DNA of 64,000 nucleotides, taken from IMG/VR virus record IMGVR_UViG_3300011335_000457, positions 1-64,000 of that record; one strand, 5' to 3'. The stretch is from a virus (lineage: Duplodnaviria; Caudoviricetes). A program made the translations under genes and the position numbers. Below, in pieces: positions 1-64,000 of the stretch (its first letter is position 1; every line of letters begins with the position of its first letter). Below the pieces are notes generated by a model. That model worked only from the letters and a program-made list of their open reading frames with translations, did no database searches and was not told the origin of the DNA.

Positions 1-224
1 TTCATATCATCAAAACTATATCCGGACTCTTTTGCAAGTTCTCTTATACAAGCATGTACCTTTGCAAGTTGTGCTTTACTATGATCTGCATCAGCTAGAT
101 CTATATACATTTCCAATTTTTGATTTTCTGGAAGTTTACTTACAAAAATGTCATAAGCCAGTTTTGACTTCTCATCTTCATATGTAATTTTTCCATTTTT
201 CTTGATCATTTTTATTGTAATCAT
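1..224 (-). CDS. NinB-like protein, truncated at window edge
   Basis: Hand translation from ATG 224: MITIKMIKKNGKITYEDEK...HSKAQLAKVHACIRELAKESGYSFDDM; S-x2-Q...H...I..LA...GY pattern resembles NinB-family proteins. Confidence 0.45.
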   Translation of the reverse strand, partial: MITIKMIKKNGKITYEDEKSKLAYDIFVSKLPENQKLEMYIDLADADHSKAQLAKVHACIRELAKESGYSFDDM

Positions 225-268
225 GTTTTTTATTTGTATATTAATAATGAGTGGTTTAACATAAACAT

Positions 269-1282
269 ATGGCTAATAAAAGAAAAGTAACTACAAACAT
301 CATATTCCAATATCTTACTGATTACCCAAACAGCCCATCCAGAACTATTGCTAGAAAAATTTATAATGAAAATTCTGGGTTTTTCTTTAATACTGAATCT
401 GTATATGGTAGGGTCCGTTACTACAGAGGTCAAATGGGTGATGGGTGCAGAAAAAGGATAACACATCAAGGTTTTATTAAAGAATTAAAAAACAAAAATA
501 TGAATATGGAACATAATTTACCAGAATCTCATACAAAAAAAAGAGATAAATTTACTTTTCCCCTATTATGTAAAACTCTTGGAGTATTTGGTGATGTTCA
601 CATACCATATCATGACAATGATGCTCTAGAAGTAATGTTTACTAAGTTTGAAGAAGAAGAAGTTGATAGCATACTTATAAATGGTGACTTACTAGATTTT
701 TACCAATTATCTTTTCATGAAAAAGATCCAAGAAATGTTCACTTCAAACAAGAAATAGAATCTGGTAAAGAATTCTTAAGCTACATTAGAAACAGATTCC
801 CAGATATTCCTATTTACTTTATACCAGGTAATCATGAGAATAGATTTGAAAGATACCTTAGAATTAAAGCATCAGAACTATTAGACATAGATGAGTTCAG
901 ACTTGATGTAATATTACATCTTGCTAAATATAAAGTAGAATACTTAAACTTCAGAAGTAAAGTTGTCTTTGGAAACTACACTATAGAACATGGAGATAAA
1001 ATTCCAGGTGCTGGTGGTGTAGTTCCCGCAAGAACATTATTAATGAAACTCAAATCTAATGCAATAGTAAACCACTTTCATAAGTCCAGTGAAAGCATCC
1101 AAAGAATATTTGGTGCAGAAGAAAACACAAGCATAAAGGGTTATAGCCTAGGTTGTATGTGTGATCTTGAACCAGAATACATGGAAATTAATGAATGGAA
1201 TCATGGTTTTGCTATAATGAGAAGAACTAATGATCAAGTATCTGTATCTAACTACAAAATAGAAAATAACACTATACTTTAA
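269..1282 (+). CDS. Calcineurin-like metallophosphoesterase with N-terminal extension
   Basis: Motifs GDVHIPYH, INGDLLD, PGNHE, IEHGD, NHFH match metallophosphoesterase motifs I-V. Confidence 0.88.
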   Translation: MANKRKVTTNIIFQYLTDYPNSPSRTIARKIYNENSGFFFNTESVYGRVRYYRGQMGDGCRKRITHQGFIKELKNKNMNMEHNLPESHTKKRDKFTFPLLCKTLGVFGDVHIPYHDNDALEVMFTKFEEEEVDSILINGDLLDFYQLSFHEKDPRNVHFKQEIESGKEFLSYIRNRFPDIPIYFIPGNHENRFERYLRIKASELLDIDEFRLDVILHLAKYKVEYLNFRSKVVFGNYTIEHGDKIPGAGGVVPARTLLMKLKSNAIVNHFHKSSESIQRIFGAEENTSIKGYSLGCMCDLEPEYMEINEWNHGFAIMRRTNDQVSVSNYKIENNTIL

Positions 1283-1569
1283 TGTTTATACCAGTAGTTT
1301 TTAAAGATAAAGATGGTTCTTATATAGAACATATCAATGTAACTCATATAACCAGATTATCATTTGTTAACTCATTAAACCCAGATGCTGGTACAAATAT
1401 TCATTTAAGAACTGGAGAAGTATTAGTAACTCAATCTCCTATGGATGTTATGTCTGAAAGAATAGATAATTCCTGGCAGTGTGCAGCTTCACTAGTAATC
1501 TTCAATGTTATTGCAGAAAAAGCAAAAATGGAAATTGATGAAAATCCCAAAACTGCTAACAAACTATAG
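1282..1569 (+). CDS. Hypothetical protein (weak resemblance to FlbD-like small beta proteins)
   Basis: 95 aa ORF coupled to the upstream stop (TAATG); HINVTHI...T.I.L.TG.VLV pattern. Confidence 0.6.
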   Translation: MFIPVVFKDKDGSYIEHINVTHITRLSFVNSLNPDAGTNIHLRTGEVLVTQSPMDVMSERIDNSWQCAASLVIFNVIAEKAKMEIDENPKTANKL

Positions 1570-1807
1570 TTTTTAGTATTTCTACAAACTCTTTATAGTG
1601 TGCTACATCTCTTATTTTAATAGCAGGAACCTCCCAACATGTTAATGTCCAGTTATTATCTTTAACATCAATACTATCTGTACTGTACAGGACTAAATCA
1701 GCACAAAGTTCCTTTTGATAAAAATAATAATCATATCCATTTTGACTTTCTTTGTTAGTTACAGTAATAACTTCAAAGCCTAATTCAACTAAGTCAGCTT
1801 CTGTCAT
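1556..1807 (-). CDS. Hypothetical phage protein
   Basis: 83 aa ORF in a tightly packed minus-strand run; starts MTEADLVELGF. Confidence 0.7.
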   Translation of the reverse strand: MTEADLVELGFEVITVTNKESQNGYDYYFYQKELCADLVLYSTDSIDVKDNNWTLTCWEVPAIKIRDVAHYKEFVEILKTIVC

Positions 1808-1809
1808 AA

Positions 1810-2232
1810 TTATTGAGTTTTAACTGTGTTTAAAAACATAGAATGATTTAATATCTTAACTGGATAATCTTTTTCCACACCAGTATAAGCAAAATTAGTT
1901 TTTGTATATATACCATGATCTTTAAGTCTTTGTCCCTTGAAGTTCTTAAGAGCTAAATAAGCTATATTTAAGTTATCTTCATCTTCTGACCCCATCATAT
2001 CACACATGGCTTCAATTTGTTCCTGTGACATATAACCCATTTCTTTTAATAACTGCATCTCTGCCATAAATATAAAAGGTTTATAATTACCATCATTAGT
2101 GCCACTTTTATACATATACCATAAATAATTAAGATTGGAATCATTACCTTTTGTTATTTGATAATGTTCATCAACTATTTCTATAACAAACTGTTTAAAA
2201 TCCGGTGCATTTTTTAGTGATGTTAGTCTCAT
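1810..2232 (-). CDS. Hypothetical phage protein
   Basis: 140 aa ORF; C-terminal SEDEDNLNIAYLAL motif resembles SEDQDNFNIAILAI in 32420..32683. Confidence 0.7.
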   Translation of the reverse strand: MRLTSLKNAPDFKQFVIEIVDEHYQITKGNDSNLNYLWYMYKSGTNDGNYKPFIFMAEMQLLKEMGYMSQEQIEAMCDMMGSEDEDNLNIAYLALKNFKGQRLKDHGIYTKTNFAYTGVEKDYPVKILNHSMFLNTVKTQ

Positions 2233-2666
2233 ACTTTATCTATTTTTTTACATACTTCTTTTGATATATTATCTAATTCCTTAGTAAAACTACCATATAT
2301 CCTAAAACTATCATATTTCCATTTCATATCAGTAATCATAATACCCTTGGTTATTTTACTATATTTACAGGATAAGTAATAGTTTCTCATTCTTACAACA
2401 CTGTTATCATTACCAAAGAGTTTAAGTAATCTTAAGTAAAACTTAGGACACCACTTAGGACGTGCTACTTTATCTACCTCTTTAAAGAAATCTAAAAGTA
2501 TAGTTCCAACAAATGTTTTAGGTGTATAATAAGCATATCCTAAATATGAGTACTCTTCTCCTTTTTTAGGAAAAAAACAATCAATTACATCTCCCACACT
2601 TATATCACGAGTATGTACTGGACCAGATTTAGCAGGTTTACCCTTACTTATAATTATTCTTCTCAT
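2229..2666 (-). CDS. Hypothetical phage protein
   Basis: 145 aa ORF with 4-nt overlap to neighbour. Confidence 0.65.
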   Translation of the reverse strand: MRRIIISKGKPAKSGPVHTRDISVGDVIDCFFPKKGEEYSYLGYAYYTPKTFVGTILLDFFKEVDKVARPKWCPKFYLRLLKLFGNDNSVVRMRNYYLSCKYSKITKGIMITDMKWKYDSFRIYGSFTKELDNISKEVCKKIDKV

Positions 2667-2667
2667 A

Positions 2668-3048
2668 CTACTGTGTTTTTCTATATTCTATTTCTTTTTT
2701 AATCAAATCTATGTGCCAATTAGCACCACCATAATCAACTACTGCTTCTAAGTAATCATCATCCATATCACATATTGCAATCCAAGATAATGGTTGTTGT
2801 CCATCCTTACCTCTACTCCCTCGTGTGGCAAATTTCCGTACAATCTCATAGTCATCATCAGCATAGATTTCTACAGGTTTAACCTTACTCATGTCCTTAC
2901 CACCATACCTCATGTAATCTAATCCACCATCTACCATAGTTTCATTAGGACATCCGCATAGCTGGTAGTCATGTCTTGTTCTAGAAACTATTGTCTCACC
3001 ACATTCTAAGCATTCTACTGCATTATAAACTAACTGTCTCATTTCCAT
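2668..3048 (-). CDS. Conserved phage Cys/His (probable zinc-binding) protein
   Basis: NAVECLECGETIVSRTRHDYQLCGCPNETMVDGGLDYMRYGG, a widespread phage motif (CxxC...HD..C.C...VDGG). Confidence 0.75.
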   Translation of the reverse strand: MEMRQLVYNAVECLECGETIVSRTRHDYQLCGCPNETMVDGGLDYMRYGGKDMSKVKPVEIYADDDYEIVRKFATRGSRGKDGQQPLSWIAICDMDDDYLEAVVDYGGANWHIDLIKKEIEYRKTQ

Positions 3049-3193
3049 ATTATATGTTTTTAAATATATTCAAAGCAAAAAGTACTAATTTATATGCATT
3101 TAAATATAAAAAAGTTAATGCATATTATGTTATGCATAATCGGAAAAAAACCTACTTAATACATAATATATTACACATTAAGTAGGTTATATT

Positions 3194-3445
3194 TTATTCC
3201 ATTTGTAAGTTGTAATCAGTTAAGATCTCCCGGATCCTATCTCTAATTCTATCAGCTACATCAACTTCCGCTGTTGTAGCTTCATCATTTGACTCTAGTA
3301 TACTCCGGCCATACTTAGTAGTATTCCTAAGTTCTTGATCAAGATCCCACATAGCTAGTTTCCACTTGTATCCTTCTAGTGCATCTTTAATTTCAGTAGC
3401 TTCTTCTACTGAATCAAATTCCAATATTACTTTTCCCATATTCAT
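3194..3445 (-). CDS. Hypothetical phage protein
   Basis: 83 aa ORF; GYKWKLAMWDLDQELR motif. Confidence 0.7.
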   Translation of the reverse strand: MNMGKVILEFDSVEEATEIKDALEGYKWKLAMWDLDQELRNTTKYGRSILESNDEATTAEVDVADRIRDRIREILTDYNLQME

Positions 3446-3819
3446 TAATTTTTAGATTTTAGTTCTTTAAGGTAAGCTACCATATCTTCTATTGTCATCT
3501 TTTTAGGTAAAACATACTCTTCCTTTTCTAACCTACATTTTTCCATAGTTTCCCATAGTGAATCAAAATCATAACAAAGAGGATTACCATCTGCATCTGT
3601 AGCTTGATCTAGAGAACCCTCAGGATCTCTTTCATAAAGATACCAACTTAACCAATCTTCTCCCTCTTCTCCATAATATACTTTAAGTAAAGTAGTAATT
3701 ACTTTATGATGTGAGTCTAGAAAGTTAGTAATATCAATATCTAGTTCATATAACTTTTGATTCTTAATCTCCTGTTCTTTCAGTTGATCCAAAATGTACT
3801 TAAAAATTTCCTTAGTCAT
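3445..3819 (-). CDS. Hypothetical phage protein
   Basis: 124 aa ORF coupled to both neighbours. Confidence 0.7.
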   Translation of the reverse strand: MTKEIFKYILDQLKEQEIKNQKLYELDIDITNFLDSHHKVITTLLKVYYGEEGEDWLSWYLYERDPEGSLDQATDADGNPLCYDFDSLWETMEKCRLEKEEYVLPKKMTIEDMVAYLKELKSKN

Positions 3820-4088
3820 CCTCTTATAAATTTAAACATTGCTTGTAATTTCTCATGTTCTTCTATTACCCACTCTGGAGTAAATACAGCACCATGATGC
3901 TGATACCTAACTATTGTATGTACATTAAATTCATAAGTTATATCAACTACCCAGAAATGACGATAACTTTGTCTAAAGTGAACTTTTACACCATCTTTAT
4001 CAGAGTATACATGATGATCTTTAGGATTTCTATAAAACCCATACTTTACAAGCTTCTTACCTATTAGTTCTGTATCTCTGAGTGTCAT
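3816..4088 (-). CDS. Hypothetical phage protein
   Basis: 90 aa ORF with 4-nt overlaps. Confidence 0.65.
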   Translation of the reverse strand: MTLRDTELIGKKLVKYGFYRNPKDHHVYSDKDGVKVHFRQSYRHFWVVDITYEFNVHTIVRYQHHGAVFTPEWVIEEHEKLQAMFKFIRG

Positions 4089-4270
4089 ACATCTTCTTTA
4101 TCTAAATGACAATCATAACATAATACTGGAAATCCTGCAGGACTTTCATCTGCTGGCATATACATTTTATCACCTGTTGCTTGGACATATACTTCTTCTT
4201 TTGGATCTAAGTATACACCACATATAGCACAGTATTCTCCATTATCCATTTTATCACTAATTTCTCCCAT
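4085..4270 (-). CDS. Small zinc-ribbon protein
   Basis: CAICG...LCYDC, two CxxC pairs. Confidence 0.65.
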   Translation of the reverse strand: MGEISDKMDNGEYCAICGVYLDPKEEVYVQATGDKMYMPADESPAGFPVLCYDCHLDKEDV

Positions 4271-4276
4271 ATTATT

Positions 4277-4525
4277 TTAATTTTCAATGAAACAATCATC
4301 AAGAGCAATCCTCAACCAATCCTTAAATGATAAGAGATACAATGTTCTTGATACTTCAATCAGTTGACCATCTTTGGTAACTTTTCTCCATGCATTACCT
4401 GTCTTTACAAAACATGCTGGAGCATTATTATATCTTAAGAAAGAAATTAGTTGTCTTTCATCAGCAGGTGCTTTATCAGGATTCACATTAATAATGTTAT
4501 TCCTCCACCAAATTTGTGTTACCAT
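4277..4525 (-). CDS. Hypothetical protein
   Basis: Internal start MVTQIWWRNN chosen to limit overlap with the upstream zinc-ribbon ORF. Confidence 0.55.
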   Translation of the reverse strand: MVTQIWWRNNIINVNPDKAPADERQLISFLRYNNAPACFVKTGNAWRKVTKDGQLIEVSRTLYLLSFKDWLRIALDDCFIEN

Positions 4526-4661
4526 TTTCTTTAGGTGGAAAATAAGTTCCACATTCATTACATAAATACTCTTCTACTGGTCTTTCTTTTTTACTCCAAT
4601 CATAATTAGTATGAATGTTTTCACATTCACCACATTTTGGACAACATTCTTCTTCTGCCAT
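4497..4661 (-). CDS. Small zinc-ribbon protein (not in ORF track)
   Basis: Hand translation MAEEECCPKCGECENIHTNYDWSKKERPVEEYLCNECGTYFPPKENGNTNLVEE; CPKC and CNEC. Confidence 0.65.
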   Translation of the reverse strand: MAEEECCPKCGECENIHTNYDWSKKERPVEEYLCNECGTYFPPKENGNTNLVEE

Positions 4662-4662
4662 A

Positions 4663-5022
4663 TTATTTAATTTTAAGTATTTCTCTTACAAGGAACTGGA
4701 TTAGATAAGCATACACCTCTTCTGTCTCAAACCCTGGTTGTACTCCTATTTTATTAAGAACAGAATATGCTGCATGGTATGCTTCATGAGCTACCAAACC
4801 AAGTGTATCAGGTTCCTTTTTAATTTTACCTCTAAACCTAACTATTACAAAACCATCACTATGTGTCACAGTTCTAGCATCTGATTTCCAATCATCAAAT
4901 GCTAGATCAAATTGTTCTCTTGTAAACCTGTGACAAAGACAATCATATAGTTGGTCATCAGACTGATTAATAGATACTACTACATCTGTAGAAAACACAT
5001 CTATTGGTACTATCTTAAACAT
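4663..5022 (-). CDS. Minimal HExxH zincin-like metallopeptidase
   Basis: Start MFKIVPIDVF; VAHEAYHAAY...EEVYAYLIQFL. Confidence 0.65.
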   Translation of the reverse strand: MFKIVPIDVFSTDVVVSINQSDDQLYDCLCHRFTREQFDLAFDDWKSDARTVTHSDGFVIVRFRGKIKKEPDTLGLVAHEAYHAAYSVLNKIGVQPGFETEEVYAYLIQFLVREILKIK

Positions 5023-5023
5023 C

Positions 5024-5191
5024 CTATTCTGATTTAATTTTATCTTCAATTTTGCACAAATGTGCTCTAATCTCACTGTATAAACAGAGACCCAGTGCCA
5101 TAAACATTGAGTCTTTTTTATCTGTGTATAAGAATACAACTGTTAATATGCCAAATACAACTGCCAATATGTTATGCAATTTTCTACCCAT
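5024..5191 (-). CDS. Small membrane protein ending KSE (not in ORF track)
   Basis: MGRKLHNILAVVFGILTVVFLYTDKKDSMFMALGLCLYSEIRAHLCKIEDKIKSE; bounded by junction repeats at both ends. Confidence 0.65.
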   Translation of the reverse strand: MGRKLHNILAVVFGILTVVFLYTDKKDSMFMALGLCLYSEIRAHLCKIEDKIKSE

Positions 5192-5202
5192 CTTATTCTG
5201 AT

Positions 5203-5469
5203 TTATAAATTATCAAATTCTTTTTGTAACTCATCTCTCTCAAGCTCAACTCTGTCTATTTCCTTTATTAACATTTCTATGACAGATCCAAGAGCTTCAT
5301 TTTTTAAATAAAGTTCACATTTTGTTGAGTACATTCCAACATGATAAGTAATTTTAACTTGATTAATTTGACAACAACCTCTTGCATGTTGTAACTTGTT
5401 TAGATATGCAGTAAGTTCATCAATTTTGTCATTTAGCTTCTTAGCTTCTTGAAATTGTTTATTATTCAT
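5203..5469 (-). CDS. Coiled-coil hypothetical protein
   Basis: MNNKQFQEAKKLNDKIDEL...; helical termini. Confidence 0.65.
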   Translation of the reverse strand: MNNKQFQEAKKLNDKIDELTAYLNKLQHARGCCQINQVKITYHVGMYSTKCELYLKNEALGSVIEMLIKEIDRVELERDELQKEFDNL

Positions 5470-5803
5470 CTTGCTGTGGTTTACTCTCAAACTTATGCTT
5501 CATGATTCTTTTAATTAAATCAGCACAATAGTCTACATCATGTAGTGTAATTCTACCTGTTTTAGAGTCTACTTCTGAACAATGGTGTATTACTTGAAAT
5601 ACCCATTTATTAACTTCAGCTAACATGTCTTCTTGTTCTCTGTAAGCTTCATCTAACTTATTCTCTAAATATTCAATAGACTCATTTTTTGCAGCAATTG
5701 CTCTCTCAGCATTTAAAAGATCAAGTTCCATTGGATTATACACTGTAATAACAGGTTCTTTCTCTTTTTTAGGTCTTCCTGCTTTTTTCTTTTCTGTTTT
5801 CAT
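5462..5803 (-). CDS. Hypothetical protein with AT-hook-like N-terminus
   Basis: Start MKTEKKKAGRPKKEK (GRP AT-hook core). Confidence 0.6.
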   Translation of the reverse strand: MKTEKKKAGRPKKEKEPVITVYNPMELDLLNAERAIAAKNESIEYLENKLDEAYREQEDMLAEVNKWVFQVIHHCSEVDSKTGRITLHDVDYCADLIKRIMKHKFESKPQQDE

Positions 5804-5804
5804 A

Positions 5805-6050
5805 TTATTTCTTTTTAAATTGTTCAAACCATTCTTTTTCTGTTGATTTAAAGGTGTAGCCATATTTGCTGTTATAACCTACATTATTTTCACCTTGTCT
5901 AAATGCTTCTCTTAAATCTTCCTCACTATACATTCTTTCTTGTTGCCATTTAGCACCATCTACAAAGCCAAGTCCCCTTGCAGACTTTACAGACGGAGCA
6001 AAATTTTTTACATATTCTTTTGCAGCTTCTTTAATTTTTTCTTCTTTCAT
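5805..6050 (-). CDS. Hypothetical phage protein
   Basis: EAAKEY...GAKWQQERMYSEED...WFEQFKKK, a recurrent Bacteroidota-phage small protein pattern. Confidence 0.7.
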   Translation of the reverse strand: MKEEKIKEAAKEYVKNFAPSVKSARGLGFVDGAKWQQERMYSEEDLREAFRQGENNVGYNSKYGYTFKSTEKEWFEQFKKK

Positions 6051-6241
6051 AACTTCTTTTTTTGTTCTAAATAATCAATAATAAATCCAGCAGCAACTAG
6101 TATATTCATACCAAATGATGCTAATAACTCATATATGTCTTCATAGACATTTACAGACAGGTGTACATGACCTACCATCCAGAATGGTATAGATAAGTTT
6201 TGGCTTATCCATACCACCAGATATTTAATAAAATGGATCAT
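6047..6241 (-). CDS. Small membrane protein
   Basis: Two hydrophobic segments. Confidence 0.65.
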   Translation of the reverse strand: MIHFIKYLVVWISQNLSIPFWMVGHVHLSVNVYEDIYELLASFGMNILVAAGFIIDYLEQKKKL

Positions 6242-6628
6242 TTAGTCAGCATAGACAAACACATCATCAAGTAATTTACCTTTGATAATTTTACCGTATG
6301 CAGTTATTTCTCCAGGTACACCATAACCATTTTGTGCAGTACCTACTAATGATACAAAAACTGTATCTCCAAATTTTTTACTACCATAAAAATTACATGC
6401 TGTAGGTTTAAATGATGCTGAATTCTTACAGTTATACTTTAATTTAGTACACATGCTTTGTACAAAACCTGTGATTTCTTTCTTTCCACTAAGTTTATCC
6501 TCACATAAGTTACTAAATTTTACAGGGCCTTGAAATGTAGTTATATCTACATCAACTTCCCCTTTTTCAGAATTAAAACATGATGTTACTAACATCCCTA
6601 ATACTAATACACTAATTACTTTTTTCAT
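6242..6628 (-). CDS. Predicted lipoprotein
   Basis: MKKVISVLVLGMLVTS-C lipobox. Confidence 0.7.
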   Translation of the reverse strand: MKKVISVLVLGMLVTSCFNSEKGEVDVDITTFQGPVKFSNLCEDKLSGKKEITGFVQSMCTKLKYNCKNSASFKPTACNFYGSKKFGDTVFVSLVGTAQNGYGVPGEITAYGKIIKGKLLDDVFVYAD

Positions 6629-6652
6629 TTTGTTTTTGTTTTTGTTGGTTAA

Positions 6653-7108
6653 TTAATTTTTATTTATAAATTCAAAAGCATCTTTACTACTTGACATCAT
6701 AAACAGATAAGATTCTGAATCACAATATGACTCATTTATTCTTACCTTAAGCAATGAAGCTTTTTTAAAATCATTGGTTGCATCCGGATCTGATGCTAAA
6801 TCCCAAGTAATAAATATATTTTTAGAGTCACTAGACTTGGAACCTGTAAATGCATATTTTTTATTTACACCATCTACAAAAAATACTACATCTACTTTTG
6901 GTTTTTCATCACAATAGTAACTACCTGCAATATAAAATACAACTTTTCCATTTACATTTTCAAGTTTAGCATAGCCATCATTATTTAATGCTGTATATGC
7001 AATCTTGTAAGGCTCATCAAAACCATTATCAATAGTTTTATATGTCCATTGAGCATTAAGAGTTCCTACTGTTAATACTGCTAATACCAAATTAATCACC
7101 TTCTTCAT
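6653..7108 (-). CDS. Predicted secreted/periplasmic protein
   Basis: Signal peptide MKKVINLVLAVLTVGTLNA-Q; WTYKTIDNGFD start of mature domain. Confidence 0.7.
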   Translation of the reverse strand: MKKVINLVLAVLTVGTLNAQWTYKTIDNGFDEPYKIAYTALNNDGYAKLENVNGKVVFYIAGSYYCDEKPKVDVVFFVDGVNKKYAFTGSKSSDSKNIFITWDLASDPDATNDFKKASLLKVRINESYCDSESYLFMMSSSKDAFEFINKN

Positions 7109-7119
7109 TGTTTATTGTT

Positions 7120-7359
7120 TTATTGTTCATTACTTTCTCTGAGGGATTCTTCAAAGATTTTTCCCGCTGCCTGTATCTTTTCAGTCTCTGCTGAATTTTC
7201 AGATTCTCTTCTGAGTGATCTGGTGTTTTCCTGGTATCTTTCATACTCTTGCCAATTACTAATTTCTAGTTCTTTCATTCTTGTTATGTCAGCTATAGTA
7301 GCTTCCTGTGAAATGTCCCCATTCATAATATTAATACAAATTTCTTTCATTTTTCCCAT
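7120..7359 (-). CDS. Hypothetical protein
   Basis: 79 aa ORF, MGKMKEICINIMN. Confidence 0.6.
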   Translation of the reverse strand: MGKMKEICINIMNGDISQEATIADITRMKELEISNWQEYERYQENTRSLRRESENSAETEKIQAAGKIFEESLRESNEQ

Positions 7360-7793
7360 AGTCTCAATGCTTTACTAATTAATTCCTTAACAGCAACGTC
7401 TCTTCTTTTAACATCCTTTGCTATCATATACATATCTAGTTTCTTAAGAGTAGCAGGATCAAGATATGTAATTACACTACTACTTCTTTTGAATGTAGGA
7501 TCTTTTACTTCAGGAAACTTATAGGGAAACTTCATTGCTAACTCAGCTACATTTGCACTAAATGATATGTCTCTGAGTTTTAATAACATAGCTGGTTGAC
7601 TCTTAGAGTGATGTACTGTACATCTCTTCATGTCAAAGTCTCTGGATATGTATTCCTCCACTTCATAATATTTGTAGTACCGTAATGCAATAAGATAGTT
7701 TCTCATATCCATGTGCTGTCTACTTTTCTTTTCCTTAATCTTTGCTCTAACTTCCTTACAAGCTTCAAGTACCTCTTCATAAGTATAATCCAT
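7347..7793 (-). CDS. Putative DNA-binding protein (DnaA domain IV-like HTH plus C-terminal ribbon-helix-helix-like segment)
   Basis: SR...MRNYLIA...ISRDFDMKRCTVHHS resembles the DnaA C-terminal HTH; VITYLDPATLKKLDMY...RDVAVKELISKAL resembles RHH. Confidence 0.5.
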   Translation of the reverse strand: MDYTYEEVLEACKEVRAKIKEKKSRQHMDMRNYLIALRYYKYYEVEEYISRDFDMKRCTVHHSKSQPAMLLKLRDISFSANVAELAMKFPYKFPEVKDPTFKRSSSVITYLDPATLKKLDMYMIAKDVKRRDVAVKELISKALRLWEK

Positions 7794-7795
7794 AA

Positions 7796-7975
7796 CTACA
7801 TGAAAAAAGGAAATAATAGACCTTTAATTTCTGCTACAAAGGGTCCAATAAACAAACTACTTAGGAAACCATGAGTTTGAGCCCATTGAAACCAGAAGTA
7901 AAAAGTAAAGATATGTGCTACAAAGAAGTAGACATAGAAAATTGATACACCAATGATGCCTAAGTTGTCTTTCAT
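7796..7975 (-). pseudogene. Frameshifted small membrane protein
   Basis: MKDNLGIIGVSI in one frame continues as FYVYFFVAHIFTFYFWFQWAQTHGFLSSLFIGPFVAEIKGLLFPFFM in another; one extra T in TCAATTTCTATG restores a single ORF. Confidence 0.5.
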
Positions 7976-7991
7976 AATAAATTTTTTAAGT

Positions 7992-8270
7992 TTAAACTAA
8001 ATCTAAATTTGCTACCAGTTCTTCTGGTTCTTCTTCTCTAAGTACTTGTTGTAAAGATATGATTGGTACAAATCTGTCTGAATTGTAATACTCATAAGGA
8101 AATGATTGTTCTGATAACTGTACTTCTTTAAGTTTATAACCAAATCTACCAGCTTGTAGACCCATTTTACTTATTTCTATAACAGTATAGATTTCACCTT
8201 CTTTGACCCACTCATACGGAGAGATCTTTTTTGGTTTATTTTCAGCATTGATACACACAACTCTTAACAT
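7992..8270 (-). CDS. Conserved hypothetical protein (SH3-like)
   Basis: RVVCINAENKP...VKEGEIYTVIEI...YNSDRF pattern. Confidence 0.65.
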   Translation of the reverse strand: MLRVVCINAENKPKKISPYEWVKEGEIYTVIEISKMGLQAGRFGYKLKEVQLSEQSFPYEYYNSDRFVPIISLQQVLREEEPEELVANLDLV

Positions 8271-8506
8271 AAGTTTTCTAATTCACAGTTAATATCTAGA
8301 TCATCAAATGTACTTTTTAATTCATACATATCCAAATAGTTACCAGATTTTACAGAACATTTTCCTATATTATGTGCTACAACAGCACACTGCTCAGCTT
8401 GTATTGGATCATGTTTACACATTCTAATAAGACAAGCTGTAATATAATCATATGAATTTACATCATCATTATAAATAACTACTTTGTGTGTTTTATTGTC
8501 TTCCAT
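8264..8506 (-). CDS. clpS: ClpS-like N-degron adaptor of ClpAP
   Basis: MEDNKTHKVVIYNDDVNSYDYITACLIRMCKHDPIQAEQCAVVAHNIGKCSV matches Bacteroidota ClpS (L-x-NDD-x-N...H...QAEQC...H..GKC). Confidence 0.85.
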   Translation of the reverse strand: MEDNKTHKVVIYNDDVNSYDYITACLIRMCKHDPIQAEQCAVVAHNIGKCSVKSGNYLDMYELKSTFDDLDINCELENLC

Positions 8507-8510
8507 ATTA

Positions 8511-9605
8511 CTAATATAATGAAATATTAAAATCTTTCCAAATAATTTTAGTCTGATCAAATCCTTCAAGTGCTTCCTTAACCCATTTTTCATCCACTGT
8601 ATCCATATAACATAGTATGTGGACAATAGCTTTATCATCTGGGTTTAATCGGAGTAACCTACCTATTCTTTGTGCAGCCTTTCTTTCATTACCATATGCA
8701 TGCATAATAATGCCTTGTCTCAAGTTAGGTATGTTTACACCCTCATTTAACTGCATTACAGTAGATAACTTAGTTATTTCTCCTGCTTTAAACATTCTCA
8801 GATTCTCTTCAGATTCTGGATTCTTGCTATGATAACTGTGTGAACAGAGCATATCAGCTTGTGCTTGAGTATTTGCAAATAAAATACATTTACTATCTAT
8901 GTCACTAAATAGCTTTTTAACATATCTTTCTTTACTTGGATACTCCATTAGAGCTTTCATCCTCATAACTCTCAGCATATGCATGTTTCCACTACCTACA
9001 TCAAGTCTTCTTGACCAGTAAGTATAATTAGATGTCTCAGCTGTAAAGTATGTCTTGTTGGACATTTTAGCTTCATATACTTTCTCATTGCTTAAACTTA
9101 ACTGGTGTACAACAATCTGATAGTCATTTAGTATTCCATTCTCTACAGCATCATCTGCCTTGAATGTAAATACTACAGGACAGAACTCTTGCACTAACCT
9201 ACCCTTCTCTGAGAAACTTCTTTTTGGAGGAGTACCAGTAAGACCGAGGATCTTGCCCTTATAAAGTTGCAAGAAACCCCGGTGACTGTCTAGTAAACTA
9301 TGCATCTCATCCAAATAGACTACATCATAATCAGTAGGCTTGTGTTTATTCAAACTTAGATAAGTAGTGAATACCATTCTACCTAATAATTCTTCTTTTC
9401 CAAATTTCACAGCATCATCTTTCCATGACTGGAAGATTGCTTTCTTTGGTGCTACTACAAGAACTTTCATCAATGGTGTAGTATTATTCTCCAAATGTGT
9501 TAGGCCAACAAGGGTCTTACCGACCCCTGTAGCCAAAACAACAGAACAAGCTCTCCTACCATTAGTAGCTTCTAATGCTTCTCTTTGAATGTCATTTTTG
9601 TTCAT
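8511..9605 (-). CDS. SF2 DExH helicase (UvsW/ResIII-like)
   Basis: LATGVGKT (motif I), DEMH (II), GLTGTP (III), QRIGRLLR (VI). Confidence 0.9.
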   Translation of the reverse strand: MNKNDIQREALEATNGRRACSVVLATGVGKTLVGLTHLENNTTPLMKVLVVAPKKAIFQSWKDDAVKFGKEELLGRMVFTTYLSLNKHKPTDYDVVYLDEMHSLLDSHRGFLQLYKGKILGLTGTPPKRSFSEKGRLVQEFCPVVFTFKADDAVENGILNDYQIVVHQLSLSNEKVYEAKMSNKTYFTAETSNYTYWSRRLDVGSGNMHMLRVMRMKALMEYPSKERYVKKLFSDIDSKCILFANTQAQADMLCSHSYHSKNPESEENLRMFKAGEITKLSTVMQLNEGVNIPNLRQGIIMHAYGNERKAAQRIGRLLRLNPDDKAIVHILCYMDTVDEKWVKEALEGFDQTKIIWKDFNISLY

Positions 9606-9653
9606 ATAATAAATTAATTTTACAAGAATCTAGTCCCTAATAATTAAGTATAC

Positions 9654-9818
9654 TTATTCTGACTTGCAATTTAATTCATTAACTAACATAGCAGTTATTT
9701 CATCTAGTTTACTAATTCCAAAATCATTTTTCATAGACTCACATGATTTAATATCTGTGCTACCTTTTGCTTCTTTGTTACCATCTGTTACGGTAACTGT
9801 AATTTTTAAATTTTCCAT
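9654..9818 (-). CDS. Small protein ending KSE (not in ORF track)
   Basis: MENLKITVTVTDGNKEAKGSTDIKSCESMKNDFGISKLDEITAMLVNELNCKSE. Confidence 0.6.
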   Translation of the reverse strand: MENLKITVTVTDGNKEAKGSTDIKSCESMKNDFGISKLDEITAMLVNELNCKSE

Positions 9819-9885
9819 CTTTATTGTTTTATAAATTTTTTACAAATTAAGTGTATTTTTTTAAAATAACTCATCTTATTTTGAT

Positions 9886-10155
9886 TTAGTAATAATTGTT
9901 GTTGATAATATTACCGTGAATAATTTTTCTTGTTTCTTCTGTATATTCTGAAAAATTAACATCCATACCTAAACCATCTAATATACAAACTTGCCCTCTG
10001 TAAGTATAGAATCCAAGAAGTTCATTATGCTCAGGCTCATTAATGAAGATACTATTATTAAATGTTTTTTCATTTGTTTTATTTCTTCCAATCTTATCTA
10101 GGATTTCTTTTTCATACTCACATGAAGCATGTTGTATTATGTTTTTTCTACTCAT
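9886..10155 (-). CDS. Hypothetical protein
   Basis: 89 aa ORF between two junction repeats. Confidence 0.65.
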   Translation of the reverse strand: MSRKNIIQHASCEYEKEILDKIGRNKTNEKTFNNSIFINEPEHNELLGFYTYRGQVCILDGLGMDVNFSEYTEETRKIIHGNIINNNYY

Positions 10156-10173
10156 CTTATTCTGATTTAAAGG

Positions 10174-10284
10174 TTAAAATTTTATTGATAAAGTTTTTGT
10201 TAGCCAACCAATAGTGATTTCTTTTCTACCATCATTGTACTTATTAAAAGTAAGGAGAGGTAATATTATAAATACTGTTTTCAT
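10174..10284 (-). CDS. 36-aa microprotein
   Basis: MKTVFIILPLLTFNKYNDGRKEITIGWLTKTLSIKF; fills the gap in the array. Confidence 0.5.
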   Translation of the reverse strand: MKTVFIILPLLTFNKYNDGRKEITIGWLTKTLSIKF

Positions 10285-10311
10285 TGTTACAATTTAAAGT
10301 TTTGTTATTAA

Positions 10312-10524
10312 TTAATAATCAGAACCTATTTCAAGTATAGCTATAGCATTTCCTATTGTTATTAATGTTTTTTGTTTTTTTAAAAGTAAATTAAAACAGT
10401 TGTTAATTATTTCTTCTGGTGCATTAGTCTTAATTAAATTATTAAAATCTTCAAGCTCATTATTCCTTTTATTTTCTAAATAAGGAATGTGGTTTTTTAA
10501 TTTATCTACTGCTGTTTGTTTCAT
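10312..10524 (-). CDS. MKQTAV-family small protein
   Basis: Starts MKQTAVDKL directly after a junction repeat. Confidence 0.65.
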   Translation of the reverse strand: MKQTAVDKLKNHIPYLENKRNNELEDFNNLIKTNAPEEIINNCFNLLLKKQKTLITIGNAIAILEIGSDY

Positions 10525-10525
10525 C

Positions 10526-10756
10526 TTATTCTGATTTAGTTTCTAATGCTTTTAATAAGGCATCTGCAAGTCTAACTGCATATAAAGGAACTTCTACTTC
10601 CATTTCATCTATACCATTGTGTCTACCAGGTATAGATCTTACACTTAATCCTGTTGCTATTTGTATAGCAAAGTATTCTCTTTTAGTTAATCCTTCTTGT
10701 AGATATTGCTTTTGAGAATCTACACAAGCAAATGCTCCTTGTTTTCCATTTTCCAT
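10526..10756 (-). CDS. Conserved phage small protein (GLTKREYFA...AVRLADALL family)
   Basis: Widespread phage motif; ends TKSE in a junction repeat. Confidence 0.75.
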   Translation of the reverse strand: MENGKQGAFACVDSQKQYLQEGLTKREYFAIQIATGLSVRSIPGRHNGIDEMEVEVPLYAVRLADALLKALETKSE

Positions 10757-10757
10757 C

Positions 10758-10958
10758 TTATTCTGATTTAAAAGTTAATTCATCTAATTTTATTTGGTAC
10801 TCTTTACCATCTTTGAAGCCTTTTAGGTATTCTTTAGCTCTTTCTGCTTTGTCCATTTCTTTTGCTTGTTCAAACCAATTGTTAATATTACCAACCATTT
10901 CATCAGATGTACAAGTTGAAAATTTATTATATAACCATTCTACTGCTGTATTTTTCAT
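10758..10958 (-). CDS. MKQTAVEWL-family small protein
   Basis: MKNTAVEWL...QAKEMDK...TFKSE. Confidence 0.75.
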   Translation of the reverse strand: MKNTAVEWLYNKFSTCTSDEMVGNINNWFEQAKEMDKAERAKEYLKGFKDGKEYQIKLDELTFKSE

Positions 10959-11152
10959 GATTTTGATTTAAAGTTTATTATTTCTTGTTTAACTTGCTGC
11001 CAATCATACTTTTCTTCAACCGCTTTTAATATTTCATCAATTGCTATTAATGCACATTGTTTAGAATACGGATAATTTACAGAACAAAATATATCATTGT
11101 CTAATATTACAAATTTATCCACTAACTCTTTTGCTTTCTCTTTAGGTGTCAT
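10955..11152 (-). CDS. Conserved phage small protein (MTPKEKAKEL family)
   Basis: MTPKEKAKELVDKF...KQCALIAIDEIL...WQQVKQEI. Confidence 0.75.
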   Translation of the reverse strand: MTPKEKAKELVDKFVILDNDIFCSVNYPYSKQCALIAIDEILKAVEEKYDWQQVKQEIINFKSKS

Positions 11153-11190
11153 ATATTATGATTTAAAGGTTATTTATTTTTTTAAATTTT

Positions 11191-11286
11191 TAATAAATTA
11201 TTTTACCATCCAAAAACAGCATATAAAAACCATATCAAAAAAGCTGCAAATCCCATTGAAATATACCAATCCATAAAATTGCTCAT
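11191..11286 (-). CDS. Membrane microprotein
   Basis: MSNFMDWYISMGFAAFLIWFLYAVLDGKIIY, a single hydrophobic helix. Confidence 0.45.
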
Positions 11287-11358
11287 AACATTCCTGAAAT
11301 TATCACTTTTGCAGAATTTTATTAGTTTTTGTACCTGTTTTGTAATATTATTTTTCAT

Positions 11359-11601
11359 TTATTCTGATTTAGTTTCTAATTTAATCCAATCTTCAAAGTT
11401 TAATATTTTCATATCCTTCCTGTCACATCTTATTGCAAATTCAGCATATTTATGTGACTGCTCCTTCTCCATTGCTTTGACTTGTTCTTGTACAGATTTC
11501 AATCTTTCCCAATAAGTTTTCTTGTCAATTAGCTTCATATCAAATTCTTGGTCTATATATAACCATTCGTTACATAACCACTCTACTGCTGTCTGTTTCA
11601 T
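11359..11601 (-). CDS. MKQTAVEWL-family small protein
   Basis: MKQTAVEWL...QVKAMEKEQ...TKSE. Confidence 0.75.
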   Translation of the reverse strand: MKQTAVEWLCNEWLYIDQEFDMKLIDKKTYWERLKSVQEQVKAMEKEQSHKYAEFAIRCDRKDMKILNFEDWIKLETKSE

Positions 11602-11603
11602 TT

Positions 11604-11708
11604 TTATTTTTTTAAGTTAATAATTTCACCAGTTCCTAATACTACACTACATTTCTGTCTGCCATCAGTAGCTTTAATTGCTTCTTCTTGGACTTGATCT
11701 TTTGTCAT
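11604..11708 (-). pseudogene. Truncated 5' remnant of an SF2 helicase gene
   Basis: MTKDQVQEEAIKATDGRQKCSVVLGTG aligns with helicase N-terminus MNKNDIQREALEATNGRRACSVVLATG, then breaks before GKT. Confidence 0.7.
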
Positions 11709-11709
11709 T

Positions 11710-12459
11710 TTAAATTAAATTAAATACATTTCTTTGGATAAACTGATTAGCCTCAGATACATCTGTCATAGCTTTAATAATCTTGATGTTATCATCAATG
11801 TTCTGAAGAGTAGCTTTATGGTCATAATTTTTACTATTATAGGCCTGAATAAATACTCTCAAGAAATTGTGCTTAACCCATCTGTCAGCTTTACCAATCT
11901 TAATAAACAAATCACTAAAGTCTTTACACATTGCTTGTGCTCTAGCATTAGTAACTCTAAAGTTACCATTTTTAATAAGCTCACTTGCTGCATAAACACC
12001 ATTATATGAATCTGCATTATTACAGATACCAGCAATCATCAGTGGTTCAAGATTATACAATTCTTTGTACTTTTTAAGTGTAAGATAATCTGGATGAATA
12101 AATTTCCATGCATTTACATAATCCATAAGTTTCCAAGACTTAGATGAATTATTATAAAAAGCCATTTTTCTAACTATATCATCCTCATCTATAATCTCAA
12201 TATACCTATACTCTATAGGAAGACCCTCTCTTTGACAAGCATGTACTAAATGTTGACCATCAATAATGAATGTTTTTAGTTCACCGTCAATGCAGTTTGT
12301 TTTAATACATATTACTTGTCTTGTAACTCCCATCTCACGGATGCTTTGCACTAATGCTTCTACTTGTTTAGAATCAATAGTTCTGTTCATTGGTAAATAG
12401 TTAAACAGTGTATAATCTGTTGTAACTGCAATTTGAATAAATCCTTTTTTCATAATCAT
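11710..12459 (-). CDS. ParB/sulfiredoxin-like N-terminal domain protein
   Basis: NRTIDSKQVEALVQSIREMG...FIIDGQHLVHAC...GLPIEY. Confidence 0.75.
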   Translation of the reverse strand: MIMKKGFIQIAVTTDYTLFNYLPMNRTIDSKQVEALVQSIREMGVTRQVICIKTNCIDGELKTFIIDGQHLVHACQREGLPIEYRYIEIIDEDDIVRKMAFYNNSSKSWKLMDYVNAWKFIHPDYLTLKKYKELYNLEPLMIAGICNNADSYNGVYAASELIKNGNFRVTNARAQAMCKDFSDLFIKIGKADRWVKHNFLRVFIQAYNSKNYDHKATLQNIDDNIKIIKAMTDVSEANQFIQRNVFNLI

Positions 12460-12481
12460 AAATTTTTAAATCATTAATAAA

Positions 12482-12757
12482 TCAGTACTTTTTTAATATC
12501 TCATTTATTACAGCACTGTCCTCAATAGATATTGCTAAATAAAGCTCTGAGAGCTTGTCTACATTATTATTAAACTCCTCTTCAGATTTGGAAATATATT
12601 TAGGCAAAACTCTATTTGCTTTAATTACTTCATTGTCTACAAGGTATTCAACAACTGCTTCTAATTCTTTTTCACTACACTCATCTAGAATATCTGCAAT
12701 GTCTACATCCACATATTCATCAACATCTATTGTAGTTGTAAGTTGAACTTCCGGCAT
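12482..12757 (-). CDS. Acidic hypothetical protein
   Basis: 91 aa, D/E-rich N-half. Confidence 0.7.
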   Translation of the reverse strand: MPEVQLTTTIDVDEYVDVDIADILDECSEKELEAVVEYLVDNEVIKANRVLPKYISKSEEEFNNNVDKLSELYLAISIEDSAVINEILKKY

Positions 12758-12767
12758 ACTTTTTATT

Positions 12768-12947
12768 TTAAATCTTCTCTGTCTTAATTAAAAGACTGTT
12801 TGCATATAAGGTGTTCTTAAATGCGGCAATAGCAAGCTTCCCAGCTTCAAGTTTGCCATCTTTGTTAAAATTTTCATAAGCCTTGTTGCCAATCACTTCT
12901 GATTTGTCTGCAACATCTTTGATCTGTTTTGTGTTTACTTTACTCAT
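12768..12947 (-). CDS. Hypothetical helical protein
   Basis: Start MSKVNTKQIKDV; coupled to the upstream gene end. Confidence 0.65.
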   Translation of the reverse strand: MSKVNTKQIKDVADKSEVIGNKAYENFNKDGKLEAGKLAIAAFKNTLYANSLLIKTEKI

Positions 12948-13584
12948 ACATTTGGTTCTTAAGTTTACGTTTAATAATAATCTGTTTTTTTTTGATCTCA
13001 ATTAAATTGGGTGTAATATCTTCAGGACTAAGACACCGTATAGAATTAAGTATAAGAGTTTTAATGTAATTATCATCAAGATTTCTTCTTGCAATACTAG
13101 CTAAATGTGCACTAATTTTATCATTTTGAAATATAGAAAACTCTTCTAATTCCATTGTTGAATATGATAACTTACAAAATTGATCAATACCATATCTACA
13201 ATGTTTACATCTATCTATTCTTTTCTTATCTTTTGATAAACCTATGCATTCATTTTTTTCAGTAAGTTGACTACCACATGTCTTACATACTGTTGGTTCC
13301 TTTTTTAGTGCCCTAATAGTTGCTCTTCTAGTCCCTATTACTCTTTTGTAATATGATCTCTTTTCTAATAGTTTTCTTTGTCTTATTGAAAGTTCTCTAA
13401 GTTCAGGATCACTATACTCAACTCTGCACCATTTAGCATTTCTTATACAATACTTACATTTCTTTCCTATATGACCAAAAGTATTATCAGGATTTTTGCT
13501 TAATATCCATGTTCTTTGTGTTAAGTCAACAGTACATACACTACAGTTTTTACTAACTTGTTTTATTTCCATAACTAGATGCAA
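12940..13584 (-). CDS. Multi-CxxC (zinc finger) hypothetical protein
   Basis: CSVC, CKYC, CKTC, CKHC; C-terminal DDNYIK...ITPNLIEIKKKQI motif. Confidence 0.65.
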   Translation of the reverse strand: MHLVMEIKQVSKNCSVCTVDLTQRTWILSKNPDNTFGHIGKKCKYCIRNAKWCRVEYSDPELRELSIRQRKLLEKRSYYKRVIGTRRATIRALKKEPTVCKTCGSQLTEKNECIGLSKDKKRIDRCKHCRYGIDQFCKLSYSTMELEEFSIFQNDKISAHLASIARRNLDDNYIKTLILNSIRCLSPEDITPNLIEIKKKQIIIKRKLKNQMYE

Positions 13585-13989
13585 TCATTTTAACCATCCC
13601 ATAGTTCTAGCTTCTGCTGGATTATTGTGGATATGGTTGTGACATACTCTACAAACAGATAAAAATGTGGATTGCACTAAGTAAAAAGCATTTCTATTAC
13701 TTCCAGCAAATGTGTGGTGAATATCAGTTGCATTATGCATGCACTCTGATACTCTTACCATACATAAAGGATTCTCTGTTAGATATCTTTGTCTTAGTTT
13801 GCTATACTCAGCATCTTTCTTTGCCCTTTTAGCGGAGACACGGGGGATTTCAGAACTTGTTGGTTTCTGTATATTTTCTCCGCTTTTGTGGCAACTCCAG
13901 CAGTTTTTGCATAATTTTAATCCCCCAGTTCCACTGCTTTTCCAGATTACTGAATCCTTTCCGCACCCATCACATACTTTTAACTTCAT
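13585..13989 (-). CDS. HNH endonuclease (NinG-like) with N-terminal zinc finger
   Basis: CDGC...CKNC; LCMVRVSECMHNATDIHH...LSVCRVCHNHIH. Confidence 0.75.
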   Translation of the reverse strand: MKLKVCDGCGKDSVIWKSSGTGGLKLCKNCWSCHKSGENIQKPTSSEIPRVSAKRAKKDAEYSKLRQRYLTENPLCMVRVSECMHNATDIHHTFAGSNRNAFYLVQSTFLSVCRVCHNHIHNNPAEARTMGWLK

Positions 13990-14455
13990 GTTTTAATCTT
14001 GGTAATTGATTTGGGTCTCTCTCTAAACTTAAAAAGTTTTTAGGTAGTACTCCCTCTGCTATAAAGATACTAATAATATCTTTTTTCTCAATACCTAAAT
14101 CTTTAAAAGTTAGTGTGTTCTTAAACTTGTCATCTGTCTCAGTATTAGCCAGTAAGGCATCTGTAAGAGGACTGTTTGGGAACAATGTTTTGAACAAAAG
14201 ATTAGTATACTGTATAGTAAACTCTTGTTTAAGTTTATTGATAACTACTTGAGCTCTCTTATAAACATTAATAACTCTTTGTCTCTTTTTGCTACACATA
14301 GTAGCTAGTTCTTGTTCTGAAAGTGCACTTAGACCATAAAGTGCTCTTTTATAAAGATAATTCTGGTACTCTGAATAACTGTCTGTTTCATATTGCATAT
14401 AGGTCTTACCTGCATACAATTGATAATCTTTAATCTGTTGTTTTAACTTTTCCAT
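13970..14455 (-). CDS. Conserved hypothetical protein
   Basis: 161 aa ORF, YQNYLYKRALYGL motif. Confidence 0.7.
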   Translation of the reverse strand: MEKLKQQIKDYQLYAGKTYMQYETDSYSEYQNYLYKRALYGLSALSEQELATMCSKKRQRVINVYKRAQVVINKLKQEFTIQYTNLLFKTLFPNSPLTDALLANTETDDKFKNTLTFKDLGIEKKDIISIFIAEGVLPKNFLSLERDPNQLPRLKHEVKSM

Positions 14456-14478
14456 TTTTATACATTTTTAATCATAAA

Positions 14479-14508
14479 TAAAAAGAGAGGGATATTTCTA
14501 CCCCTCTC
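14479..14508 (-). terminator. Intrinsic terminator
   Basis: GAGAGGGG-TAGAAATAT-CCCTCTC followed by TTTTT on minus strand after 14531..15010. Confidence 0.75.
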
Positions 14509-14530
14509 ATACTAACTAACTTAGACTATC

Positions 14531-15010
14531 TTAGATAGATAAATCTTCAGTTGGACGTGCATTGTTTATAGCACTTGATGTACCTGATTGCAAAGCATAT
14601 GCCTCACGCAATTGATCAACATTATCATGTTTGATAAGTGTATCTTGAGCATTAGATGCTGATGAGTATACAGTTTTACGGAAGATAGGTGCACCTTCAA
14701 ATGTGCAAATAATACCTGTAGAACCTGCTACTTTAAGATCACGCTCAGGAGATTTTGCATTAAATGGCTCTAAAGCTTCTTTAATAACAATTTGACCTGG
14801 TAATTCTTGTCCAGCATAAAAATTCATAGCTTTCAATTCATTGATATCACCATGTATTAATGTGCTAACTGGTTTTCTACGCAAGAAACCATTGTCATCA
14901 ATGACAGATCTTACTTGCTCTAATCTAACATAACCAAATTGTGCATTACCAGATAATGTAATGATAGATCCTGTAGTAGCATCAGCTACAACTTTAACTT
15001 TTGTGTTCAT
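14531..15010 (-). CDS. Conserved beta-rich protein, possible OB-fold ssDNA-binding protein
   Basis: FGYVRLEQVR...LPGQIVIKE...GIICTFEGAPIFRKT; fold assignment is inference. Confidence 0.5.
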   Translation of the reverse strand: MNTKVKVVADATTGSIITLSGNAQFGYVRLEQVRSVIDDNGFLRRKPVSTLIHGDINELKAMNFYAGQELPGQIVIKEALEPFNAKSPERDLKVAGSTGIICTFEGAPIFRKTVYSSASNAQDTLIKHDNVDQLREAYALQSGTSSAINNARPTEDLSI

Positions 15011-15125
15011 AACCTTAAGTTTTAAAATAAATAAATAAATAATTGATTGTTTGAGTTGATTTTACTATATCATTAGTTACTCTTACTAAGTGATAAGTGC
15101 TTAATACCTTATTGCAATTCAGGTA

Positions 15126-15395
15126 TTATATGTCCAAAGGGCCCGATAAATCTATAATATCATCAAATGGGTCATCATCTGATATTACATTGTCTTCACT
15201 TTCATCATCTGCTAGATAATCAAAGTCATAATATTTCTCTTGTTTGTTGTCCTCTACTGCTGAGCCATTGAATGGGTCTCTTACATACTCACCATACTCT
15301 ATTGATATGAGGTATTGTATATCTTCATCAGTCATATCAAGGAACTGATCTAGGGATAAATTAATTACTTTACCATTTGGTAATTGATACTGCAT
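15126..15395 (-). CDS. Highly acidic protein (candidate DNA mimic)
   Basis: 25 D/E versus 4 K/R in 89 aa (hand count). Confidence 0.7.
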   Translation of the reverse strand: MQYQLPNGKVINLSLDQFLDMTDEDIQYLISIEYGEYVRDPFNGSAVEDNKQEKYYDFDYLADDESEDNVISDDDPFDDIIDLSGPLDI

Positions 15396-15488
15396 TGAGG
15401 CATAAAAAATATGCTAGTAAATGTAGTGCATTTAATTTAACACCTAAAGTTTAAACCAATAAAATTTAGCAATATATAGCTAAACAAT

Positions 15489-15510
15489 AAAGAGGGGAAT
15501 CTCACCCCTC
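15489..15510 (-). terminator. Intrinsic terminator-like hairpin
   Basis: GAGGGG-TGAGATT-CCCCTC-TTT on minus strand. Confidence 0.55.
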
Positions 15511-15547
15511 CGTATTTTGGTCAGGAAAAGTGTAACAGATACACTTC

Positions 15548-15967
15548 TTAAAATTCCTCAATAACTTCTAAATCCTTTTCTGCTATATAATCAGTATTTA
15601 CTTTAGTTGTGCCAGCTGCTATAACTCCAGTATATTCAACAACATACTCACTATACTGATGATAACCTCTGAATTCCTTTACAGTTATTACAATCTTATC
15701 ATCCATATCAGCAAACTTCTGTCTGGTAGCTTCCTTATCTATACCATAACCAAGGTTATTAATAGACATTTTGCATAATGTACCATTAGGTATAATATAC
15801 GGCAACTTATTACCAATCATCAGCTTAAAGAAATGATTCACACCTTGTGAGCTATCACATATCATAGGAGTAAGTAACTTAACAAACTCCTCAGAATTAG
15901 AGTCCTTGATGATCTTACTGAGAGCTTTTGCTACATCAGTATCATCATATGTAACACTCACTTTCAT
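15548..15967 (-). CDS. Hypothetical protein
   Basis: 139 aa ORF starting in a junction repeat. Confidence 0.7.
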   Translation of the reverse strand: MKVSVTYDDTDVAKALSKIIKDSNSEEFVKLLTPMICDSSQGVNHFFKLMIGNKLPYIIPNGTLCKMSINNLGYGIDKEATRQKFADMDDKIVITVKEFRGYHQYSEYVVEYTGVIAAGTTKVNTDYIAEKDLEVIEEF

Positions 15968-16255
15968 TTATTCTGATTTAAAGGTTAATAATTCAAGTGC
16001 TTTTTGAAAGCCAACCATATAAGTATTTTGAATTGTGGCGGCATATATACTGGTATCGTATTCCTTTGGGTCTGCTAATTGTTGGATTGCAAACTCTTTA
16101 GCTAACTCTTCTAAATTATAATCTGACATAGTTAAATATTGCTCCTTCTCCATTGCTTTGGCTTGTTCCCAATCAATGTTAGCTATAAATTTCTCATAAG
16201 TATTGCGAGAGTTATATATCTCTCTTAACCATTCTATTACTGTCTGTTTTGTCAT
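15968..16255 (-). CDS. MKQTAVEWL-family small protein
   Basis: MTKQTVIEWL...QAKAMEKEQ...TFKSE. Confidence 0.75.
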   Translation of the reverse strand: MTKQTVIEWLREIYNSRNTYEKFIANIDWEQAKAMEKEQYLTMSDYNLEELAKEFAIQQLADPKEYDTSIYAATIQNTYMVGFQKALELLTFKSE

Positions 16256-16460
16256 TTTTTTCTGATTTAAAGGTTTCGTTGTAGTATTGTTCTGCTTCTT
16301 CTTTGTCCAAAAACTTTTGTGTTTGTTTATGGAAAGCCTCTATTATCTGCTCCTTCTCCATTGCTTTGGCTTGGTTAATAATTTCTTCAAAATGTTTATA
16401 TGGCATACCAATGCTATTTTTTAATTCACTTTCTAACCACTCTACTGCTGTCTGTTTCAT
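16212..16460 (-). CDS. MKQTAVEWL-family small protein (junction stop lost, reads through)
   Basis: MKQTAVEWL...QAKAMEKEQ...TFKSE-KND; TAA of the junction replaced by AAA. Confidence 0.75.
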   Translation of the reverse strand: MKQTAVEWLESELKNSIGMPYKHFEEIINQAKAMEKEQIIEAFHKQTQKFLDKEEAEQYYNETFKSEKNDKTDSNRMVKRDI

Positions 16461-16930
16461 TTGATTATAATTTCAGGGTTATTAATATTTTTATTTTCCT
16501 TTAAGTACTTAACTGCAGCTTCTATTGAGCTGTGTGTTTTATACGGAGACAATGGTAATACTCCACTTTTTTCATCATAGACATGTACATGGTTATTACA
16601 AGTGAATGTTACAACTAGTTCACTTCCTAATATTTTCTTTACTGTTGTTGTTTTAACATCTTGATTTAAACAATGAGCATACTTATTTAAGTTATCAAAT
16701 GTTGCTCCTGATTCAGTCATAATATAATTATGCTGAGTAGTAACTAAAGCTAATACTCCAGTTGAATCTCCAGTAACAAAAGCAAAGATATTTTCATCAT
16801 CCCTACCATTCATCTCTAAATATTCATTAAACTCTTTTTCACTTTCCCTTGTTACTAAAGTGTAACCCTTTCCTAGGCTAATATTCATCTCATACTTGCC
16901 CTTTTTACTGATTTTTCTTAATGTATACAT
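16457..16930 (-). CDS. Hypothetical protein
   Basis: 157 aa ORF. Confidence 0.65.
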   Translation of the reverse strand: MYTLRKISKKGKYEMNISLGKGYTLVTRESEKEFNEYLEMNGRDDENIFAFVTGDSTGVLALVTTQHNYIMTESGATFDNLNKYAHCLNQDVKTTTVKKILGSELVVTFTCNNHVHVYDEKSGVLPLSPYKTHSSIEAAVKYLKENKNINNPEIIIK

Positions 16931-16966
16931 ATATATATTTATTTATTTGTGTGATTAGATACAGAA

Positions 16967-17326
16967 TCACACTGACTGTTTTTTCTTTAATTTAATTTTA
17001 ATACATTCATTGTACAGATACTCAATTAGATAAGCAAATGGTTCATGGTTTTTACTTGTAAACTCTACACCAAAATACTCTAATATTCTGTGTGTAGCAT
17101 GAAACAACTCATGAACCAATATGCCTAATTTAGAATCTTGAAGATCAATACATAACCACCAATTTGCAGATTTACTTTCATGATTCCAAAATAAGCAGGC
17201 CTCTGAATCATCATCTTCATTGTAATCATCACCTTTAATTTCCATTAGTGCTTCTTTGGTATCTTTACAGTCTACCAGATGAAGAGTACCATTGTATATT
17301 GGTATTGGTATTATGTACTTGGTCAT
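16967..17326 (-). CDS. Minimal HExxH zincin-like metallopeptidase (paralog of 4663..5022)
   Basis: LVHELFHATH...HEPFAYLIEYL. Confidence 0.65.
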   Translation of the reverse strand: MTKYIIPIPIYNGTLHLVDCKDTKEALMEIKGDDYNEDDDSEACLFWNHESKSANWWLCIDLQDSKLGILVHELFHATHRILEYFGVEFTSKNHEPFAYLIEYLYNECIKIKLKKKQSV

Positions 17327-17335
17327 AGTTTTAAT

Positions 17336-17551
17336 TTAATAATTATTATTCCTCATATCTCTTATTTTAGCTATGAGAGCTTCATTATAATGTGTAAAGA
17401 AGTTTGGGTCTAGTATTTTAGACACAATTTTACGCTTTCTCTTTGGTTTAACACAACTTCTACAACCAGTTTTAATGATCTCATCATTTTGGTCCCTGAT
17501 TTCAACATTAAAGTCAAAACCAAGGACTGATGTCATTAGTTTAGAATCCAT
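17336..17551 (-). CDS. Hypothetical protein
   Basis: 71 aa ORF. Confidence 0.6.
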   Translation of the reverse strand: MDSKLMTSVLGFDFNVEIRDQNDEIIKTGCRSCVKPKRKRKIVSKILDPNFFTHYNEALIAKIRDMRNNNY

Positions 17552-17858
17552 ACTTAGTCAATTTTCTAAGTGTTTCTTCCAAACTATTTAATTCCCGGAG
17601 CTTGTTATAAATCTGCATAGATATCACAACTTCATTTATGTGATTACATTCTTGAAGTATATCATCCATAGCAGAAGTAAGCTTAGTATTCTTTTCATAT
17701 GCTCTATCACATATTCTTCTAAGTTCATCCATTCTCTCTTCATTAATACCTAGTACCACATGAGTTGAGTCTGATGTCTCATCAACTATGCAAAGCTTGA
17801 ACTTGTCTTGCTTTACATAAACTTTCTTTTTCTTGAACATTTTTCCTAACCAGTTCAT
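17541..17858 (-). CDS. Hypothetical protein
   Basis: 105 aa ORF. Confidence 0.65.
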   Translation of the reverse strand: MNWLGKMFKKKKVYVKQDKFKLCIVDETSDSTHVVLGINEERMDELRRICDRAYEKNTKLTSAMDDILQECNHINEVVISMQIYNKLRELNSLEETLRKLTKYGF

Positions 17859-17970
17859 AATTATAAGTTTTAATTAATAAAAAATGCTTGTCTTTCCAAG
17901 CTGTCACCCACTTATAAGCCTCTAGGTTATTGTTCCTGTCAGGGTAAGGCAACTAGTTGCATTGCAACTG

Positions 17971-18056
17971 TAGTCAGGACAGGATTCGAACCTGTGACCT
18001 CTGAAAATCCTGATTGGTTACAGCATATCATGCTCTGACCTCTGAGCTACCTGACT
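17971..18056 (-). tRNA. tRNA-like element with abnormally long anticodon arm (isotype unassignable)
   Basis: Acceptor AGTCAGG/CCTGACT, D-arm GCTC-AGAGGTCA-GAGC, T-arm ACAGG-TTCGAAT-CCTGT; anticodon plus variable region 35 nt instead of about 22; no CCA. Confidence 0.65.
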
Positions 18057-18159
18057 ATGTTGAGGATGAGAAGTCCTCTGTGTTCTGTACAGGTATTACA
18101 TGCATTACTGCAATCAGCTTAGTACATTCTTTATCCTTTCTCAAGGGAAAACACATGTT

Positions 18160-18435
18160 TTAATATTCTCTGCCTAATGCAACCCAGTCCGCGTCTTCTA
18201 AAATCCACATTTCATCTATATAGCCTAGATCATTAAGAGTATACATAGTATTGTAGAACTCTACTACTATGATACCATCTTTTCTTTTAACTACTTCTAC
18301 CAATACATCATTGGTGAGTTCTATTACATTCTTCACAAACTTTCTCTCACTCTTTGTGAGACTCTTTGGTAACTCAACTTGTGAGTAACTTGTTCCGGCA
18401 AATATTAATGCCACAATCATAAATAACTTTTTCAT
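18160..18435 (-). CDS. Predicted secreted protein
   Basis: Signal peptide MKKLFMIVALIFAGTSYS-Q. Confidence 0.7.
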   Translation of the reverse strand: MKKLFMIVALIFAGTSYSQVELPKSLTKSERKFVKNVIELTNDVLVEVVKRKDGIIVVEFYNTMYTLNDLGYIDEMWILEDADWVALGREY

Positions 18436-18447
18436 ACTTTTAATTTT

Positions 18448-18693
18448 TTAATAAGGTTTAGCAACATATGCATACACAAACAATCCTAATGATACTACTA
18501 CAAATGCAACAAGTGCTAAATGAAATGGTAACATTCTTGATTCAAAGTCTAGTTCATCTATAAGATTCACAATTTCAAACTCTAGTTCTGCTCTTCTCTT
18601 CTTGTAGTAAACCTCACTAGGTTCATCTAAATGCAAGTCATACAGCTCCTGCTGTGCTTCTTTTAGTTTTTTTCTTAATTTCTTTACTTTCAT
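18448..18693 (-). CDS. Coiled-coil protein with C-terminal membrane anchor
   Basis: C-terminal LALVAFVVVSLGLFVYAYV. Confidence 0.7.
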   Translation of the reverse strand: MKVKKLRKKLKEAQQELYDLHLDEPSEVYYKKRRAELEFEIVNLIDELDFESRMLPFHLALVAFVVVSLGLFVYAYVAKPY

Positions 18694-18713
18694 ACACTTA
18701 ATTTTTTGACAAT

Positions 18714-18743
18714 AAAAAAGGAGCCAAGTATAACTCAGCTCCT
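18714..18743 (-). terminator. Intrinsic terminator
   Basis: AGGAGC...GCTCCT followed by TTTTT on minus strand. Confidence 0.65.
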
Positions 18744-18765
18744 GTAACTTTGTAGTACTACTGTA

Positions 18766-18900
18766 CTAAATTCTTGATTCTGTCTCTACCTGACCGTAGG
18801 CTGGACATGTGGCTTTCTTAGTTGTACTACAACTAGCAAATAATATTGCTACTGTAGTAACTACTGTAAACCATAGAATAATAACTGCGGATGTTTTCAT
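18766..18900 (-). CDS. Small lipoprotein with CPAY motif (not in ORF track)
   Basis: MKTSAVIILWFTVVTTVAILFAS-CSTTKKATCPAYGQVETESRI; lipobox plus CPAY as in small Bacteroidota lipoproteins. Confidence 0.65.
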   Translation of the reverse strand: MKTSAVIILWFTVVTTVAILFASCSTTKKATCPAYGQVETESRI

Positions 18901-18916
18901 ACTCTAATTTAGTTAA

Positions 18917-19147
18917 TTAGTAGATATTATCAAAATCCGCAGGAGTATATTCTATCTCCTGTTTGTACTCTTTGAGTAACCATTGCTTATCACTTAACTC
19001 CATAGAGAATAAATGTAATTTTTGAGAATCTGTCATTGGTATACCATAGTATAACTCTGCAGAAACTAATAGCTCTCTGTCAATTTGAGAACTAAAGTGG
19101 TTTAGAGTATCTGTATACTCTCTGTTGTTAATCATAGTTGCATTCAT
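18917..19147 (-). CDS. Hypothetical acidic protein
   Basis: 76 aa ORF. Confidence 0.6.
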   Translation of the reverse strand: MNATMINNREYTDTLNHFSSQIDRELLVSAELYYGIPMTDSQKLHLFSMELSDKQWLLKEYKQEIEYTPADFDNIY

Positions 19148-19178
19148 ATTTATTTGTTTTTAAAAGTTACTAATTAAA

Positions 19179-19368
19179 TAATGCACCAGTTATAAGATTA
19201 CGTTCACTACCTCAATAGGTTTCCTCTTACAACTAGTGGTGCATTTACCCCTCTGCACTCAGTTGTAAGACTGTATTCTGCTACAGTAAACTTACATTAC
19301 AACTGCTCACCCTTGGGAAGTGAGAATGGTGCATTAGTACCTAACAGATAGGTATCTTTTCTGTTAGG
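19179..19368 (-). ncRNA. Candidate structured ncRNA
   Basis: Multiple stems: TAATGCACCA/TGGTGCATTA, CAGTTGTAA/TTACAACTG, CTCAC/GTGAG, CCTAACAGA/TCTGTTAGG; no ORF. Confidence 0.5.
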
Positions 19369-19491
19369 ATTAGTACTTTGCTGATACAGCTCCCTCTTCA
19401 GGGTGAAAATAATTAGACTATACTGACCTCTGTATAGAATATAGAGCCTCACATGATGCGTCCATCACACTACAATCTCTACACAAATTTT

Positions 19492-20007
19492 GTACTCTCA
19501 CAAGTTAATGTGAGACCATTTTCTTTTATATTTAATATCACATATAACAGATTTAGAAATGTTGAATTTATCAGCAATTTCTTTATTCCTTATATTTTGT
19601 GATAATAATTCTTTTATTTGAATTACATCAGATTCAGTAAGTTTAGACCTACCATTTTTTGATCCTGAATAATCAGATAAACCAGTAAAAAAACTGTGTA
19701 CAATATTAGTACTAGTATTAACCCATTCTAAGTTGGAAACACTATTGTTTAACTTATTACCATCAATATGGTTTACTTGTAACAACTTAGATGGATTAGG
19801 AATATATTGTTCTGCAACTAATCTATGAACAAGATAAGTTTTTCTAAATCCTTTGTGGCTTAATGTAATATGAGCATAACCCTTTTTACATATAGAATGT
19901 TTTCTGCAGTTACCTGTTGCATTATAAATTATTCCTTCTGGAGTAATTTTGTATGCTGTATTTATTTTAAGTGTTTCCATATGTAAAGATAGTAAAGTAC
20001 TCTCACA
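19492..20007. repeat. 11-nt direct repeats flanking the HNH gene
   Basis: GTACTCTCACA at 19492-19502 and 19997-20007. Confidence 0.75.
19498..19980 (-). CDS. HNH homing endonuclease (HNH_3-type with C-terminal HTH)
   Basis: VHRLVAEQYIPNP...VNHIDGNKLNNSVSNLEWV...N; GSKNGRSKLTE...IADKFNIS HTH; start METLK. Confidence 0.88.
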   Translation of the reverse strand: METLKINTAYKITPEGIIYNATGNCRKHSICKKGYAHITLSHKGFRKTYLVHRLVAEQYIPNPSKLLQVNHIDGNKLNNSVSNLEWVNTSTNIVHSFFTGLSDYSGSKNGRSKLTESDVIQIKELLSQNIRNKEIADKFNISKSVICDIKYKRKWSHINL

Positions 20008-20028
20008 GTTGCAACTATTTAATAAAAA

Positions 20029-20166
20029 ACTCTCATCCAAATATTGGATACTCAAATTCATGAGTACAAGGTTGCAATCCTTAATTGCTCAGTGTTCCTC
20101 CTTCGTGCATATGACTAATGGTAGTATGATACTGAGGTTATATCTTTATCCTGCTTGGATGAGAGT
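20029..20166 (-). ncRNA. Candidate multi-branch small RNA
   Basis: Perfect 12-bp closing helix ACTCTCATCCAA/TTGGATGAGAGT followed by a T-run; inner stems CTCAGT/ACTGAG, GCAAT/ATTGC, TACTCA/TGAGTA. Confidence 0.55.
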
Positions 20167-20172
20167 AATTGA

Positions 20173-20544
20173 TTATAGTAATGACATAAATGCATTAGCA
20201 GTCATTACTTTTGTTTTTGGTTGTAGTTTGTCAAATAATCTTACAGTATGTACAGACCATTTGATACTTAAGTTTTTGTAGCACCATAGCATATAATCCG
20301 GATGCTTACTGATTGCTTCTTCTATAGTAAGAGATATAATATGTGGCTTATTACTAAACCAACAGTTATCCCAAGGTCTAGATCTTCTTCTAGTACCGTA
20401 CTCACCAGTGTCATGTGGCTTATCATAGACTTTTTTATTTTCTGGTCTATGAGATTGTTTATATAAATATAACTGTCTTTCTTGTTGAGTCATACTCCAT
20501 ACATTACCTTCTTGGATGGCTTGGCTAATTGAATTCATAATCAT
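20173..20544 (-). CDS. Hypothetical protein with ExoX C-terminal-like motif
   Basis: TIEEAISKHPDYMLWCYKN resembles the I.E+...PDYL.W motif. Confidence 0.55.
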   Translation of the reverse strand: MIMNSISQAIQEGNVWSMTQQERQLYLYKQSHRPENKKVYDKPHDTGEYGTRRRSRPWDNCWFSNKPHIISLTIEEAISKHPDYMLWCYKNLSIKWSVHTVRLFDKLQPKTKVMTANAFMSLL

Positions 20545-20953
20545 AATTTTTAATTAGGTTAATAATCATATATAGTGGACGGAAACTAAATTCCGGAAGC
20601 AATTACTGTGCTACTCTATTTATTGTACTATATAGTATATAAGAGTATAGTGTAAGGTATTGACTAAGGAGTGTACTAAGGCTGTGTTAGCTATATACAT
20701 TATAATAATAAGTGCTAGCAAGGATTGTAGCACTACACGGTAGTCAATGGTTTAGTGGAGAGTTTAATACTTCCCACCACTTTATCACACACATTATTGT
20801 ACACAATTTATGTTTCACTCCTAGGTTGAGTATGAACATAGTGTAAACTTTAAGAGCAATACACCCCAACAGTCTAAAGCTGTACAAAAAAGAAGCCGAA
20901 GGCCTATTAAAAAATATAACCCACACATAATGTGCGGGCTATATCTCAGTGGC

Positions 20954-21268
20954 TTAGAACAATGGTTCTTCAGCTAGGGTGTTTTCTGCAACACCAAACA
21001 TTGCACCAAGGTTTGCAACACTAGCAATGTTAGCAGATGGTCCATTAAGTACGGTTAACCAGATGGTATCACCGTCAACTTGTCCATCAATAGTATATTC
21101 ACTACCAAGCTCAACACCATATTGGTAACTCTTTTCCCAAATCTTGGCAATATAGTTATTACCGTCAGACATTCTTACCGTACAAGTGCGGTATTGAGTT
21201 CCATTGCTGTTAGCCTTAATGGTGTTGCTAACTGATACCAAAAATCCTTGAACTTTTTTGTTTTCCAT
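20954..21268 (-). CDS. Putative OB-fold single-stranded DNA-binding protein
   Basis: Beta-rich core with aromatic residues (Y, W) and acidic-hydrophobic tail AEEPLF. Confidence 0.55.
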   Translation of the reverse strand: MENKKVQGFLVSVSNTIKANSNGTQYRTCTVRMSDGNNYIAKIWEKSYQYGVELGSEYTIDGQVDGDTIWLTVLNGPSANIASVANLGAMFGVAENTLAEEPLF

Positions 21269-21324
21269 TTTCTTTTGTTTTTAATGGGTTAATAATACAA
21301 TCCCTAGAAGTATAAAGCTGTATA

Positions 21325-21345
21325 AAAAAAGAAGTGCGAAGCACT
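21325..21345 (-). terminator. Intrinsic terminator
   Basis: AGTG-CTTCG-CACT followed by TCTTTTTTT. Confidence 0.6.
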
Positions 21346-21350
21346 AAATA

Positions 21351-21370
21351 AAAAAGGGGATTACTCCCCT
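21351..21370 (-). terminator. Repeated terminator, copy 1
   Basis: AGGGGA-GTAA-TCCCCT-TTTT. Confidence 0.8.
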
Positions 21371-21822
21371 CTGTTATTCCACCTGCCACCAGCATGGCAT
21401 TTGTAGTCATTGTAGTCAGCATAACTGTCATCTATAGAGTCTCTAGTTCTATAGGCAAATGAATACTCAAAGGCTTTAGTTACTGTGTAGATACCTTGTT
21501 TAGAGTGCAAGTGAATTTTATCACCTACACTTAACAAAGGTTGTTTAGGAGTGTAAAGCTTAATCAGCTCTTGCTGTTCTCCCTTACAGTCTTCTTCATA
21601 CATCCTAGTGAGTTCAAGTTGATACTCTTCTTCAGCTATTCTATCATAATGTTCATCATGAAGTCTTTGCAATTCATCCTGGTCATACTGTTCATTATAG
21701 TCATAATAATCATGCTCAGGACGGTTATAGTCTTCATTATAATTATTATAAGCTTGGTTATAACCTTCAGTAATAATAGCTTGATAAGTTTTAGGGAATA
21801 AGAGTTTAATTAATTTTTTCAT
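21361..21822 (-). CDS. Acidic Tyr/Asn/Asp-rich early protein with SH3-like C-terminus
   Basis: YNQAYNNYNEDY...YYDYNEQYDQDE; LSVGDKIHLHSKQGIYTV. Confidence 0.7.
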   Translation of the reverse strand: MKKLIKLLFPKTYQAIITEGYNQAYNNYNEDYNRPEHDYYDYNEQYDQDELQRLHDEHYDRIAEEEYQLELTRMYEEDCKGEQQELIKLYTPKQPLLSVGDKIHLHSKQGIYTVTKAFEYSFAYRTRDSIDDSYADYNDYKCHAGGRWNNRGE

Positions 21823-21864
21823 TGTATATAATTTTAAAGTTTAACATAAGTAAAAAGCTGTATA

Positions 21865-21886
21865 AAAAAAAGGGGATTACTCCCCT
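21865..21886 (-). terminator. Repeated terminator, copy 2
   Basis: AGGGGA-GTAA-TCCCCT-TTTTTT. Confidence 0.8.
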
Positions 21887-22173
21887 CCTGACATATGAAT
21901 ATCATCAGCATAATAACCATTAGGTGTTTTAAGAATCACCCAAAAGGTATAGTCTTGTTTAAGACAAGCCTCCTTGTAGTTATTCATTAACTTACTATCC
22001 CAATGGTTAATAAAGTAATCTGCTTGCTCATTTGTGGCAAACACTAATACTCTTTCTCTTTCAGCAAAGGGACTATGGTTTCTGTAATGGTCTGCTTTAC
22101 CATTCTGAATACTTATCCAAATACCTCCTTTAGGTAATTCATCAAAGTTACTAATTTGTTTTATGAAGTCCAT
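21877..22173 (-). CDS. Hypothetical early protein
   Basis: 98 aa ORF with its own promoter motif and terminator. Confidence 0.7.
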   Translation of the reverse strand: MDFIKQISNFDELPKGGIWISIQNGKADHYRNHSPFAERERVLVFATNEQADYFINHWDSKLMNNYKEACLKQDYTFWVILKTPNGYYADDIHMSGGE

Positions 22174-22219
22174 AATATAAAGATTTAAAGTTAATACTAG
22201 TAATAAGCTGTATAATACA

Positions 22220-22240
22220 CAAAGGGGAATTACTCCCCCT
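22220..22240 (-). terminator. Repeated terminator, copy 3
   Basis: AGGGGGAGTAATTCCCCTTT. Confidence 0.7.
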
Positions 22241-22448
22241 TATCTGCATCTGTAACTTTGTCTTCCAAAGTCTCATCATACTCAAATGTTCCGGTCTCTA
22301 TATACTCTATGATCTCTGCCTTATAGGCATAATCAACTACTTTCCCATCTGGGAAGAATAGAGCATAAGTGTCTCTTCCATCAACATCCTGTTGGTATAC
22401 TACTGTTCCAGTAATAAAGTACCAAATAAAAATAATCTGTGCTATCAT
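22230..22448 (-). CDS. Hypothetical early protein
   Basis: 72 aa ORF, hydrophobic N-terminus, acidic body. Confidence 0.7.
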   Translation of the reverse strand: MIAQIIFIWYFITGTVVYQQDVDGRDTYALFFPDGKVVDYAYKAEIIEYIETGTFEYDETLEDKVTDADKGE

Positions 22449-22486
22449 ATATATAATTTAAAATTAGTACAAAGCTGTATTAAAGT

Positions 22487-22505
22487 AAAAGGGGATTTCT
22501 CCCCT
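22487..22505 (-). terminator. Repeated terminator, copy 4
   Basis: AGGGGA-GAAA-TCCCCT-TTT. Confidence 0.75.
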
Positions 22506-22789
22506 TAATACTCTGGATTTTCATAAGCATCTAACATGTTACTCAATGCAATTCTCATGAATTTGTCATTGTCTTGTTTAACCATATCTTTAAAATCCAA
22601 ATGGTCAGCAAGTTGTTTTCTAAAATGCTTTAACCATTTTCCATCACTCATTGTAGTATAAGCATGATTAGGAAGATTTATTCTCATATCCAGCATCCAG
22701 AGAATTCTGTGCACTGTGTCTGTATCTAATAGTCCAAACCTTTTTATTACATCCTGTGTGATTTCTGATTCATCAATTCTTGTTTCCAT
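22505..22789 (-). CDS. Hypothetical early protein
   Basis: 94 aa ORF with its own promoter and terminator. Confidence 0.7.
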   Translation of the reverse strand: METRIDESEITQDVIKRFGLLDTDTVHRILWMLDMRINLPNHAYTTMSDGKWLKHFRKQLADHLDFKDMVKQDNDKFMRIALSNMLDAYENPEY

Positions 22790-22869
22790 AATATATAATT
22801 TAATTTAAGATTAGTAATAAGCTGTATATTAAATAGTTAAAGTGCCACACTTATAGTGACACTTTAATA

Positions 22870-22938
22870 TTAAGCATTTGGGTTTAATACCCATTCTTTA
22901 ACAGTAACAATACCGTTAATAATAACATAACTGATCAT
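22870..22938 (-). CDS. 22-aa microprotein
   Basis: MISYVIINGIVTVKEWVLNPNA; promoter motif at 22964 and hairpin at 22838-22867. Confidence 0.5.
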   Translation of the reverse strand: MISYVIINGIVTVKEWVLNPNA

Positions 22939-23000
22939 GGCTTTAAGTTTTAAGATTAATAATAGTAAAGAGCTGTATAACTACAGAGAAAGAGAAGCCT

Positions 23001-23189
23001 TTATAGCTTCCCTTGTCTCCATTCATTGTGTAGAGTTCTTGCAATCATAAACATTGCAAATCCTGCTAAACCTAGTATGAATGCATTAGCATACTCATGG
23101 GAAAATGCAACATGATATACAACACTAACAACACTCATGATAACACACATATAACATGCTACCATATTAAATAAGGCAAATACTTTCAT
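23001..23189 (-). CDS. Two-helix membrane protein, first gene of the early arm
   Basis: MKVFALFNMVACYMCVIMSVVSVVYHVAF...AFILGLAGFAMFMIA; promoter motif at 23215. Confidence 0.65.
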   Translation of the reverse strand: MKVFALFNMVACYMCVIMSVVSVVYHVAFSHEYANAFILGLAGFAMFMIARTLHNEWRQGKL

Positions 23190-23229
23190 AGTTTTAATTT
23201 TAATTATTATTATTAGTATAGAGCTGTAT

Positions 23230-23530
23230 ATATAGATGATGTTGTTGTGTTGCTTGCTAGATATATAACATGTTGGTTGACACAGACACAGACATGATCC
23301 CATATACATATTACATATCATATCATAACAGTATGAATCAGTATCCACACCATGCATGAGTATGATGATACTTATCCTGTAGATATATTATATATTATTA
23401 TTCTGTATGGTTTTAGTGTCTTTAGATTTCATGGGGGGTACCACCTGTCTGGCTCGGGCCGGGGGTCAGTTGAGTAAGGACCCACCACCATCTCTAATAC
23501 ACAACATTTTTTTACTAAAAAAATTTTTAT
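23230..23530. other. Strand-switch non-coding region, candidate genome terminus or packaging site
   Basis: Divergent arms meet here; CATAT/ACAG low-complexity runs, then a GC-rich island GGGGGGTACC...GGGTC/GACCC hairpin at 23433-23490. Confidence 0.4.
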
Positions 23531-23591
23531 TTAAAAAAATTTATTACCTTAGCTCTGCTTTGTATTTTGATTACATTCTTTTTTGCAAGGA

Positions 23592-23619
23592 GCCCTGGAT
23601 TAATAGTCCGGGGTTTTTT
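23592..23619 (+). terminator. Intrinsic terminator
   Basis: GCCCTGGA/TCCGGGGT stem plus T-run. Confidence 0.7.
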
Positions 23620-23622
23620 GTT

Positions 23623-23630
23623 TATCTTTG
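23623..23630 (+). promoter_or_regulatory. Bacteroidota sigma-70 -7 box
   Basis: TATCTTTG matches TAnnTTTG. Confidence 0.6.
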
Positions 23631-23731
23631 TGGTAACAGTACCTGGGATGCATACCGTAAGATCTGCCTACTAGCCCTGGTCTTTTTGTTATTGGGAAAG
23701 CATGGTACCAACATGTATAACTAGTATCACG

Positions 23732-23775
23732 CCCAGATAAGTTTCTCTGATCAAGAAGTACTGTCTGGGTTTTTT
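23732..23775 (+). terminator. Intrinsic terminator
   Basis: CCCAGA...TCTGGG plus TTTTTT. Confidence 0.65.
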
Positions 23776-23822
23776 GTATCTTTACTTTGAGTTATATGTT
23801 ACCTAGTCAACGGACTGGGGGA

Positions 23823-23853
23823 GGATCCCGGAATAAGTAACCGGGATTCTTTT
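23823..23853 (+). terminator. Intrinsic terminator
   Basis: ATCCCGG/CCGGGAT stem plus TCTTTT. Confidence 0.65.
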
Positions 23854-23871
23854 ATATATTAGTATAATAAT

Positions 23872-24072
23872 ATGTTTATGATACATGAAGTTAAACAAGT
23901 TATGTGGATCCAGACTCCACATGGTGTATGTCAAGTTTTGTTCTTGATAGATTATGGTCCACATCAGAATACTATATGGGTTGCTGCTGCAATATCAGAT
24001 GGTATGATACGGCATTATGATAGTTCTCAAATTAAACTAGATAAAAATTATACTCTTAGTATAAATGTTTAA
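23872..24072 (+). CDS. Conserved small phage protein
   Basis: WIQTPHG...LFLIDYG..QNTIWV...G.IRHYDSSQI pattern. Confidence 0.7.
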   Translation: MFMIHEVKQVMWIQTPHGVCQVLFLIDYGPHQNTIWVAAAISDGMIRHYDSSQIKLDKNYTLSINV

Positions 24073-24081
24073 AAAAGTTTT

Positions 24082-24089
24082 TATATTTG
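24082..24089 (+). promoter_or_regulatory. Bacteroidota -7 box
   Basis: TATATTTG; identical boxes at 30752 and 55146. Confidence 0.55.
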
Positions 24090-24138
24090 TGTCACCAACA
24101 AACTATGAAAGCAACAACTTCCATTAAATCTTTATCTT

Positions 24139-24435
24139 ATGACACGCCAGCAAAGACTGTTGTGGGAAAAGCTAACTAAAGATGCTGCTGAACTTGGTAT
24201 GGATAATCTCCAGGCTAGAGAGATGTATGATGAAATAAATAAGATAATGGATAAACAGGAAAAAACAATTCTAAGCATCATTGAAAAAGGTGAGGGATTA
24301 GAGGTAAGAATGAGTGATGTTGTATATAATAATCTTGCTATAGTAGGATTGTTAGAAAAGATTAAATTAAATATCTTAGATCATTCAAAGGATATACCAG
24401 AGCCTTTGGATACAAATCAGAAGTATGATGCATAA
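24139..24435 (+). CDS. Hypothetical protein
   Basis: 98 aa ORF. Confidence 0.65.
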   Translation: MTRQQRLLWEKLTKDAAELGMDNLQAREMYDEINKIMDKQEKTILSIIEKGEGLEVRMSDVVYNNLAIVGLLEKIKLNILDHSKDIPEPLDTNQKYDA

Positions 24436-24452
24436 TTTTTAAACTAAATATA

Positions 24453-24740
24453 ATGAGTGAAAAGAAACCGGTATATGCTATACCAGACAAAGCTCCTGAA
24501 ATGGTTGAGCACAAGATCATTCCTTTTGGACATCAGTTAGTAGGATTAGATCCTGATAATCTAGATGATTCTGAGGTGACTAAAGTAAAGTTATTAGCAG
24601 CACAGATGGCTGAGATCTTGAAGACCAACTATGAGAATGAAAGAGGGCCTTTAAAAAGTATGTTATTTGACCATGCACTAGGAGAACTAGTTAATGCTCA
24701 GATGGCAGTAGTAAAAGTAATCACGTTAAAAAATAAATAA
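24453..24740 (+). CDS. Acb2/Tad1-like helical-hairpin protein (candidate nucleotide-signal sponge)
   Basis: FGHQLVGL...DDSEVTKVKLLAAQMAEIL...HALGELVNAQMAVVKVIT resembles the FG.+VGL...K...A...A+.E+..AQM..VK hairpin family. Confidence 0.5.
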   Translation: MSEKKPVYAIPDKAPEMVEHKIIPFGHQLVGLDPDNLDDSEVTKVKLLAAQMAEILKTNYENERGPLKSMLFDHALGELVNAQMAVVKVITLKNK

Positions 24741-25117
24741 TGGAAGCAAAGTCATTACACAATACTACAGCCAACGGTGCCAAGAAGAATGTGAGAGATA
24801 TTCAATTCTGGGGAGATGGTGATACATTCAGATTAATATCCAAAGCTTCTTCTGAAGCAGAAGGTTGGATGAAATCTACTAAAGCAATGCCTGCTGGTAA
24901 CTCAGTAGTAGTACAGGTTACTACTCAACAGAGAAATCCAGATGGTAGTTACTCTGTGGCAGAAGCATTAACAACTGTTCCTAATGCAATCATAGCAGAG
25001 TTTATTGATGAAGATGATTTAGTAAAATACAGAACTATCATTGAAAGAGTTTTAAATAAACATGCAGGCATGGTTACTTATATTGAAAGAAACATAAAAA
25101 TTAAAACAGCAGAATAA
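24740..25117 (+). CDS. Conserved phage protein
   Basis: LISKASSEAEGWMKSTKAM...VVQVTTQQRNPDGSYSVAEALTTVP. Confidence 0.75.
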   Translation: MEAKSLHNTTANGAKKNVRDIQFWGDGDTFRLISKASSEAEGWMKSTKAMPAGNSVVVQVTTQQRNPDGSYSVAEALTTVPNAIIAEFIDEDDLVKYRTIIERVLNKHAGMVTYIERNIKIKTAE

Positions 25118-25410
25118 TGGCACAATTTAAAAAATTAAGAGGTAGAACTATTTTATTAGATGTTCCTCAAAGAAAAGAATCCAGTATCCAGTTATCAGCT
25201 AAGGATGAAGATGCAATTATGGCTGATGCTGTAAAGATGTGGAATAAACTTACAGTGTTTGCTATTGGAGATAAGGTAGAAGAAGTAGCAGTTGGTGATC
25301 AAGTATATGTTAGAACGGCTGCTCTTAATATGGAGCATGTAGAAAGAATAGATATAGATGGTTCTGTTAAGTTAGTTCTTAATGAAGGTGACGTAGTTAT
25401 TATCTGGTAG
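25117..25410 (+). CDS. GroES-like co-chaperonin
   Basis: LRGRTILLD...mobile-loop-like segment...VFAIGDKVEEVAVGDQVYV...LVLNEGDVVIIW. Confidence 0.65.
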   Translation: MAQFKKLRGRTILLDVPQRKESSIQLSAKDEDAIMADAVKMWNKLTVFAIGDKVEEVAVGDQVYVRTAALNMEHVERIDIDGSVKLVLNEGDVVIIW

Positions 25411-25412
25411 TC

Positions 25413-25682
25413 ATGAGTGATGCAAGAATAAAAGCTACTCTTGTGGATGTAACTAAAAGAGTAATTAACTTAGAAGAAGGACCCCGGCCTGATTACTATG
25501 GTGGCAAAGATAGTACTTATGAAGTATTCAGAGTTCTAGAAGAATGGGAACTAGACAAAGACTTCTATTTAGGTAATGTAATTAAGTATGTAGCAAGGGC
25601 TGGTAAAAAAGATTCTTCTAAAACAAAAGAAGATTTACAAAAAGCTTTAGTATATTTACAAAGAAGAATTGATTTATTATGA
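25413..25682 (+). CDS. DUF3310 (SaV-like) protein
   Basis: RPDYYGG...YEVFRVLEEW...FYLGNVIKYVARAGKK...EDLQKALVYL. Confidence 0.85.
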   Translation: MSDARIKATLVDVTKRVINLEEGPRPDYYGGKDSTYEVFRVLEEWELDKDFYLGNVIKYVARAGKKDSSKTKEDLQKALVYLQRRIDLL

Positions 25683-25873
25683 TAACAGGAATAATATTTA
25701 TTGTAGGTATAATAGTTATTGGGTTTTTATTTTTAGTACAAAATGCTATGACTAAACCTATATATAACAAGATGCACAATATGTGGCATGATGATCCGGA
25801 AGGAAGAAAGATTGCCAATATAACTTTAGTAGTAATGTTGTTTATAGCATTTTATTTAGGGACATTATTTTGA
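25679..25873 (+). CDS. Two-TM membrane protein
   Basis: Two hydrophobic helices. Confidence 0.65.
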   Translation: MITGIIFIVGIIVIGFLFLVQNAMTKPIYNKMHNMWHDDPEGRKIANITLVVMLFIAFYLGTLF

Positions 25874-25895
25874 TATGCTTCTCTCAAACGGAAAG

Positions 25896-25925
25896 ATCCT
25901 CAGTTTTTTAGCTGGGGATTTTTTT
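25896..25925 (+). terminator. Intrinsic terminator
   Basis: ATCCTCAG/CTGGGGAT plus T-run. Confidence 0.7.
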
Positions 25926-25977
25926 ATGTGAATTATTTTTTGTATATTATTATGTATATTTATTAAAACAAACAACC

Positions 25978-26448
25978 ATGGACATTTTAAATTTTATTTC
26001 TTGGATTAAAGCTGGTAATTATAGAACCACAATTCCAACCGATGTTAATACTCTAATTGCAGTAGGTGCACAAGATCCTTCTCGCGATGATAATTGGCTA
26101 CCATTAGCTGTTAATGCAGAACCTTTACAGTCATTGTATAATACAGCAAATGTAATTCAAGGTTCAAGTATTACTACAGCAGTAACTGTAAATGCATTAA
26201 ATGGTGTTATTACTACAGTATCTGCAACAGTAGCAGCAAATGCTAAATCTTTTTTTACTGTAAACAATAGTAATGTAGTTTCAACATCTAAGATTTTAGT
26301 TTCAGTTCAGTATGATGAAGCAGCAACAGGTATTGCAATTGCAAGTGTTTCTGATATTGCAACAGGCTCTTTTAAAGTAACTATATCAAATGGTGGAAAT
26401 GCTGCATTAAATAATGTAGTTAAAGTACATTTTTTAATTGTTGCTTAA
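25978..26448 (+). CDS. Putative virion (fibre-like) protein
   Basis: MDILNFISW start; beta-rich C-domain GVITT...VTNSNV..TSKILVSVQY...GSFKVTI. Confidence 0.6.
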   Translation: MDILNFISWIKAGNYRTTIPTDVNTLIAVGAQDPSRDDNWLPLAVNAEPLQSLYNTANVIQGSSITTAVTVNALNGVITTVSATVAANAKSFFTVNNSNVVSTSKILVSVQYDEAATGIAIASVSDIATGSFKVTISNGGNAALNNVVKVHFLIVA

Positions 26449-26459
26449 GTTATTAATTT

Positions 26460-26481
26460 ACTGAGGTAGAAATACCTCAGT
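26460..26481 (+). terminator. Perfect hairpin with GAAA loop
   Basis: ACTGAGGTA-GAAA-TACCTCAGT. Confidence 0.6.
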
Positions 26482-26499
26482 TATTTAAATTATAAAACT

Positions 26500-27039
26500 A
26501 TGTCAATAGGAAATTTAAAAGACACTGGAAACCAAGGTAATAACATGCCATGGCAATGGAGTGTACTAAGAGGACTACAAGGTATTCTCACTCAATTACA
26601 ATCAGTATTAAGAGTTCAAATAGTTGATCCTTTAGGCCAACAAACAATGGATAACTCAGTAGCTGTAGTAATTGCTTCTGATCAGTCAATTTTACCTGTA
26701 GACATTCAAAAACCTTTAGGTAATAGTGGATCAAATGATTCAGTTTCAGTAGTACTAACTAATGATCAGTTTAAACGAATTGTAACTCCTAATATAATTT
26801 TAGAAAATATCCACAATGATAGCCTTGGTGTAACTTGTTATTCTATCTCTTTTGCTAGTAATGGTACTGCTGATGCTTTAGTTTCATTTGATGGAGGAAT
26901 TAATTATGTGACTTTACCTTCAGGAACAACAATTAATATGGATGCTGGAGGATTAGACTGGTATTATGAAGCTGACAAGTTTTATTGGGATACTACTACT
27001 AATGCTGGTGCTTCTTTAATTATAACATATAATAACTAA
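26500..27039 (+). CDS. Putative virion protein
   Basis: MSIGNLKDTGNQGNNMPWQ start; DSVSVVLxxDQ repeats. Confidence 0.6.
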   Translation: MSIGNLKDTGNQGNNMPWQWSVLRGLQGILTQLQSVLRVQIVDPLGQQTMDNSVAVVIASDQSILPVDIQKPLGNSGSNDSVSVVLTNDQFKRIVTPNIILENIHNDSLGVTCYSISFASNGTADALVSFDGGINYVTLPSGTTINMDAGGLDWYYEADKFYWDTTTNAGASLIITYNN

Positions 27040-27428
27040 TGAGTACACTAATACAAATACCAAATCAAATTCCTGTTTATATTCAAGCAGCTTGTTCTGA
27101 TGAAACTACTGCTTTAACAGTAGGAACTTCTAAAGTAATATTTAGGATTCCTTGTGATATGATTATAACAGAGGTTAGAGCTTCATTAAGTACAGCTCAA
27201 TCAAGTGGCAGTATATTTACTGTTGATATTCATAAGTCAGGAGTATCAATTTTAAGCACTAAATTAACCATTGATAATGCTGAAACTACATCCGTAACAG
27301 CTACAACTCCAGCTGTTATTAGTAATGCTATAACAGCTGATGATTCTAGGATAAATGTTCACATAGATCAAATAGGAAATGGTACTGCTAAAGGACTTAA
27401 AATAACTTTGATTGGTACTAGAATATGA
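27039..27428 (+). CDS. Putative fibre/receptor-binding beta-sandwich protein
   Basis: QAACSDETTAL...FRIPC...VRASLSTA...VDIHKSG...IDQIG...AKGLKITLIG. Confidence 0.65.
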   Translation: MSTLIQIPNQIPVYIQAACSDETTALTVGTSKVIFRIPCDMIITEVRASLSTAQSSGSIFTVDIHKSGVSILSTKLTIDNAETTSVTATTPAVISNAITADDSRINVHIDQIGNGTAKGLKITLIGTRI

Positions 27429-28234
27429 TAATTAATCCTTATTTTTTTGGCTCAGCACCTTTATTAATTGATACATATCCAGGTGCATCAGTTGCTTTTT
27501 CATTGCGTAAACTTAGAACAGCTTATTCAGGTAGTTGTATTAGAGTAAGACGGTCAAGTGATAATACAGAGTTAAATATTGGTTTTGTTAATGATGTTTT
27601 AGATACAGCTTCTTTACTTACATTTTGTGGTGCTGGCAATGGCTTTGTAGCTACATGGTATGACCAAAGTGGTAATGCAAATAATGCAACACAATCAACA
27701 GCTTTTAACCAGCCTCAGATTGTTTCAAGTGGTGCAATGATAACAACTAATGGTAAAAATTCAATATTATTTAATTCAACTAAACTAATGCTTTTAGGCT
27801 CTTCAATAACAGTAGGAGCATCAAGTTATACATCATTGGTAGGTAAACGTCCTTCAAGTGGAGATAAGTTAATAGGTTTAGCAAGGTGGAGTACTCTTGG
27901 TTATGCATTATATTTATGGTCAGATAGTAAGTATTATTTCTTAGGTAAGGCAAATGAATATTTTACAAGTTCAGCAACAGATACAACAACTGCTCAGTTA
28001 TTATTGACAGGTCAAAATTCAGCAGGCACAATTTCAATTTTTAAAAATGGCGGTGCAATAACATCAAGTTCAAATGTATTAATTTATTCAACATTAGTTG
28101 ACTCTATTGGTGGAACTTCAGGAAGTTTAGCAAATTGTAACCTGCAAGAAACTATTTTATACAATTCAGATCAATCAACAAACAGAACAGGAATTGAAAC
28201 AAACATTAATACATTCTATACAATATATCCATGA
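27425..28234 (+). CDS. Concanavalin/LamG-like carbohydrate-binding fibre domain
   Basis: AFSLRKLRTAYSGSCIRVRRSSDNTELNIGF...TWYDQSGNANNATQ. Confidence 0.7.
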   Translation: MIINPYFFGSAPLLIDTYPGASVAFSLRKLRTAYSGSCIRVRRSSDNTELNIGFVNDVLDTASLLTFCGAGNGFVATWYDQSGNANNATQSTAFNQPQIVSSGAMITTNGKNSILFNSTKLMLLGSSITVGASSYTSLVGKRPSSGDKLIGLARWSTLGYALYLWSDSKYYFLGKANEYFTSSATDTTTAQLLLTGQNSAGTISIFKNGGAITSSSNVLIYSTLVDSIGGTSGSLANCNLQETILYNSDQSTNRTGIETNINTFYTIYP

Positions 28235-28467
28235 TAATAACAGGTTATAAATACACAATAGAACAGGATGCAATAGATGCGAGAGAACAATGTGATACTT
28301 ACTATGGTATCCCAGTTTCACCTGAAGATGTTACACAAAATTGGTGTGACTATGAAACAGCAAATTTAGATACTCCTATATTTTACTACATTAGATTTGA
28401 TGAGAGTTTAAGAGTTGTTTTAGGAGATCCAGGAACTTTTGAAGTAACTGTACTTAATCCTTTTTAA
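28231..28467 (+). CDS. Small acidic protein, possible fibre chaperone
   Basis: 78 aa ORF following fibre genes. Confidence 0.55.
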   Translation: MIITGYKYTIEQDAIDAREQCDTYYGIPVSPEDVTQNWCDYETANLDTPIFYYIRFDESLRVVLGDPGTFEVTVLNPF

Positions 28468-28539
28468 TAAGTAAAAATGCTTAATAAAATATTGCAATAT
28501 AAATAATTTTTAGTATATTATTATATATATTTATAACTT

Positions 28540-28815
28540 ATGACAATGGACACAATAACAATAACAATAACTTTGTTTATAGCAGGAACAATTTTTGCTA
28601 TCTTTGGATACTTTTTAAAAATGATTCACGGAGATGTAAGAAAAAACACAGAAGAATTAGGCAAATTAAAAGGCAAAATAGAACTAGTACAACAAGAGAC
28701 TCAGATAAAGTATCAAGCATTGCAAGAACTTACTCAGCTTGAGATAAAAAACCTAGCAAAGAATGTAGGTGAATTATCAGATGCAGTTAAGATGTTTGTG
28801 TTAAATAAAAACTAA
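28540..28815 (+). CDS. Holin-like or single-TM coiled-coil protein
   Basis: N-terminal TM then coiled coil; lies upstream of the amidase. Confidence 0.55.
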   Translation: MTMDTITITITLFIAGTIFAIFGYFLKMIHGDVRKNTEELGKLKGKIELVQQETQIKYQALQELTQLEIKNLAKNVGELSDAVKMFVLNKN

Positions 28816-29057
28816 TGAAAGAATTGAAAGGAAGATGGAAATCTAGAACACCTAGGTTCTGGAAGAAAGTACAGAAAGTAGCAATTGCACTAGGTGCAGC
28901 AGCTGCTATAGTTGTGGCAGCTCCAATAGCATTACCTGCAGCAGTGGTAACAGTAGCAGGATATGTAGTAACAGCAGGAACTGTTGCAGCAACCTTATCT
29001 CAACTAACAGTTGAGAACTATAAGGACATAACTAAAGTAACCAATAAAAACAAATAA
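28815..29057 (+). CDS. Putative holin
   Basis: Basic N-terminus RWKSRTPRFWKK and a long hydrophobic segment. Confidence 0.6.
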   Translation: MKELKGRWKSRTPRFWKKVQKVAIALGAAAAIVVAAPIALPAAVVTVAGYVVTAGTVAATLSQLTVENYKDITKVTNKNK

Positions 29058-29058
29058 A

Positions 29059-29367
29059 ATGGCTAAGAAAGCAAAAAAAGTTCAGGATGTAGATTTTGAA
29101 GTAAAGACTAAGAAAGTAAGAGTTAAAGCTGTCAAAAAAGAAAAAGTAGTTGATGTAGTAGTAGACACACCAAATGTAGATGTTACAGTACATGCAGATG
29201 AAGAGAAAAAGAAATTTGTACTTGACTCAAGGAAATTAGATGTTGAAGTTACTAAAACAGATGAAGGTACTACAGTTACAGTAGAAGCTCAAACTCCAAT
29301 ACTTAAGAAAGTAGGTTTATGGGTAGCTCATATGATGAGTAAAAAATTCAACAAAGTTAAAAAATGA
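29059..29367 (+). CDS. Lys/Val-rich hypothetical protein
   Basis: Repeated VDVxV beta motifs. Confidence 0.6.
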   Translation: MAKKAKKVQDVDFEVKTKKVRVKAVKKEKVVDVVVDTPNVDVTVHADEEKKKFVLDSRKLDVEVTKTDEGTTVTVEAQTPILKKVGLWVAHMMSKKFNKVKK

Positions 29368-30242
29368 CTGTCTTAAAAAAAGGAAGTAAAGGACCTTCAG
29401 TGGTTACACTTCAAGAATTTTTAAAGATAAAAGCTGATGGAGACTTTGGACCTCAGACTGAAACTGCAGTTAAGACCTGGCAGAAAGCTAATGGTTTAAT
29501 AAATGATGGCATAGTAGGTAAAAAAACATGGGCAGCCATGGGAATCCTTAATACTGATAATGCAGAAAATCTAGAAGTAGAATATGCATTAGAGATTAAG
29601 AAACATTATATGACGGAAGGTACATACTTTCCTGGTCCAGTTGCAAAAGACTGGATATTTTTACACCACACAGCAGGATGGGAAAACCCATATCAGGTTG
29701 CTGATATGTGGGCTAGAGATGATAGAGGTAATGTAGCTACTGAGTTTGTATTAGGAGGTCAGTCTGTAAAGAATGGAGATACTAAGTATGATGGTGAGCT
29801 GATCCAATGTTTTCCTGAAGGAGGATATGGATGGCACACAGGTACAGGTAACTCTGTTATGCATAGAAACTCTGTAGCAATTGAAGTATGTTGTATGGGT
29901 CAAATAGTAAATGGTAAGACTTATGTAAGTACTCCTGCTGATCCTAATCAAATAGTTAAGTTAGCTAAACCATTCCGTGGATTTCAATACTGGCATAGAT
30001 ACTCTGATGCTCAGATAATAAACCTCAAGCGTTGGATACTATTTATAGCAAAGAAATATAATATAGATCCTAGGATAGGCTTGGTGCAATACATTAAAGC
30101 TAAAGGAGCTGATGGATTTGATATCTGTGATGTTGCTAAAGCACAAGCTACACCGGGATTATATACTCATACTAATGTATTAAAAGGTAAAGTAGATATG
30201 TTTCCTCAGCAAGAATTAATAGATATGTTATTAAGCTTATAA
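29364..30242 (+). CDS. Endolysin: peptidoglycan-binding domain plus N-acetylmuramoyl-L-alanine amidase (Amidase_2)
   Basis: LKKGSKG..V..LQ...ADGDFGPQT..AVK.WQ..NGL..DGIVG; LHHTAG, WHTG, NSVAIEV, THTNV..GKVD. Confidence 0.88.
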   Translation: MTVLKKGSKGPSVVTLQEFLKIKADGDFGPQTETAVKTWQKANGLINDGIVGKKTWAAMGILNTDNAENLEVEYALEIKKHYMTEGTYFPGPVAKDWIFLHHTAGWENPYQVADMWARDDRGNVATEFVLGGQSVKNGDTKYDGELIQCFPEGGYGWHTGTGNSVMHRNSVAIEVCCMGQIVNGKTYVSTPADPNQIVKLAKPFRGFQYWHRYSDAQIINLKRWILFIAKKYNIDPRIGLVQYIKAKGADGFDICDVAKAQATPGLYTHTNVLKGKVDMFPQQELIDMLLSL

Positions 30243-30243
30243 T

Positions 30244-30402
30244 ATGAAATTTAGAAACAATTGGAAAGCTTCAAACAAGCAATGGGATAAGATAACTGTA
30301 AGGATCAGAATTTCAAGCTTAGATATTTTTAGTTTAGAGATAGATAAGTCAAGAGATTTTTACTTATTTACTATCCTAAATTTTACACTTAAAAATAGAT
30401 AA
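30244..30402 (+). CDS. Small hypothetical protein (not in ORF track)
   Basis: MKFRNNWKASNKQWDKITVRIRISSLDIFSLEIDKSRDFYLFTILNFTLKNR. Confidence 0.6.
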   Translation: MKFRNNWKASNKQWDKITVRIRISSLDIFSLEIDKSRDFYLFTILNFTLKNR

Positions 30403-30403
30403 T

Positions 30404-30670
30404 ATGAAAAATGGATTAAAAGGAGTTACAGATGCTACTGTATTTTGTAAGTCAATGAAAAAAGGTGGTCCTGCTGCAATGATACAACCAATGTCAAAAT
30501 ACATAGCTGGTGGTACTGCGGGTTTACAGGTTGCTGAAACTGAATCAGCTGATAGTGCTAAACCACCAAGATGGTGGAAAAATCTTAAACGTAATATAAG
30601 TAATATGAAGTTAAGAAACAATCAAAAGTCAAATAGACACAGATGTACAGGTGTTGGTTGTGTAGAATAA
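30404..30670 (+). CDS. Small basic protein with MKKGG motif
   Basis: 88 aa, Lys-rich. Confidence 0.55.
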   Translation: MKNGLKGVTDATVFCKSMKKGGPAAMIQPMSKYIAGGTAGLQVAETESADSAKPPRWWKNLKRNISNMKLRNNQKSNRHRCTGVGCVE

Positions 30671-30689
30671 AACACTAAACTTACTATAG

Positions 30690-30718
30690 TCCAGGTATAT
30701 TGTATGCCTGGATTTTTT
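30690..30718 (+). terminator. Intrinsic terminator
   Basis: TCCAGGTATA-TTG-TATGCCTGGA plus T-run. Confidence 0.7.
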
Positions 30719-30782
30719 GTTTTTAAATATTTGGGGTTTAAACTTTTTTTGTATATTTGTCTAAACCTTAAAAATATAAAAC

Positions 30783-31070
30783 ATGGAAAATCAACAAAAT
30801 GATGAGCATTTAACAGCAGATCAGTTAGCAGAAAAGAAAGCAGCAATGTTAGAATTTTACACAGATTCATTAACATATTTGGATGCTCAATTAGTTTATG
30901 AACAAAAGCTATTAGCTATTGATGAGGCAAGATTTAAAAGAATGAGTATGCAGATGCAATATGCTATTATGATGAATGAAGCTAAAGAAAATGGTGAAGG
31001 TAATGATCTTGACAATGGATTGAATGACCCACAAAATCCAGCACCAGCAAGAAAGCTTAAGAAAGACTAA
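30783..31070 (+). CDS. Conserved helical protein
   Basis: 95 aa ORF behind a TATATTTG box. Confidence 0.7.
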   Translation: MENQQNDEHLTADQLAEKKAAMLEFYTDSLTYLDAQLVYEQKLLAIDEARFKRMSMQMQYAIMMNEAKENGEGNDLDNGLNDPQNPAPARKLKKD

Positions 31071-31072
31071 TC

Positions 31073-31432
31073 ATGGCTTTAGTTACACAAGTACAGAAAA
31101 GAGTAGTGATGTCCAAAAAAGACATTATTAAATATCAGATACTTACTCATTGTTATATTAATAGTATAATAATGAGTGAGTCTGACTTAGATTGTTTATC
31201 AATGCTATCTGTAATTGGTCCTATAGAATTATCACATTTTTGTTATGAAGCTTCTGATGAGCATAAGATATTCAAATCAGAACAAACAGTAAGAAACTGT
31301 ATCAACAAGTGTGAGAAGAACAACTTGGTAATCAAAGATCCTAATAATAAAAAAATAATCAGCATGCATCCTGACTTAAAGATTCAGACAGAAGGTGATA
31401 TACTATTAGATTATAAATTTTTAGGTAAATGA
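31073..31432 (+). CDS. Winged-helix DNA-binding protein
   Basis: IFKSEQTVRNCINKCEKNNLV wHTH-like recognition helix and wing. Confidence 0.6.
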   Translation: MALVTQVQKRVVMSKKDIIKYQILTHCYINSIIMSESDLDCLSMLSVIGPIELSHFCYEASDEHKIFKSEQTVRNCINKCEKNNLVIKDPNNKKIISMHPDLKIQTEGDILLDYKFLGK

Positions 31433-31857
31433 TTCCAAAAAAACCAAATGCATTATACAAAGAAGTAGCTGAGGAGTTAAATTTACCAGCCAACTTAATA
31501 GAAGATTTTATAGAATTTTATTATAAAGAAATAAAGTCTAACATTACAGGTTTAAAACACCCAAGAATAAATGTAGAATGTTTAGGTCAGTTTGTAGTAA
31601 GACCACTGGCAGTTAAAAAAGCAATACCAAAATATCAGAAAATATTAGAGATACATGATACCTCTACATTTAATGCCTATTTTAATAAGGTGATGCTTGA
31701 AAAGAAACTTATAGCTTTAGCACATATTGAAAAAGAGTTAGCTAAAGTTGAATTAAAAAGAGAATTAGTTAAATCCAAAAAACAAAAGTATAATGAAGAA
31801 TACATTAAAACTAATCTGGAACAACAGGAAGCAGATACTGGAGGGGATAACCAATAG
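31429..31857 (+). CDS. HU/IHF-like DNA-binding protein
   Basis: LYKEVAEELNLP..LIEDFI.FYY..I...I......RINVECLGQFVV. Confidence 0.65.
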   Translation: MIPKKPNALYKEVAEELNLPANLIEDFIEFYYKEIKSNITGLKHPRINVECLGQFVVRPLAVKKAIPKYQKILEIHDTSTFNAYFNKVMLEKKLIALAHIEKELAKVELKRELVKSKKQKYNEEYIKTNLEQQEADTGGDNQ

Positions 31858-32092
31858 TGTAATCCGTGATGAGACAGTAGAAGAAATTGCAATGCTAAGA
31901 TATTCTATCTGTGATGAATGTCCTAGCAAAGGTAAGAAGTGTGCTGTAAAGGGAACAGCTCCTTGTTGTAATGAGTGTGGGTGCTCATTAGGATTTAAAA
32001 CAAGATCTCTATCTTCAGATTGCCCACTGGGTAAATGGGAAGCTATTGCTACTGAAGAACAAGAGGATGCATTAGAAAACCTTAAAGATTAA
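31793..32092 (+). CDS. Cys-rich zinc-finger protein
   Basis: RYSICDEC...C...CNECGC.L.FK......CPLGKW. Confidence 0.7.
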   Translation: MKNTLKLIWNNRKQILEGITNSVIRDETVEEIAMLRYSICDECPSKGKKCAVKGTAPCCNECGCSLGFKTRSLSSDCPLGKWEAIATEEQEDALENLKD

Positions 32093-32096
32093 TAGT

Positions 32097-32423
32097 ATGT
32101 TTATAGACCCGAATAATATGCAAGGTGTATATGTTAGTGATCCTAATAAAGTAATTAATACTATACCTAGTAATACAACTTCCGGTAATGGTTTATTTAG
32201 TGCAATGGGTAATGGTCCCTTTAATGATCCATGGGAAAATCCTATGAAAGAAATAGAATTAAGAATCAAGAAGCTAGAAGTAGAGAATAAGTTCTTAAGG
32301 CTAAAGATGCTTTCAATAGAAGGTAAGTTTTCTCAGGAAGAAGTAACTAATATTAGAAAGATGTTAATCTCTGAAGATGAAGCATCAAGAACAGTAGCTG
32401 AATCAATAATAGACAATGCATGA
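32097..32423 (+). CDS. Hypothetical protein
   Basis: 108 aa ORF. Confidence 0.65.
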   Translation: MFIDPNNMQGVYVSDPNKVINTIPSNTTSGNGLFSAMGNGPFNDPWENPMKEIELRIKKLEVENKFLRLKMLSIEGKFSQEEVTNIRKMLISEDEASRTVAESIIDNA

Positions 32424-32683
32424 ATTGGACAGAACTAGAATCTTTTCTAACAGATGGTATTGCTTCTCAAGGAAGGCAAATTAGTTTGTATACTGGACAA
32501 GCAGGAGCAGATTATCTTGCACATGCAATGGCTATTGAAAACTCTGTTGGGTTTGTAGAATGGATGCAAGAAAGAAAGAGAATAGATTCTGATACAGCAG
32601 AAAGTTTAATTAAAATGCTAAGGTCAGAAGATCAGGATAATTTTAACATAGCAATACTTGCTATAGAACAATTAAAGAAATGA
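32420..32683 (+). CDS. Hypothetical protein
   Basis: 87 aa ORF. Confidence 0.65.
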   Translation: MNWTELESFLTDGIASQGRQISLYTGQAGADYLAHAMAIENSVGFVEWMQERKRIDSDTAESLIKMLRSEDQDNFNIAILAIEQLKK

Positions 32684-33513
32684 GTATAATATTCAATGCT
32701 GAGGAGCATAGCTACAAGAGTTTAAACCCAGAAGAGAACATTAACTGGGTAAGTGTGACTACTGTAGTATCATCACTTAAGCAACCATTTGATGCTAAAG
32801 CAGTGGCTCAGAAAGTCACTAAAAAAAAGAACTCTAAATGGTATGGTCTAGATCCTATAATTGTTCAACAGATATGGACTAATGAAGCTGATAGATCTAC
32901 TACAGATGGTACATGGTATCATAACCAAAGAGAAGATGATATTTGCTCATTTGCATCAATAGAAAGAGAAGGAGTTACTGTACCTGTATTCAAGCCATCA
33001 GGTGAGAACAATGGTTTAAGAACAGCTCCATCACAGAAACTAGACCCAGGCGTGTATCCAGAACATATGGTTTATCTTAAGTCAGCAGGCTTATGTGGTC
33101 AATCAGATTTAGTTGAAGTAGTCAATGGTAAGGTAAATATCATTGACTACAAGACTAATAAGGAAATTAAAATGAAAGGTTTTACTAACTGGGAAGGTAT
33201 AACAGAAAAGATGTCATTACCAGTTAATAATTTAGATGATTGTCATTTTAATCACTATGCACTACAGCTCAGTATTTATATGTATATTATATTAAAGCAT
33301 AATCCTAAACTTAAACCAGGAAAGATATTTATACATCATGTTAAGTTTGAGATAGAAAGAGAAGACAACTGGGGATATCCAATAGGCAAGAAAGATGAAA
33401 ATGGAAACCCAATTGTAAAAGAAGTTATAGTAATTCCTATACCTTATCTTGTAGATGAGGTGCAAGCTGTTATACATTATATGAAAGACAATCCAATTAA
33501 AAAAAATAAATGA
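32680..33513 (+). CDS. PD-(D/E)XK (Cas4/RecB-like) nuclease
   Basis: FNAEEHSY; GLCGQSDLVEV...NIIDYKTNK; HYALQLSIY. Confidence 0.85.
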   Translation: MSIIFNAEEHSYKSLNPEENINWVSVTTVVSSLKQPFDAKAVAQKVTKKKNSKWYGLDPIIVQQIWTNEADRSTTDGTWYHNQREDDICSFASIEREGVTVPVFKPSGENNGLRTAPSQKLDPGVYPEHMVYLKSAGLCGQSDLVEVVNGKVNIIDYKTNKEIKMKGFTNWEGITEKMSLPVNNLDDCHFNHYALQLSIYMYIILKHNPKLKPGKIFIHHVKFEIEREDNWGYPIGKKDENGNPIVKEVIVIPIPYLVDEVQAVIHYMKDNPIKKNK

Positions 33514-34025
33514 TTATAAAACTATTTGAAGTGCAAAATAATGTAGTAATTCCTACAGAGCACTGCCATACACTTAAGGCCCTTAAAGACATAATGGATG
33601 AGTATCCGGATGATTATCTTAAAATATATCAATATCTTTTCTATATGACATGTCCTAATCCGGATATGAATCCATTCTTCTATACACCTGATGTAGATAA
33701 AGAACATTTAATCATGACACAGATAGAAGGAGAGTTTTCAACAGAAGATGACAGTGTGTTTACAGCTCTTAAGTTCTGTGAAAGAATGTATGAAACTCCT
33801 ACATCTAGAGCCTATGATGGTATGAGAACAGCTTTAGATAGAATTGCAAGATATCTTTCTACTACTCAGATTACAGATGGTAAAGATGGTAACATAGGTC
33901 AGATCAGAGCTCTTGCAAAAGACTTTGATTCTATAAGACAATCATTTAAGGGTGCCTATAAAGATCTTCAGGAAGAACAACAAAGTAAAGTCCGCGGAGG
34001 CCAAGGGTTGGCATATGACTCATAA
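33510..34025 (+). CDS. Conserved protein upstream of terminase (possible small terminase subunit)
   Basis: Helical protein directly before TerL; function inferred from position only. Confidence 0.45.
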   Translation: MIIKLFEVQNNVVIPTEHCHTLKALKDIMDEYPDDYLKIYQYLFYMTCPNPDMNPFFYTPDVDKEHLIMTQIEGEFSTEDDSVFTALKFCERMYETPTSRAYDGMRTALDRIARYLSTTQITDGKDGNIGQIRALAKDFDSIRQSFKGAYKDLQEEQQSKVRGGQGLAYDS

Positions 34026-34036
34026 TAAAAAACCAA

Positions 34037-36232
34037 ATGGAAATATTTGAAAATATACCCACATGGGATAATGGTATCTGGACAATAACTAATTTTAATT
34101 CTAGAGAAGAGTTATCAGATTTTGTATTTAGCATATTTAAAGAACCAGGTAAATATAACTTTGATGAAACAAGTAAACTATTTAATGCTGAGTCAACAAG
34201 ATTCAGAAAAGATAAAATATACACAGCCACAATACCCAGATCAAAAGACTTTGTCACATACTGGGATGAGCAAAAACTTAGATGCAGAAGAGGAGTTATT
34301 TTTAAGTCCGGAGAGAATGCATGGTACATTACCAGAGACTATTATATGTGGCTTAATTTCTTGCCCATATTTGATAAAGAACAACAAGTATTTGACTTTG
34401 CTAAGATCAGGGATGCACAGTACCACATGGCCTTATATGAACTACTCGCAGAGCTCAACTACAAACATGTAGCTATTCTTAAGAAACGGCAGATAGCTTC
34501 TTCATACTATCACATGGCCAAGTTATTAAACCAACAGTGGTTTGAACCTGGGGTAACATTAAAGATAGGAGCTAGTCTTAAAGATTATATCAATGAAAAA
34601 GGATCCTGGAAGTTCTTACAGGAATATGCTGCATTCTTAAATGAACATACTGCATGGTATAGACCTATGTCACCAGATAAGGTAATGATGTGGCAACAAA
34701 AGATTGAGGTTAGAAAAGGAGACAGAAAAGCAGAAGTAGGTCTCAAAGGTACTATACAAGGTATGTCATTTGAGAAAGATCCTACAAATGGTGTTGGGGG
34801 TCCAGTTAAATACTTCTTTCATGAGGAGGCTGGGATTGCTCCTAAGATGGATAAGACATATGAGTACATGAGACCAGCAATGAGATCTGGTTTAATTACT
34901 ACAGGGTTATTTATTGCTGCAGGATCTGTAGGGGATTTATCCCAGTGTAATCCACTAAGAGATATGATCCTTAATCCTATGTCTAAAGATATATATGCTG
35001 TAGAAACCAATCTACTTGATGATAAAGGTACAGAAGGTATGTCAGGTTTGTTTATTCCAGAGCAATGGTCTATGCCACCGTATATAGATCAATTTGGTAA
35101 TTCACTTGTAGAAGAATCATTAAAGGCCCTTGATGATCAGTTTGAGAAATGGAAAAAAGAACTAGGACCTGAAGATTACCAGCTAAGGATATCTCAGCAT
35201 CCTAGAAATATAAAAGAAGCATTTGATCATAGATCAGTATCTGTGTTTCCTTCTCACTTAGTGGCTGCACAAGAAAGAAGAATAGAAGAGAAAGAATATC
35301 CATATGAGTTTTTAGAAATTGCTACTGATGTAAATGGTAAACCTGTTGTTACTCAAACAAACAAGAGACCCATTATGGAGTTTCCAGTTCCTAAGAAAAT
35401 GGAAGACAAGACAGGAGTATTAGTAGTATGGGAAAGACCTATTAAAGATCCAACCTTTGGACAGTACTATGCTTCTATTGACCCCGTATCTGAGGGAAAG
35501 ACAACTACCTCAGAATCACTATGTTCAATCTATATAATGAAAGCTCCAGTTGAAGTAACTAAGGTTACTGGTATAGAGACTGAAACATATATAGAACCAG
35601 ATAAGTTAGTAGCTGCATGGTGTGGTAGATTTGATGATATAAACAAAACTCACCAGAAACTAGAGTTAATAATAGAATGGTATAATGCATGGACCTTAAT
35701 AGAGAATAACATATCTCTCTTCATACAGTATATGATATCTAGAAAGAAACAAAGATACTTAGTACCTAAGAGTCAGATTATGTTCTTAAAAGATCTTGGC
35801 TCAAACAGTAATGTATTCCAGGAGTATGGATGGAAGAATACAGGAACACTCTTTAAGGCACATTTACTTAGTTATGCTATTGAATATACTAGAGAGGAAT
35901 TAGATGTAGAAACAAAACCTGATGGTACTATTGTACGGACAAAGTACGGCATTGAGAGAATACCTGATCCTATGCTTCTCAAAGAAATGAGAGAATATGC
36001 AGATGGAGTCAATGTGGATAGGTTAGTATCCTTCTGTGCGCTTGTAGCTTTCATGAGAATACAACAGGCAAATAGAGGATATTCAAAGAGAGTGATAATG
36101 GATGATGTGGCTAAAAACTTGCAAAAGTCAGAAAATTTGTTTAAAAGATCAGTCCAAGCATTTAGACATATGGGTACAACCAATAAGATAGCTAATAAAG
36201 TATCAAGAAGTCCCTTTAAAAATTTAAAATAA
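34037..36232 (+). CDS. terL: Terminase large subunit
   Basis: LKKRQIASSY (Walker A), FFHEEAG (Walker B), SIDPVSEG nuclease motif; precedes portal. Confidence 0.92.
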   Translation: MEIFENIPTWDNGIWTITNFNSREELSDFVFSIFKEPGKYNFDETSKLFNAESTRFRKDKIYTATIPRSKDFVTYWDEQKLRCRRGVIFKSGENAWYITRDYYMWLNFLPIFDKEQQVFDFAKIRDAQYHMALYELLAELNYKHVAILKKRQIASSYYHMAKLLNQQWFEPGVTLKIGASLKDYINEKGSWKFLQEYAAFLNEHTAWYRPMSPDKVMMWQQKIEVRKGDRKAEVGLKGTIQGMSFEKDPTNGVGGPVKYFFHEEAGIAPKMDKTYEYMRPAMRSGLITTGLFIAAGSVGDLSQCNPLRDMILNPMSKDIYAVETNLLDDKGTEGMSGLFIPEQWSMPPYIDQFGNSLVEESLKALDDQFEKWKKELGPEDYQLRISQHPRNIKEAFDHRSVSVFPSHLVAAQERRIEEKEYPYEFLEIATDVNGKPVVTQTNKRPIMEFPVPKKMEDKTGVLVVWERPIKDPTFGQYYASIDPVSEGKTTTSESLCSIYIMKAPVEVTKVTGIETETYIEPDKLVAAWCGRFDDINKTHQKLELIIEWYNAWTLIENNISLFIQYMISRKKQRYLVPKSQIMFLKDLGSNSNVFQEYGWKNTGTLFKAHLLSYAIEYTREELDVETKPDGTIVRTKYGIERIPDPMLLKEMREYADGVNVDRLVSFCALVAFMRIQQANRGYSKRVIMDDVAKNLQKSENLFKRSVQAFRHMGTTNKIANKVSRSPFKNLK

Positions 36233-37023
36233 TGGCGTGTGTGTATGAACATATAAGACCTGATACAAATACTATTTTTTATATAGGTATTGGTAAAAAA
36301 AATAGTAGGGCTTATAGTAAATGTGGTAGAAATAAGCATTGGAAAAATATTGTAAAAAAATGCAATAATTTATTTACTATTAATATTTTACATGATGACT
36401 TATCCTGGGAAGAAGTTTGTCAAAAAGAAAAGCAGTACATTAAAAAATACGGAAGGATTAACAATGATACAGGTATATTATGTAATATGACAGATGGAGG
36501 AGAAGGTATTTTAAATTTGCAACACACGGATGAAGCAAAATTAAAAATTTCAATTGCTGCTAAAAAAAGATATAAATTAAAACCACAGTGTAGAAAAGGA
36601 CAAAGGTTTGTTAATAAGAACAGTAGAAAACTTGTAATTGTGGATTTAAAAACTTATATTATATATAATTATAATACATTAGTAGAGGCATCTTTATTTT
36701 TAAGTACAAGTCCATCAAGAGTAAGAAGAGCTTGTATTGTAGGGAAATCTATAAATAATTGTTATTTAAAATTTGGAGAAGGAATTAGTAAAGAAGAAAT
36801 TAAAGAGTTAAAAAATAAAAAAGTTTATGCCTTATCTGACTTATCTATTCTAAATGTAAATAAAGATTATTCATGTATTCAAAAAAAAGTTATTAATTGT
36901 GAAACAAAAAAAGTTTATAGTTCAATATCTGAAGTATGTAGAAACTATAATATAAAATATTCTACTTTATCTAGACAGCTTAATGGGGTTTCCAAAAATA
37001 AAACAATATTTAAATTAATTTGA
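36232..37023 (+). mobile_element. GIY-YIG-type homing endonuclease with NUMOD3/NUMOD1-like DNA-binding repeats
   Basis: VYEHIRPDTNTIFYIGIG...RAY...EKQYIKKYG...NMTDGGEG; HTDEAKLKIS; KKVINCETKKVYSSISE. Confidence 0.85.
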
Positions 37024-37024
37024 T

Positions 37025-39775
37025 ATGAAAATAATAAATGCTTTACAGGCAAAAGGAGGAGCTACTACTGAGAATAATAGAATGGGTAGTATCACCCAAC
37101 CATTACAATTTATTCCTAAAAAAGAAAAAGATGAAAAATGGGCTGCCTGGAACTTAGACTGGTTAGAATGGCAAGGTCTTAAACAAATCCGTAGAAATGC
37201 CCGGAGACTTATGAAAAACTATAAACTTGCAAAAGGTATTATAGATAAGTCAGATTATATAGTTGAGGAAAACAATGACTACAGAGATATAGTTGAAACA
37301 CTTACTAAAGAAGATGTATCAGCACTTGAACTTAAGTTCTATCCTATTATACCAAATGTTATCAATGTTCTAGTAGCTGAGTTTGCTAAGAGATCTACTA
37401 AACTAACATATAGAGCAATTGATGAGTTATCATACAATGAGCTCTTAGAACAAAAAAGACAAATGGTTGAGGATGTATTAATGCAAGATGCAAGAATAAA
37501 AGTTACTTCAGCATTAATGGATAAAGGTCTTGATCCAGAGTCAGAAGAATTTCAACAAGAGAGTTCACCAGAAAAACTAAAAAGCCTACCTGAGATTGAA
37601 ATGTATTTTAGAAAAGATTACAGATCAATGGTAGAGGAATGGGCTGATCACCAACATAAAGTTGATGTTGAAAGATTCAGAATGGATGAGCTGGAAGAAA
37701 GAGGTTTTAGAGACATGTTAATTACTGATAGAGAGTTCTGGCATTTCCGGATGATGGAAGATGACTATGAAGTAGAACTATGGAATCCAGCAATTACATT
37801 TTATCACAAGTCACCAGATTCAAGATATATATCTCAAGCTAACTGGGCTGGTAAAACAGATATGATGACACCATCTGATGTTATTGATAGATATGGTTAT
37901 CTAATGGAAGAAGAGCAGTTAGCTGCACTAGAAGCAGTATATCCCATTAGATCTGCAGGATATACAATTGGTGGTGTGCAAAATGATGGTAGTTTCTATG
38001 ATGGTACTAAATCTCATGACTGGAATACTAATATGCCATCACTGGCTTATAGACAGTATACAACTGCAATGGGTGGAACTGTATTAGAAGGCGGAGATAT
38101 TATTACACAAATACTTTCTGAAGGAGAAGACTATTATGATCAAGGTACTGCATACTTATTAAGGGTATCAACTATATACTGGAAGTCACAAAGAAAAGTA
38201 GGACACTTGATTAGTGTTAATGATAATGGTGAAGTTGAGATGGATATTGTAGATGAAGATTATACTATCACAAATAAACCAATATATGACACCAGGTTAA
38301 TGAAAAATAAAACTAAGGAGAACTTAGTTTATGGTGAACATATAGATTGGATCTGGATAAATGAGGTATGGGGTGGTATCAAAATAGGGCCAAACATTCC
38401 TTCTTTCTGGGGTATGAATAATCCTGGAGGATTTACACCAATGTATTTAGGTGTAGATAGAGCTAAAATAGGACCATTAAGATTTCAGTTTAAAGGAGAT
38501 AATACTCTTTATGGATGTAAGTTACCTGTAGAAGGATCAGTATTCTCAGATAGAAATACTAAGTCTACTGCATTACTTGACTTAATGAAGCCATACCAGA
38601 TAGGATATAACATTGTCAACAATCAGATAGCTGATATCTTAGTAGATGAACTAGGTACTATTATCATGCTTGACCAGAATACTCTACCAAGACACTCATT
38701 AGGAGAAGACTGGGGGAAAGGAAACTATGCCAAAGCATATGTTGCAATGAAGAATTTCCAGATGTTACCATTGGATACTAGTATAACTAATACAGAGAAT
38801 GCATTAAACTTCCAACATTTCCAAAAACTAGATCTATCTCAAACAGAAAGGTTAATGTCAAGGATACAGTTAGCCAATCACTTTAAGCAACAAGCTTATG
38901 AAGTAATTGGTGTAACACCACAAAGGATGGGACAACAGATAGCACAGATGACTGCTACTGGTGTAGAACAAGCTGCTGCAGCTTCTTATGCACAAACAGA
39001 GATGTTCTTCATCCAACACTGTGATTACTTAATGCCTAGAGTACATCAGATGCGTACTGACTTAGCTCAATATTATCATTCTACTAAACCATCAACTAGA
39101 TTAAGTTATATTACTACAGCTGATGAGAAAGTAAATTTTGAAATAAATGGTACTGATCTTTTAATGAGAGATCTTAATATCTTCTGTAGCACAACAGCTA
39201 ATCACAGGTCTATATTAGAACAACTTAAGCAAATGGCTATGCAGAATAATACTACTGGAGCATCTGTGTATGATCTAGGTAGAATAGTTCAGTCAGACTC
39301 TATTGCTCAACTTAATACAGTTCTTAAAGACTCTGAAGCTAAACAACAACAGTCTAAACAACAGGAGATGGAAGCTCAGCAAAAAATGCAAGAAGATAAA
39401 CTTAAAGCAGATTCTGAAGAAGCTAAACTTAAAAGAGAGTATGAAGAAGTTCAGAAAGAAAAAGATAGACAAACTGAAATTCTTGTTGCAGAAATCAGAG
39501 CAGCTGGTTATGGATCTATGGCAGATGTTAATGCAAATCAAGTATCTGATTACCAAGATGCAATGAGAGACATTAGACAGACTGAACAATATCAAACACA
39601 GAACCAATTGCAAAGAGATAAAGATGCAACTAGAACTATGTTAGATAGAGACAAGAATGCTATTGAAAGAGAGAAGTTAAATGTGCAAAGAGAAATAGCA
39701 GATAAACAGTTACAAGTAGCAAAAGTGAACAAAAACAAGTATGATAAAGGTGGTGAAGTAAAAAATAAAAAGTAG
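37025..39775 (+). CDS. Portal protein (crAss-like)
   Basis: 916 aa after TerL; KLDLSQT, GVTPQRMGQ motifs and long coiled-coil C-terminus. Confidence 0.88.
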   Translation: MKIINALQAKGGATTENNRMGSITQPLQFIPKKEKDEKWAAWNLDWLEWQGLKQIRRNARRLMKNYKLAKGIIDKSDYIVEENNDYRDIVETLTKEDVSALELKFYPIIPNVINVLVAEFAKRSTKLTYRAIDELSYNELLEQKRQMVEDVLMQDARIKVTSALMDKGLDPESEEFQQESSPEKLKSLPEIEMYFRKDYRSMVEEWADHQHKVDVERFRMDELEERGFRDMLITDREFWHFRMMEDDYEVELWNPAITFYHKSPDSRYISQANWAGKTDMMTPSDVIDRYGYLMEEEQLAALEAVYPIRSAGYTIGGVQNDGSFYDGTKSHDWNTNMPSLAYRQYTTAMGGTVLEGGDIITQILSEGEDYYDQGTAYLLRVSTIYWKSQRKVGHLISVNDNGEVEMDIVDEDYTITNKPIYDTRLMKNKTKENLVYGEHIDWIWINEVWGGIKIGPNIPSFWGMNNPGGFTPMYLGVDRAKIGPLRFQFKGDNTLYGCKLPVEGSVFSDRNTKSTALLDLMKPYQIGYNIVNNQIADILVDELGTIIMLDQNTLPRHSLGEDWGKGNYAKAYVAMKNFQMLPLDTSITNTENALNFQHFQKLDLSQTERLMSRIQLANHFKQQAYEVIGVTPQRMGQQIAQMTATGVEQAAAASYAQTEMFFIQHCDYLMPRVHQMRTDLAQYYHSTKPSTRLSYITTADEKVNFEINGTDLLMRDLNIFCSTTANHRSILEQLKQMAMQNNTTGASVYDLGRIVQSDSIAQLNTVLKDSEAKQQQSKQQEMEAQQKMQEDKLKADSEEAKLKREYEEVQKEKDRQTEILVAEIRAAGYGSMADVNANQVSDYQDAMRDIRQTEQYQTQNQLQRDKDATRTMLDRDKNAIEREKLNVQREIADKQLQVAKVNKNKYDKGGEVKNKK

Positions 39776-39866
39776 TATAGCCATATAGTGCACAAAAACT
39801 TTTTATACCTTTTAAATTTGTGAAGTTTATTTTGTATATTGTATTATAACATAAAAACCAACACTT

Positions 39867-41135
39867 ATGGAAGACACAACAAAAACTGGGGAGACCCAGA
39901 CATTAGACTCTACAACGGTAGGTCAAGTAGATGTAAATATTGATGAGATCTTTGGAATGCCAGGTGCGGAAAGTGTAATGCTTCCTGAGTCTGGAAAAGA
40001 AGAAGAAAAAGCAAAGTCTATGTTCTCAAAAGAAAATGTAGACACCACGTTCCTTGACAACTCACCTGCTACTACTTACAAAGAAAAAGAAGAAGCAGCT
40101 GAAAAGAAAGCAGAAGTTGAAGAAACTATTGCTGAGCTTGATGGATTAATTTCTCAAGAAGAAGAAGCTGGCAACAAAGGAAGACCAAAGATTGATAAGT
40201 CTGGTCTAGCTGAGTTAGCTTACAAGATGATTGAAGAAGGTGGTTTAATTCCTTTTGATGATGATAAGCCTTTAGAGGAATACACAACAAAAGATTTTAG
40301 AGAACTTTTTGAAGCCAACTTCCAAGAAAGAGAAGATAAAGTTAGAAAAGATGTTCCAAAAGAATTCTTTAACTCATTACCAGAAGAGCTTCAGTATGCA
40401 GCTAAGTATGTAGCTGATGGAGGACAAGATCTTAAAGGATTGTTTAGAACACTTGCTCATGTAGAAGAAATGAGACAATTAGATCCTTCAGATGAATATG
40501 ATCAAGCTGAGATAGCAAGACAATATTTACATGCAACCAATTTTGGTTCAGCAGAGGAAATTGAGAATGAAATCCAAGACTGGCAAGATGTAGATAAGTT
40601 AGAACAAAAAGCTAACCAGTTCAAACCTAAGTTAGATAGAATGCAAGAAGAAATTATTGCAAGACAGCTAGCTGAGCAAGAGTCTAGAAAAGAGCAACAG
40701 CAAGATGCAGCAAGAACATACACAAATAATGTATATTCTACACTTGCAACAGGTGACATAGGTGGAATTAAACTTGATAAAAAAACACAAGGTTTATTAT
40801 ACTCAGGATTAGTTCAACCAAATTACCCTTCAATTTCTGGTAAGCCTACAAACTTACTTGGACACTTATTAGAGAAGTACCAGTTTGTAGAACCTAGACA
40901 TGACTTAATTGCTAAAGCACTTTGGTTATTAGCTGATGAAAAAGGATTTGAAGCTAAGATTAGAGAACAAGGCGGAAGACAGGCTGTAGAAAAAACAGTA
41001 AGACAATTAAAAACGGAAGAAGCTAGAAAGAATACTACAAGTTCATCAATATATGAAGAACCTGAAAGAAGATCTACTCCTAGCAGAGCTCCACAAAAAA
41101 CCATCTCAAGAGCTAATATGTTCAAGAGATTTTAA
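39867..41135 (+). CDS. Acidic coiled-coil protein upstream of capsid gene (probable scaffold)
   Basis: E/K-rich, conserved position between portal and major capsid protein. Confidence 0.65.
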   Translation: MEDTTKTGETQTLDSTTVGQVDVNIDEIFGMPGAESVMLPESGKEEEKAKSMFSKENVDTTFLDNSPATTYKEKEEAAEKKAEVEETIAELDGLISQEEEAGNKGRPKIDKSGLAELAYKMIEEGGLIPFDDDKPLEEYTTKDFRELFEANFQEREDKVRKDVPKEFFNSLPEELQYAAKYVADGGQDLKGLFRTLAHVEEMRQLDPSDEYDQAEIARQYLHATNFGSAEEIENEIQDWQDVDKLEQKANQFKPKLDRMQEEIIARQLAEQESRKEQQQDAARTYTNNVYSTLATGDIGGIKLDKKTQGLLYSGLVQPNYPSISGKPTNLLGHLLEKYQFVEPRHDLIAKALWLLADEKGFEAKIREQGGRQAVEKTVRQLKTEEARKNTTSSSIYEEPERRSTPSRAPQKTISRANMFKRF

Positions 41136-41161
41136 ATAGTAACAATTAAACAAATATAAAA

Positions 41162-42778
41162 ATGGCAACTCCAGTTTTAAACAATGGGATATTCCTCCGG
41201 GATACCGCCTATCAAGCTAGTTCCCATGTGGATTCTTACCACTTGGTAAACATGCTAAAAGATTCTGAACCTATGGATTTAGGTCCAGTAGACTTATGGG
41301 CTATGGCTCAGAAAGTTGAAATGCCACTTTACCAAATGTCAAGTTTTGGTGGTAAAAATGTTATCATGGTTGATAATGCTCGTGGTGAGTACAAATGGCA
41401 GACTCCAGTTTCTACTGATCTACCTTACATCATTGAGGATATTGAACCAGACAACACATTCAAAGGACTTGAGGGATCAACATTCCGTATCAAGTTAAAC
41501 AGAAGAGAATTTGGACATGGTGATATCATCACTTATGACAAATACAATGGTGTTGAGATGTATATTACTGCAGAAGATATCCTTCCTTTAGGAGACGGAT
41601 TTATCTATACTGTTCAGTTAGTAAACAATGATAACTACAAATACATTGACAACAAGTACTTGGCTAATGGTACTAAAGTTTTCCGTAAAGGTTCTGCCCG
41701 TGGAGAATATGGTGAGAGATTCTCTGACATCACAACAAGAACAGGATTCCGTGAATTCTATAACTTTGTTGGTGGTGCTGAAGCTCACGTACATTATTCT
41801 ATCTCTAGCCGTGCTGACTTGATGATCAAAGGTGGAATGAATGCAGATGGTACAGTTCCTGTAACTGAGATCTGGAGAACATTTGACAAATCTGTTGATC
41901 CATCAATCACTTCTTTGGAAGACATGGTTAAAGTAATGGGTAAAGACAAAGTTAAAAAAGCATTTGACAATGGAGATTTGTCACGTACTTTCTTAACAAC
42001 TATGGAGGCTGCTCACTTAACTAAAATTGCTTCTGACATTGAGACTTACTTAATGTGGGGTCATGGAGGTAGAGTACGTCAAGATGGTCCAGATGATGTT
42101 AGATTATCTGTGGGTCTTTGGAAACAGTTGGATAACTCATTCAAAAGAGTATACAACAAAAATAACTTTACACTTGATTTGTTCCGTGGAGAGATCTACA
42201 ACTTCTTCAATGGTAAAGTTGAATTCCAAGGTCCAGATCCTAAGCGTTCACTAGTTGTACAAACAGGTATGGGTGGAATGAGAATGGTTAATGAGGCTAT
42301 CAAACGTGAGGCAGTATCTTCAGGTTTATTGATCCAAGCTGCTGACATTGGTGCTATCACTGGTAAAGGTATGGACTTAAACTTTGGATTTGCTTATACT
42401 TCATATGTGATTCCTTTCTTGGCAAATGTTAAGTTTGTACTTAACCCAGCATTTGACAATGTTCATACAAATGATATTGAGAACCCAATCATTGATGGTT
42501 TCCCATTATCTTCTTATTCATTCATTATCTTTGATATCACAGATAACACAAATGACAACATCTTCTTGTTGAAATTATCTTGGGATAATCAATTGAAATG
42601 GTGGTATCAAAATGGTACTATGGACTACATGGGACGTAGCCAAGGATTCCAGTCTTCTGGTCAATTCAATGGATACCGTGTTATGATGTCTCAAACAATG
42701 CCAGCTATTTGGGTTAAAGATCCAACTAAAGTTTTGAAAATTGTTATGAGAAACCCAATCACTGGAGGTTCATTCTAA
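41162..42778 (+). CDS. Major capsid protein (crAss-like)
   Basis: 538 aa with biased codon use, followed by a strong terminator; C-terminal IWVKDPTK..KIVMRNP. Confidence 0.88.
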   Translation: MATPVLNNGIFLRDTAYQASSHVDSYHLVNMLKDSEPMDLGPVDLWAMAQKVEMPLYQMSSFGGKNVIMVDNARGEYKWQTPVSTDLPYIIEDIEPDNTFKGLEGSTFRIKLNRREFGHGDIITYDKYNGVEMYITAEDILPLGDGFIYTVQLVNNDNYKYIDNKYLANGTKVFRKGSARGEYGERFSDITTRTGFREFYNFVGGAEAHVHYSISSRADLMIKGGMNADGTVPVTEIWRTFDKSVDPSITSLEDMVKVMGKDKVKKAFDNGDLSRTFLTTMEAAHLTKIASDIETYLMWGHGGRVRQDGPDDVRLSVGLWKQLDNSFKRVYNKNNFTLDLFRGEIYNFFNGKVEFQGPDPKRSLVVQTGMGGMRMVNEAIKREAVSSGLLIQAADIGAITGKGMDLNFGFAYTSYVIPFLANVKFVLNPAFDNVHTNDIENPIIDGFPLSSYSFIIFDITDNTNDNIFLLKLSWDNQLKWWYQNGTMDYMGRSQGFQSSGQFNGYRVMMSQTMPAIWVKDPTKVLKIVMRNPITGGSF

Positions 42779-42794
42779 TCCAGTCTATATATAC

Positions 42795-42826
42795 AAGGGA
42801 GGGGATAACACCTCTCCCTTTTTTTT
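42795..42826 (+). terminator. Intrinsic terminator after capsid gene
   Basis: AAGGGAGGGG/CCTCTCCCTT plus T-run. Confidence 0.85.
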
Positions 42827-42861
42827 AAGTATTAAAACCAACAAAATAAAAACCAACAACA

Positions 42862-43884
42862 ATGGAAAATGTAAGCTTTACAATGGTAGAAACAGGAAAA
42901 GGGACAGTTAAAAACACCCCAATAGCTGTTAGACCTTTTTTTGATTCAAGTGCTTCTAACATGGGATTAGAAGATTATGGAATGTCACTATTTGATGGTG
43001 TAACTCATCATGAGCAATTGGCATGTTTAGAAAACAATGGAGTAGTAAGATACTTAACAGGTCTTAATGAATTTGCTCCAGATATTAAAATGTTAAATCC
43101 TGAAGAGAGAGAAGCTAGATCTAGAGAGATCAGAAAAACAGTAGCAGATCTAGAACAAGAATTAGCAGCAAATATATTAGATATTGAGGATCCAAAGTTT
43201 TGGAATAATGTAAAATTACTTAGACCAGACAATGCTGAGTTTTGGAATAGAATAAGTGTTGCATGTGGTAATGAGCCATTATTCTTAGATCCAAAAGATC
43301 CATATGATAGAATTAAACTTTATGCTATTGAGGCTGGAGGATTTTCTATTGTAGCAAAAAGTTTTGATGATGCAAGATCAAGAGCTGTATCACCTAAGTT
43401 TTACTTAGATAAAACAGAAGAAACTGTAATGGCTAGAACTGAGTATAAAAAACTTAGAAATAAATCATTATCAGAATTGCAAAAATTATTTGATAAAAAT
43501 AGTACTAAGTTATTCTACATTGCAAAAGTAGTAGATATCAATAGTACACAATATAGAAAATCAACACCAAATGATGTTATCTATGAGAACATGGATAGAT
43601 ATATTAATGGTGATGGTGGAGAAACCAACAAAGAAAGAGCTGCAAAATCCTTCATGGAAACAGCAAATATGGATATGGAAACATTAAAAATTAAATCAAT
43701 TGTGCGTGATTCCGTATTTTTTAAGTATATTATAAATAAGGCAGATGGATATATATACCATGTTAAGACAAATTCTATGCTTGGTAGAAATGTATCTGAT
43801 GTTATAGAGCACTTAAGAAATCCTTTACATGAGGATATTTTAAAGGATCTAAACATAGCCTGTGAAAAGTATTGGAACTCTTAA
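42862..43884 (+). CDS. Conserved crAss-like protein following the capsid gene
   Basis: 340 aa; RYLTGL, FLDP..P.D pattern; syntenic position. Confidence 0.7.
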   Translation: MENVSFTMVETGKGTVKNTPIAVRPFFDSSASNMGLEDYGMSLFDGVTHHEQLACLENNGVVRYLTGLNEFAPDIKMLNPEEREARSREIRKTVADLEQELAANILDIEDPKFWNNVKLLRPDNAEFWNRISVACGNEPLFLDPKDPYDRIKLYAIEAGGFSIVAKSFDDARSRAVSPKFYLDKTEETVMARTEYKKLRNKSLSELQKLFDKNSTKLFYIAKVVDINSTQYRKSTPNDVIYENMDRYINGDGGETNKERAAKSFMETANMDMETLKIKSIVRDSVFFKYIINKADGYIYHVKTNSMLGRNVSDVIEHLRNPLHEDILKDLNIACEKYWNS

Positions 43885-43896
43885 AAATAAAATAAA

Positions 43897-44208
43897 ATGG
43901 CAACAGAACCTAAATGTCCAATGGGAATGTCTTGGGATCCTTCATCAAAAAAATGTGTGAAACCTGGAACTCCTGATACACCATTAGACAAATTAAAAAA
44001 AGAAAAAGCAAGGATGCTTAAAACTAAATTCAAAACTGGTGGTATGGTAAATGCTAATGCTAACCTAAAAGCAACAGCAACTGCTGGTAGCAAAGGTGTT
44101 AAAGCTGGGGTTAATCCTAAAGCTGCTGCTTCTAATGTAGCTAAGAAACCTTCTAAGCCAAGAAGTAAAGCTCCTAAGAAAGCTAAACCAGTAAAAACTA
44201 ATGGCTAA
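43897..44208 (+). CDS. Small Lys-rich protein
   Basis: CPMGMSWDPSSKKCV; FKTGG. Confidence 0.6.
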   Translation: MATEPKCPMGMSWDPSSKKCVKPGTPDTPLDKLKKEKARMLKTKFKTGGMVNANANLKATATAGSKGVKAGVNPKAAASNVAKKPSKPRSKAPKKAKPVKTNG

Positions 44209-44356
44209 AGAATTGATAAAAAGAAAAGACGGTAGTTATTCCCAGAGAGGTCTCTGGGATAACATCCGTGCTGCTAAGGGTTCTGGTAAGAAACCTACTA
44301 AAGAAATGCTTAAGCAGGAAAAAAAGATTAAAGCAACTACTAAAAAGAAAAAGTAA
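44201..44356 (+). CDS. Small Lys-rich protein (not in ORF track)
   Basis: MAKELIKRKDGSYSQRGLWDNIRAAKGSGKKPTKEMLKQEKKIKATTKKKK. Confidence 0.7.
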   Translation: MAKELIKRKDGSYSQRGLWDNIRAAKGSGKKPTKEMLKQEKKIKATTKKKK

Positions 44357-44595
44357 TGGCAATTAAAAAAACAACAACTAAATCAACACCAGCTAAGAAA
44401 AGTTCTTCAGTTGGTATTTCCATTTTAAGCAGTAGCAAGAATGAAATGAGAAAATGGGAAATTGAATCTGCTGTATCTACATTACAAAGAGCTGCTGAGA
44501 TTCAGAAGAATGCAAAACTAATGGCAGATGTAAAAAAGATGGCTGCAGAGAAAGCAAAAGAATTTACTAGTATAGCATCAGGTAAAAAGATTTAA
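44356..44595 (+). CDS. Small basic protein
   Basis: WEIESAVSTLQRAAEI...LM motif. Confidence 0.7.
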   Translation: MAIKKTTTKSTPAKKSSSVGISILSSSKNEMRKWEIESAVSTLQRAAEIQKNAKLMADVKKMAAEKAKEFTSIASGKKI

Positions 44596-44597
44596 TC

Positions 44598-44882
44598 ATG
44601 GCACAGGCAAAAACTAAAAAAGTAAAAGTAACTGCCGGTGGTGAAAAACATGTAGTTTATAAAAAGACTACAAAAAAAGGTGAAGGAAAGGTTGGTCACA
44701 TAATGGTCAACCATCCTACCAAAGATAAAGGACAATGGGATACTATAGACTTAACAGCAAAAGGAAGAGCTAAGACAGTTAAGCAAGGAGTAGCAGCTAC
44801 AAAAAAATGGCACAAAGATAACCCGGACTATAAATATAAAGGTAATGGCAAAGACAGCAGCATGGCAAAGAAAAGAAGGTAA
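44598..44882 (+). CDS. Small Lys-rich protein
   Basis: 94 aa. Confidence 0.65.
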   Translation: MAQAKTKKVKVTAGGEKHVVYKKTTKKGEGKVGHIMVNHPTKDKGQWDTIDLTAKGRAKTVKQGVAATKKWHKDNPDYKYKGNGKDSSMAKKRR

Positions 44883-45120
44883 GAATCCAACAGGAGGTCT
44901 TAATGCTAAAGGAGTGGCTTCTTATAGAGCAGCTAACCCCGGTAGTAAATTACAAACTGCTGTAACTACTAAACCTTCTAAACTTAAAGCTGGAAGTAAA
45001 GATGCTAAGAGAAGAAAAAGCTTCTGTGCTAGATCTGCTGGGCAAATGGCTAATTTTCCAAAAGCTGCAAAAGATCCAAATAGTAGATTAAGATTAGCAA
45101 GAAAAAAATGGAACTGTTGA
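44845..45120 (+). CDS. DUF6321-like basic phage protein
   Basis: AWQRKEGKNPTGGLNAKG..SY...NPGSKL...RRKSFCARS.GQM...KDPNSRL..ARKKWNC. Confidence 0.75.
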   Translation: MAKTAAWQRKEGKNPTGGLNAKGVASYRAANPGSKLQTAVTTKPSKLKAGSKDAKRRKSFCARSAGQMANFPKAAKDPNSRLRLARKKWNC

Positions 45121-45121
45121 T

Positions 45122-45694
45122 ATGCCATCAAAGAAGATTGAATATAATTGTACACATTGTAATGCTTTTTTTATAAGAGGTAAATCTGATATTGAAAAAA
45201 CTTTAAAAAAGAACAATACTGTTTTTTGTAGTATTTCATGTTCAAAAGAGTATAATAATAAAACACAATTAGAAAAAGGTTTTTCAGAAAACAAAATATG
45301 TAAAAAATGTAATATAGAAAAACCTAGAACAAATGAATATTATACAGCACATAAAAGAACCTTAGATGGTTTTGATAGTTGGTGTAAAACATGTAGAGGC
45401 AATTATAGAAGTGAGATAAGAAGAGGTCAATATAGGTCAATGATAAGTGATGAAGAATTAAAAAACTTATTAAAAACTGAAGGTTGTATTATATGTGGAT
45501 CTGAAGATAAACTTGTAGTTGATCATTGTCATACTACAAATATAGTAAGAGGAATGCTTTGTAATAACTGTAATATGGGATTAGGTCATTTTAAAGATGA
45601 TCCATTTTTATTAGAGTTTGCACGGATTTATTTACTATATTATAATAAAGAGTCTTCTGAAGCAGAAGAGTATTTGGAAAAATGGAATTGTTAA
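45122..45694 (+). mobile_element. Endonuclease VII-family (His-Me finger) homing endonuclease
   Basis: CIICG...LVVDHCHTTNIVRGMLCNNCNMGLGHFKDD; N-terminal CxxC fingers; flanked by a near-duplicated 15-mer. Confidence 0.85.
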
Positions 45695-45706
45695 AAATTA
45701 TATATT

Positions 45707-46381
45707 ATGAAAACTTGTAAAGAAGGTTGTGGTGGTAAAATGAAAAATGTTGGTAAAGTTGCCACTATGAAAAAAATGAAAGTTGGCGGTAATACAGCAG
45801 ACCCATGTTTTCCACTATGTTTAAAAGCTGGAGAATGTAAACCTTGTTTAAGTACAAGACTTGGTGATGCTTTAGTTAAAGCTGGTACAGTTTTATTTGG
45901 AAAAAAAGTATTAAAAGATGCTAAGAAAAATGCAGGAAATAAAAAAAAGACACCTGCTAAAACTGAAGCTGCTCAAGAAACAGTACAAGAAAAAAGAATA
46001 GGTGGAGTAACTAAGAAAAAATATGCTATGGGTGGTAACACTGGTGGATATGCTCCAGCTCAAAAAGGTGGAGATAACACTAAGAATGGTATCTATGGTA
46101 TTCCTAATGCTGGTAGAACAGATTCATTAGGGTTTAAAAAAGGTGGTATAACAAAAGCTAAATTTGGAACATCTGTAAATGTGCAAAGAGGTTATCCTGG
46201 AAAAATCAGATCCTCAGAAGCACAAGGATATACAGCAGTTGGTAAAAGAGAACCCTCAAGAACTAAATTTGCAAAAGGTGGTTTTCCAGATTTAAACAAA
46301 GATGGTAAACTTACTAAAGCTGATATTCTTAAAGGAAGAGGTGTTATTAAACGAGTAGGTGGAACAGTTAAAAAGAAATAG
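45707..46381 (+). CDS. Basic protein with seven xxGG motifs and one EF-hand-like loop
   Basis: MKVGG, KRIGG, YAMGG, AQKGG, FKKGG, FAKGG, KRVGG; DLNKDGKLTKAD. Confidence 0.65.
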   Translation: MKTCKEGCGGKMKNVGKVATMKKMKVGGNTADPCFPLCLKAGECKPCLSTRLGDALVKAGTVLFGKKVLKDAKKNAGNKKKTPAKTEAAQETVQEKRIGGVTKKKYAMGGNTGGYAPAQKGGDNTKNGIYGIPNAGRTDSLGFKKGGITKAKFGTSVNVQRGYPGKIRSSEAQGYTAVGKREPSRTKFAKGGFPDLNKDGKLTKADILKGRGVIKRVGGTVKKK

Positions 46382-46383
46382 TC

Positions 46384-46569
46384 ATGGCTGATAAGAAATG
46401 GATACAAGGAGCTATTAAAAAACCTGGTGCTTTAAGAAAATCTCTTGGAGTTAAAGAAGGTGAAAAAATTCCTAAATCAAAATTACAAGCTGCTGCTAAA
46501 AAAGGTGGTAAGCTTGGTCAAAGAGCAAGACTTGCTATTACACTTAGCAAAATGAATAAAAAGAAATAA
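46384..46569 (+). CDS. Conserved small basic phage protein
   Basis: WIQGAIKKPGALRKSLGVKEGEKIP.SKL..AAKKGGKLGQRARLA.TL. Confidence 0.75.
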   Translation: MADKKWIQGAIKKPGALRKSLGVKEGEKIPKSKLQAAAKKGGKLGQRARLAITLSKMNKKK

Positions 46570-46571
46570 CT

Positions 46572-46880
46572 ATGGGAAAAAGTAGAAAAGTTTCATCAAT
46601 ATCTAAAGAGTTTGATGGAAAAGAAGTTCAAGGAAAACTTATTGAGAGAGCTGGTTTATTTGGTAGTAATGTGTCTAAAGAGGTTTTCAAAATGCCTGGA
46701 GGTGGAAAACACATTGAAAAAACCAGAACCAATAAAAAAGGAGATGTAGTTTCTAGATCAACAAAAGATACAAAAGTAAACCCTCTTGTATTCTTTAATA
46801 AGAATAAAACTGAAGCTTATAAAAAAGCTGGTGGAGCAATGACTGCATTTAAAAAATCTTTGAAGAAAGGAGATCAATAA
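46572..46880 (+). CDS. Small Lys-rich protein
   Basis: 102 aa. Confidence 0.6.
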   Translation: MGKSRKVSSISKEFDGKEVQGKLIERAGLFGSNVSKEVFKMPGGGKHIEKTRTNKKGDVVSRSTKDTKVNPLVFFNKNKTEAYKKAGGAMTAFKKSLKKGDQ

Positions 46881-46891
46881 AAAAATAAATC

Positions 46892-47590
46892 ATGCTTAAT
46901 AGTACTATTACCATAAAGATAAAACAAAGAATCAATAAGCTTGATTCCCAGGACTATGATAACATAGAGTGCTGGCAAATTGTGGAGGCTTTTAATAAAG
47001 CTCAGGTAGAGTGGATTAGAAGACAACTTCATGGTATTAATATGGTTAAGGAAGGTGATGAGCAATCAACTAGAAGAAAGGATGACTTACAAGTATTATT
47101 ATCAACAGATAGTCTTGCTATAACAGATAAAGATATTTATTATGAGGGTGATATACCAACAGAATATCTTCAGTGGAAAAGAGTAGATGTTTGGGCAAAT
47201 AAAGAATGTTGTGATAAAAGAAGAATGACAGTATATCTTGCTGAAGAAGGTAATCTTAATCAACTCTTAAGAGATGATGCTAAGAAGCCTAGTTTTGAAT
47301 GGGCAGAGACTTTTGCTACACTAAAAGGCAATAAAGTAAATGTGTATACTAATAATACATTTGAAATTGAAAGAGCAGATTTAGTATATTACAGACAACC
47401 AATTAAAATACAAATTCAAGGTTGTGTAGATCCATATACTAATGTAGCTTCTACAGCTAATGTACTTTGTGAATTTAAAGATGATATAATAGAATTAATA
47501 ATAGATGAGGCAGTGAGTATACTTGCTGGAGATATTGAGTCAACAAATCAATTCTCTAGAGGTACTGAAGGTGCTGAACGTAACAACTAA
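46892..47590 (+). CDS. Head-tail connector (ring) protein, crAss-like
   Basis: INKLDS...FNKAQVEW...Y.RQP...E+I..AV.I pattern. Confidence 0.7.
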   Translation: MLNSTITIKIKQRINKLDSQDYDNIECWQIVEAFNKAQVEWIRRQLHGINMVKEGDEQSTRRKDDLQVLLSTDSLAITDKDIYYEGDIPTEYLQWKRVDVWANKECCDKRRMTVYLAEEGNLNQLLRDDAKKPSFEWAETFATLKGNKVNVYTNNTFEIERADLVYYRQPIKIQIQGCVDPYTNVASTANVLCEFKDDIIELIIDEAVSILAGDIESTNQFSRGTEGAERNN

Positions 47591-47595
47591 AAACA

Positions 47596-48051
47596 ATGGC
47601 AACTAGAATGTTGAAAAGACCAGATGCAAGTACAAGTACAGCATCATACTCAAGTGCTCCTGCGGGAGGTAACTGTGATACAATGACTGCAGCTTGTGTA
47701 TCTGAACTAATGAATGGAGCTACAAGCTTCCACAAGTTACATTTAAAAGTAACTGGTGCAGGTTCATTTGCAGCTCATAAAGCTCTTAATGAATTGTATG
47801 ATGCTTTACCTGGACATGCTGATGACTTAGCAGAAGGATACCAGGGAGCAGCAAGTAAACTACTTTCTTATGCTGAGACAAGTCCAAGAAAATTAGATAC
47901 AGTTGCTGATGCTATTTCTTATTTAAATGACATGACTACAATGGTAAATGGATTACAAGCTAAAATGCCTTACTCAGAGTTAGTAAATGACTTAGATACA
48001 ATCAAGTCAACAATTAATTCTGCAAGATATAAATTAACTTTCTTGAAATAA
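47596..48051 (+). CDS. Ferritin/Dps-like four-helix protein (DUF5856-like)
   Basis: FHKLHLKVTG.GSFAAHKALNELYDAL..HADDLAEGYQG...L.N.LD.I......YKL.FL. Confidence 0.8.
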   Translation: MATRMLKRPDASTSTASYSSAPAGGNCDTMTAACVSELMNGATSFHKLHLKVTGAGSFAAHKALNELYDALPGHADDLAEGYQGAASKLLSYAETSPRKLDTVADAISYLNDMTTMVNGLQAKMPYSELVNDLDTIKSTINSARYKLTFLK

Positions 48052-48114
48052 ATTTTGTTATTTCAAAAAGATTTCTTATATTATATTATATATTTATAAA
48101 CTAAAACAAACAAA

Positions 48115-49917
48115 ATGAGTTATTTTAATCATGCCTTTAGAAAAACCTTTGTTGGTACTACCTTAGCTGGTGGTGGAGGTTACACAGATTTAGCAGAGGG
48201 CCGTTTAGGTACTACAGGAAATATTTTCCCTGGAGGATCTTTTGGTTTTGTTAATCCAAAAACTTGGAATATAGTTCCAACAACTTATAATGCAACAACT
48301 ATTGGATGTTGTAATCTTATCCTTGCTGCTGGTTCAATTTATCAAAATGATAAAATTGGTCCTTTCCATGGGGGATATGCAGAGTCTAACAAATCTAAGG
48401 AAATCAATCCTAGATATGTAAACAAGTTCTACCGTGTAGATCCTTGTACTCCACAAAATAATATTATCCATATTGGTAATACAGCTTACACAGATGATGT
48501 AGCTTTATCTTTAGCTATCACAGCAACTGGTGCTAACATAGCAAATGGTGTATATACTAATGTTCCATTATATGATTTAACTAGTGCAACTGGATCTGGA
48601 TTATTAGCAGACATTACTGTAGTAGGTAATATAGTTACATTTGTAGAAATTGCTAATGGTGGTACAGGATGGATTACTGGTGATGTTGTTCAACCTGGAA
48701 CAGGTATATCATCAGCTGGTAGTAGCATTGCTGGAACTACAATGACAATTGCTGCAATGGCTGCAAATGGTGGTGCTTTCACTGTTGGAATGACTATTCA
48801 AGGTACTGGTGTTACAGGTGGTACAACTATACTTTCACAATTATCAGGAACTCCTGGTGGTGCTGGTACTTATGAAGTTAGTGTTTCACAAACTGTTGCT
48901 GGTCCTATTACAATTACAGGTTTTTACTTACCTTGGGATGGAGCTGGTTCAATCACTTCTCCTACATTTACAGTAAATGCTGGTATTGGTGCTAACTGTT
49001 GTAAAGACTTCTATTGTGGTGAAACTTATACATTACGTGTTGATGTTAAAGGGTCTCCTGCAATGAGGTTGTTAAATCACAACTCTTATATCATTGCTTC
49101 TGCATATGGTGGATGTTGTCCTGATGGTGCTATTGCTCCAGTAGTGATTGATGAAACTTTAATTTATATTCAATGGGCTGAGGCTATTACAAGATATCCT
49201 GTTATCTCTCCATTCATGCAAATAATTGTTACCACTCAAACTGGTGTTCCGTTATATGCACCAGGAACAGATCCTGCTTTCTTAGCAACAGTACCAGGTG
49301 CATTAACTTGGGATCAATATGTATCTCCAGGAGCTTTACCTAGTCCTAACTGTGCTGGTATGGTTCTTAATGGAGCTTATGTAGATACTAAATTTCAAAA
49401 CTGTACATTCCAAATCTCTGACTTCTATGAATTAGAGCCAGTAAGATTGTATGCTTCTGAAGTAGACTTAAATGGTGATCCTTGTGCTTTTGACGGAGTA
49501 TGTGTTATCACAGAATGTCAAGGAAGACAAGCAATGGGTTATGGTGAGTCAGTTGCACGGGATATTATTTTATCTGAGCAATACAGACAAAACTTCTTCT
49601 CTAGTGATTTCAGGATCCGGGAAATTACTCAAGGGTATAGTGTATTTGATTATATCAACAGAAATGCATTGTATACAAGATATTTCTTACAACACAATGT
49701 TCCACGTTTCAATAACCCAACTAGTACATTTGATAATGATCAGTACTTGTTAGAAGTTATTACTTGTGGTACAGAGCCTACATTTGAAACATTTGTTAAC
49801 GCTTGGTTAGCTGATTGTTCTCAATGTATTGGTTTAGAAGTTGAAAACTGTGTTACAAGTTGTACTCCTCTTTACCAATTCCCAGCTACAAACCCTGGTG
49901 GACCAGTAGCTTGTTAA
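48115..49917 (+). CDS. Auxiliary capsid/decoration-type virion protein with inserted beta domains
   Basis: MSYFNHAF start, FNNPTSTFDNDQYLL C-terminal motif; central Gly/Thr-rich insert. Confidence 0.6.
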   Translation: MSYFNHAFRKTFVGTTLAGGGGYTDLAEGRLGTTGNIFPGGSFGFVNPKTWNIVPTTYNATTIGCCNLILAAGSIYQNDKIGPFHGGYAESNKSKEINPRYVNKFYRVDPCTPQNNIIHIGNTAYTDDVALSLAITATGANIANGVYTNVPLYDLTSATGSGLLADITVVGNIVTFVEIANGGTGWITGDVVQPGTGISSAGSSIAGTTMTIAAMAANGGAFTVGMTIQGTGVTGGTTILSQLSGTPGGAGTYEVSVSQTVAGPITITGFYLPWDGAGSITSPTFTVNAGIGANCCKDFYCGETYTLRVDVKGSPAMRLLNHNSYIIASAYGGCCPDGAIAPVVIDETLIYIQWAEAITRYPVISPFMQIIVTTQTGVPLYAPGTDPAFLATVPGALTWDQYVSPGALPSPNCAGMVLNGAYVDTKFQNCTFQISDFYELEPVRLYASEVDLNGDPCAFDGVCVITECQGRQAMGYGESVARDIILSEQYRQNFFSSDFRIREITQGYSVFDYINRNALYTRYFLQHNVPRFNNPTSTFDNDQYLLEVITCGTEPTFETFVNAWLADCSQCIGLEVENCVTSCTPLYQFPATNPGGPVAC

Positions 49918-49943
49918 GAAGATAGTCTTAAACTATAAACAAT

Positions 49944-49978
49944 AAGGGGAGAAGAGTTTCAAACTCCTCCCCTTTTTT
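49944..49978 (+). terminator. Intrinsic terminator
   Basis: AAGGGGAG..GAGTTT-C-AAACTC-CTCCCCTT plus T-run. Confidence 0.8.
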
Positions 49979-49990
49979 ATTTTAAATCCT

Positions 49991-50533
49991 ATGGCAAATC
50001 ATGTATTAAGTTTAGAAGTACCTACAGTAATGAATTCCTGTGTCTTAAAGATATTTGATACAAGTGTTTATACTACATTACTTCCTGTAACTTGTCCAAC
50101 ATTAAATATTACTGTACCAGGATTTGGATATTCTGTACAACTAGATGTTACTGAAAACTTTGCGGAGACAATAACTGCATGTGACCTTCAGTTACAGACT
50201 ACAGACTGTGGAACTAGATACTATGATATACCAGATGGAATATACATTATTAAATACAGTGTATCTCCAAATGATCAAGTATATGTGGAGTATAACCATA
50301 TGAGAATTACACAAGCTTTAATTAAGTACAATAAAGTATTGTGTGATGTTGATGCTGCGGCATGTGATCCGCCAGCACAAATAAAAAAGAAATTAGAAGC
50401 TTTAAGATTAATTAATATGTATCTTCAAGCTGCAAAAGCAAAAGTTGAGTATTGTCATGAGCCTCAGAAAGGAATGAGTCTTTATAACTATGCTCTTAAA
50501 CTTTTAAATAAAATGACCTGTACTAATTGTTAA
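49991..50533 (+). CDS. Conserved virion protein (tail-associated)
   Basis: IPDGIY.IKYSV.PN motif; position in tail module. Confidence 0.65.
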   Translation: MANHVLSLEVPTVMNSCVLKIFDTSVYTTLLPVTCPTLNITVPGFGYSVQLDVTENFAETITACDLQLQTTDCGTRYYDIPDGIYIIKYSVSPNDQVYVEYNHMRITQALIKYNKVLCDVDAAACDPPAQIKKKLEALRLINMYLQAAKAKVEYCHEPQKGMSLYNYALKLLNKMTCTNC

Positions 50534-50553
50534 ACATTTTAAAACCAACAGAT

Positions 50554-50763
50554 ATGTCAACATGCGGAAACTGTGGAGCTAAGTTAAGTTGTAGCTGCCA
50601 GAAAAGAACATTAGCAGATGGAAAACAAGGTTGTAGTAGTTGTGCAACTAAAACAGTAGCAAAAGCTAAACCAACTGTAGCTAAGGCAAATGATGCAAAT
50701 ACAGTAAACACAAATACTTGGGGACCAAATAGATATTTAAACTTGAAAAAATTTACTAAGTAA
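50554..50763 (+). CDS. Small Cys-rich protein
   Basis: MSTCGNCGAKLSCSCQ...GCSSC. Confidence 0.65.
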   Translation: MSTCGNCGAKLSCSCQKRTLADGKQGCSSCATKTVAKAKPTVAKANDANTVNTNTWGPNRYLNLKKFTK

Positions 50764-53087
50764 TGGTACTACTACCAAATGCATACACTGTTTATAACTG
50801 CTGTGATTCAGATGTTACAGTAACAATCAATATTGCTGGTTTTGCATCAACATCAGATTATGTGTATACTTATACTGGTAGTACTGTCCTTATTGGAGGT
50901 GTTTTATTTAAGACAGGTAATTGTTATTTTATAAAATCTGTTGGAAACTCTATTGCATTTACTGGTCCACCATCAACAGCTTTTACTTCAACTAATGTCA
51001 AAGCTTGTAATCTTACTCCTGCAGATGTTTGTCCTGAATGTTCAACTGTTCAACAATACTTAAAATTTGAGTCTTGTTGTGGTGAGGATCCTTTATATTT
51101 TCAAATACCAGTTGATGGATTCTATGAAGGTTTGTATGAATATCTTGGAACACCAGTTTCAGGTCTAAAAAATATTTGTTATTCAGTCACATTAAATGAT
51201 GTTGGTGTAGCACCAATACTGGATTTAACAGACTATAGTTTATTACCAGCAGCTCCAATATTTACGGATGGTGTAACATACAGTGTATTATCTTTTGATA
51301 ATTTAGATTGTGCTGATTATGTTTTAAAATGTCCAACATGTGTTGTTCCTTGTTATACACTATATAACTGTGATGGTGAGTATTTTAATACTACAGTAGA
51401 TTTATCTGCATATGTAGGAACACTTGACCCAATTCAAATATATGATGTAGATGGTACTATCCCAGGATCATGGTATGTTTTTCTTAATACAGGTAAATGC
51501 AATGGTGCAAATAATGGAATTGCAGTAAATGATGTTCGCCCTGCACCATGTGATTGTAAATGTTTTACAGTAGTTACTGATAGTGGAGTTAAAGGAAGAT
51601 ACATAGATTGTGATGGTAATATTCAAAAAATCATTGCTAATACTAGTTTTTGTTCTCTTGTTTATCCACTTGTTGAAAGTTCTGCTGGACCATATGAAGT
51701 AGCTGAAGGTGGTGCTTGTGTTGATGGAATATGTCCTATTCTATGTTATGAACTTACTGAATGTACTACAGGTCAAGTAATCACATCTCAGTCTCAAGGT
51801 TTAGCTCAGTACTTTATATCAGGAGAAGTGATAGAACTTGTTGGTCATCCAGGATGCTGGCAAGTAACAAGTGATGAACCTGCAGACTGTAGTTGTCCAA
51901 TAGATCTTACTATAACAATAGTACATGCTGATTGCCCAACTTGTATAGGTATTATAGCATACAAACTTACAAATTGTGAGAATGTACTTGATATCAAATA
52001 TACTTATGATAATTTATCTGAGTATGTTGGTCAAAGTTTAAGAACAGACTGTGGATGTTATCTAGTAGAGTTAATTGACTTTCAACCTACAAGTACATCT
52101 CCTATAGTTATTATATCTTCATTTAATAATTGTGTTGAGTGTTTAAGAATATACTATGAACTTACAGATTGTAATGAAGTAGAGCCTTCTGTTTATACTT
52201 ATACAAATTTATCAGGGTATTTAGGTCAGGTTATAAATATCAAAGGATGTGACACTTGTTGGCAAATACAAGAAACAGATGCACCTATTAATCCTGGTAT
52301 AGTTACAGTAACAGCATCTTTTCCTGATTGCCTAGCTTGTACTCCTCCATTACCTTGTTTGTGTAACAGGTTAACTAACTATGGTACTACTTCTAATTAT
52401 TATGAGTATATTGATTGTGATGATAACAGTGTAACATTAACTTTAGCAGTAGGAGAGACTACTGGAAAAGTATGTCTTAAAAGATGGTTAATAAATTATC
52501 CTGAAACAGACAATCTAGAAGTATTTGGTGATTGTGTTTTGGGTGGTGATTTTTGTTATGAATATGATATTACTATTGGTAGTGGATCAGGTGGAACACT
52601 TTATTATAAAAATTGCAGTGGTAATGTTGAGTCTAGACTAGTTGCATCACAAAAATTTCCATACATAGAAACAATTTGTGGTGTTAATAATCAAACATCA
52701 AGTGATATATATATTGTAGGAGAGGGAACTATACGTTTTGAAAAAACTACAATATGTTATACACCAACACTTGTATGTCCAGAGACTAGACCTAAAAGAA
52801 AAATCACACCTGGATACTCTGTACCTACATGTGATATAGACAAGTATGAAAAGATAACATGTAGATCATCTGAGATTCTTTACAAAGAAGTAATGAGACT
52901 TAGATATGGTATGAGTAACTGTTGCCCAGAGGATGATGAGAAGTGGTTAATTAAAAAAGAATTAATTGATCTTGCAGCTTTAGTAGATCCAAATTATATA
53001 TGTACACCAGTACAAACATGTGGTTGTGCACCAAGTTCATGTGGATGCGGATGCAGTTCTACACTTAAGACTTGCAATTCTCAATAA
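50763..53087 (+). CDS. Very Cys-rich repetitive tail/fibre protein
   Basis: Repeats of Y-x-L-x-x-C...L-x-x-Y-x-G-x-V/I...GCW/Y; numerous CxxC. Confidence 0.65.
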   Translation: MVLLPNAYTVYNCCDSDVTVTINIAGFASTSDYVYTYTGSTVLIGGVLFKTGNCYFIKSVGNSIAFTGPPSTAFTSTNVKACNLTPADVCPECSTVQQYLKFESCCGEDPLYFQIPVDGFYEGLYEYLGTPVSGLKNICYSVTLNDVGVAPILDLTDYSLLPAAPIFTDGVTYSVLSFDNLDCADYVLKCPTCVVPCYTLYNCDGEYFNTTVDLSAYVGTLDPIQIYDVDGTIPGSWYVFLNTGKCNGANNGIAVNDVRPAPCDCKCFTVVTDSGVKGRYIDCDGNIQKIIANTSFCSLVYPLVESSAGPYEVAEGGACVDGICPILCYELTECTTGQVITSQSQGLAQYFISGEVIELVGHPGCWQVTSDEPADCSCPIDLTITIVHADCPTCIGIIAYKLTNCENVLDIKYTYDNLSEYVGQSLRTDCGCYLVELIDFQPTSTSPIVIISSFNNCVECLRIYYELTDCNEVEPSVYTYTNLSGYLGQVINIKGCDTCWQIQETDAPINPGIVTVTASFPDCLACTPPLPCLCNRLTNYGTTSNYYEYIDCDDNSVTLTLAVGETTGKVCLKRWLINYPETDNLEVFGDCVLGGDFCYEYDITIGSGSGGTLYYKNCSGNVESRLVASQKFPYIETICGVNNQTSSDIYIVGEGTIRFEKTTICYTPTLVCPETRPKRKITPGYSVPTCDIDKYEKITCRSSEILYKEVMRLRYGMSNCCPEDDEKWLIKKELIDLAALVDPNYICTPVQTCGCAPSSCGCGCSSTLKTCNSQ

Positions 53088-53105
53088 TAATTAGTATATT
53101 ATAAT

Positions 53106-54815
53106 ATGAAACCTTTAAACTTAGATAATAGACCATGTAGCCCAATATCAAGTAACTGTGTTATTTGGCAGGGTCCAGATATTCCTTGCATTAAATTATG
53201 TACAGGAGATTCAGTATCTGATGTAATATTCAAACTGGCTACTGAGTTGTGTACTATAATGGACACACTAGATATTAAGAACTATGACTTGTCATGTTTT
53301 AATTTAGCAGCATGTCCTCCAGCTGATTTCCAAGCTTTGATACAATTTTTAATTGAACAGATTTGTGCTTCTCAAGGTATTGATACTACTAAAGTAGTAA
53401 CAGCATCAGCCTGTCCAGATTGTGTTGTAACTGTTGCACCTTGTTTTGTAGTAAACGGTCAAACAACTATGCAGTTAGTTGACTATGTTACTGCTATTGG
53501 TAATAGAATCTGTAATATCATTGATCAAATAACATTAATCAATACACAGTTAACAAGTATACTGATTAGAGTTGAAGCATTAGAAAATGCACCAGCACCA
53601 GTTACACCTACACCTACTATTATAATTAACTGTGATATAGGTTCATTATCTGCAGGTGGTAGTTATGCTATTGACACTGTTTTAAATTCTTTATTAAACA
53701 ATACAGCAAATGGCTATTGTACTTTATTAGATATATTAGGTACACCTGCTGAAATTGGTGATGCATTAGTTCCAGCTTGTACTTTTGGTACAGATGTTAC
53801 TACAGATCCTAATTGGACAGGAACTCCAACAACACTTGCAGAAAGTTTAACAAATGCATGGATAGTTCTTTGTGATGTTTATGCAGCTGTATCAACTGGT
53901 TTAGTAAACACAGATAATACAAACAGTGTAAGTTTAGATTTAACAGGTGGTGTACTAACTGCAAATATTCAAGATACAGGTTGGGTAGATTTAGCAGGTT
54001 TTGCTTGGTATGGTACATATAATAATACAAACAGAAGAGTACCACAATGCAGAAGAATTGGTAATGCTGTTCATTTTAGAGGAGTTGTAATGATACCATT
54101 ACAAGATCCTGCAAATGGTCTTCAACCTTTAATCTGGGATTATAACGGAACAGCTCCTTTAACAGATACATATTTTACCAATACAACTATTACACCTTCT
54201 ACAGCTGGAACAGGATCTGTTGTTTTGAATAATGGTGGTTCAATTACTTTTAATCAAGGAATTTCTGTTATACCAACTACAATACTTGATTCTGGAACTA
54301 AGTTTGATAATAATTATACATTAAGTCATAAGTTAGCATTTAGATTCATAAGGATAGATAGTTCTCCTACATATAGTGGAACTTTAACAACATTGTTAAA
54401 ACCTGTCATTACTACTGATAAAAAATTAGCCCTAGCACTAATAAAAGATTTTGAAGAAACTGCTGGAACAAATGGAACACCAAGTAATCCTTATAGCACA
54501 TCTGTTGCTAATAATGTTATCTCTCATGTTAGAGCAGGAGAGTTTGTACCAAGATTTCAGAATTCAGGAAGTGTGATGGCAAGTTCTCCAAATAGTGGAA
54601 CTTTAGATACAATTGCTTTACCAGCACCATTAGCACCAGATACACAATATGTAAGTAATACAAAATTAGATTATGATTCTACATTAACATATCCATTTAG
54701 TTGTGATGGTAATGATGAAACAAATCTTGGTGGTTTTGGTTGGGTAGATCTAGATGGCTTAATAGCTTATGTAGATCCATGTACAACAGATATTAAAAAT
54801 TATTCTTGTCCTTAA
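53106..54815 (+). CDS. Tail fibre-like protein with Cys-rich N-terminus
   Basis: SSNCVIWQGPDIPC; C-terminal DTGW..L...PQCRRIGNAVHFRG fibre motif. Confidence 0.65.
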   Translation: MKPLNLDNRPCSPISSNCVIWQGPDIPCIKLCTGDSVSDVIFKLATELCTIMDTLDIKNYDLSCFNLAACPPADFQALIQFLIEQICASQGIDTTKVVTASACPDCVVTVAPCFVVNGQTTMQLVDYVTAIGNRICNIIDQITLINTQLTSILIRVEALENAPAPVTPTPTIIINCDIGSLSAGGSYAIDTVLNSLLNNTANGYCTLLDILGTPAEIGDALVPACTFGTDVTTDPNWTGTPTTLAESLTNAWIVLCDVYAAVSTGLVNTDNTNSVSLDLTGGVLTANIQDTGWVDLAGFAWYGTYNNTNRRVPQCRRIGNAVHFRGVVMIPLQDPANGLQPLIWDYNGTAPLTDTYFTNTTITPSTAGTGSVVLNNGGSITFNQGISVIPTTILDSGTKFDNNYTLSHKLAFRFIRIDSSPTYSGTLTTLLKPVITTDKKLALALIKDFEETAGTNGTPSNPYSTSVANNVISHVRAGEFVPRFQNSGSVMASSPNSGTLDTIALPAPLAPDTQYVSNTKLDYDSTLTYPFSCDGNDETNLGGFGWVDLDGLIAYVDPCTTDIKNYSCP

Positions 54816-54825
54816 ACTTTAAATA

Positions 54826-55068
54826 ATGACAACAACAAATACATGTAAGAAATGCGGATGTGAGGATAGCTTTATGCCAAGTCCTGCTCCATGTCCGACT
54901 CCACAAGGATGTCCTAACCCAGAACCATGTTCTGAAGTTATGGATGCTCAGTGTGTTATATACACTGGTCCAAACATTATGTGTGGTCCAAATATATTAA
55001 TAGCTACAAATACAAATTTAGCTGATGCTTTACAAGCAATAGCAAATACCTTTTGTGCACAACCTTAA
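54826..55068 (+). CDS. Small Cys-rich protein sharing the CVIxxGPxIxC motif
   Basis: AQCVIYTGPNIMC...TNLADALQAI. Confidence 0.65.
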   Translation: MTTTNTCKKCGCEDSFMPSPAPCPTPQGCPNPEPCSEVMDAQCVIYTGPNIMCGPNILIATNTNLADALQAIANTFCAQP

Positions 55069-55074
55069 AAAGAA

Positions 55075-55140
55075 GTTGCAGGTTTGTTGGTTTCTGTAAC
55101 AAACAAGACAAGCCCTCACACTAGTGGGGGTTTTGTTTTT
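55075..55140 (+). ncRNA. Hairpin with antisense-like loop followed by terminator
   Basis: GTTGCAG-[GTTTGTTGGTTT]-CTGTAAC then AAGCCCTCAC/GTGGGGGTTT plus T-run. Confidence 0.45.
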
Positions 55141-55190
55141 ATAGCTATATTTGCTAAAGTCATTAATTTTTAGTATATTAATATTATAGC

Positions 55191-55772
55191 ATGAAGGAAT
55201 TTAAAAAACCAGATGTAAAAGCTCCTAGATTTAGACCTGAAGTATACAATGTTCTAAATAAAGAGTTCTTTGAAATGTTTAAGGAAAAATATCCCAAGTA
55301 TAAAACTGTGGATAACACTGTATTAAAAGGAATTGTAAAGAAGTTTAATACAACTGTTTATCAAACAGTAATAGATAAAAGAGATGGTGTACAATTACCA
55401 GAGACAATTGGTTGGTTGTTTATAGGAACATGTGAGCAGAGTAAAAAAAATAATATTGATTTTGCTAAGTCTGTAAAATATGGAGTTACTGTTTCAAATA
55501 AAAATTGGGATACAGATGGAAAATTAGCTAAGATATTTTTTACATCACATGCACCAAGACACAAAATGAGAAATAAAGAATTCTGGAGTTTTGTAGCATG
55601 TAGAGAGTTTAAAAGATCTGTAGCTAAATCTTATCCTGAAAACTGGAATATGTATGTAGCTGTAGATGCTACTACTAAACTTAGACTTACATATCAAAAA
55701 GCTATTAAAAAACAAATGGCAATTAAACAGCAAAATGCTGATTTGAAAACTTATAATGAATTTGACATATGA
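55191..55772 (+). CDS. IHF/HU-like protein of the crAss-like tail module
   Basis: GVQLPETIGWLFIGTC...KIFF...WSFVACREFKRSV. Confidence 0.6.
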   Translation: MKEFKKPDVKAPRFRPEVYNVLNKEFFEMFKEKYPKYKTVDNTVLKGIVKKFNTTVYQTVIDKRDGVQLPETIGWLFIGTCEQSKKNNIDFAKSVKYGVTVSNKNWDTDGKLAKIFFTSHAPRHKMRNKEFWSFVACREFKRSVAKSYPENWNMYVAVDATTKLRLTYQKAIKKQMAIKQQNADLKTYNEFDI

Positions 55773-56431
55773 CAACTGTAGGTGAAGCTGTATCAAGAAT
55801 AAGAAATGCTCTAAAGGCTGTTAAAGAAGATGCTTTTTTAACTGATAGAACTATTTATTTTTCTCTTAGTAAATATGCAAAAACTTTAATTAAAAGAGAA
55901 GACAATCAATTCAGGTTAATGAAGATGAGTCAGATCTTTCAAGTTTTACCATATGTAGAACTAATAGATGTTGATAGAGTTGAAGCAGGTTGTGTTGGTG
56001 TATACTCAGAATGTTATTTTAAAAGATCTAAAGACAAACTGCCTAGTATACTAGATGGTATGTTTGGTCCTATTATCCGTACTACATCTTCTATAGATGG
56101 ATCTATAGAAATGTTCAGAACAGATCCTGGTACTTGGGTATCCATTACTAAGTCAAGTACATTTAGATATAATAAGAGACCATACTTTTGGTATCTTAAT
56201 GGATATATCTACTGTCCTAATATAGATTGGGATGCAATAAGAATAGAAGCTATATTTGAGAATCAGGCAGAGACTTGTGATACAGATGACTGTCTTATAA
56301 AACAAGACCAACCATTAGCTATACCAGATTATTTATTTGCGGAAGCAGAACAATTTGTAATGAAAGAATTAACTACTGCTATGTCTGTACCAACTGATGG
56401 TGCTGATGATAGTCAAAACTCACTTAGATAA
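55769..56431 (+). CDS. Tail ring/tubular protein
   Basis: DAFLTDR.IY...KRPYFWYLNGYIY...IRIEAIFE; position before muzzle. Confidence 0.65.
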   Translation: MTTVGEAVSRIRNALKAVKEDAFLTDRTIYFSLSKYAKTLIKREDNQFRLMKMSQIFQVLPYVELIDVDRVEAGCVGVYSECYFKRSKDKLPSILDGMFGPIIRTTSSIDGSIEMFRTDPGTWVSITKSSTFRYNKRPYFWYLNGYIYCPNIDWDAIRIEAIFENQAETCDTDDCLIKQDQPLAIPDYLFAEAEQFVMKELTTAMSVPTDGADDSQNSLR

Positions 56432-57477
56432 TGGATTATAATTACACTCTCCGCTATAGACCCTTTGATCAACTTTTAGAAGATGTATCAATAGACATGA
56501 ACACTCTTGCTTTGGAAAATATGATAGAGCCTCAACAGCTTATCAAAATTGCAAAGAAGATAAACTATGATCTTGGTCTTAGAATAAATCAAACTAAAGA
56601 AGTTATACTTGAAGTATGTCATGGTAAAGTAAAATTACCTGATGACTTTTATACATTTAATTTTGCATTTATTTGTGGAGAGTATGAAGAACATGTAGGG
56701 TATGGTGGACTATCTGGTGGTACTAATATACAAGAAGTGCCGTATAAAGAAGTTCCCTCTACAGTAAATCAATGTGCTGTACCTACAGTTAACTGTTCAA
56801 CATGTAATCATAACCCATGTAATAATACAGCAGCTTGTGAAGGTAGTGTGCGTCCTGTACAAAACTACATTCCAGGTGAGTATGATCCAAACAATCCTTA
56901 TGGTGATACATGTATAAGACCAAGAGTCTTTATGAATTGTAAAGGTGAAAAATGGGAACTTATACAAATAATCAATACTGGAGCAACAAGAAAATATTCT
57001 AGACTTGTACCACTAAGAATGAAACAAAGTCAAGAGATAGAATGTGATTGCCCAAACCTTTATTATGACACAGCTAATCAAGGTTGGATAAAAGGAGGTT
57101 TTCTTTTTACTACATTTGATACTGGTAAAGTCTATGTGAATTATCAAGGAGCTATGGAAGATGAGGCTGGTAACTTACTTGTTCCAGATCATGACTTACT
57201 TAATGATTATTATGAGTATGCACTCAAACAAAGGTTACTTGAAAACTTATTCATGAATGGAGAAGATGTTTCAGCAAGGTTACAACTTATTGAGCAAAGA
57301 TTAAAAGCTGCAAGAAATCAAGCATTAAGTTTAGTTAACACACCAAACTTTAGAGAACTTGAACAGATGTGGTGGACTAACAGAAGAGCTCAGTATAGTA
57401 AGTATTATGATATGTTTAAAAGCTATTCTCCTAATAGAGCTTTTTATGGAATTAATGGCACATCTAGAGTAGTATAA
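56431..57477 (+). CDS. Tail ring/tubular protein
   Basis: YVNYQG...DE.G.LLVPD...Y..YALK pattern. Confidence 0.65.
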   Translation: MDYNYTLRYRPFDQLLEDVSIDMNTLALENMIEPQQLIKIAKKINYDLGLRINQTKEVILEVCHGKVKLPDDFYTFNFAFICGEYEEHVGYGGLSGGTNIQEVPYKEVPSTVNQCAVPTVNCSTCNHNPCNNTAACEGSVRPVQNYIPGEYDPNNPYGDTCIRPRVFMNCKGEKWELIQIINTGATRKYSRLVPLRMKQSQEIECDCPNLYYDTANQGWIKGGFLFTTFDTGKVYVNYQGAMEDEAGNLLVPDHDLLNDYYEYALKQRLLENLFMNGEDVSARLQLIEQRLKAARNQALSLVNTPNFRELEQMWWTNRRAQYSKYYDMFKSYSPNRAFYGINGTSRVV

Positions 57478-57479
57478 TT

Positions 57480-60400
57480 ATGGCAGCGGAAAAAGGAAGT
57501 TTAAATAGTAATAACACTAATACCTTTATAAAAGGTTTACATAAAGATAGTGATCCAGCTTTCATTCAAGAAGGAATGTGGACATATGCTAGAAATGCTG
57601 TAAACAATACAATTGAAGGTGATGTAGGTACATTATCTAATGAGGTATCAAATGCTCTTTGTTCTTCAGCTGGTTCTACAATTTCATTTCCATATAAATA
57701 TATTATTGGAATGATCCACATGTATTCAGATAAATGGATTGTGTTTACAGCTTCTCATTCAACAGCAGTTGATATTACATCAAGAATGTCTGAGATAGGT
57801 TTATTTGAAGAAGCTTCATGTACATATAGACCAATAGTACAAGATAAATGTTTGGGTTTTAGAAAGACTAATTTAATTACAGGATCATCTAGAGAAAAAG
57901 AAGATTGTTCTTGGCAAGTATATTGGGCTGATGGATTAAATCCAGATAGATACTTAAATGTTGGTGATCCAAAGACTTGGCCAGATTCAAGTTATTCATG
58001 GTTAGGTGGTGGTGCAAGTTCTATTAACTTTTATTCCAATGGAATAGCTCCTAATATTCTTTGGCCTGGTGTACAATGGGAACAAAAGTGTACTCCAATT
58101 AGTAGTAATACACCTTGTGAAACTTGTGTAGATGTTAATGTTTTAAATTGTAATAGAATAAGGCTTGCAAGATTAATGGATACACCATGCTTAAACTTGC
58201 GTGTAGGAGAAGGAGCTGGAGCATTACAAAATGGAAGTTATTATGCAACTATTGCATATACTATTAAAGGTGAGAAGATATCTGATTATTTTGCAGCTAG
58301 TAATGTACAACCTGTTTATACACTTGACAGTGCTCAAGGTTCATTAACATTAGAAATTGAAGCTGACACAGAAAACTTTGATGAGTTTCAGCTAGTTTTG
58401 GTTGGAAACATTAATGAAAATACAATAGCAAGGATTATAGGTTACTATTCTACAGATACAATTAGAGTTAGTATAGATCAATTTAAACAGAGTCAAGAAG
58501 GTGTTGATATAACATTGCTTCCATTAATGACTCCTATATTTGAAAAGTCAGATCAAATGGTTCAGCTTAATTCTTATTTATTAAGAGTAGGACCAACTAC
58601 TAAGTTTGACTTTAACTATCAGCCTTTAGCTAATTTAATAAAGACTGAATGGGTGTCAGTAGAATATCCTGCAGATTATTATTTTAAAGGAGGTTCAAGA
58701 ACAAATTATATGAGGGATGAGAACTATCCATTCTTCATCCGTTGGGTATATGACACTGGAGATAAGTCTGCATCATATCACATTCCAGGAAGGGCTCCTA
58801 AACAATGGGGGCCTAATGGTATTTATGAAAATCAAACATTCTCTAATGGAGATAGTTTTCCTGGTGATACTAAATTGTTTCAAACCATAAATACAGCTAG
58901 ACAAGGTTCAGTAGTTCCTTACACACTTCCTGATGGTGGTGTTGTTATAGCTTCAGGTGAAATGGGTTATTGGGAATCTACAGAGATATATCCAAATAAT
59001 AGACCTGACCTTTGGAACTCAAGTTATTATACATGGTCTCAAATAGAAGGCCTACCTCCATATGTAAATACAAATATATCAGACTATGATTTATGTGGTA
59101 AAAATATAAGACATCATAAGTTTCCTGAGAATGTAATTTATAATGAAAACACAGGTCAGTTGTCTTCATCTACTAATGCACATCACTTCAGAAAAGATCC
59201 TGTGACAGGTGCTTTATTTATCAGGGTAATGGCAGTTAGATTTGATAACATAATTTTTCCAAAAGATAATGAGGGCAATGATCTTCCAGGTATTGTAGGT
59301 TATGAAGTATTAAGAGGATCTAGAGATGGTAATAAAACTATTATTGCTAAAGGTATGTTAAATAACTTTAGAACATATAATAGAGTTGGTGTTCCTGCAA
59401 ATACTAGAAAAGGTATGTACGCCAATTATCCGTACAATACTATCATACCAGTAGGAAATACAACATCAGGACATAACCAGTATTACAATGATCCATTTAT
59501 TAAAAGTGTAGATAACCAAGATAATGTATTAAATCAAGAAGTACCTTATAATATTATAAGTTTTCATTCACCGGATACAAGTTTTAGAAATCCATACTTG
59601 GCTACACCAGAATTAAAATTATACGGTCACTTAGCTGGTACAGCAACACAAAGATTCATAGAGCCACAAGGTCATCCTAAGTTTAAACTTATGACTAATG
59701 ATGCTTTATGGATGATTATAATATCTGGTATAGCAGATGCATTACTTAGATCATTAGGTAAGAAACAAATAAATTATCCACAAGGTGGTTTTACTGGACA
59801 GTTTGATTCATTGTGGGCTGTGACAGGTGGTGTAGGTGCTAACTTTTTACCTCCTAATTTACCAATATGGCCTACAGGTGCCGCATTGCCAAATAACACT
59901 GGTCCTCAAATTGCGGCTGCAGCAGCAAATATAACATTTACAACTAACTTTGGTGTATATAATAATTTAGGTGGAATCTTAGCAGATCTTTTTGCAGGAA
60001 CAGATTTATTACAAACACCATTTAATGTGCATAATAATCAGATGTTGGCAGCGGGTGGTAATTATAATCCAATTACATATACATCAGATCCATCAGGTTA
60101 TGCACTATTACCACAATGGGCACAAGTTTTGGCTGGTACAGTAGGTGGTGTTTCTCAAATTGCATTTTTCTTTTTAGATGGTGCATCAAGTACAGCTGAT
60201 CTAATGTATGCTTTTGCTCCATATAGACAATATGCTTTACAACTTATTGGTCATGGTCTTTATGATAAGTTTGTTCCTTTTAATGTTAATGACACTAAGA
60301 GGTTTAAAATACAAGAGTCATTCTATATGAGTACTAATGTATCTCAAGAGATTAATGATTACTTAAATACCAATACCAATACTATAGATAGCTTTACAAT

Positions 60401-62963
60401 AAATAACTACAAGAGACCTAAGTTAGTTGTATTAAGAACAGATAGAGCTGATACACCAACCACTGAAGGTCCTAAATTACTTATCAATGGTATAGTAGGT
60501 GAAGATCAATCCCTTGGTAGTCTTGGTATGTTTGATGATTACTTTGAGGCTTTATCAACTACTAACAATCAGATTGGACCTAGAATAAATGAAAAGAAAA
60601 AAAGCTATGAGTTTGATACTAATATAGCAAGTCATTATTCTGCACTTAAAGTTGATATAGATGATCAGTACGGTCAGCTAAGAAGTATAATACAACAAAC
60701 TGTTACACAGTGTGAACAAAAGTTTGTATACAATAATTTAGCATCAACAACTTATACTATTCAGGTTTCTGCCCCTGGTGTATTACCTGTTGTATATAAA
60801 TCTATAACACAAACTTTAGTTGGTCAGTCTCCAGTAATTTTTGGTGGTGATACATACATCACAAGATTTACTGAGAAGAACCCAATGTTCTTTTTTTACA
60901 ACTGGTTATATACAGAACCAAATGGATATGAGTATAATTACTTTAATAGCCAAATGATTCCAGAACCAAGATATTGGGCTAATAGTGAAAAGTATGATGT
61001 AACACAATTACAAGTAACAAGTTTAGCAGCATGGGCAGCACTATTTCAAAATCAAACTACAGGTACTGGCTTTTTTCCAAATGACTATTTTAACTTAGAT
61101 AATGAAAACTATGATAGGCCTACTGATTCAGCAGCACCCTATCCTGGATTTCTTTTTGCTAAAAATTCATATTTTTATTTATCTGCTTCTGGTGTAAGAG
61201 ACTTCTTTGTTGAGTCAGAAGTAATAACTGATTTCAGAGGTCTTGGTTCATTTGATTATGAGAAATGTTATAACCCATACAGATATACAGATTTAGAAAC
61301 CTTATTCAGAATGGATCAGTTGACAGCAACTGAGGGTAACTTTTATATTTATGATTATTCATTAAGTATAACTAGACTAACAAACAGATCTACTTCATTT
61401 GGATTCTTACAAAGTGTTTACTATAATCCTGATGTAGCTGATTTATGTTATACCTATTATCCAAATACACTTACTTATTCATTACCTGTTGGGCAAACAT
61501 CATCAAGTGATGGATGGTTTATATACTTACCTCTTAACAGAAAAGACTTTGTAAGTCAAATAAGTGGAGTTAAGAACTTTGCTAAGACAGGTGCTTTTGT
61601 AACATTCAAGAATGATAGTCCAATTGTATTCCAGGGTGTGGACACACTTGAGATGGATGGTTCAGGTACTAAAGTAATTATAGGTGACGCAGGTGTGTTT
61701 TCTAAAGAACCACAGAATATTGTTGTTGCAGATAATCCATACATGTATGGTTCATCACAAGGTAGGTTATCAGTAATATCTACTCCAGCTGGTCTATACT
61801 ATATTTCTCAAGATCAAGGTAAAATATTTACCTATGGTGAAGGATTAGTAGAAGTATCACAAGCAGGTATGAAATGGTGGTTTGATTATTTCTTACCAAG
61901 TAAATTACTTGAAGATTTTCCTGATTACCCATATCAAGATAATCCAGTAGCAGGTATTGGTACACAAGCTGTATATGATAACTATAACTCAGTTCTTTAC
62001 TTCTGTAAGAAAGACTGGAAACTAAAAGAATTTGATTCTGCAGGTAATCCACTGGCAGGAACTGTTGTTTATGTAAATACAGGTAAGGAGAGTTATTTTA
62101 ATTATTTTCCTTTTGAAGAGGGTAAGCCATCAGGTACTCCAGTAAAACTAGCATTAGGTGATCCATTAATATTTGAAGATGCATCATTTACTGTAAGCTA
62201 TGACCCTAAGAGTAAATTCTGGATTAGTTTCCATGACTGGCATCCTGACTTAGTATTACCAACTAAAGATAGTTTTGTTACAACAAAAATGAATGGCTTA
62301 TATAAGCATGGTATAAACTGTAATGACTATTGTAATTTTTATGGTGTTCAGTATCCATTTGAAATTGAATTTCCTGTTACTACTGGTCAAACAGTTACTA
62401 CTTTAAAAAGTGTTGAGTATGTACTTGAATGCTATAAAAGAGAAAAAAGATTTTGTGCTGATCAGTTCCATGTACTTGACTATAACTTTGACAGACTAGT
62501 TATACATAACACAGAACAAATTTCTGGATACTTAAACTTAAACATATTCCCTAAGAATAACATAGCTTTATCTTTAGACTATCCTAAGCTTAATCCAAAT
62601 AATAATTCATTTGATATTTTATTCTCAAAAGAAGAAAACAAGTATAGAATAAATCAGTTCTGGGATATAACTAGAAACCGTGGAGAATTTCCTGTAGGTT
62701 CAGGTTATCCACCACAAGGACCACTTATTCCAGGCACTACAGAGTTATTAGGTAATTATACTGAAGAATTGCTATGGGCTACAGAAGCTAATGGTTATAT
62801 AAAAGCTATTAGACCACAAGCTGTTAATTATGCTAAAGATAGTCTGCAAAGAAAAAAATTCAGACATATGGTTAACTACTTGTATCTTAGCAAAGCAGAT
62901 TCAAGAGATGTGAATATGATACTTAAAATATTTAATAGTAAGAACCAATATTCTTTAAGATAA
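57480..62963 (+). CDS. Muzzle / tail stabilisation protein (P22 gp10-like position)
   Basis: 1827 aa; FIKGLHKD start, FGGDTYITR, SYDPKSKFWISFHDW motifs. Confidence 0.8.
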   Translation: MAAEKGSLNSNNTNTFIKGLHKDSDPAFIQEGMWTYARNAVNNTIEGDVGTLSNEVSNALCSSAGSTISFPYKYIIGMIHMYSDKWIVFTASHSTAVDITSRMSEIGLFEEASCTYRPIVQDKCLGFRKTNLITGSSREKEDCSWQVYWADGLNPDRYLNVGDPKTWPDSSYSWLGGGASSINFYSNGIAPNILWPGVQWEQKCTPISSNTPCETCVDVNVLNCNRIRLARLMDTPCLNLRVGEGAGALQNGSYYATIAYTIKGEKISDYFAASNVQPVYTLDSAQGSLTLEIEADTENFDEFQLVLVGNINENTIARIIGYYSTDTIRVSIDQFKQSQEGVDITLLPLMTPIFEKSDQMVQLNSYLLRVGPTTKFDFNYQPLANLIKTEWVSVEYPADYYFKGGSRTNYMRDENYPFFIRWVYDTGDKSASYHIPGRAPKQWGPNGIYENQTFSNGDSFPGDTKLFQTINTARQGSVVPYTLPDGGVVIASGEMGYWESTEIYPNNRPDLWNSSYYTWSQIEGLPPYVNTNISDYDLCGKNIRHHKFPENVIYNENTGQLSSSTNAHHFRKDPVTGALFIRVMAVRFDNIIFPKDNEGNDLPGIVGYEVLRGSRDGNKTIIAKGMLNNFRTYNRVGVPANTRKGMYANYPYNTIIPVGNTTSGHNQYYNDPFIKSVDNQDNVLNQEVPYNIISFHSPDTSFRNPYLATPELKLYGHLAGTATQRFIEPQGHPKFKLMTNDALWMIIISGIADALLRSLGKKQINYPQGGFTGQFDSLWAVTGGVGANFLPPNLPIWPTGAALPNNTGPQIAAAAANITFTTNFGVYNNLGGILADLFAGTDLLQTPFNVHNNQMLAAGGNYNPITYTSDPSGYALLPQWAQVLAGTVGGVSQIAFFFLDGASSTADLMYAFAPYRQYALQLIGHGLYDKFVPFNVNDTKRFKIQESFYMSTNVSQEINDYLNTNTNTIDSFTINNYKRPKLVVLRTDRADTPTTEGPKLLINGIVGEDQSLGSLGMFDDYFEALSTTNNQIGPRINEKKKSYEFDTNIASHYSALKVDIDDQYGQLRSIIQQTVTQCEQKFVYNNLASTTYTIQVSAPGVLPVVYKSITQTLVGQSPVIFGGDTYITRFTEKNPMFFFYNWLYTEPNGYEYNYFNSQMIPEPRYWANSEKYDVTQLQVTSLAAWAALFQNQTTGTGFFPNDYFNLDNENYDRPTDSAAPYPGFLFAKNSYFYLSASGVRDFFVESEVITDFRGLGSFDYEKCYNPYRYTDLETLFRMDQLTATEGNFYIYDYSLSITRLTNRSTSFGFLQSVYYNPDVADLCYTYYPNTLTYSLPVGQTSSSDGWFIYLPLNRKDFVSQISGVKNFAKTGAFVTFKNDSPIVFQGVDTLEMDGSGTKVIIGDAGVFSKEPQNIVVADNPYMYGSSQGRLSVISTPAGLYYISQDQGKIFTYGEGLVEVSQAGMKWWFDYFLPSKLLEDFPDYPYQDNPVAGIGTQAVYDNYNSVLYFCKKDWKLKEFDSAGNPLAGTVVYVNTGKESYFNYFPFEEGKPSGTPVKLALGDPLIFEDASFTVSYDPKSKFWISFHDWHPDLVLPTKDSFVTTKMNGLYKHGINCNDYCNFYGVQYPFEIEFPVTTGQTVTTLKSVEYVLECYKREKRFCADQFHVLDYNFDRLVIHNTEQISGYLNLNIFPKNNIALSLDYPKLNPNNNSFDILFSKEENKYRINQFWDITRNRGEFPVGSGYPPQGPLIPGTTELLGNYTEELLWATEANGYIKAIRPQAVNYAKDSLQRKKFRHMVNYLYLSKADSRDVNMILKIFNSKNQYSLR

Positions 62964-63886
62964 TGGCTGAATATAAAAAAGGTGGTTTAACTGGTAACAG
63001 CAATCTTTATGCTACTAATAGACTGTTTGTAAAAAATCCACTATTCAAAAAAAGAAAAAAGAAAGCACCTGGGGTTTATGATCCTACTGCTAAGTTTAGA
63101 TATAAAGAAGGTGGAGTTTCCAAAGATCCTTCTATTGCTACATTAAACCAAATGGCTAAAGGTGGTGATCCAGGTGATCCATTTTTAAAAAAGTTAATGT
63201 CTCAAATAAAAAAAGGTAATGAGAGTAAAAAACCTGTACCATCATTAACTAGAAAAGAACCTAAACAACCAACATCTAATTCTTTTAGTAATAAATCTTT
63301 ATTAAATAAAGAGATCCAAAAACAAAGAAATAGAAATAAAGCTTTAAAACAAACACTCCCTGAAATAGAAATTATTGGTAAAAGATCTAAAAATAATCTT
63401 GAAAACAAAGTACCAAAAAAACTCATTACTCCAAGTAATGCTAAATACATAAATCAGGATTGGAAAAAAGAAGCAATGGTGCCTGATTCTTTTACAGAAA
63501 ATATTGGTGAATTTATTGATCCAACTGGACATACTTCTTGGGATGATGCATATAGAGCTTATACAGGATGGGATGAAAGTGGTAAAAAATTACCAAGTTT
63601 AAGTCAGGCAGCTGATATGTTTGGTGCTGTACCTGTTTTAGGAAAGCTTGGAAAACTAAAGTACTTAGTTGAAGGAGAGGGTTTAACCAAATCAGCTTAT
63701 CATTACTTACCTTGGCAGCAAATAGTTAATACTTTTGATACTGTAGATGATGTTGAGACTGATAATGTTAATGAAAAAAAGAATGGCGGAGCAATTCAAG
63801 ATTTATCTAAAGAAGAAATACAATGGTATATAGATAATGGTTACATTGTAGAACCAGTAACTAAACTTAAAAAGTTTATTGATTAA
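62963..63886 (+). CDS. Putative cargo/ejection-associated protein with xxGG motifs
   Basis: YKKGG, YKEGG, MAKGG, KKNGG; C-terminal LSKEEIQWYIDNGYIVE. Confidence 0.55.
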   Translation: MAEYKKGGLTGNSNLYATNRLFVKNPLFKKRKKKAPGVYDPTAKFRYKEGGVSKDPSIATLNQMAKGGDPGDPFLKKLMSQIKKGNESKKPVPSLTRKEPKQPTSNSFSNKSLLNKEIQKQRNRNKALKQTLPEIEIIGKRSKNNLENKVPKKLITPSNAKYINQDWKKEAMVPDSFTENIGEFIDPTGHTSWDDAYRAYTGWDESGKKLPSLSQAADMFGAVPVLGKLGKLKYLVEGEGLTKSAYHYLPWQQIVNTFDTVDDVETDNVNEKKNGGAIQDLSKEEIQWYIDNGYIVEPVTKLKKFID

Positions 63887-63921
63887 TTTAAAATTTAGTA
63901 TATTTAATTATAAGAAATACT

Positions 63922-64000
63922 ATGAAAGTAAGAATATATAAAGCCCCTAATGGTAAGGGTATGTTTAAATCATCAATGCCTAAAGCAAGAGAAGGTGCTG
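63922..64000 (+). CDS. Start of next gene, truncated at window edge
   Basis: MKVRIYKAPNGKG... preceded by the GTATATT motif. Confidence 0.55.
   Translation, partial: MKVRIYKAPNGKGMFKSSMPKAREGA

Follow-up and report, generated by a model that had tools for sequence, protein, structure and literature searches.

A stop-start junction motif in a crAss-like Flavobacterium phage is the conserved 3′ end of a mini-gene family and a candidate portable translation joint

A short element recurring between the genes of a Flavobacterium phage consists of the 3′ block (..YYNETFKSE-stop) of a very large mini-protein family, conserved at the nucleotide level, and of the ATG of the next gene. Our preferred reading, held at slightly better than even confidence, is that it is a portable translational-coupling joint that also acts as recombination microhomology or a favoured crossover point. 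Judged from sequence, its most likely role is that of a ready-made translation start for the following gene. Directly observed are the identity of the motif with the family 3′ end, its conservation as DNA, its linkage to start codons, its fit to host-type start sites and the enrichment of mosaic breakpoints.

The motif in the window

The window, the whole stretch of 64,000 nucleotides analysed, comes from an 80.5-kb contig of a crAss-like Flavobacterium phage with a muzzle protein. Its minus strand carries 12 copies of the motif (TTAACC)TTTAAATCAGAATAA(G)ATG between 5020 and 16268, and scanning the remainder of the contig revealed no additional copy. All window copies lie on this one strand and in the early arm. 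With at most one mismatch, the 12-mer AAATCAGAATAA has 11 matches in the window (10 on the minus strand, at 5024-16268), against 2.1 ± 1.2 in shuffled sequence, where 0 of 100 shuffles reached 11. A two-mismatch scan adds copies at 10958-10969, listed in the earlier note as 10956, and 11153-11164. The gene-boundary repeat that this note had described from 11 copies is therefore real: 12 are present where about two are expected, all 12 lie at gene boundaries, and in 10 the next ORF, 51-139 aa long, begins directly at the ATG of the motif. The copies are as follows.

16253..16274 (-), motif copy, ACCTTTAAATCAGAAAAAAATG, TAA changed to AAA; the upstream family gene 16212-16460 reads through, as had been claimed, and the ATG opens family gene 15968-16255
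15965..15985 (-), motif copy, AACCTTTAAATCAGAATAA-ATG, without the G spacer; terminates family gene 15968-16255, starts a conserved 139-aa gene and delimits on the right four genes inserted relative to G004
11356..11370 (-), motif copy; ends family gene 11359-11601 (..LETKSE), starts a 51-aa ORF
11150..11170 (-), degenerate motif copy, ACCTTTAAATCATAATATATG; starts a 65-aa gene (phrog_21441); absent from the earlier list
10956..10975 (-), degenerate motif copy, AACTTTAAATCAAAATCATGA, with an ATGA stop/start overlap; closes a 65-aa gene (..NFKSKS), opens family gene 10758-10958
10754..10775 (-), motif copy, AACTTTTAAATCAGAATAAGATG; ends family gene 10758-10958, starts a 76-aa gene (phrog_2201)
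10522..10537 (-), motif copy; ends a non-family 76-aa gene (..LETKSE), starts family gene 10312-10524
10153..10174 (-), orphan motif copy, TTAACCTTTAAATCAGAATAAGATG; a 36-aa ORF upstream stops at the TAA of TTAACC in a different frame, and the ATG starts an 89-aa gene
9872..9887 (-), orphan motif copy, AAATCAAAATAAGATG; an overlapping TAA stops the 89-aa gene upstream, and the ATG (9872-9874) opens 17 codons only
9654..9665 (-), motif copy without ATG, AAGTCAGAATAA; ends a 54-aa gene (..NCKSE)
5189..5204 (-), orphan motif copy; an overlapping TAA stops an 88-aa gene, and the ATG starts a 55-aa gene
5020..5035 (-), motif copy whose stop is TAG, AAATCAGAATAGGATG; closes the 55-aa gene (..KIKSE), opens a 119-aa gene (phrog_1365)

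The claim that an ATG follows the element holds at most copies; the copy given as 9651 has none, the helicase start lying 48 nt further, and the ATG at 9872-9874, though present, opens the short ORF listed above. No real gene follows the 9654 and 9872 copies. A 2-kb array occupies 9620-11656 and has these neighbours.

11604..11708 (-), duplicated helicase 5′ fragment, 34 codons long, its break falling in the Walker A GTG
8511..9605 (-), intact SF2 helicase gene, right of the array

On its left the array ends at the duplicated helicase fragment and not at a motif copy. The site is a hot spot, occupied in a relative by a GIY-YIG homing endonuclease.

A mini-gene family behind the motif

The motif spans the last six codons of the family, its stop and one spacer base, fused to the following start codon; this huge mini-gene family, whose tail is conserved as DNA, accounts for the 12-fold recurrence of the motif in this phage. 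The signature of the family, MKQTAVEWL..QAKEMEKEQII..YYNETFKSE, comprises three blocks conserved at the DNA level. The family exceeds 5,286 clusters, and the cultured phages that carry it are Flavobacterium phages. It alone accounts for 105 of 140 (75%) upstream ORFs ending in the motif, an identity that the earlier note had overlooked, while the ORFs downstream fall into 116 clusters. As that note stated, KSE-stop tails close six ORFs in the window (15968-16255, 11359-11601, 10758-10958, 10526-10756, 9654-9818 and 5024-5191). Its view that KSE-ending proteins are unrelated applies to some of them; five genes neighbouring the motif are paralogs.

16212..16460 (-), family paralog 1, MKQTAVEWL..AKAMEKEQ..QYYNETFKSE, then read-through
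15968..16255 (-), family paralog 2, 95 aa
11359..11601 (-), family paralog 3, 80 aa
10758..10958 (-), family paralog 4, 66 aa
10312..10524 (-), family paralog 5, 70 aa, has the N-terminal block alone and a differing tail

Among members sampled independently of the motif, the KSE tail occurs in only 17 of 76; of 53 such members, 22 place the next ATG 16 nt from T[TA]TAAA and 35 place it at 14-17 nt. This spacing holds across differing family tails, and other tails of the family form ATGA overlaps with the same geometry as the motif. The protein has a predicted four-helix model, for which Foldseek returned no PDB match and all VIA-align Z values fell below 5.

Conservation as nucleic acid

The motif is conserved at the nucleic-acid level, since the block is kept in other frames or where no ORF ends, and its synonymous sites are nearly fixed. 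ORFs end in the KSE frame at 55% of motif instances; in 24% of 179 instances the motif closes another frame, and in 18% no ORF ends there. In the window the upstream ORFs at 5189, 9872 and 10153 have already stopped where the element begins or stop on its first bases, as originally noted. In the family blocks ACC, TCA, TAC, AAC and GCC are chosen about 90-100% of the time; the genome-wide figures are 11%, 29%, 36%, 38% and 9%. The 5′ and middle blocks do not lie in start regions yet show codon-level conservation of the same strength, so something besides translation, for instance gene conversion or a reader, must act at least on those.

Fit to host translation starts

An ORF of at least 30 aa is started by 88% of motif instances, compared with 28% of random ATGs. 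In F. johnsoniae, A at -3, -6, -12 and -13 is a positive determinant of initiation (PMC6847099). The motif has A at these same positions and TTTAAA at -16..-11, and the phage's own start-site profile shows T at -15 with A at -14..-10 and -7..-3. The motif thus matches the Shine-Dalgarno-less initiation pattern of Bacteroidota. It scores 3.97 bits on a PWM of 338 real starts, the 53rd percentile of real sites (random sequence: -3.7 ± 3.3 bits), and its mean MFE is -1.5 kcal/mol versus -5.5 for random windows. Being only an average start site, its near-exact conservation is not explained by the degenerate needs of initiation. No inverted repeat or hairpin was found in the motif. Host genomes rarely contain it: a single exact copy is present, and allowing up to 3 mismatches gives hits about 2-fold over control. 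Two Flavobacterium chromosomes carry a 23-mer identical to the 10754 copy, which in these two isolates constitutes the whole intergenic start region of a 2TM-domain gene.

A parallel in geometry is given by stop/start coupling junctions (ATGA, TAATG, TAAnATG), in which stop and start are likewise 1 nt apart, and by the A-rich, unstructured, Kozak-like start of Bacteroidota without Shine-Dalgarno (Baez et al. 2019, PMC6847099). Ordinary coupling junctions, however, contain no 20-nt word conserved over thousands of genes or different phage lineages. The Start-Associated Sequences (SAS) of Cluster K mycobacteriophages (Pope et al. 2011, PMC3203893), for which a role in translation initiation was proposed, are also short asymmetric repeats in one orientation, restricted to the non-structural arm; they lie within a few bases of the ATGs of genes from different families, sometimes include the upstream stop and are nearly absent from the host genome. 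They differ in their AGGAG Shine-Dalgarno core and restriction to one phage cluster, whereas the motif has no Shine-Dalgarno (the host phylum uses none), crosses unrelated phage lineages and is the coding tail of one gene family, including stop and start codons. The translational-coupling alternative that had been raised earlier is the better-supported functional reading.

Spread and mosaic boundaries

More than 119 IMG/VR contigs contain the exact 19-mer, among them jumbo phages without TerL, portal or capsid (MCP) homology to the window phage. Close relatives carry 1 to 12 copies. The proposed check of breakpoints in relatives revealed a 2.8-7.4-fold enrichment at 213 strict motif sites versus gene starts within 1.5 kb, in counts that ignore contig relatedness and to which metagenome assemblers may contribute by falsely joining contigs at 30-40-nt repeats. 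HSP ends accumulate at +15..+18, right past the ATG. One family member has a V1 module that is found combined with 45 V2 types and a V2 module combined with 26 V1 types. Mosaic boundaries of the window fall on the motif at 15967/15968 and at 9654-9665, where homology to the relative L255 begins within the copy, crosses the 48-nt spacer and continues into the helicase. Among 23 clean indels between close contigs, none has the motif at both ends; the one that involves the family is an unequal crossover between tandem family genes, within the neighbouring 5′ block.

Alternative explanations

The motif could instead be a dedicated shuffling linker that mainly mediates gain, loss and exchange of small genes, with translation secondary, a reading we consider unlikely. 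It would account for the enriched breakpoints, the joining of unrelated genes in unrelated phage lineages, the use of all three frames, and a hypervariable slot (G000 4094-5478, G004 58800-60050) in which the motif punctuates different genes in both phages. The model would be the promoter-early stem-loop (PeSL) elements of T4-type phages, mobile cassettes with a regulatory function (Arbiol et al. 2010, PMC2839356; Comeau et al. 2014, PMC4122927), which likewise repeat a conserved expression signal beside the small variable genes of hyperplastic regions, give the newcomer or its neighbour that signal, and were proposed to steer integrase-free homologous recombination to harmless intergenic sites. 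PeSL, however, are about 100 bp long, combine a sigma-70 promoter with a terminator hairpin, flank both sides of the cassette and yield mini-circles shown by experiment, whereas the motif measures 16-25 nt (about 40 nt with the coding block), lacks a hairpin and has a proposed role in translation, not transcription. Against this reading, moreover, stand the 0 of 23 indels flanked on both sides, the single family indel that crosses in the 5′ block, the helicase duplication at the left border of the array and a core identity of only 16-25 nt, which is little for homologous recombination to work efficiently; breakpoints would also survive at gene boundaries if selection simply kept genes intact. 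Integron attC cassettes, an array type to which the earlier note had likened the pattern, share with it a recurring element between small, promoterless, same-strand genes. An attC-type recombinase site, or a phage RNA polymerase promoter giving leaderless transcripts, is very improbable and largely refuted, even though the motif is repeated and oriented at cassette-like boundaries and crAss-like phages, to which this one belongs by its muzzle protein, inject a virion RNA polymerase (10.1101/2020.03.07.982082). As the earlier note had seen, there is no integrase: neither a tyrosine nor a serine recombinase was found in the contig (G000), nor a tyrosine recombinase in three near-complete relatives (G001, G004, G005). 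Without an attC-type imperfect inverted repeat or folded strand and without single-cassette indels bounded by the element, and with a helicase duplication as the left border of the array, the cassette-array interpretation is not supported. A sigma-70-like site, a TAnnTTTG box and a terminator were sought and found at no copy, early transcripts of the crAss-like phage phi14:2 have no detectable common upstream motif, and non-crAss jumbo phages and a host operon carry the element as well.

Recognition in mRNA by a trans-acting factor that co-regulates early genes by binding or cleavage, be it a T4 RegA-like repressor, a T4 RegB-like endoribonuclease or the family protein itself, appears quite improbable. 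Near-exact conservation over about 22 nt, more than a degenerate start region requires, would suit such a reader, as would the strand-specific position of all copies in the early arm, the rarity in host genomes and the family gene as the sole obvious gene common to all carriers; the SAS elements suggest the same option (PMC3203893). No candidate reader emerges, however, the four-helix model having no informative structural match; the 1 to 12 copies in close relatives are unlike a fixed regulon, and the other two family blocks are as conserved away from starts. We give a comparably low probability to a passive relic, in which the 3′ end of a young, fast-spreading, duplicating family is conserved by recent descent or gene conversion, without function, and orphans are decaying. 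The dominance of the family among motif-ended ORFs, the same codon-level conservation in all three blocks and the degenerate or gene-less copies at 9654, 9872, 10956 and 11150 are consistent with it. Yet inter-block sequence has diverged past alignment while the blocks are nearly identical, which argues against simple recency; the ATG opening a real ORF is kept in 88% of copies, the next-ATG spacing persists across differing tails, and two Flavobacterium species use an identical joint for a host gene.

A proposed portable translational-coupling joint

For the favoured joint, the sequence patterns suggest the following course. Small early genes would lie head to tail on a single mRNA, read by Bacteroidota ribosomes that ignore Shine-Dalgarno. 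The joint would close the upstream frame, with TAA in two core frames and in the third in the TTAACC variant, and offer the ribosome an A-rich stretch free of structure on which to initiate; the following ATG being 1 nt past the stop, the downstream gene would be translated by coupling or re-initiation, which the motif itself probably drives. As the downstream gene would depend on this start region, the joint would outlast replacement, frameshift or deletion of the upstream family gene, and hence leave orphan copies and unrelated proteins with KSE ends. Because 20-40 nt are common to many paralogs and co-infecting phages, the joint would also be favoured for crossovers by ordinary homologous recombination, in which a dedicated recombinase would play no part. 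Such crossovers, which presumably happen inside the joint and are not just selected there, would carry the joint and its adjoining genes between unrelated phage lineages.

The motif and its phage

The 12-mer AAATCAGAATAA, searched with at most one mismatch, gave 11 matches in the window; 10 are minus-strand copies within 5024-16268. In dinucleotide-shuffled versions of the window there were 2.1 +/- 1.2 matches, and none of 100 shuffles reached 11. Allowing two mismatches added a copy at 10958-10969 and another at 11153-11164, the latter absent from the list in the earlier note. All 12 motif copies form borders of small, closely packed minus-strand genes in the early arm; their extended consensus within the window is TTAAC(C/T)TTTAAATCAGAATAA(G)ATG, and in 10 of the 12 the final ATG itself opens an ORF, 51-139 aa long. 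Inspection of ORFs and sequence bore out the KSE tails, the upstream stops before the element and the read-through at 16253 that the earlier note had described. Its stop-start pattern does not extend to the copy at 9654, which has no ATG, and the ATG at 9872-9874 opens 17 codons only.

The window covers the initial 64 kb of G000, an 80.5 kb IMG/VR viral contig with 32% G+C and a CheckV completeness of 67%. Its TerL, portal and major capsid proteins have counterparts in PHROGs of crAss-like and Flavobacterium phages, tblastn finds crAss-like phages and Flavobacterium phage FpV4 at 23-27% identity, and a 1827-aa ORF at 57480-62963 contains a Crassvirus muzzle domain. Three related contigs were used for comparison.

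Relatives of G000 from IMG/VR
G004: 118 kb, 99% complete; TerL 83% identical
G001: 121 kb, terminal repeats; TerL 72% identical
G005: 114 kb; TerL 54% identical

Because of these matches, because the cultured phages that carry the mini-gene family described below (68 records) are Flavobacterium phages only, and because an exact 19-mer of the motif occurs in Flavobacterium, Flavobacteriales and other Bacteroidota assemblies, the host of G000 is very probably a flavobacterium.

Other features of the same region are the following.
17970-18056, minus strand: tRNA-Ile (GAT), 87 nt, found by ARAGORN within the early arm
21822-22789, minus strand: four consecutive small genes with gaps of 54-56 nt and a distinct upstream pattern, ..TTAAATTATATAT, directly before the ATG; described separately as promoter-gene-terminator units
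4663-5022 and 16967-17326: a pair of 119-aa paralogs (phrog_1365, function unknown), of which one immediately follows a motif copy and the other occupies the left edge of a four-gene insertion relative to G004

The motif as the 3' end of a mini-gene family

Five paralogs in the window share three sequence blocks: an MKQTAVEWL start, an AKAMEKEQ middle and a (YYNE)TFKSE end.

16212-16460: family paralog
15968-16255: family paralog
11359-11601: family paralog
10758-10958: family paralog
10312-10524: family paralog

The family is abundant: a protein search in which 8,000 candidates were scored yielded more than 5,286 clusters with E <= 0.001. The exact 19-mer TTTAAATCAGAATAAGATG recurs in over 119 IMG/VR contigs. 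In 125 fetched stretches, a set picked by the motif itself and with counts that are phylogenetically non-independent across contigs, 105 of 140 motif-terminated ORFs belong to the family, and the 215 ORFs opening at the motif ATG fall into 116 clusters. The abundance of the family and its share of the motif-terminated ORFs therefore identify the motif as the family's 3' end, TAC TAC AAC GAA ACC TTT AAA TCA GAA TAA, with a spacer G and the following gene's ATG behind it. An independent family sample, collected via N-terminal and middle peptide patterns only, places KSE as one tail among several (17 of 76 members), next to ..ETYKK, ..ETFNK, ..ETFKQQEQ and ..ETYESKTNI, with junctions that are mostly ATGA or TAAnATG.

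The family proteins (P0001-P0120) measure about 60-80 aa, and an AlphaFold model predicts four helices (pLDDT 87). Pfam and PHROGs profile searches returned nothing above threshold for the family protein; two of its database relatives have a weak, below-cut-off match to DUF5452. The model had no match in the PDB with Foldseek, and every VIA-align Z was below 5. The literature searched contained no paper on the motif, the peptide words or DUF5452.

Conservation at the DNA level

Codon use in conserved family columns was compared with that of the long ORFs of the same contigs.

Codon preference in the conserved blocks (count or share in the block; genome-wide share)
3' block, Thr ACC: 13/14; 11%
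3' block, Ser TCA: 15/15; 29%
3' block, Tyr TAC: 29/30; 36%
3' block, Asn AAC: 12/13; 38%
Middle block, Ala GCC: 45/53; 9%
Middle block, Glu GAG: 38/45; 34%
Middle block, Gln CAG: 43/53; 30%
5' block, ACA GCA GTA: about 77-88% each; 41-43%

Conservation at the DNA level is thus not confined to the 3' block, and the middle block favours the GC-rich rare codons GCC, GAG, AAG and CAG. Between the blocks, segment lengths vary and no alignment is possible. Since one member of the protein sample shares its first variable segment with proteins that have 45 different second segments, and its second variable segment with 26 different first segments, the family is a modular mosaic with three conserved handles. 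Across 69 family mRNAs no excess secondary structure was found (mean MFE z = 0.0), so the conserved blocks are not helices of a structured RNA, and a structured RNA spanning the family gene was ruled out.

The KSE peptide fares no better as a cause. KSE-frame ORFs of at least 30 aa terminate in 55% of 179 distinct, fully flanked motif instances; in 24% an ORF in another frame does so, usually with the TAA of CTT-TAA or T-TAA-CC as its stop, and in 18% no ORF ends in the motif. With such a distribution the peptide cannot account for the conservation, and a C-terminal KSE tag as its main cause was ruled out, since no ORF ends in that frame in 42% of the instances. Between orthologous pairs the motif was identical in four and deleted in one; these five are the only valid pairs, as the loose 12-mer drew false sites in large genes, and are too few to build on.

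Fit to a translation start

Bacteroidota ribosomes make no use of Shine-Dalgarno pairing (PMC6847099; PMC7797042). In Flavobacterium johnsoniae, A at -3, -6, -12 and -13 are positive determinants of initiation, together with low structure (Baez et al. 2019, PMC6847099). The motif has A at exactly these positions relative to the A of ATG as 0, with TTTAAA at -16 to -11, and TTTAAATCAGAATAAG-ATG, read directly, also has the A-rich stretch at -14 to -11. No GGAG or AGGAG core was found in it. To the 16S rRNA 3' tail only AGAA would match. An ORF of at least 30 aa begins exactly at the motif ATG in 88% of the 179 instances, compared with 28% for random ATGs in the same DNA.

Motif-free gene starts of the same phage show T at -15, A at -14 to -10 and at -7 to -3, and almost no G. 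A weight matrix built from 338 such starts of G000, G004 and G001 scores the motif at 3.97 bits, which places it at the 53rd percentile among real starts and some 2.3 SD above random sequence. In 51-nt windows the mean folding energy is -1.5 kcal/mol around motif copies; other starts average -2.6 and random windows -5.5. By these sequence measures the motif appears to be a normal, workable start region for this host and not an exceptional one. Such average quality implies that translation alone does not account for its near-invariance. In the independent family sample T[TA]TAAA (F/Y-K codons) keeps its spacing from the following ATG whatever the tail sequence: of 53 cases, 22 have exactly 16 nt and 35 fall within 14-17 nt. 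A programmed frameshift at TTTAAAT was dropped by reasoning alone: the heptamer could slip only if read in the downstream gene's frame, and that gene would be untranslated before its ATG.

The motif also has a counterpart in host chromosomes. The 23-mer AACTTTTAAATCAGAATAAGATG, equal to the window copy at 10754-10776, occurs in isolates of two species, where it fills nearly all of the gap between two paralogous 2TM-domain genes.

L231:4394-4414 and L239:6110-6130: 23-mer joint in the F. cheongpyeongense and F. chungangense chromosomes

A neighbouring gene is, by the look of its sequence, a candidate LytTR-type response regulator. This host 23-mer could be a chance resemblance, the origin of the joint in the host, or an old transfer from phage. 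Each of two Flavobacterium genomes holds one exact motif copy; at up to three mismatches 18-20 matches were counted against 7-10 for a reversed control. The motif is thus not a host repeat.

Recombination and mosaic boundaries

Two further contigs carry the motif, G002 (224 kb) with 10 copies and G003 (187 kb) with one, and neither has homologs of the TerL, portal or capsid protein of G000. In G002 it terminates genes unrelated to the mini-gene family. The motif crosses phage lineages.

In all-against-all comparison of the fetched stretches, alignment 3' ends cluster at +15 to +18, just past the ATG, and 5' ends at the family middle block and the left edge of the motif. With a strict motif definition (213 sites), internal alignment ends at motif junctions exceed those at other gene starts within 1.5 kb by 2.8x at identity >=80%, 3.1x at 88% and 7.4x at 95%, with p = 1e-8 to 8e-6 when contig relatedness is ignored. 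All relatives are metagenomic contigs, in which false assembly joins at 30-40-nt repeats are possible.

All window copies fall in three slots that vary relative to G004 and G001. One, 15968-17335, is a four-gene insertion relative to G004, and its right border is exactly the motif plus the ATG of a conserved 139-aa gene whose start region in G004 differs from that in G000. The slot 4094-5478 holds genes unrelated to those of the same slot in G004, and the motif punctuates both. At the 2-kb array, the relative L255 has the same two borders as G000 but different cargo, its right-hand homology starting within the motif copy 9654-9665.

This array has a history of its own.

9620-11656: array, preceded by the helicase duplicate
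11604-11708: duplicated helicase 5' end of 34 codons, interrupted within the Walker A codons
8511-9605: intact SF2 helicase

Relatives have other cargo at this place, and in L253 a GIY-YIG/NUMOD1 homing endonuclease lies between fragment and intact helicase; the slot was therefore opened by another mechanism. The SF2 helicase 5' end is a recurrent insertion hot spot (L253:2591-4621, L252:5755-7945, L255:1697-3581), marked by a start duplicate of 33-37 codons broken in the Walker A GTG codons. Behind the duplicate lie the GIY-YIG/NUMOD1 gene in L253, three small genes in L255 and nine in G000; G004 and several other relatives have no insertion there. A second GIY-YIG gene interrupts the 3' part of the helicase in L252 and L255.

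Weighing the explanations

The best-supported account, which we think somewhat likelier to be right than wrong, combines three properties: a portable stop-start joint, an origin as the MKQTAVEWL tail, and frequent use as a crossover point. The joint would close the upstream reading frame, supply a start region that needs no Shine-Dalgarno sequence and set the next ATG one base past the stop. It would have arisen as the tail of the MKQTAVEWL mini-gene, which it mostly still is, and, since the downstream gene would rely on it, would outlast replacement of the upstream mini-gene. Since the joint is identical in many paralogs and phages, it would also serve as a frequent crossover point. A dedicated shuffling linker would explain the same enrichment of alignment ends; of the 23 clean indels seen when closely related contigs were compared, not one is bordered by the motif on both sides, and the single family-related one represents unequal crossing-over at the 5' blocks of tandem paralogs. 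A recognition site for an RNA-binding factor would address the near-invariance that start quality leaves over. A passive relic would be simply what remains of the family tail; the exact lead into ORFs and the kept spacing speak against it.

The integron-like, integrase-free shuffling proposed in the earlier note, or a promoter, would have the motif act as a recombination or transcription signal at the borders where it sits. No match to tyrosine recombinases (PF00589) was found in the 67% complete G000 or in the near-complete relatives G001, G004 and G005, nor to serine recombinases (PF00239) in G000. The motif copies show no inverted repeat or hairpin in 51-nt windows, and integron attC sites differ in having folded imperfect inverted repeats and an adjacent IntI. 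Neither a sigma-70-like promoter nor a Bacteroidota TAnnTTTG box was found at any copy, phage-specific promoters of unknown type lying outside these scans. No terminator coincides with a motif copy; minus-strand terminator-like sites lie at 14508-14485 and 15511-15491. Together with the indels and the helicase duplicate before the array, these negatives count against an integron- or PeSL-type cassette system. A promoter for a crAss-type virion RNA polymerase was ruled out, because jumbo phages outside the crAss group and a host operon also contain the motif, because no promoter-like box lies at its copies, and because early transcripts of phi14:2 have no detectable common upstream motif.

A bolder extension, which we regard as rather improbable, takes the family as a universal adaptor for integrase-free, translation-coupled cassette exchange among unrelated Flavobacterium phages, across viral families. 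The three DNA-conserved blocks would be recombination handles, by which the phages' own homologous recombination in co-infection would reassort the two variable segments and the gene downstream of the 3' joint; the joint would then ensure that every gene so acquired is translated in a host without Shine-Dalgarno recognition.

Relation to known systems and meaning

How tailed phages swap small accessory genes with no site-specific recombinase is a long-standing question, with proposals that run from the Susskind-Botstein linker idea at one end to random illegitimate recombination plus selection at the other. To our knowledge, few concrete linker sequences exist: the promoter-early stem-loops (PeSLs) of T4-type phages, with the Start-Associated Sequences (SAS) of Cluster K mycobacteriophages as a possible translational analogue. 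The motif belongs to neither family. With SAS (PMC3203893) it shares asymmetry, a single orientation, closeness to starts of different gene families, location in a non-structural arm and rarity in the host genome. SAS, which it resembles in function, has a Shine-Dalgarno core at the ribosome-binding-site position, whereas the motif has an A-rich profile instead and crosses lineages; this profile, low structure and absence of Shine-Dalgarno agree with the Bacteroidota initiation region of Baez et al. (2019). PeSLs (PMC2839356; PMC4122927) are resembled in evolutionary role, as borders of variable genes in hyperplastic regions that differ between close relatives. However, they consist of a sigma-70-like early promoter and a stem-loop terminator, both absent from the motif, which is far shorter and is proposed to act in translation. 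Recombination between PeSL copies gives deletions and encapsidated mini-circles; at the motif, the indels included no case with two-sided flanking and one unequal crossover in the adjoining 5' block.

For annotation, a joint that is read one base out of frame gives downstream database proteins a false N-terminal extension, ..T(T)KPLNQNKM, added by gene callers because the out-of-frame joint has no stop.

L219 (from G002), ORF 2688-3120, reversed locus: false N-terminal extension
P0003 and L124: false N-terminal extension

The general phenomenon of linker sequences is already known. The present case is a stop-start word of 20 nt with sharp limits, linked to a mini-gene family whose variants number in the thousands and common to at least two unrelated lineages of Flavobacteria phages, whose host phylum initiates without Shine-Dalgarno pairing. 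With cultured Flavobacterium phages that carry it and reporter systems in F. johnsoniae, both the coupling and the crossover ideas are testable.
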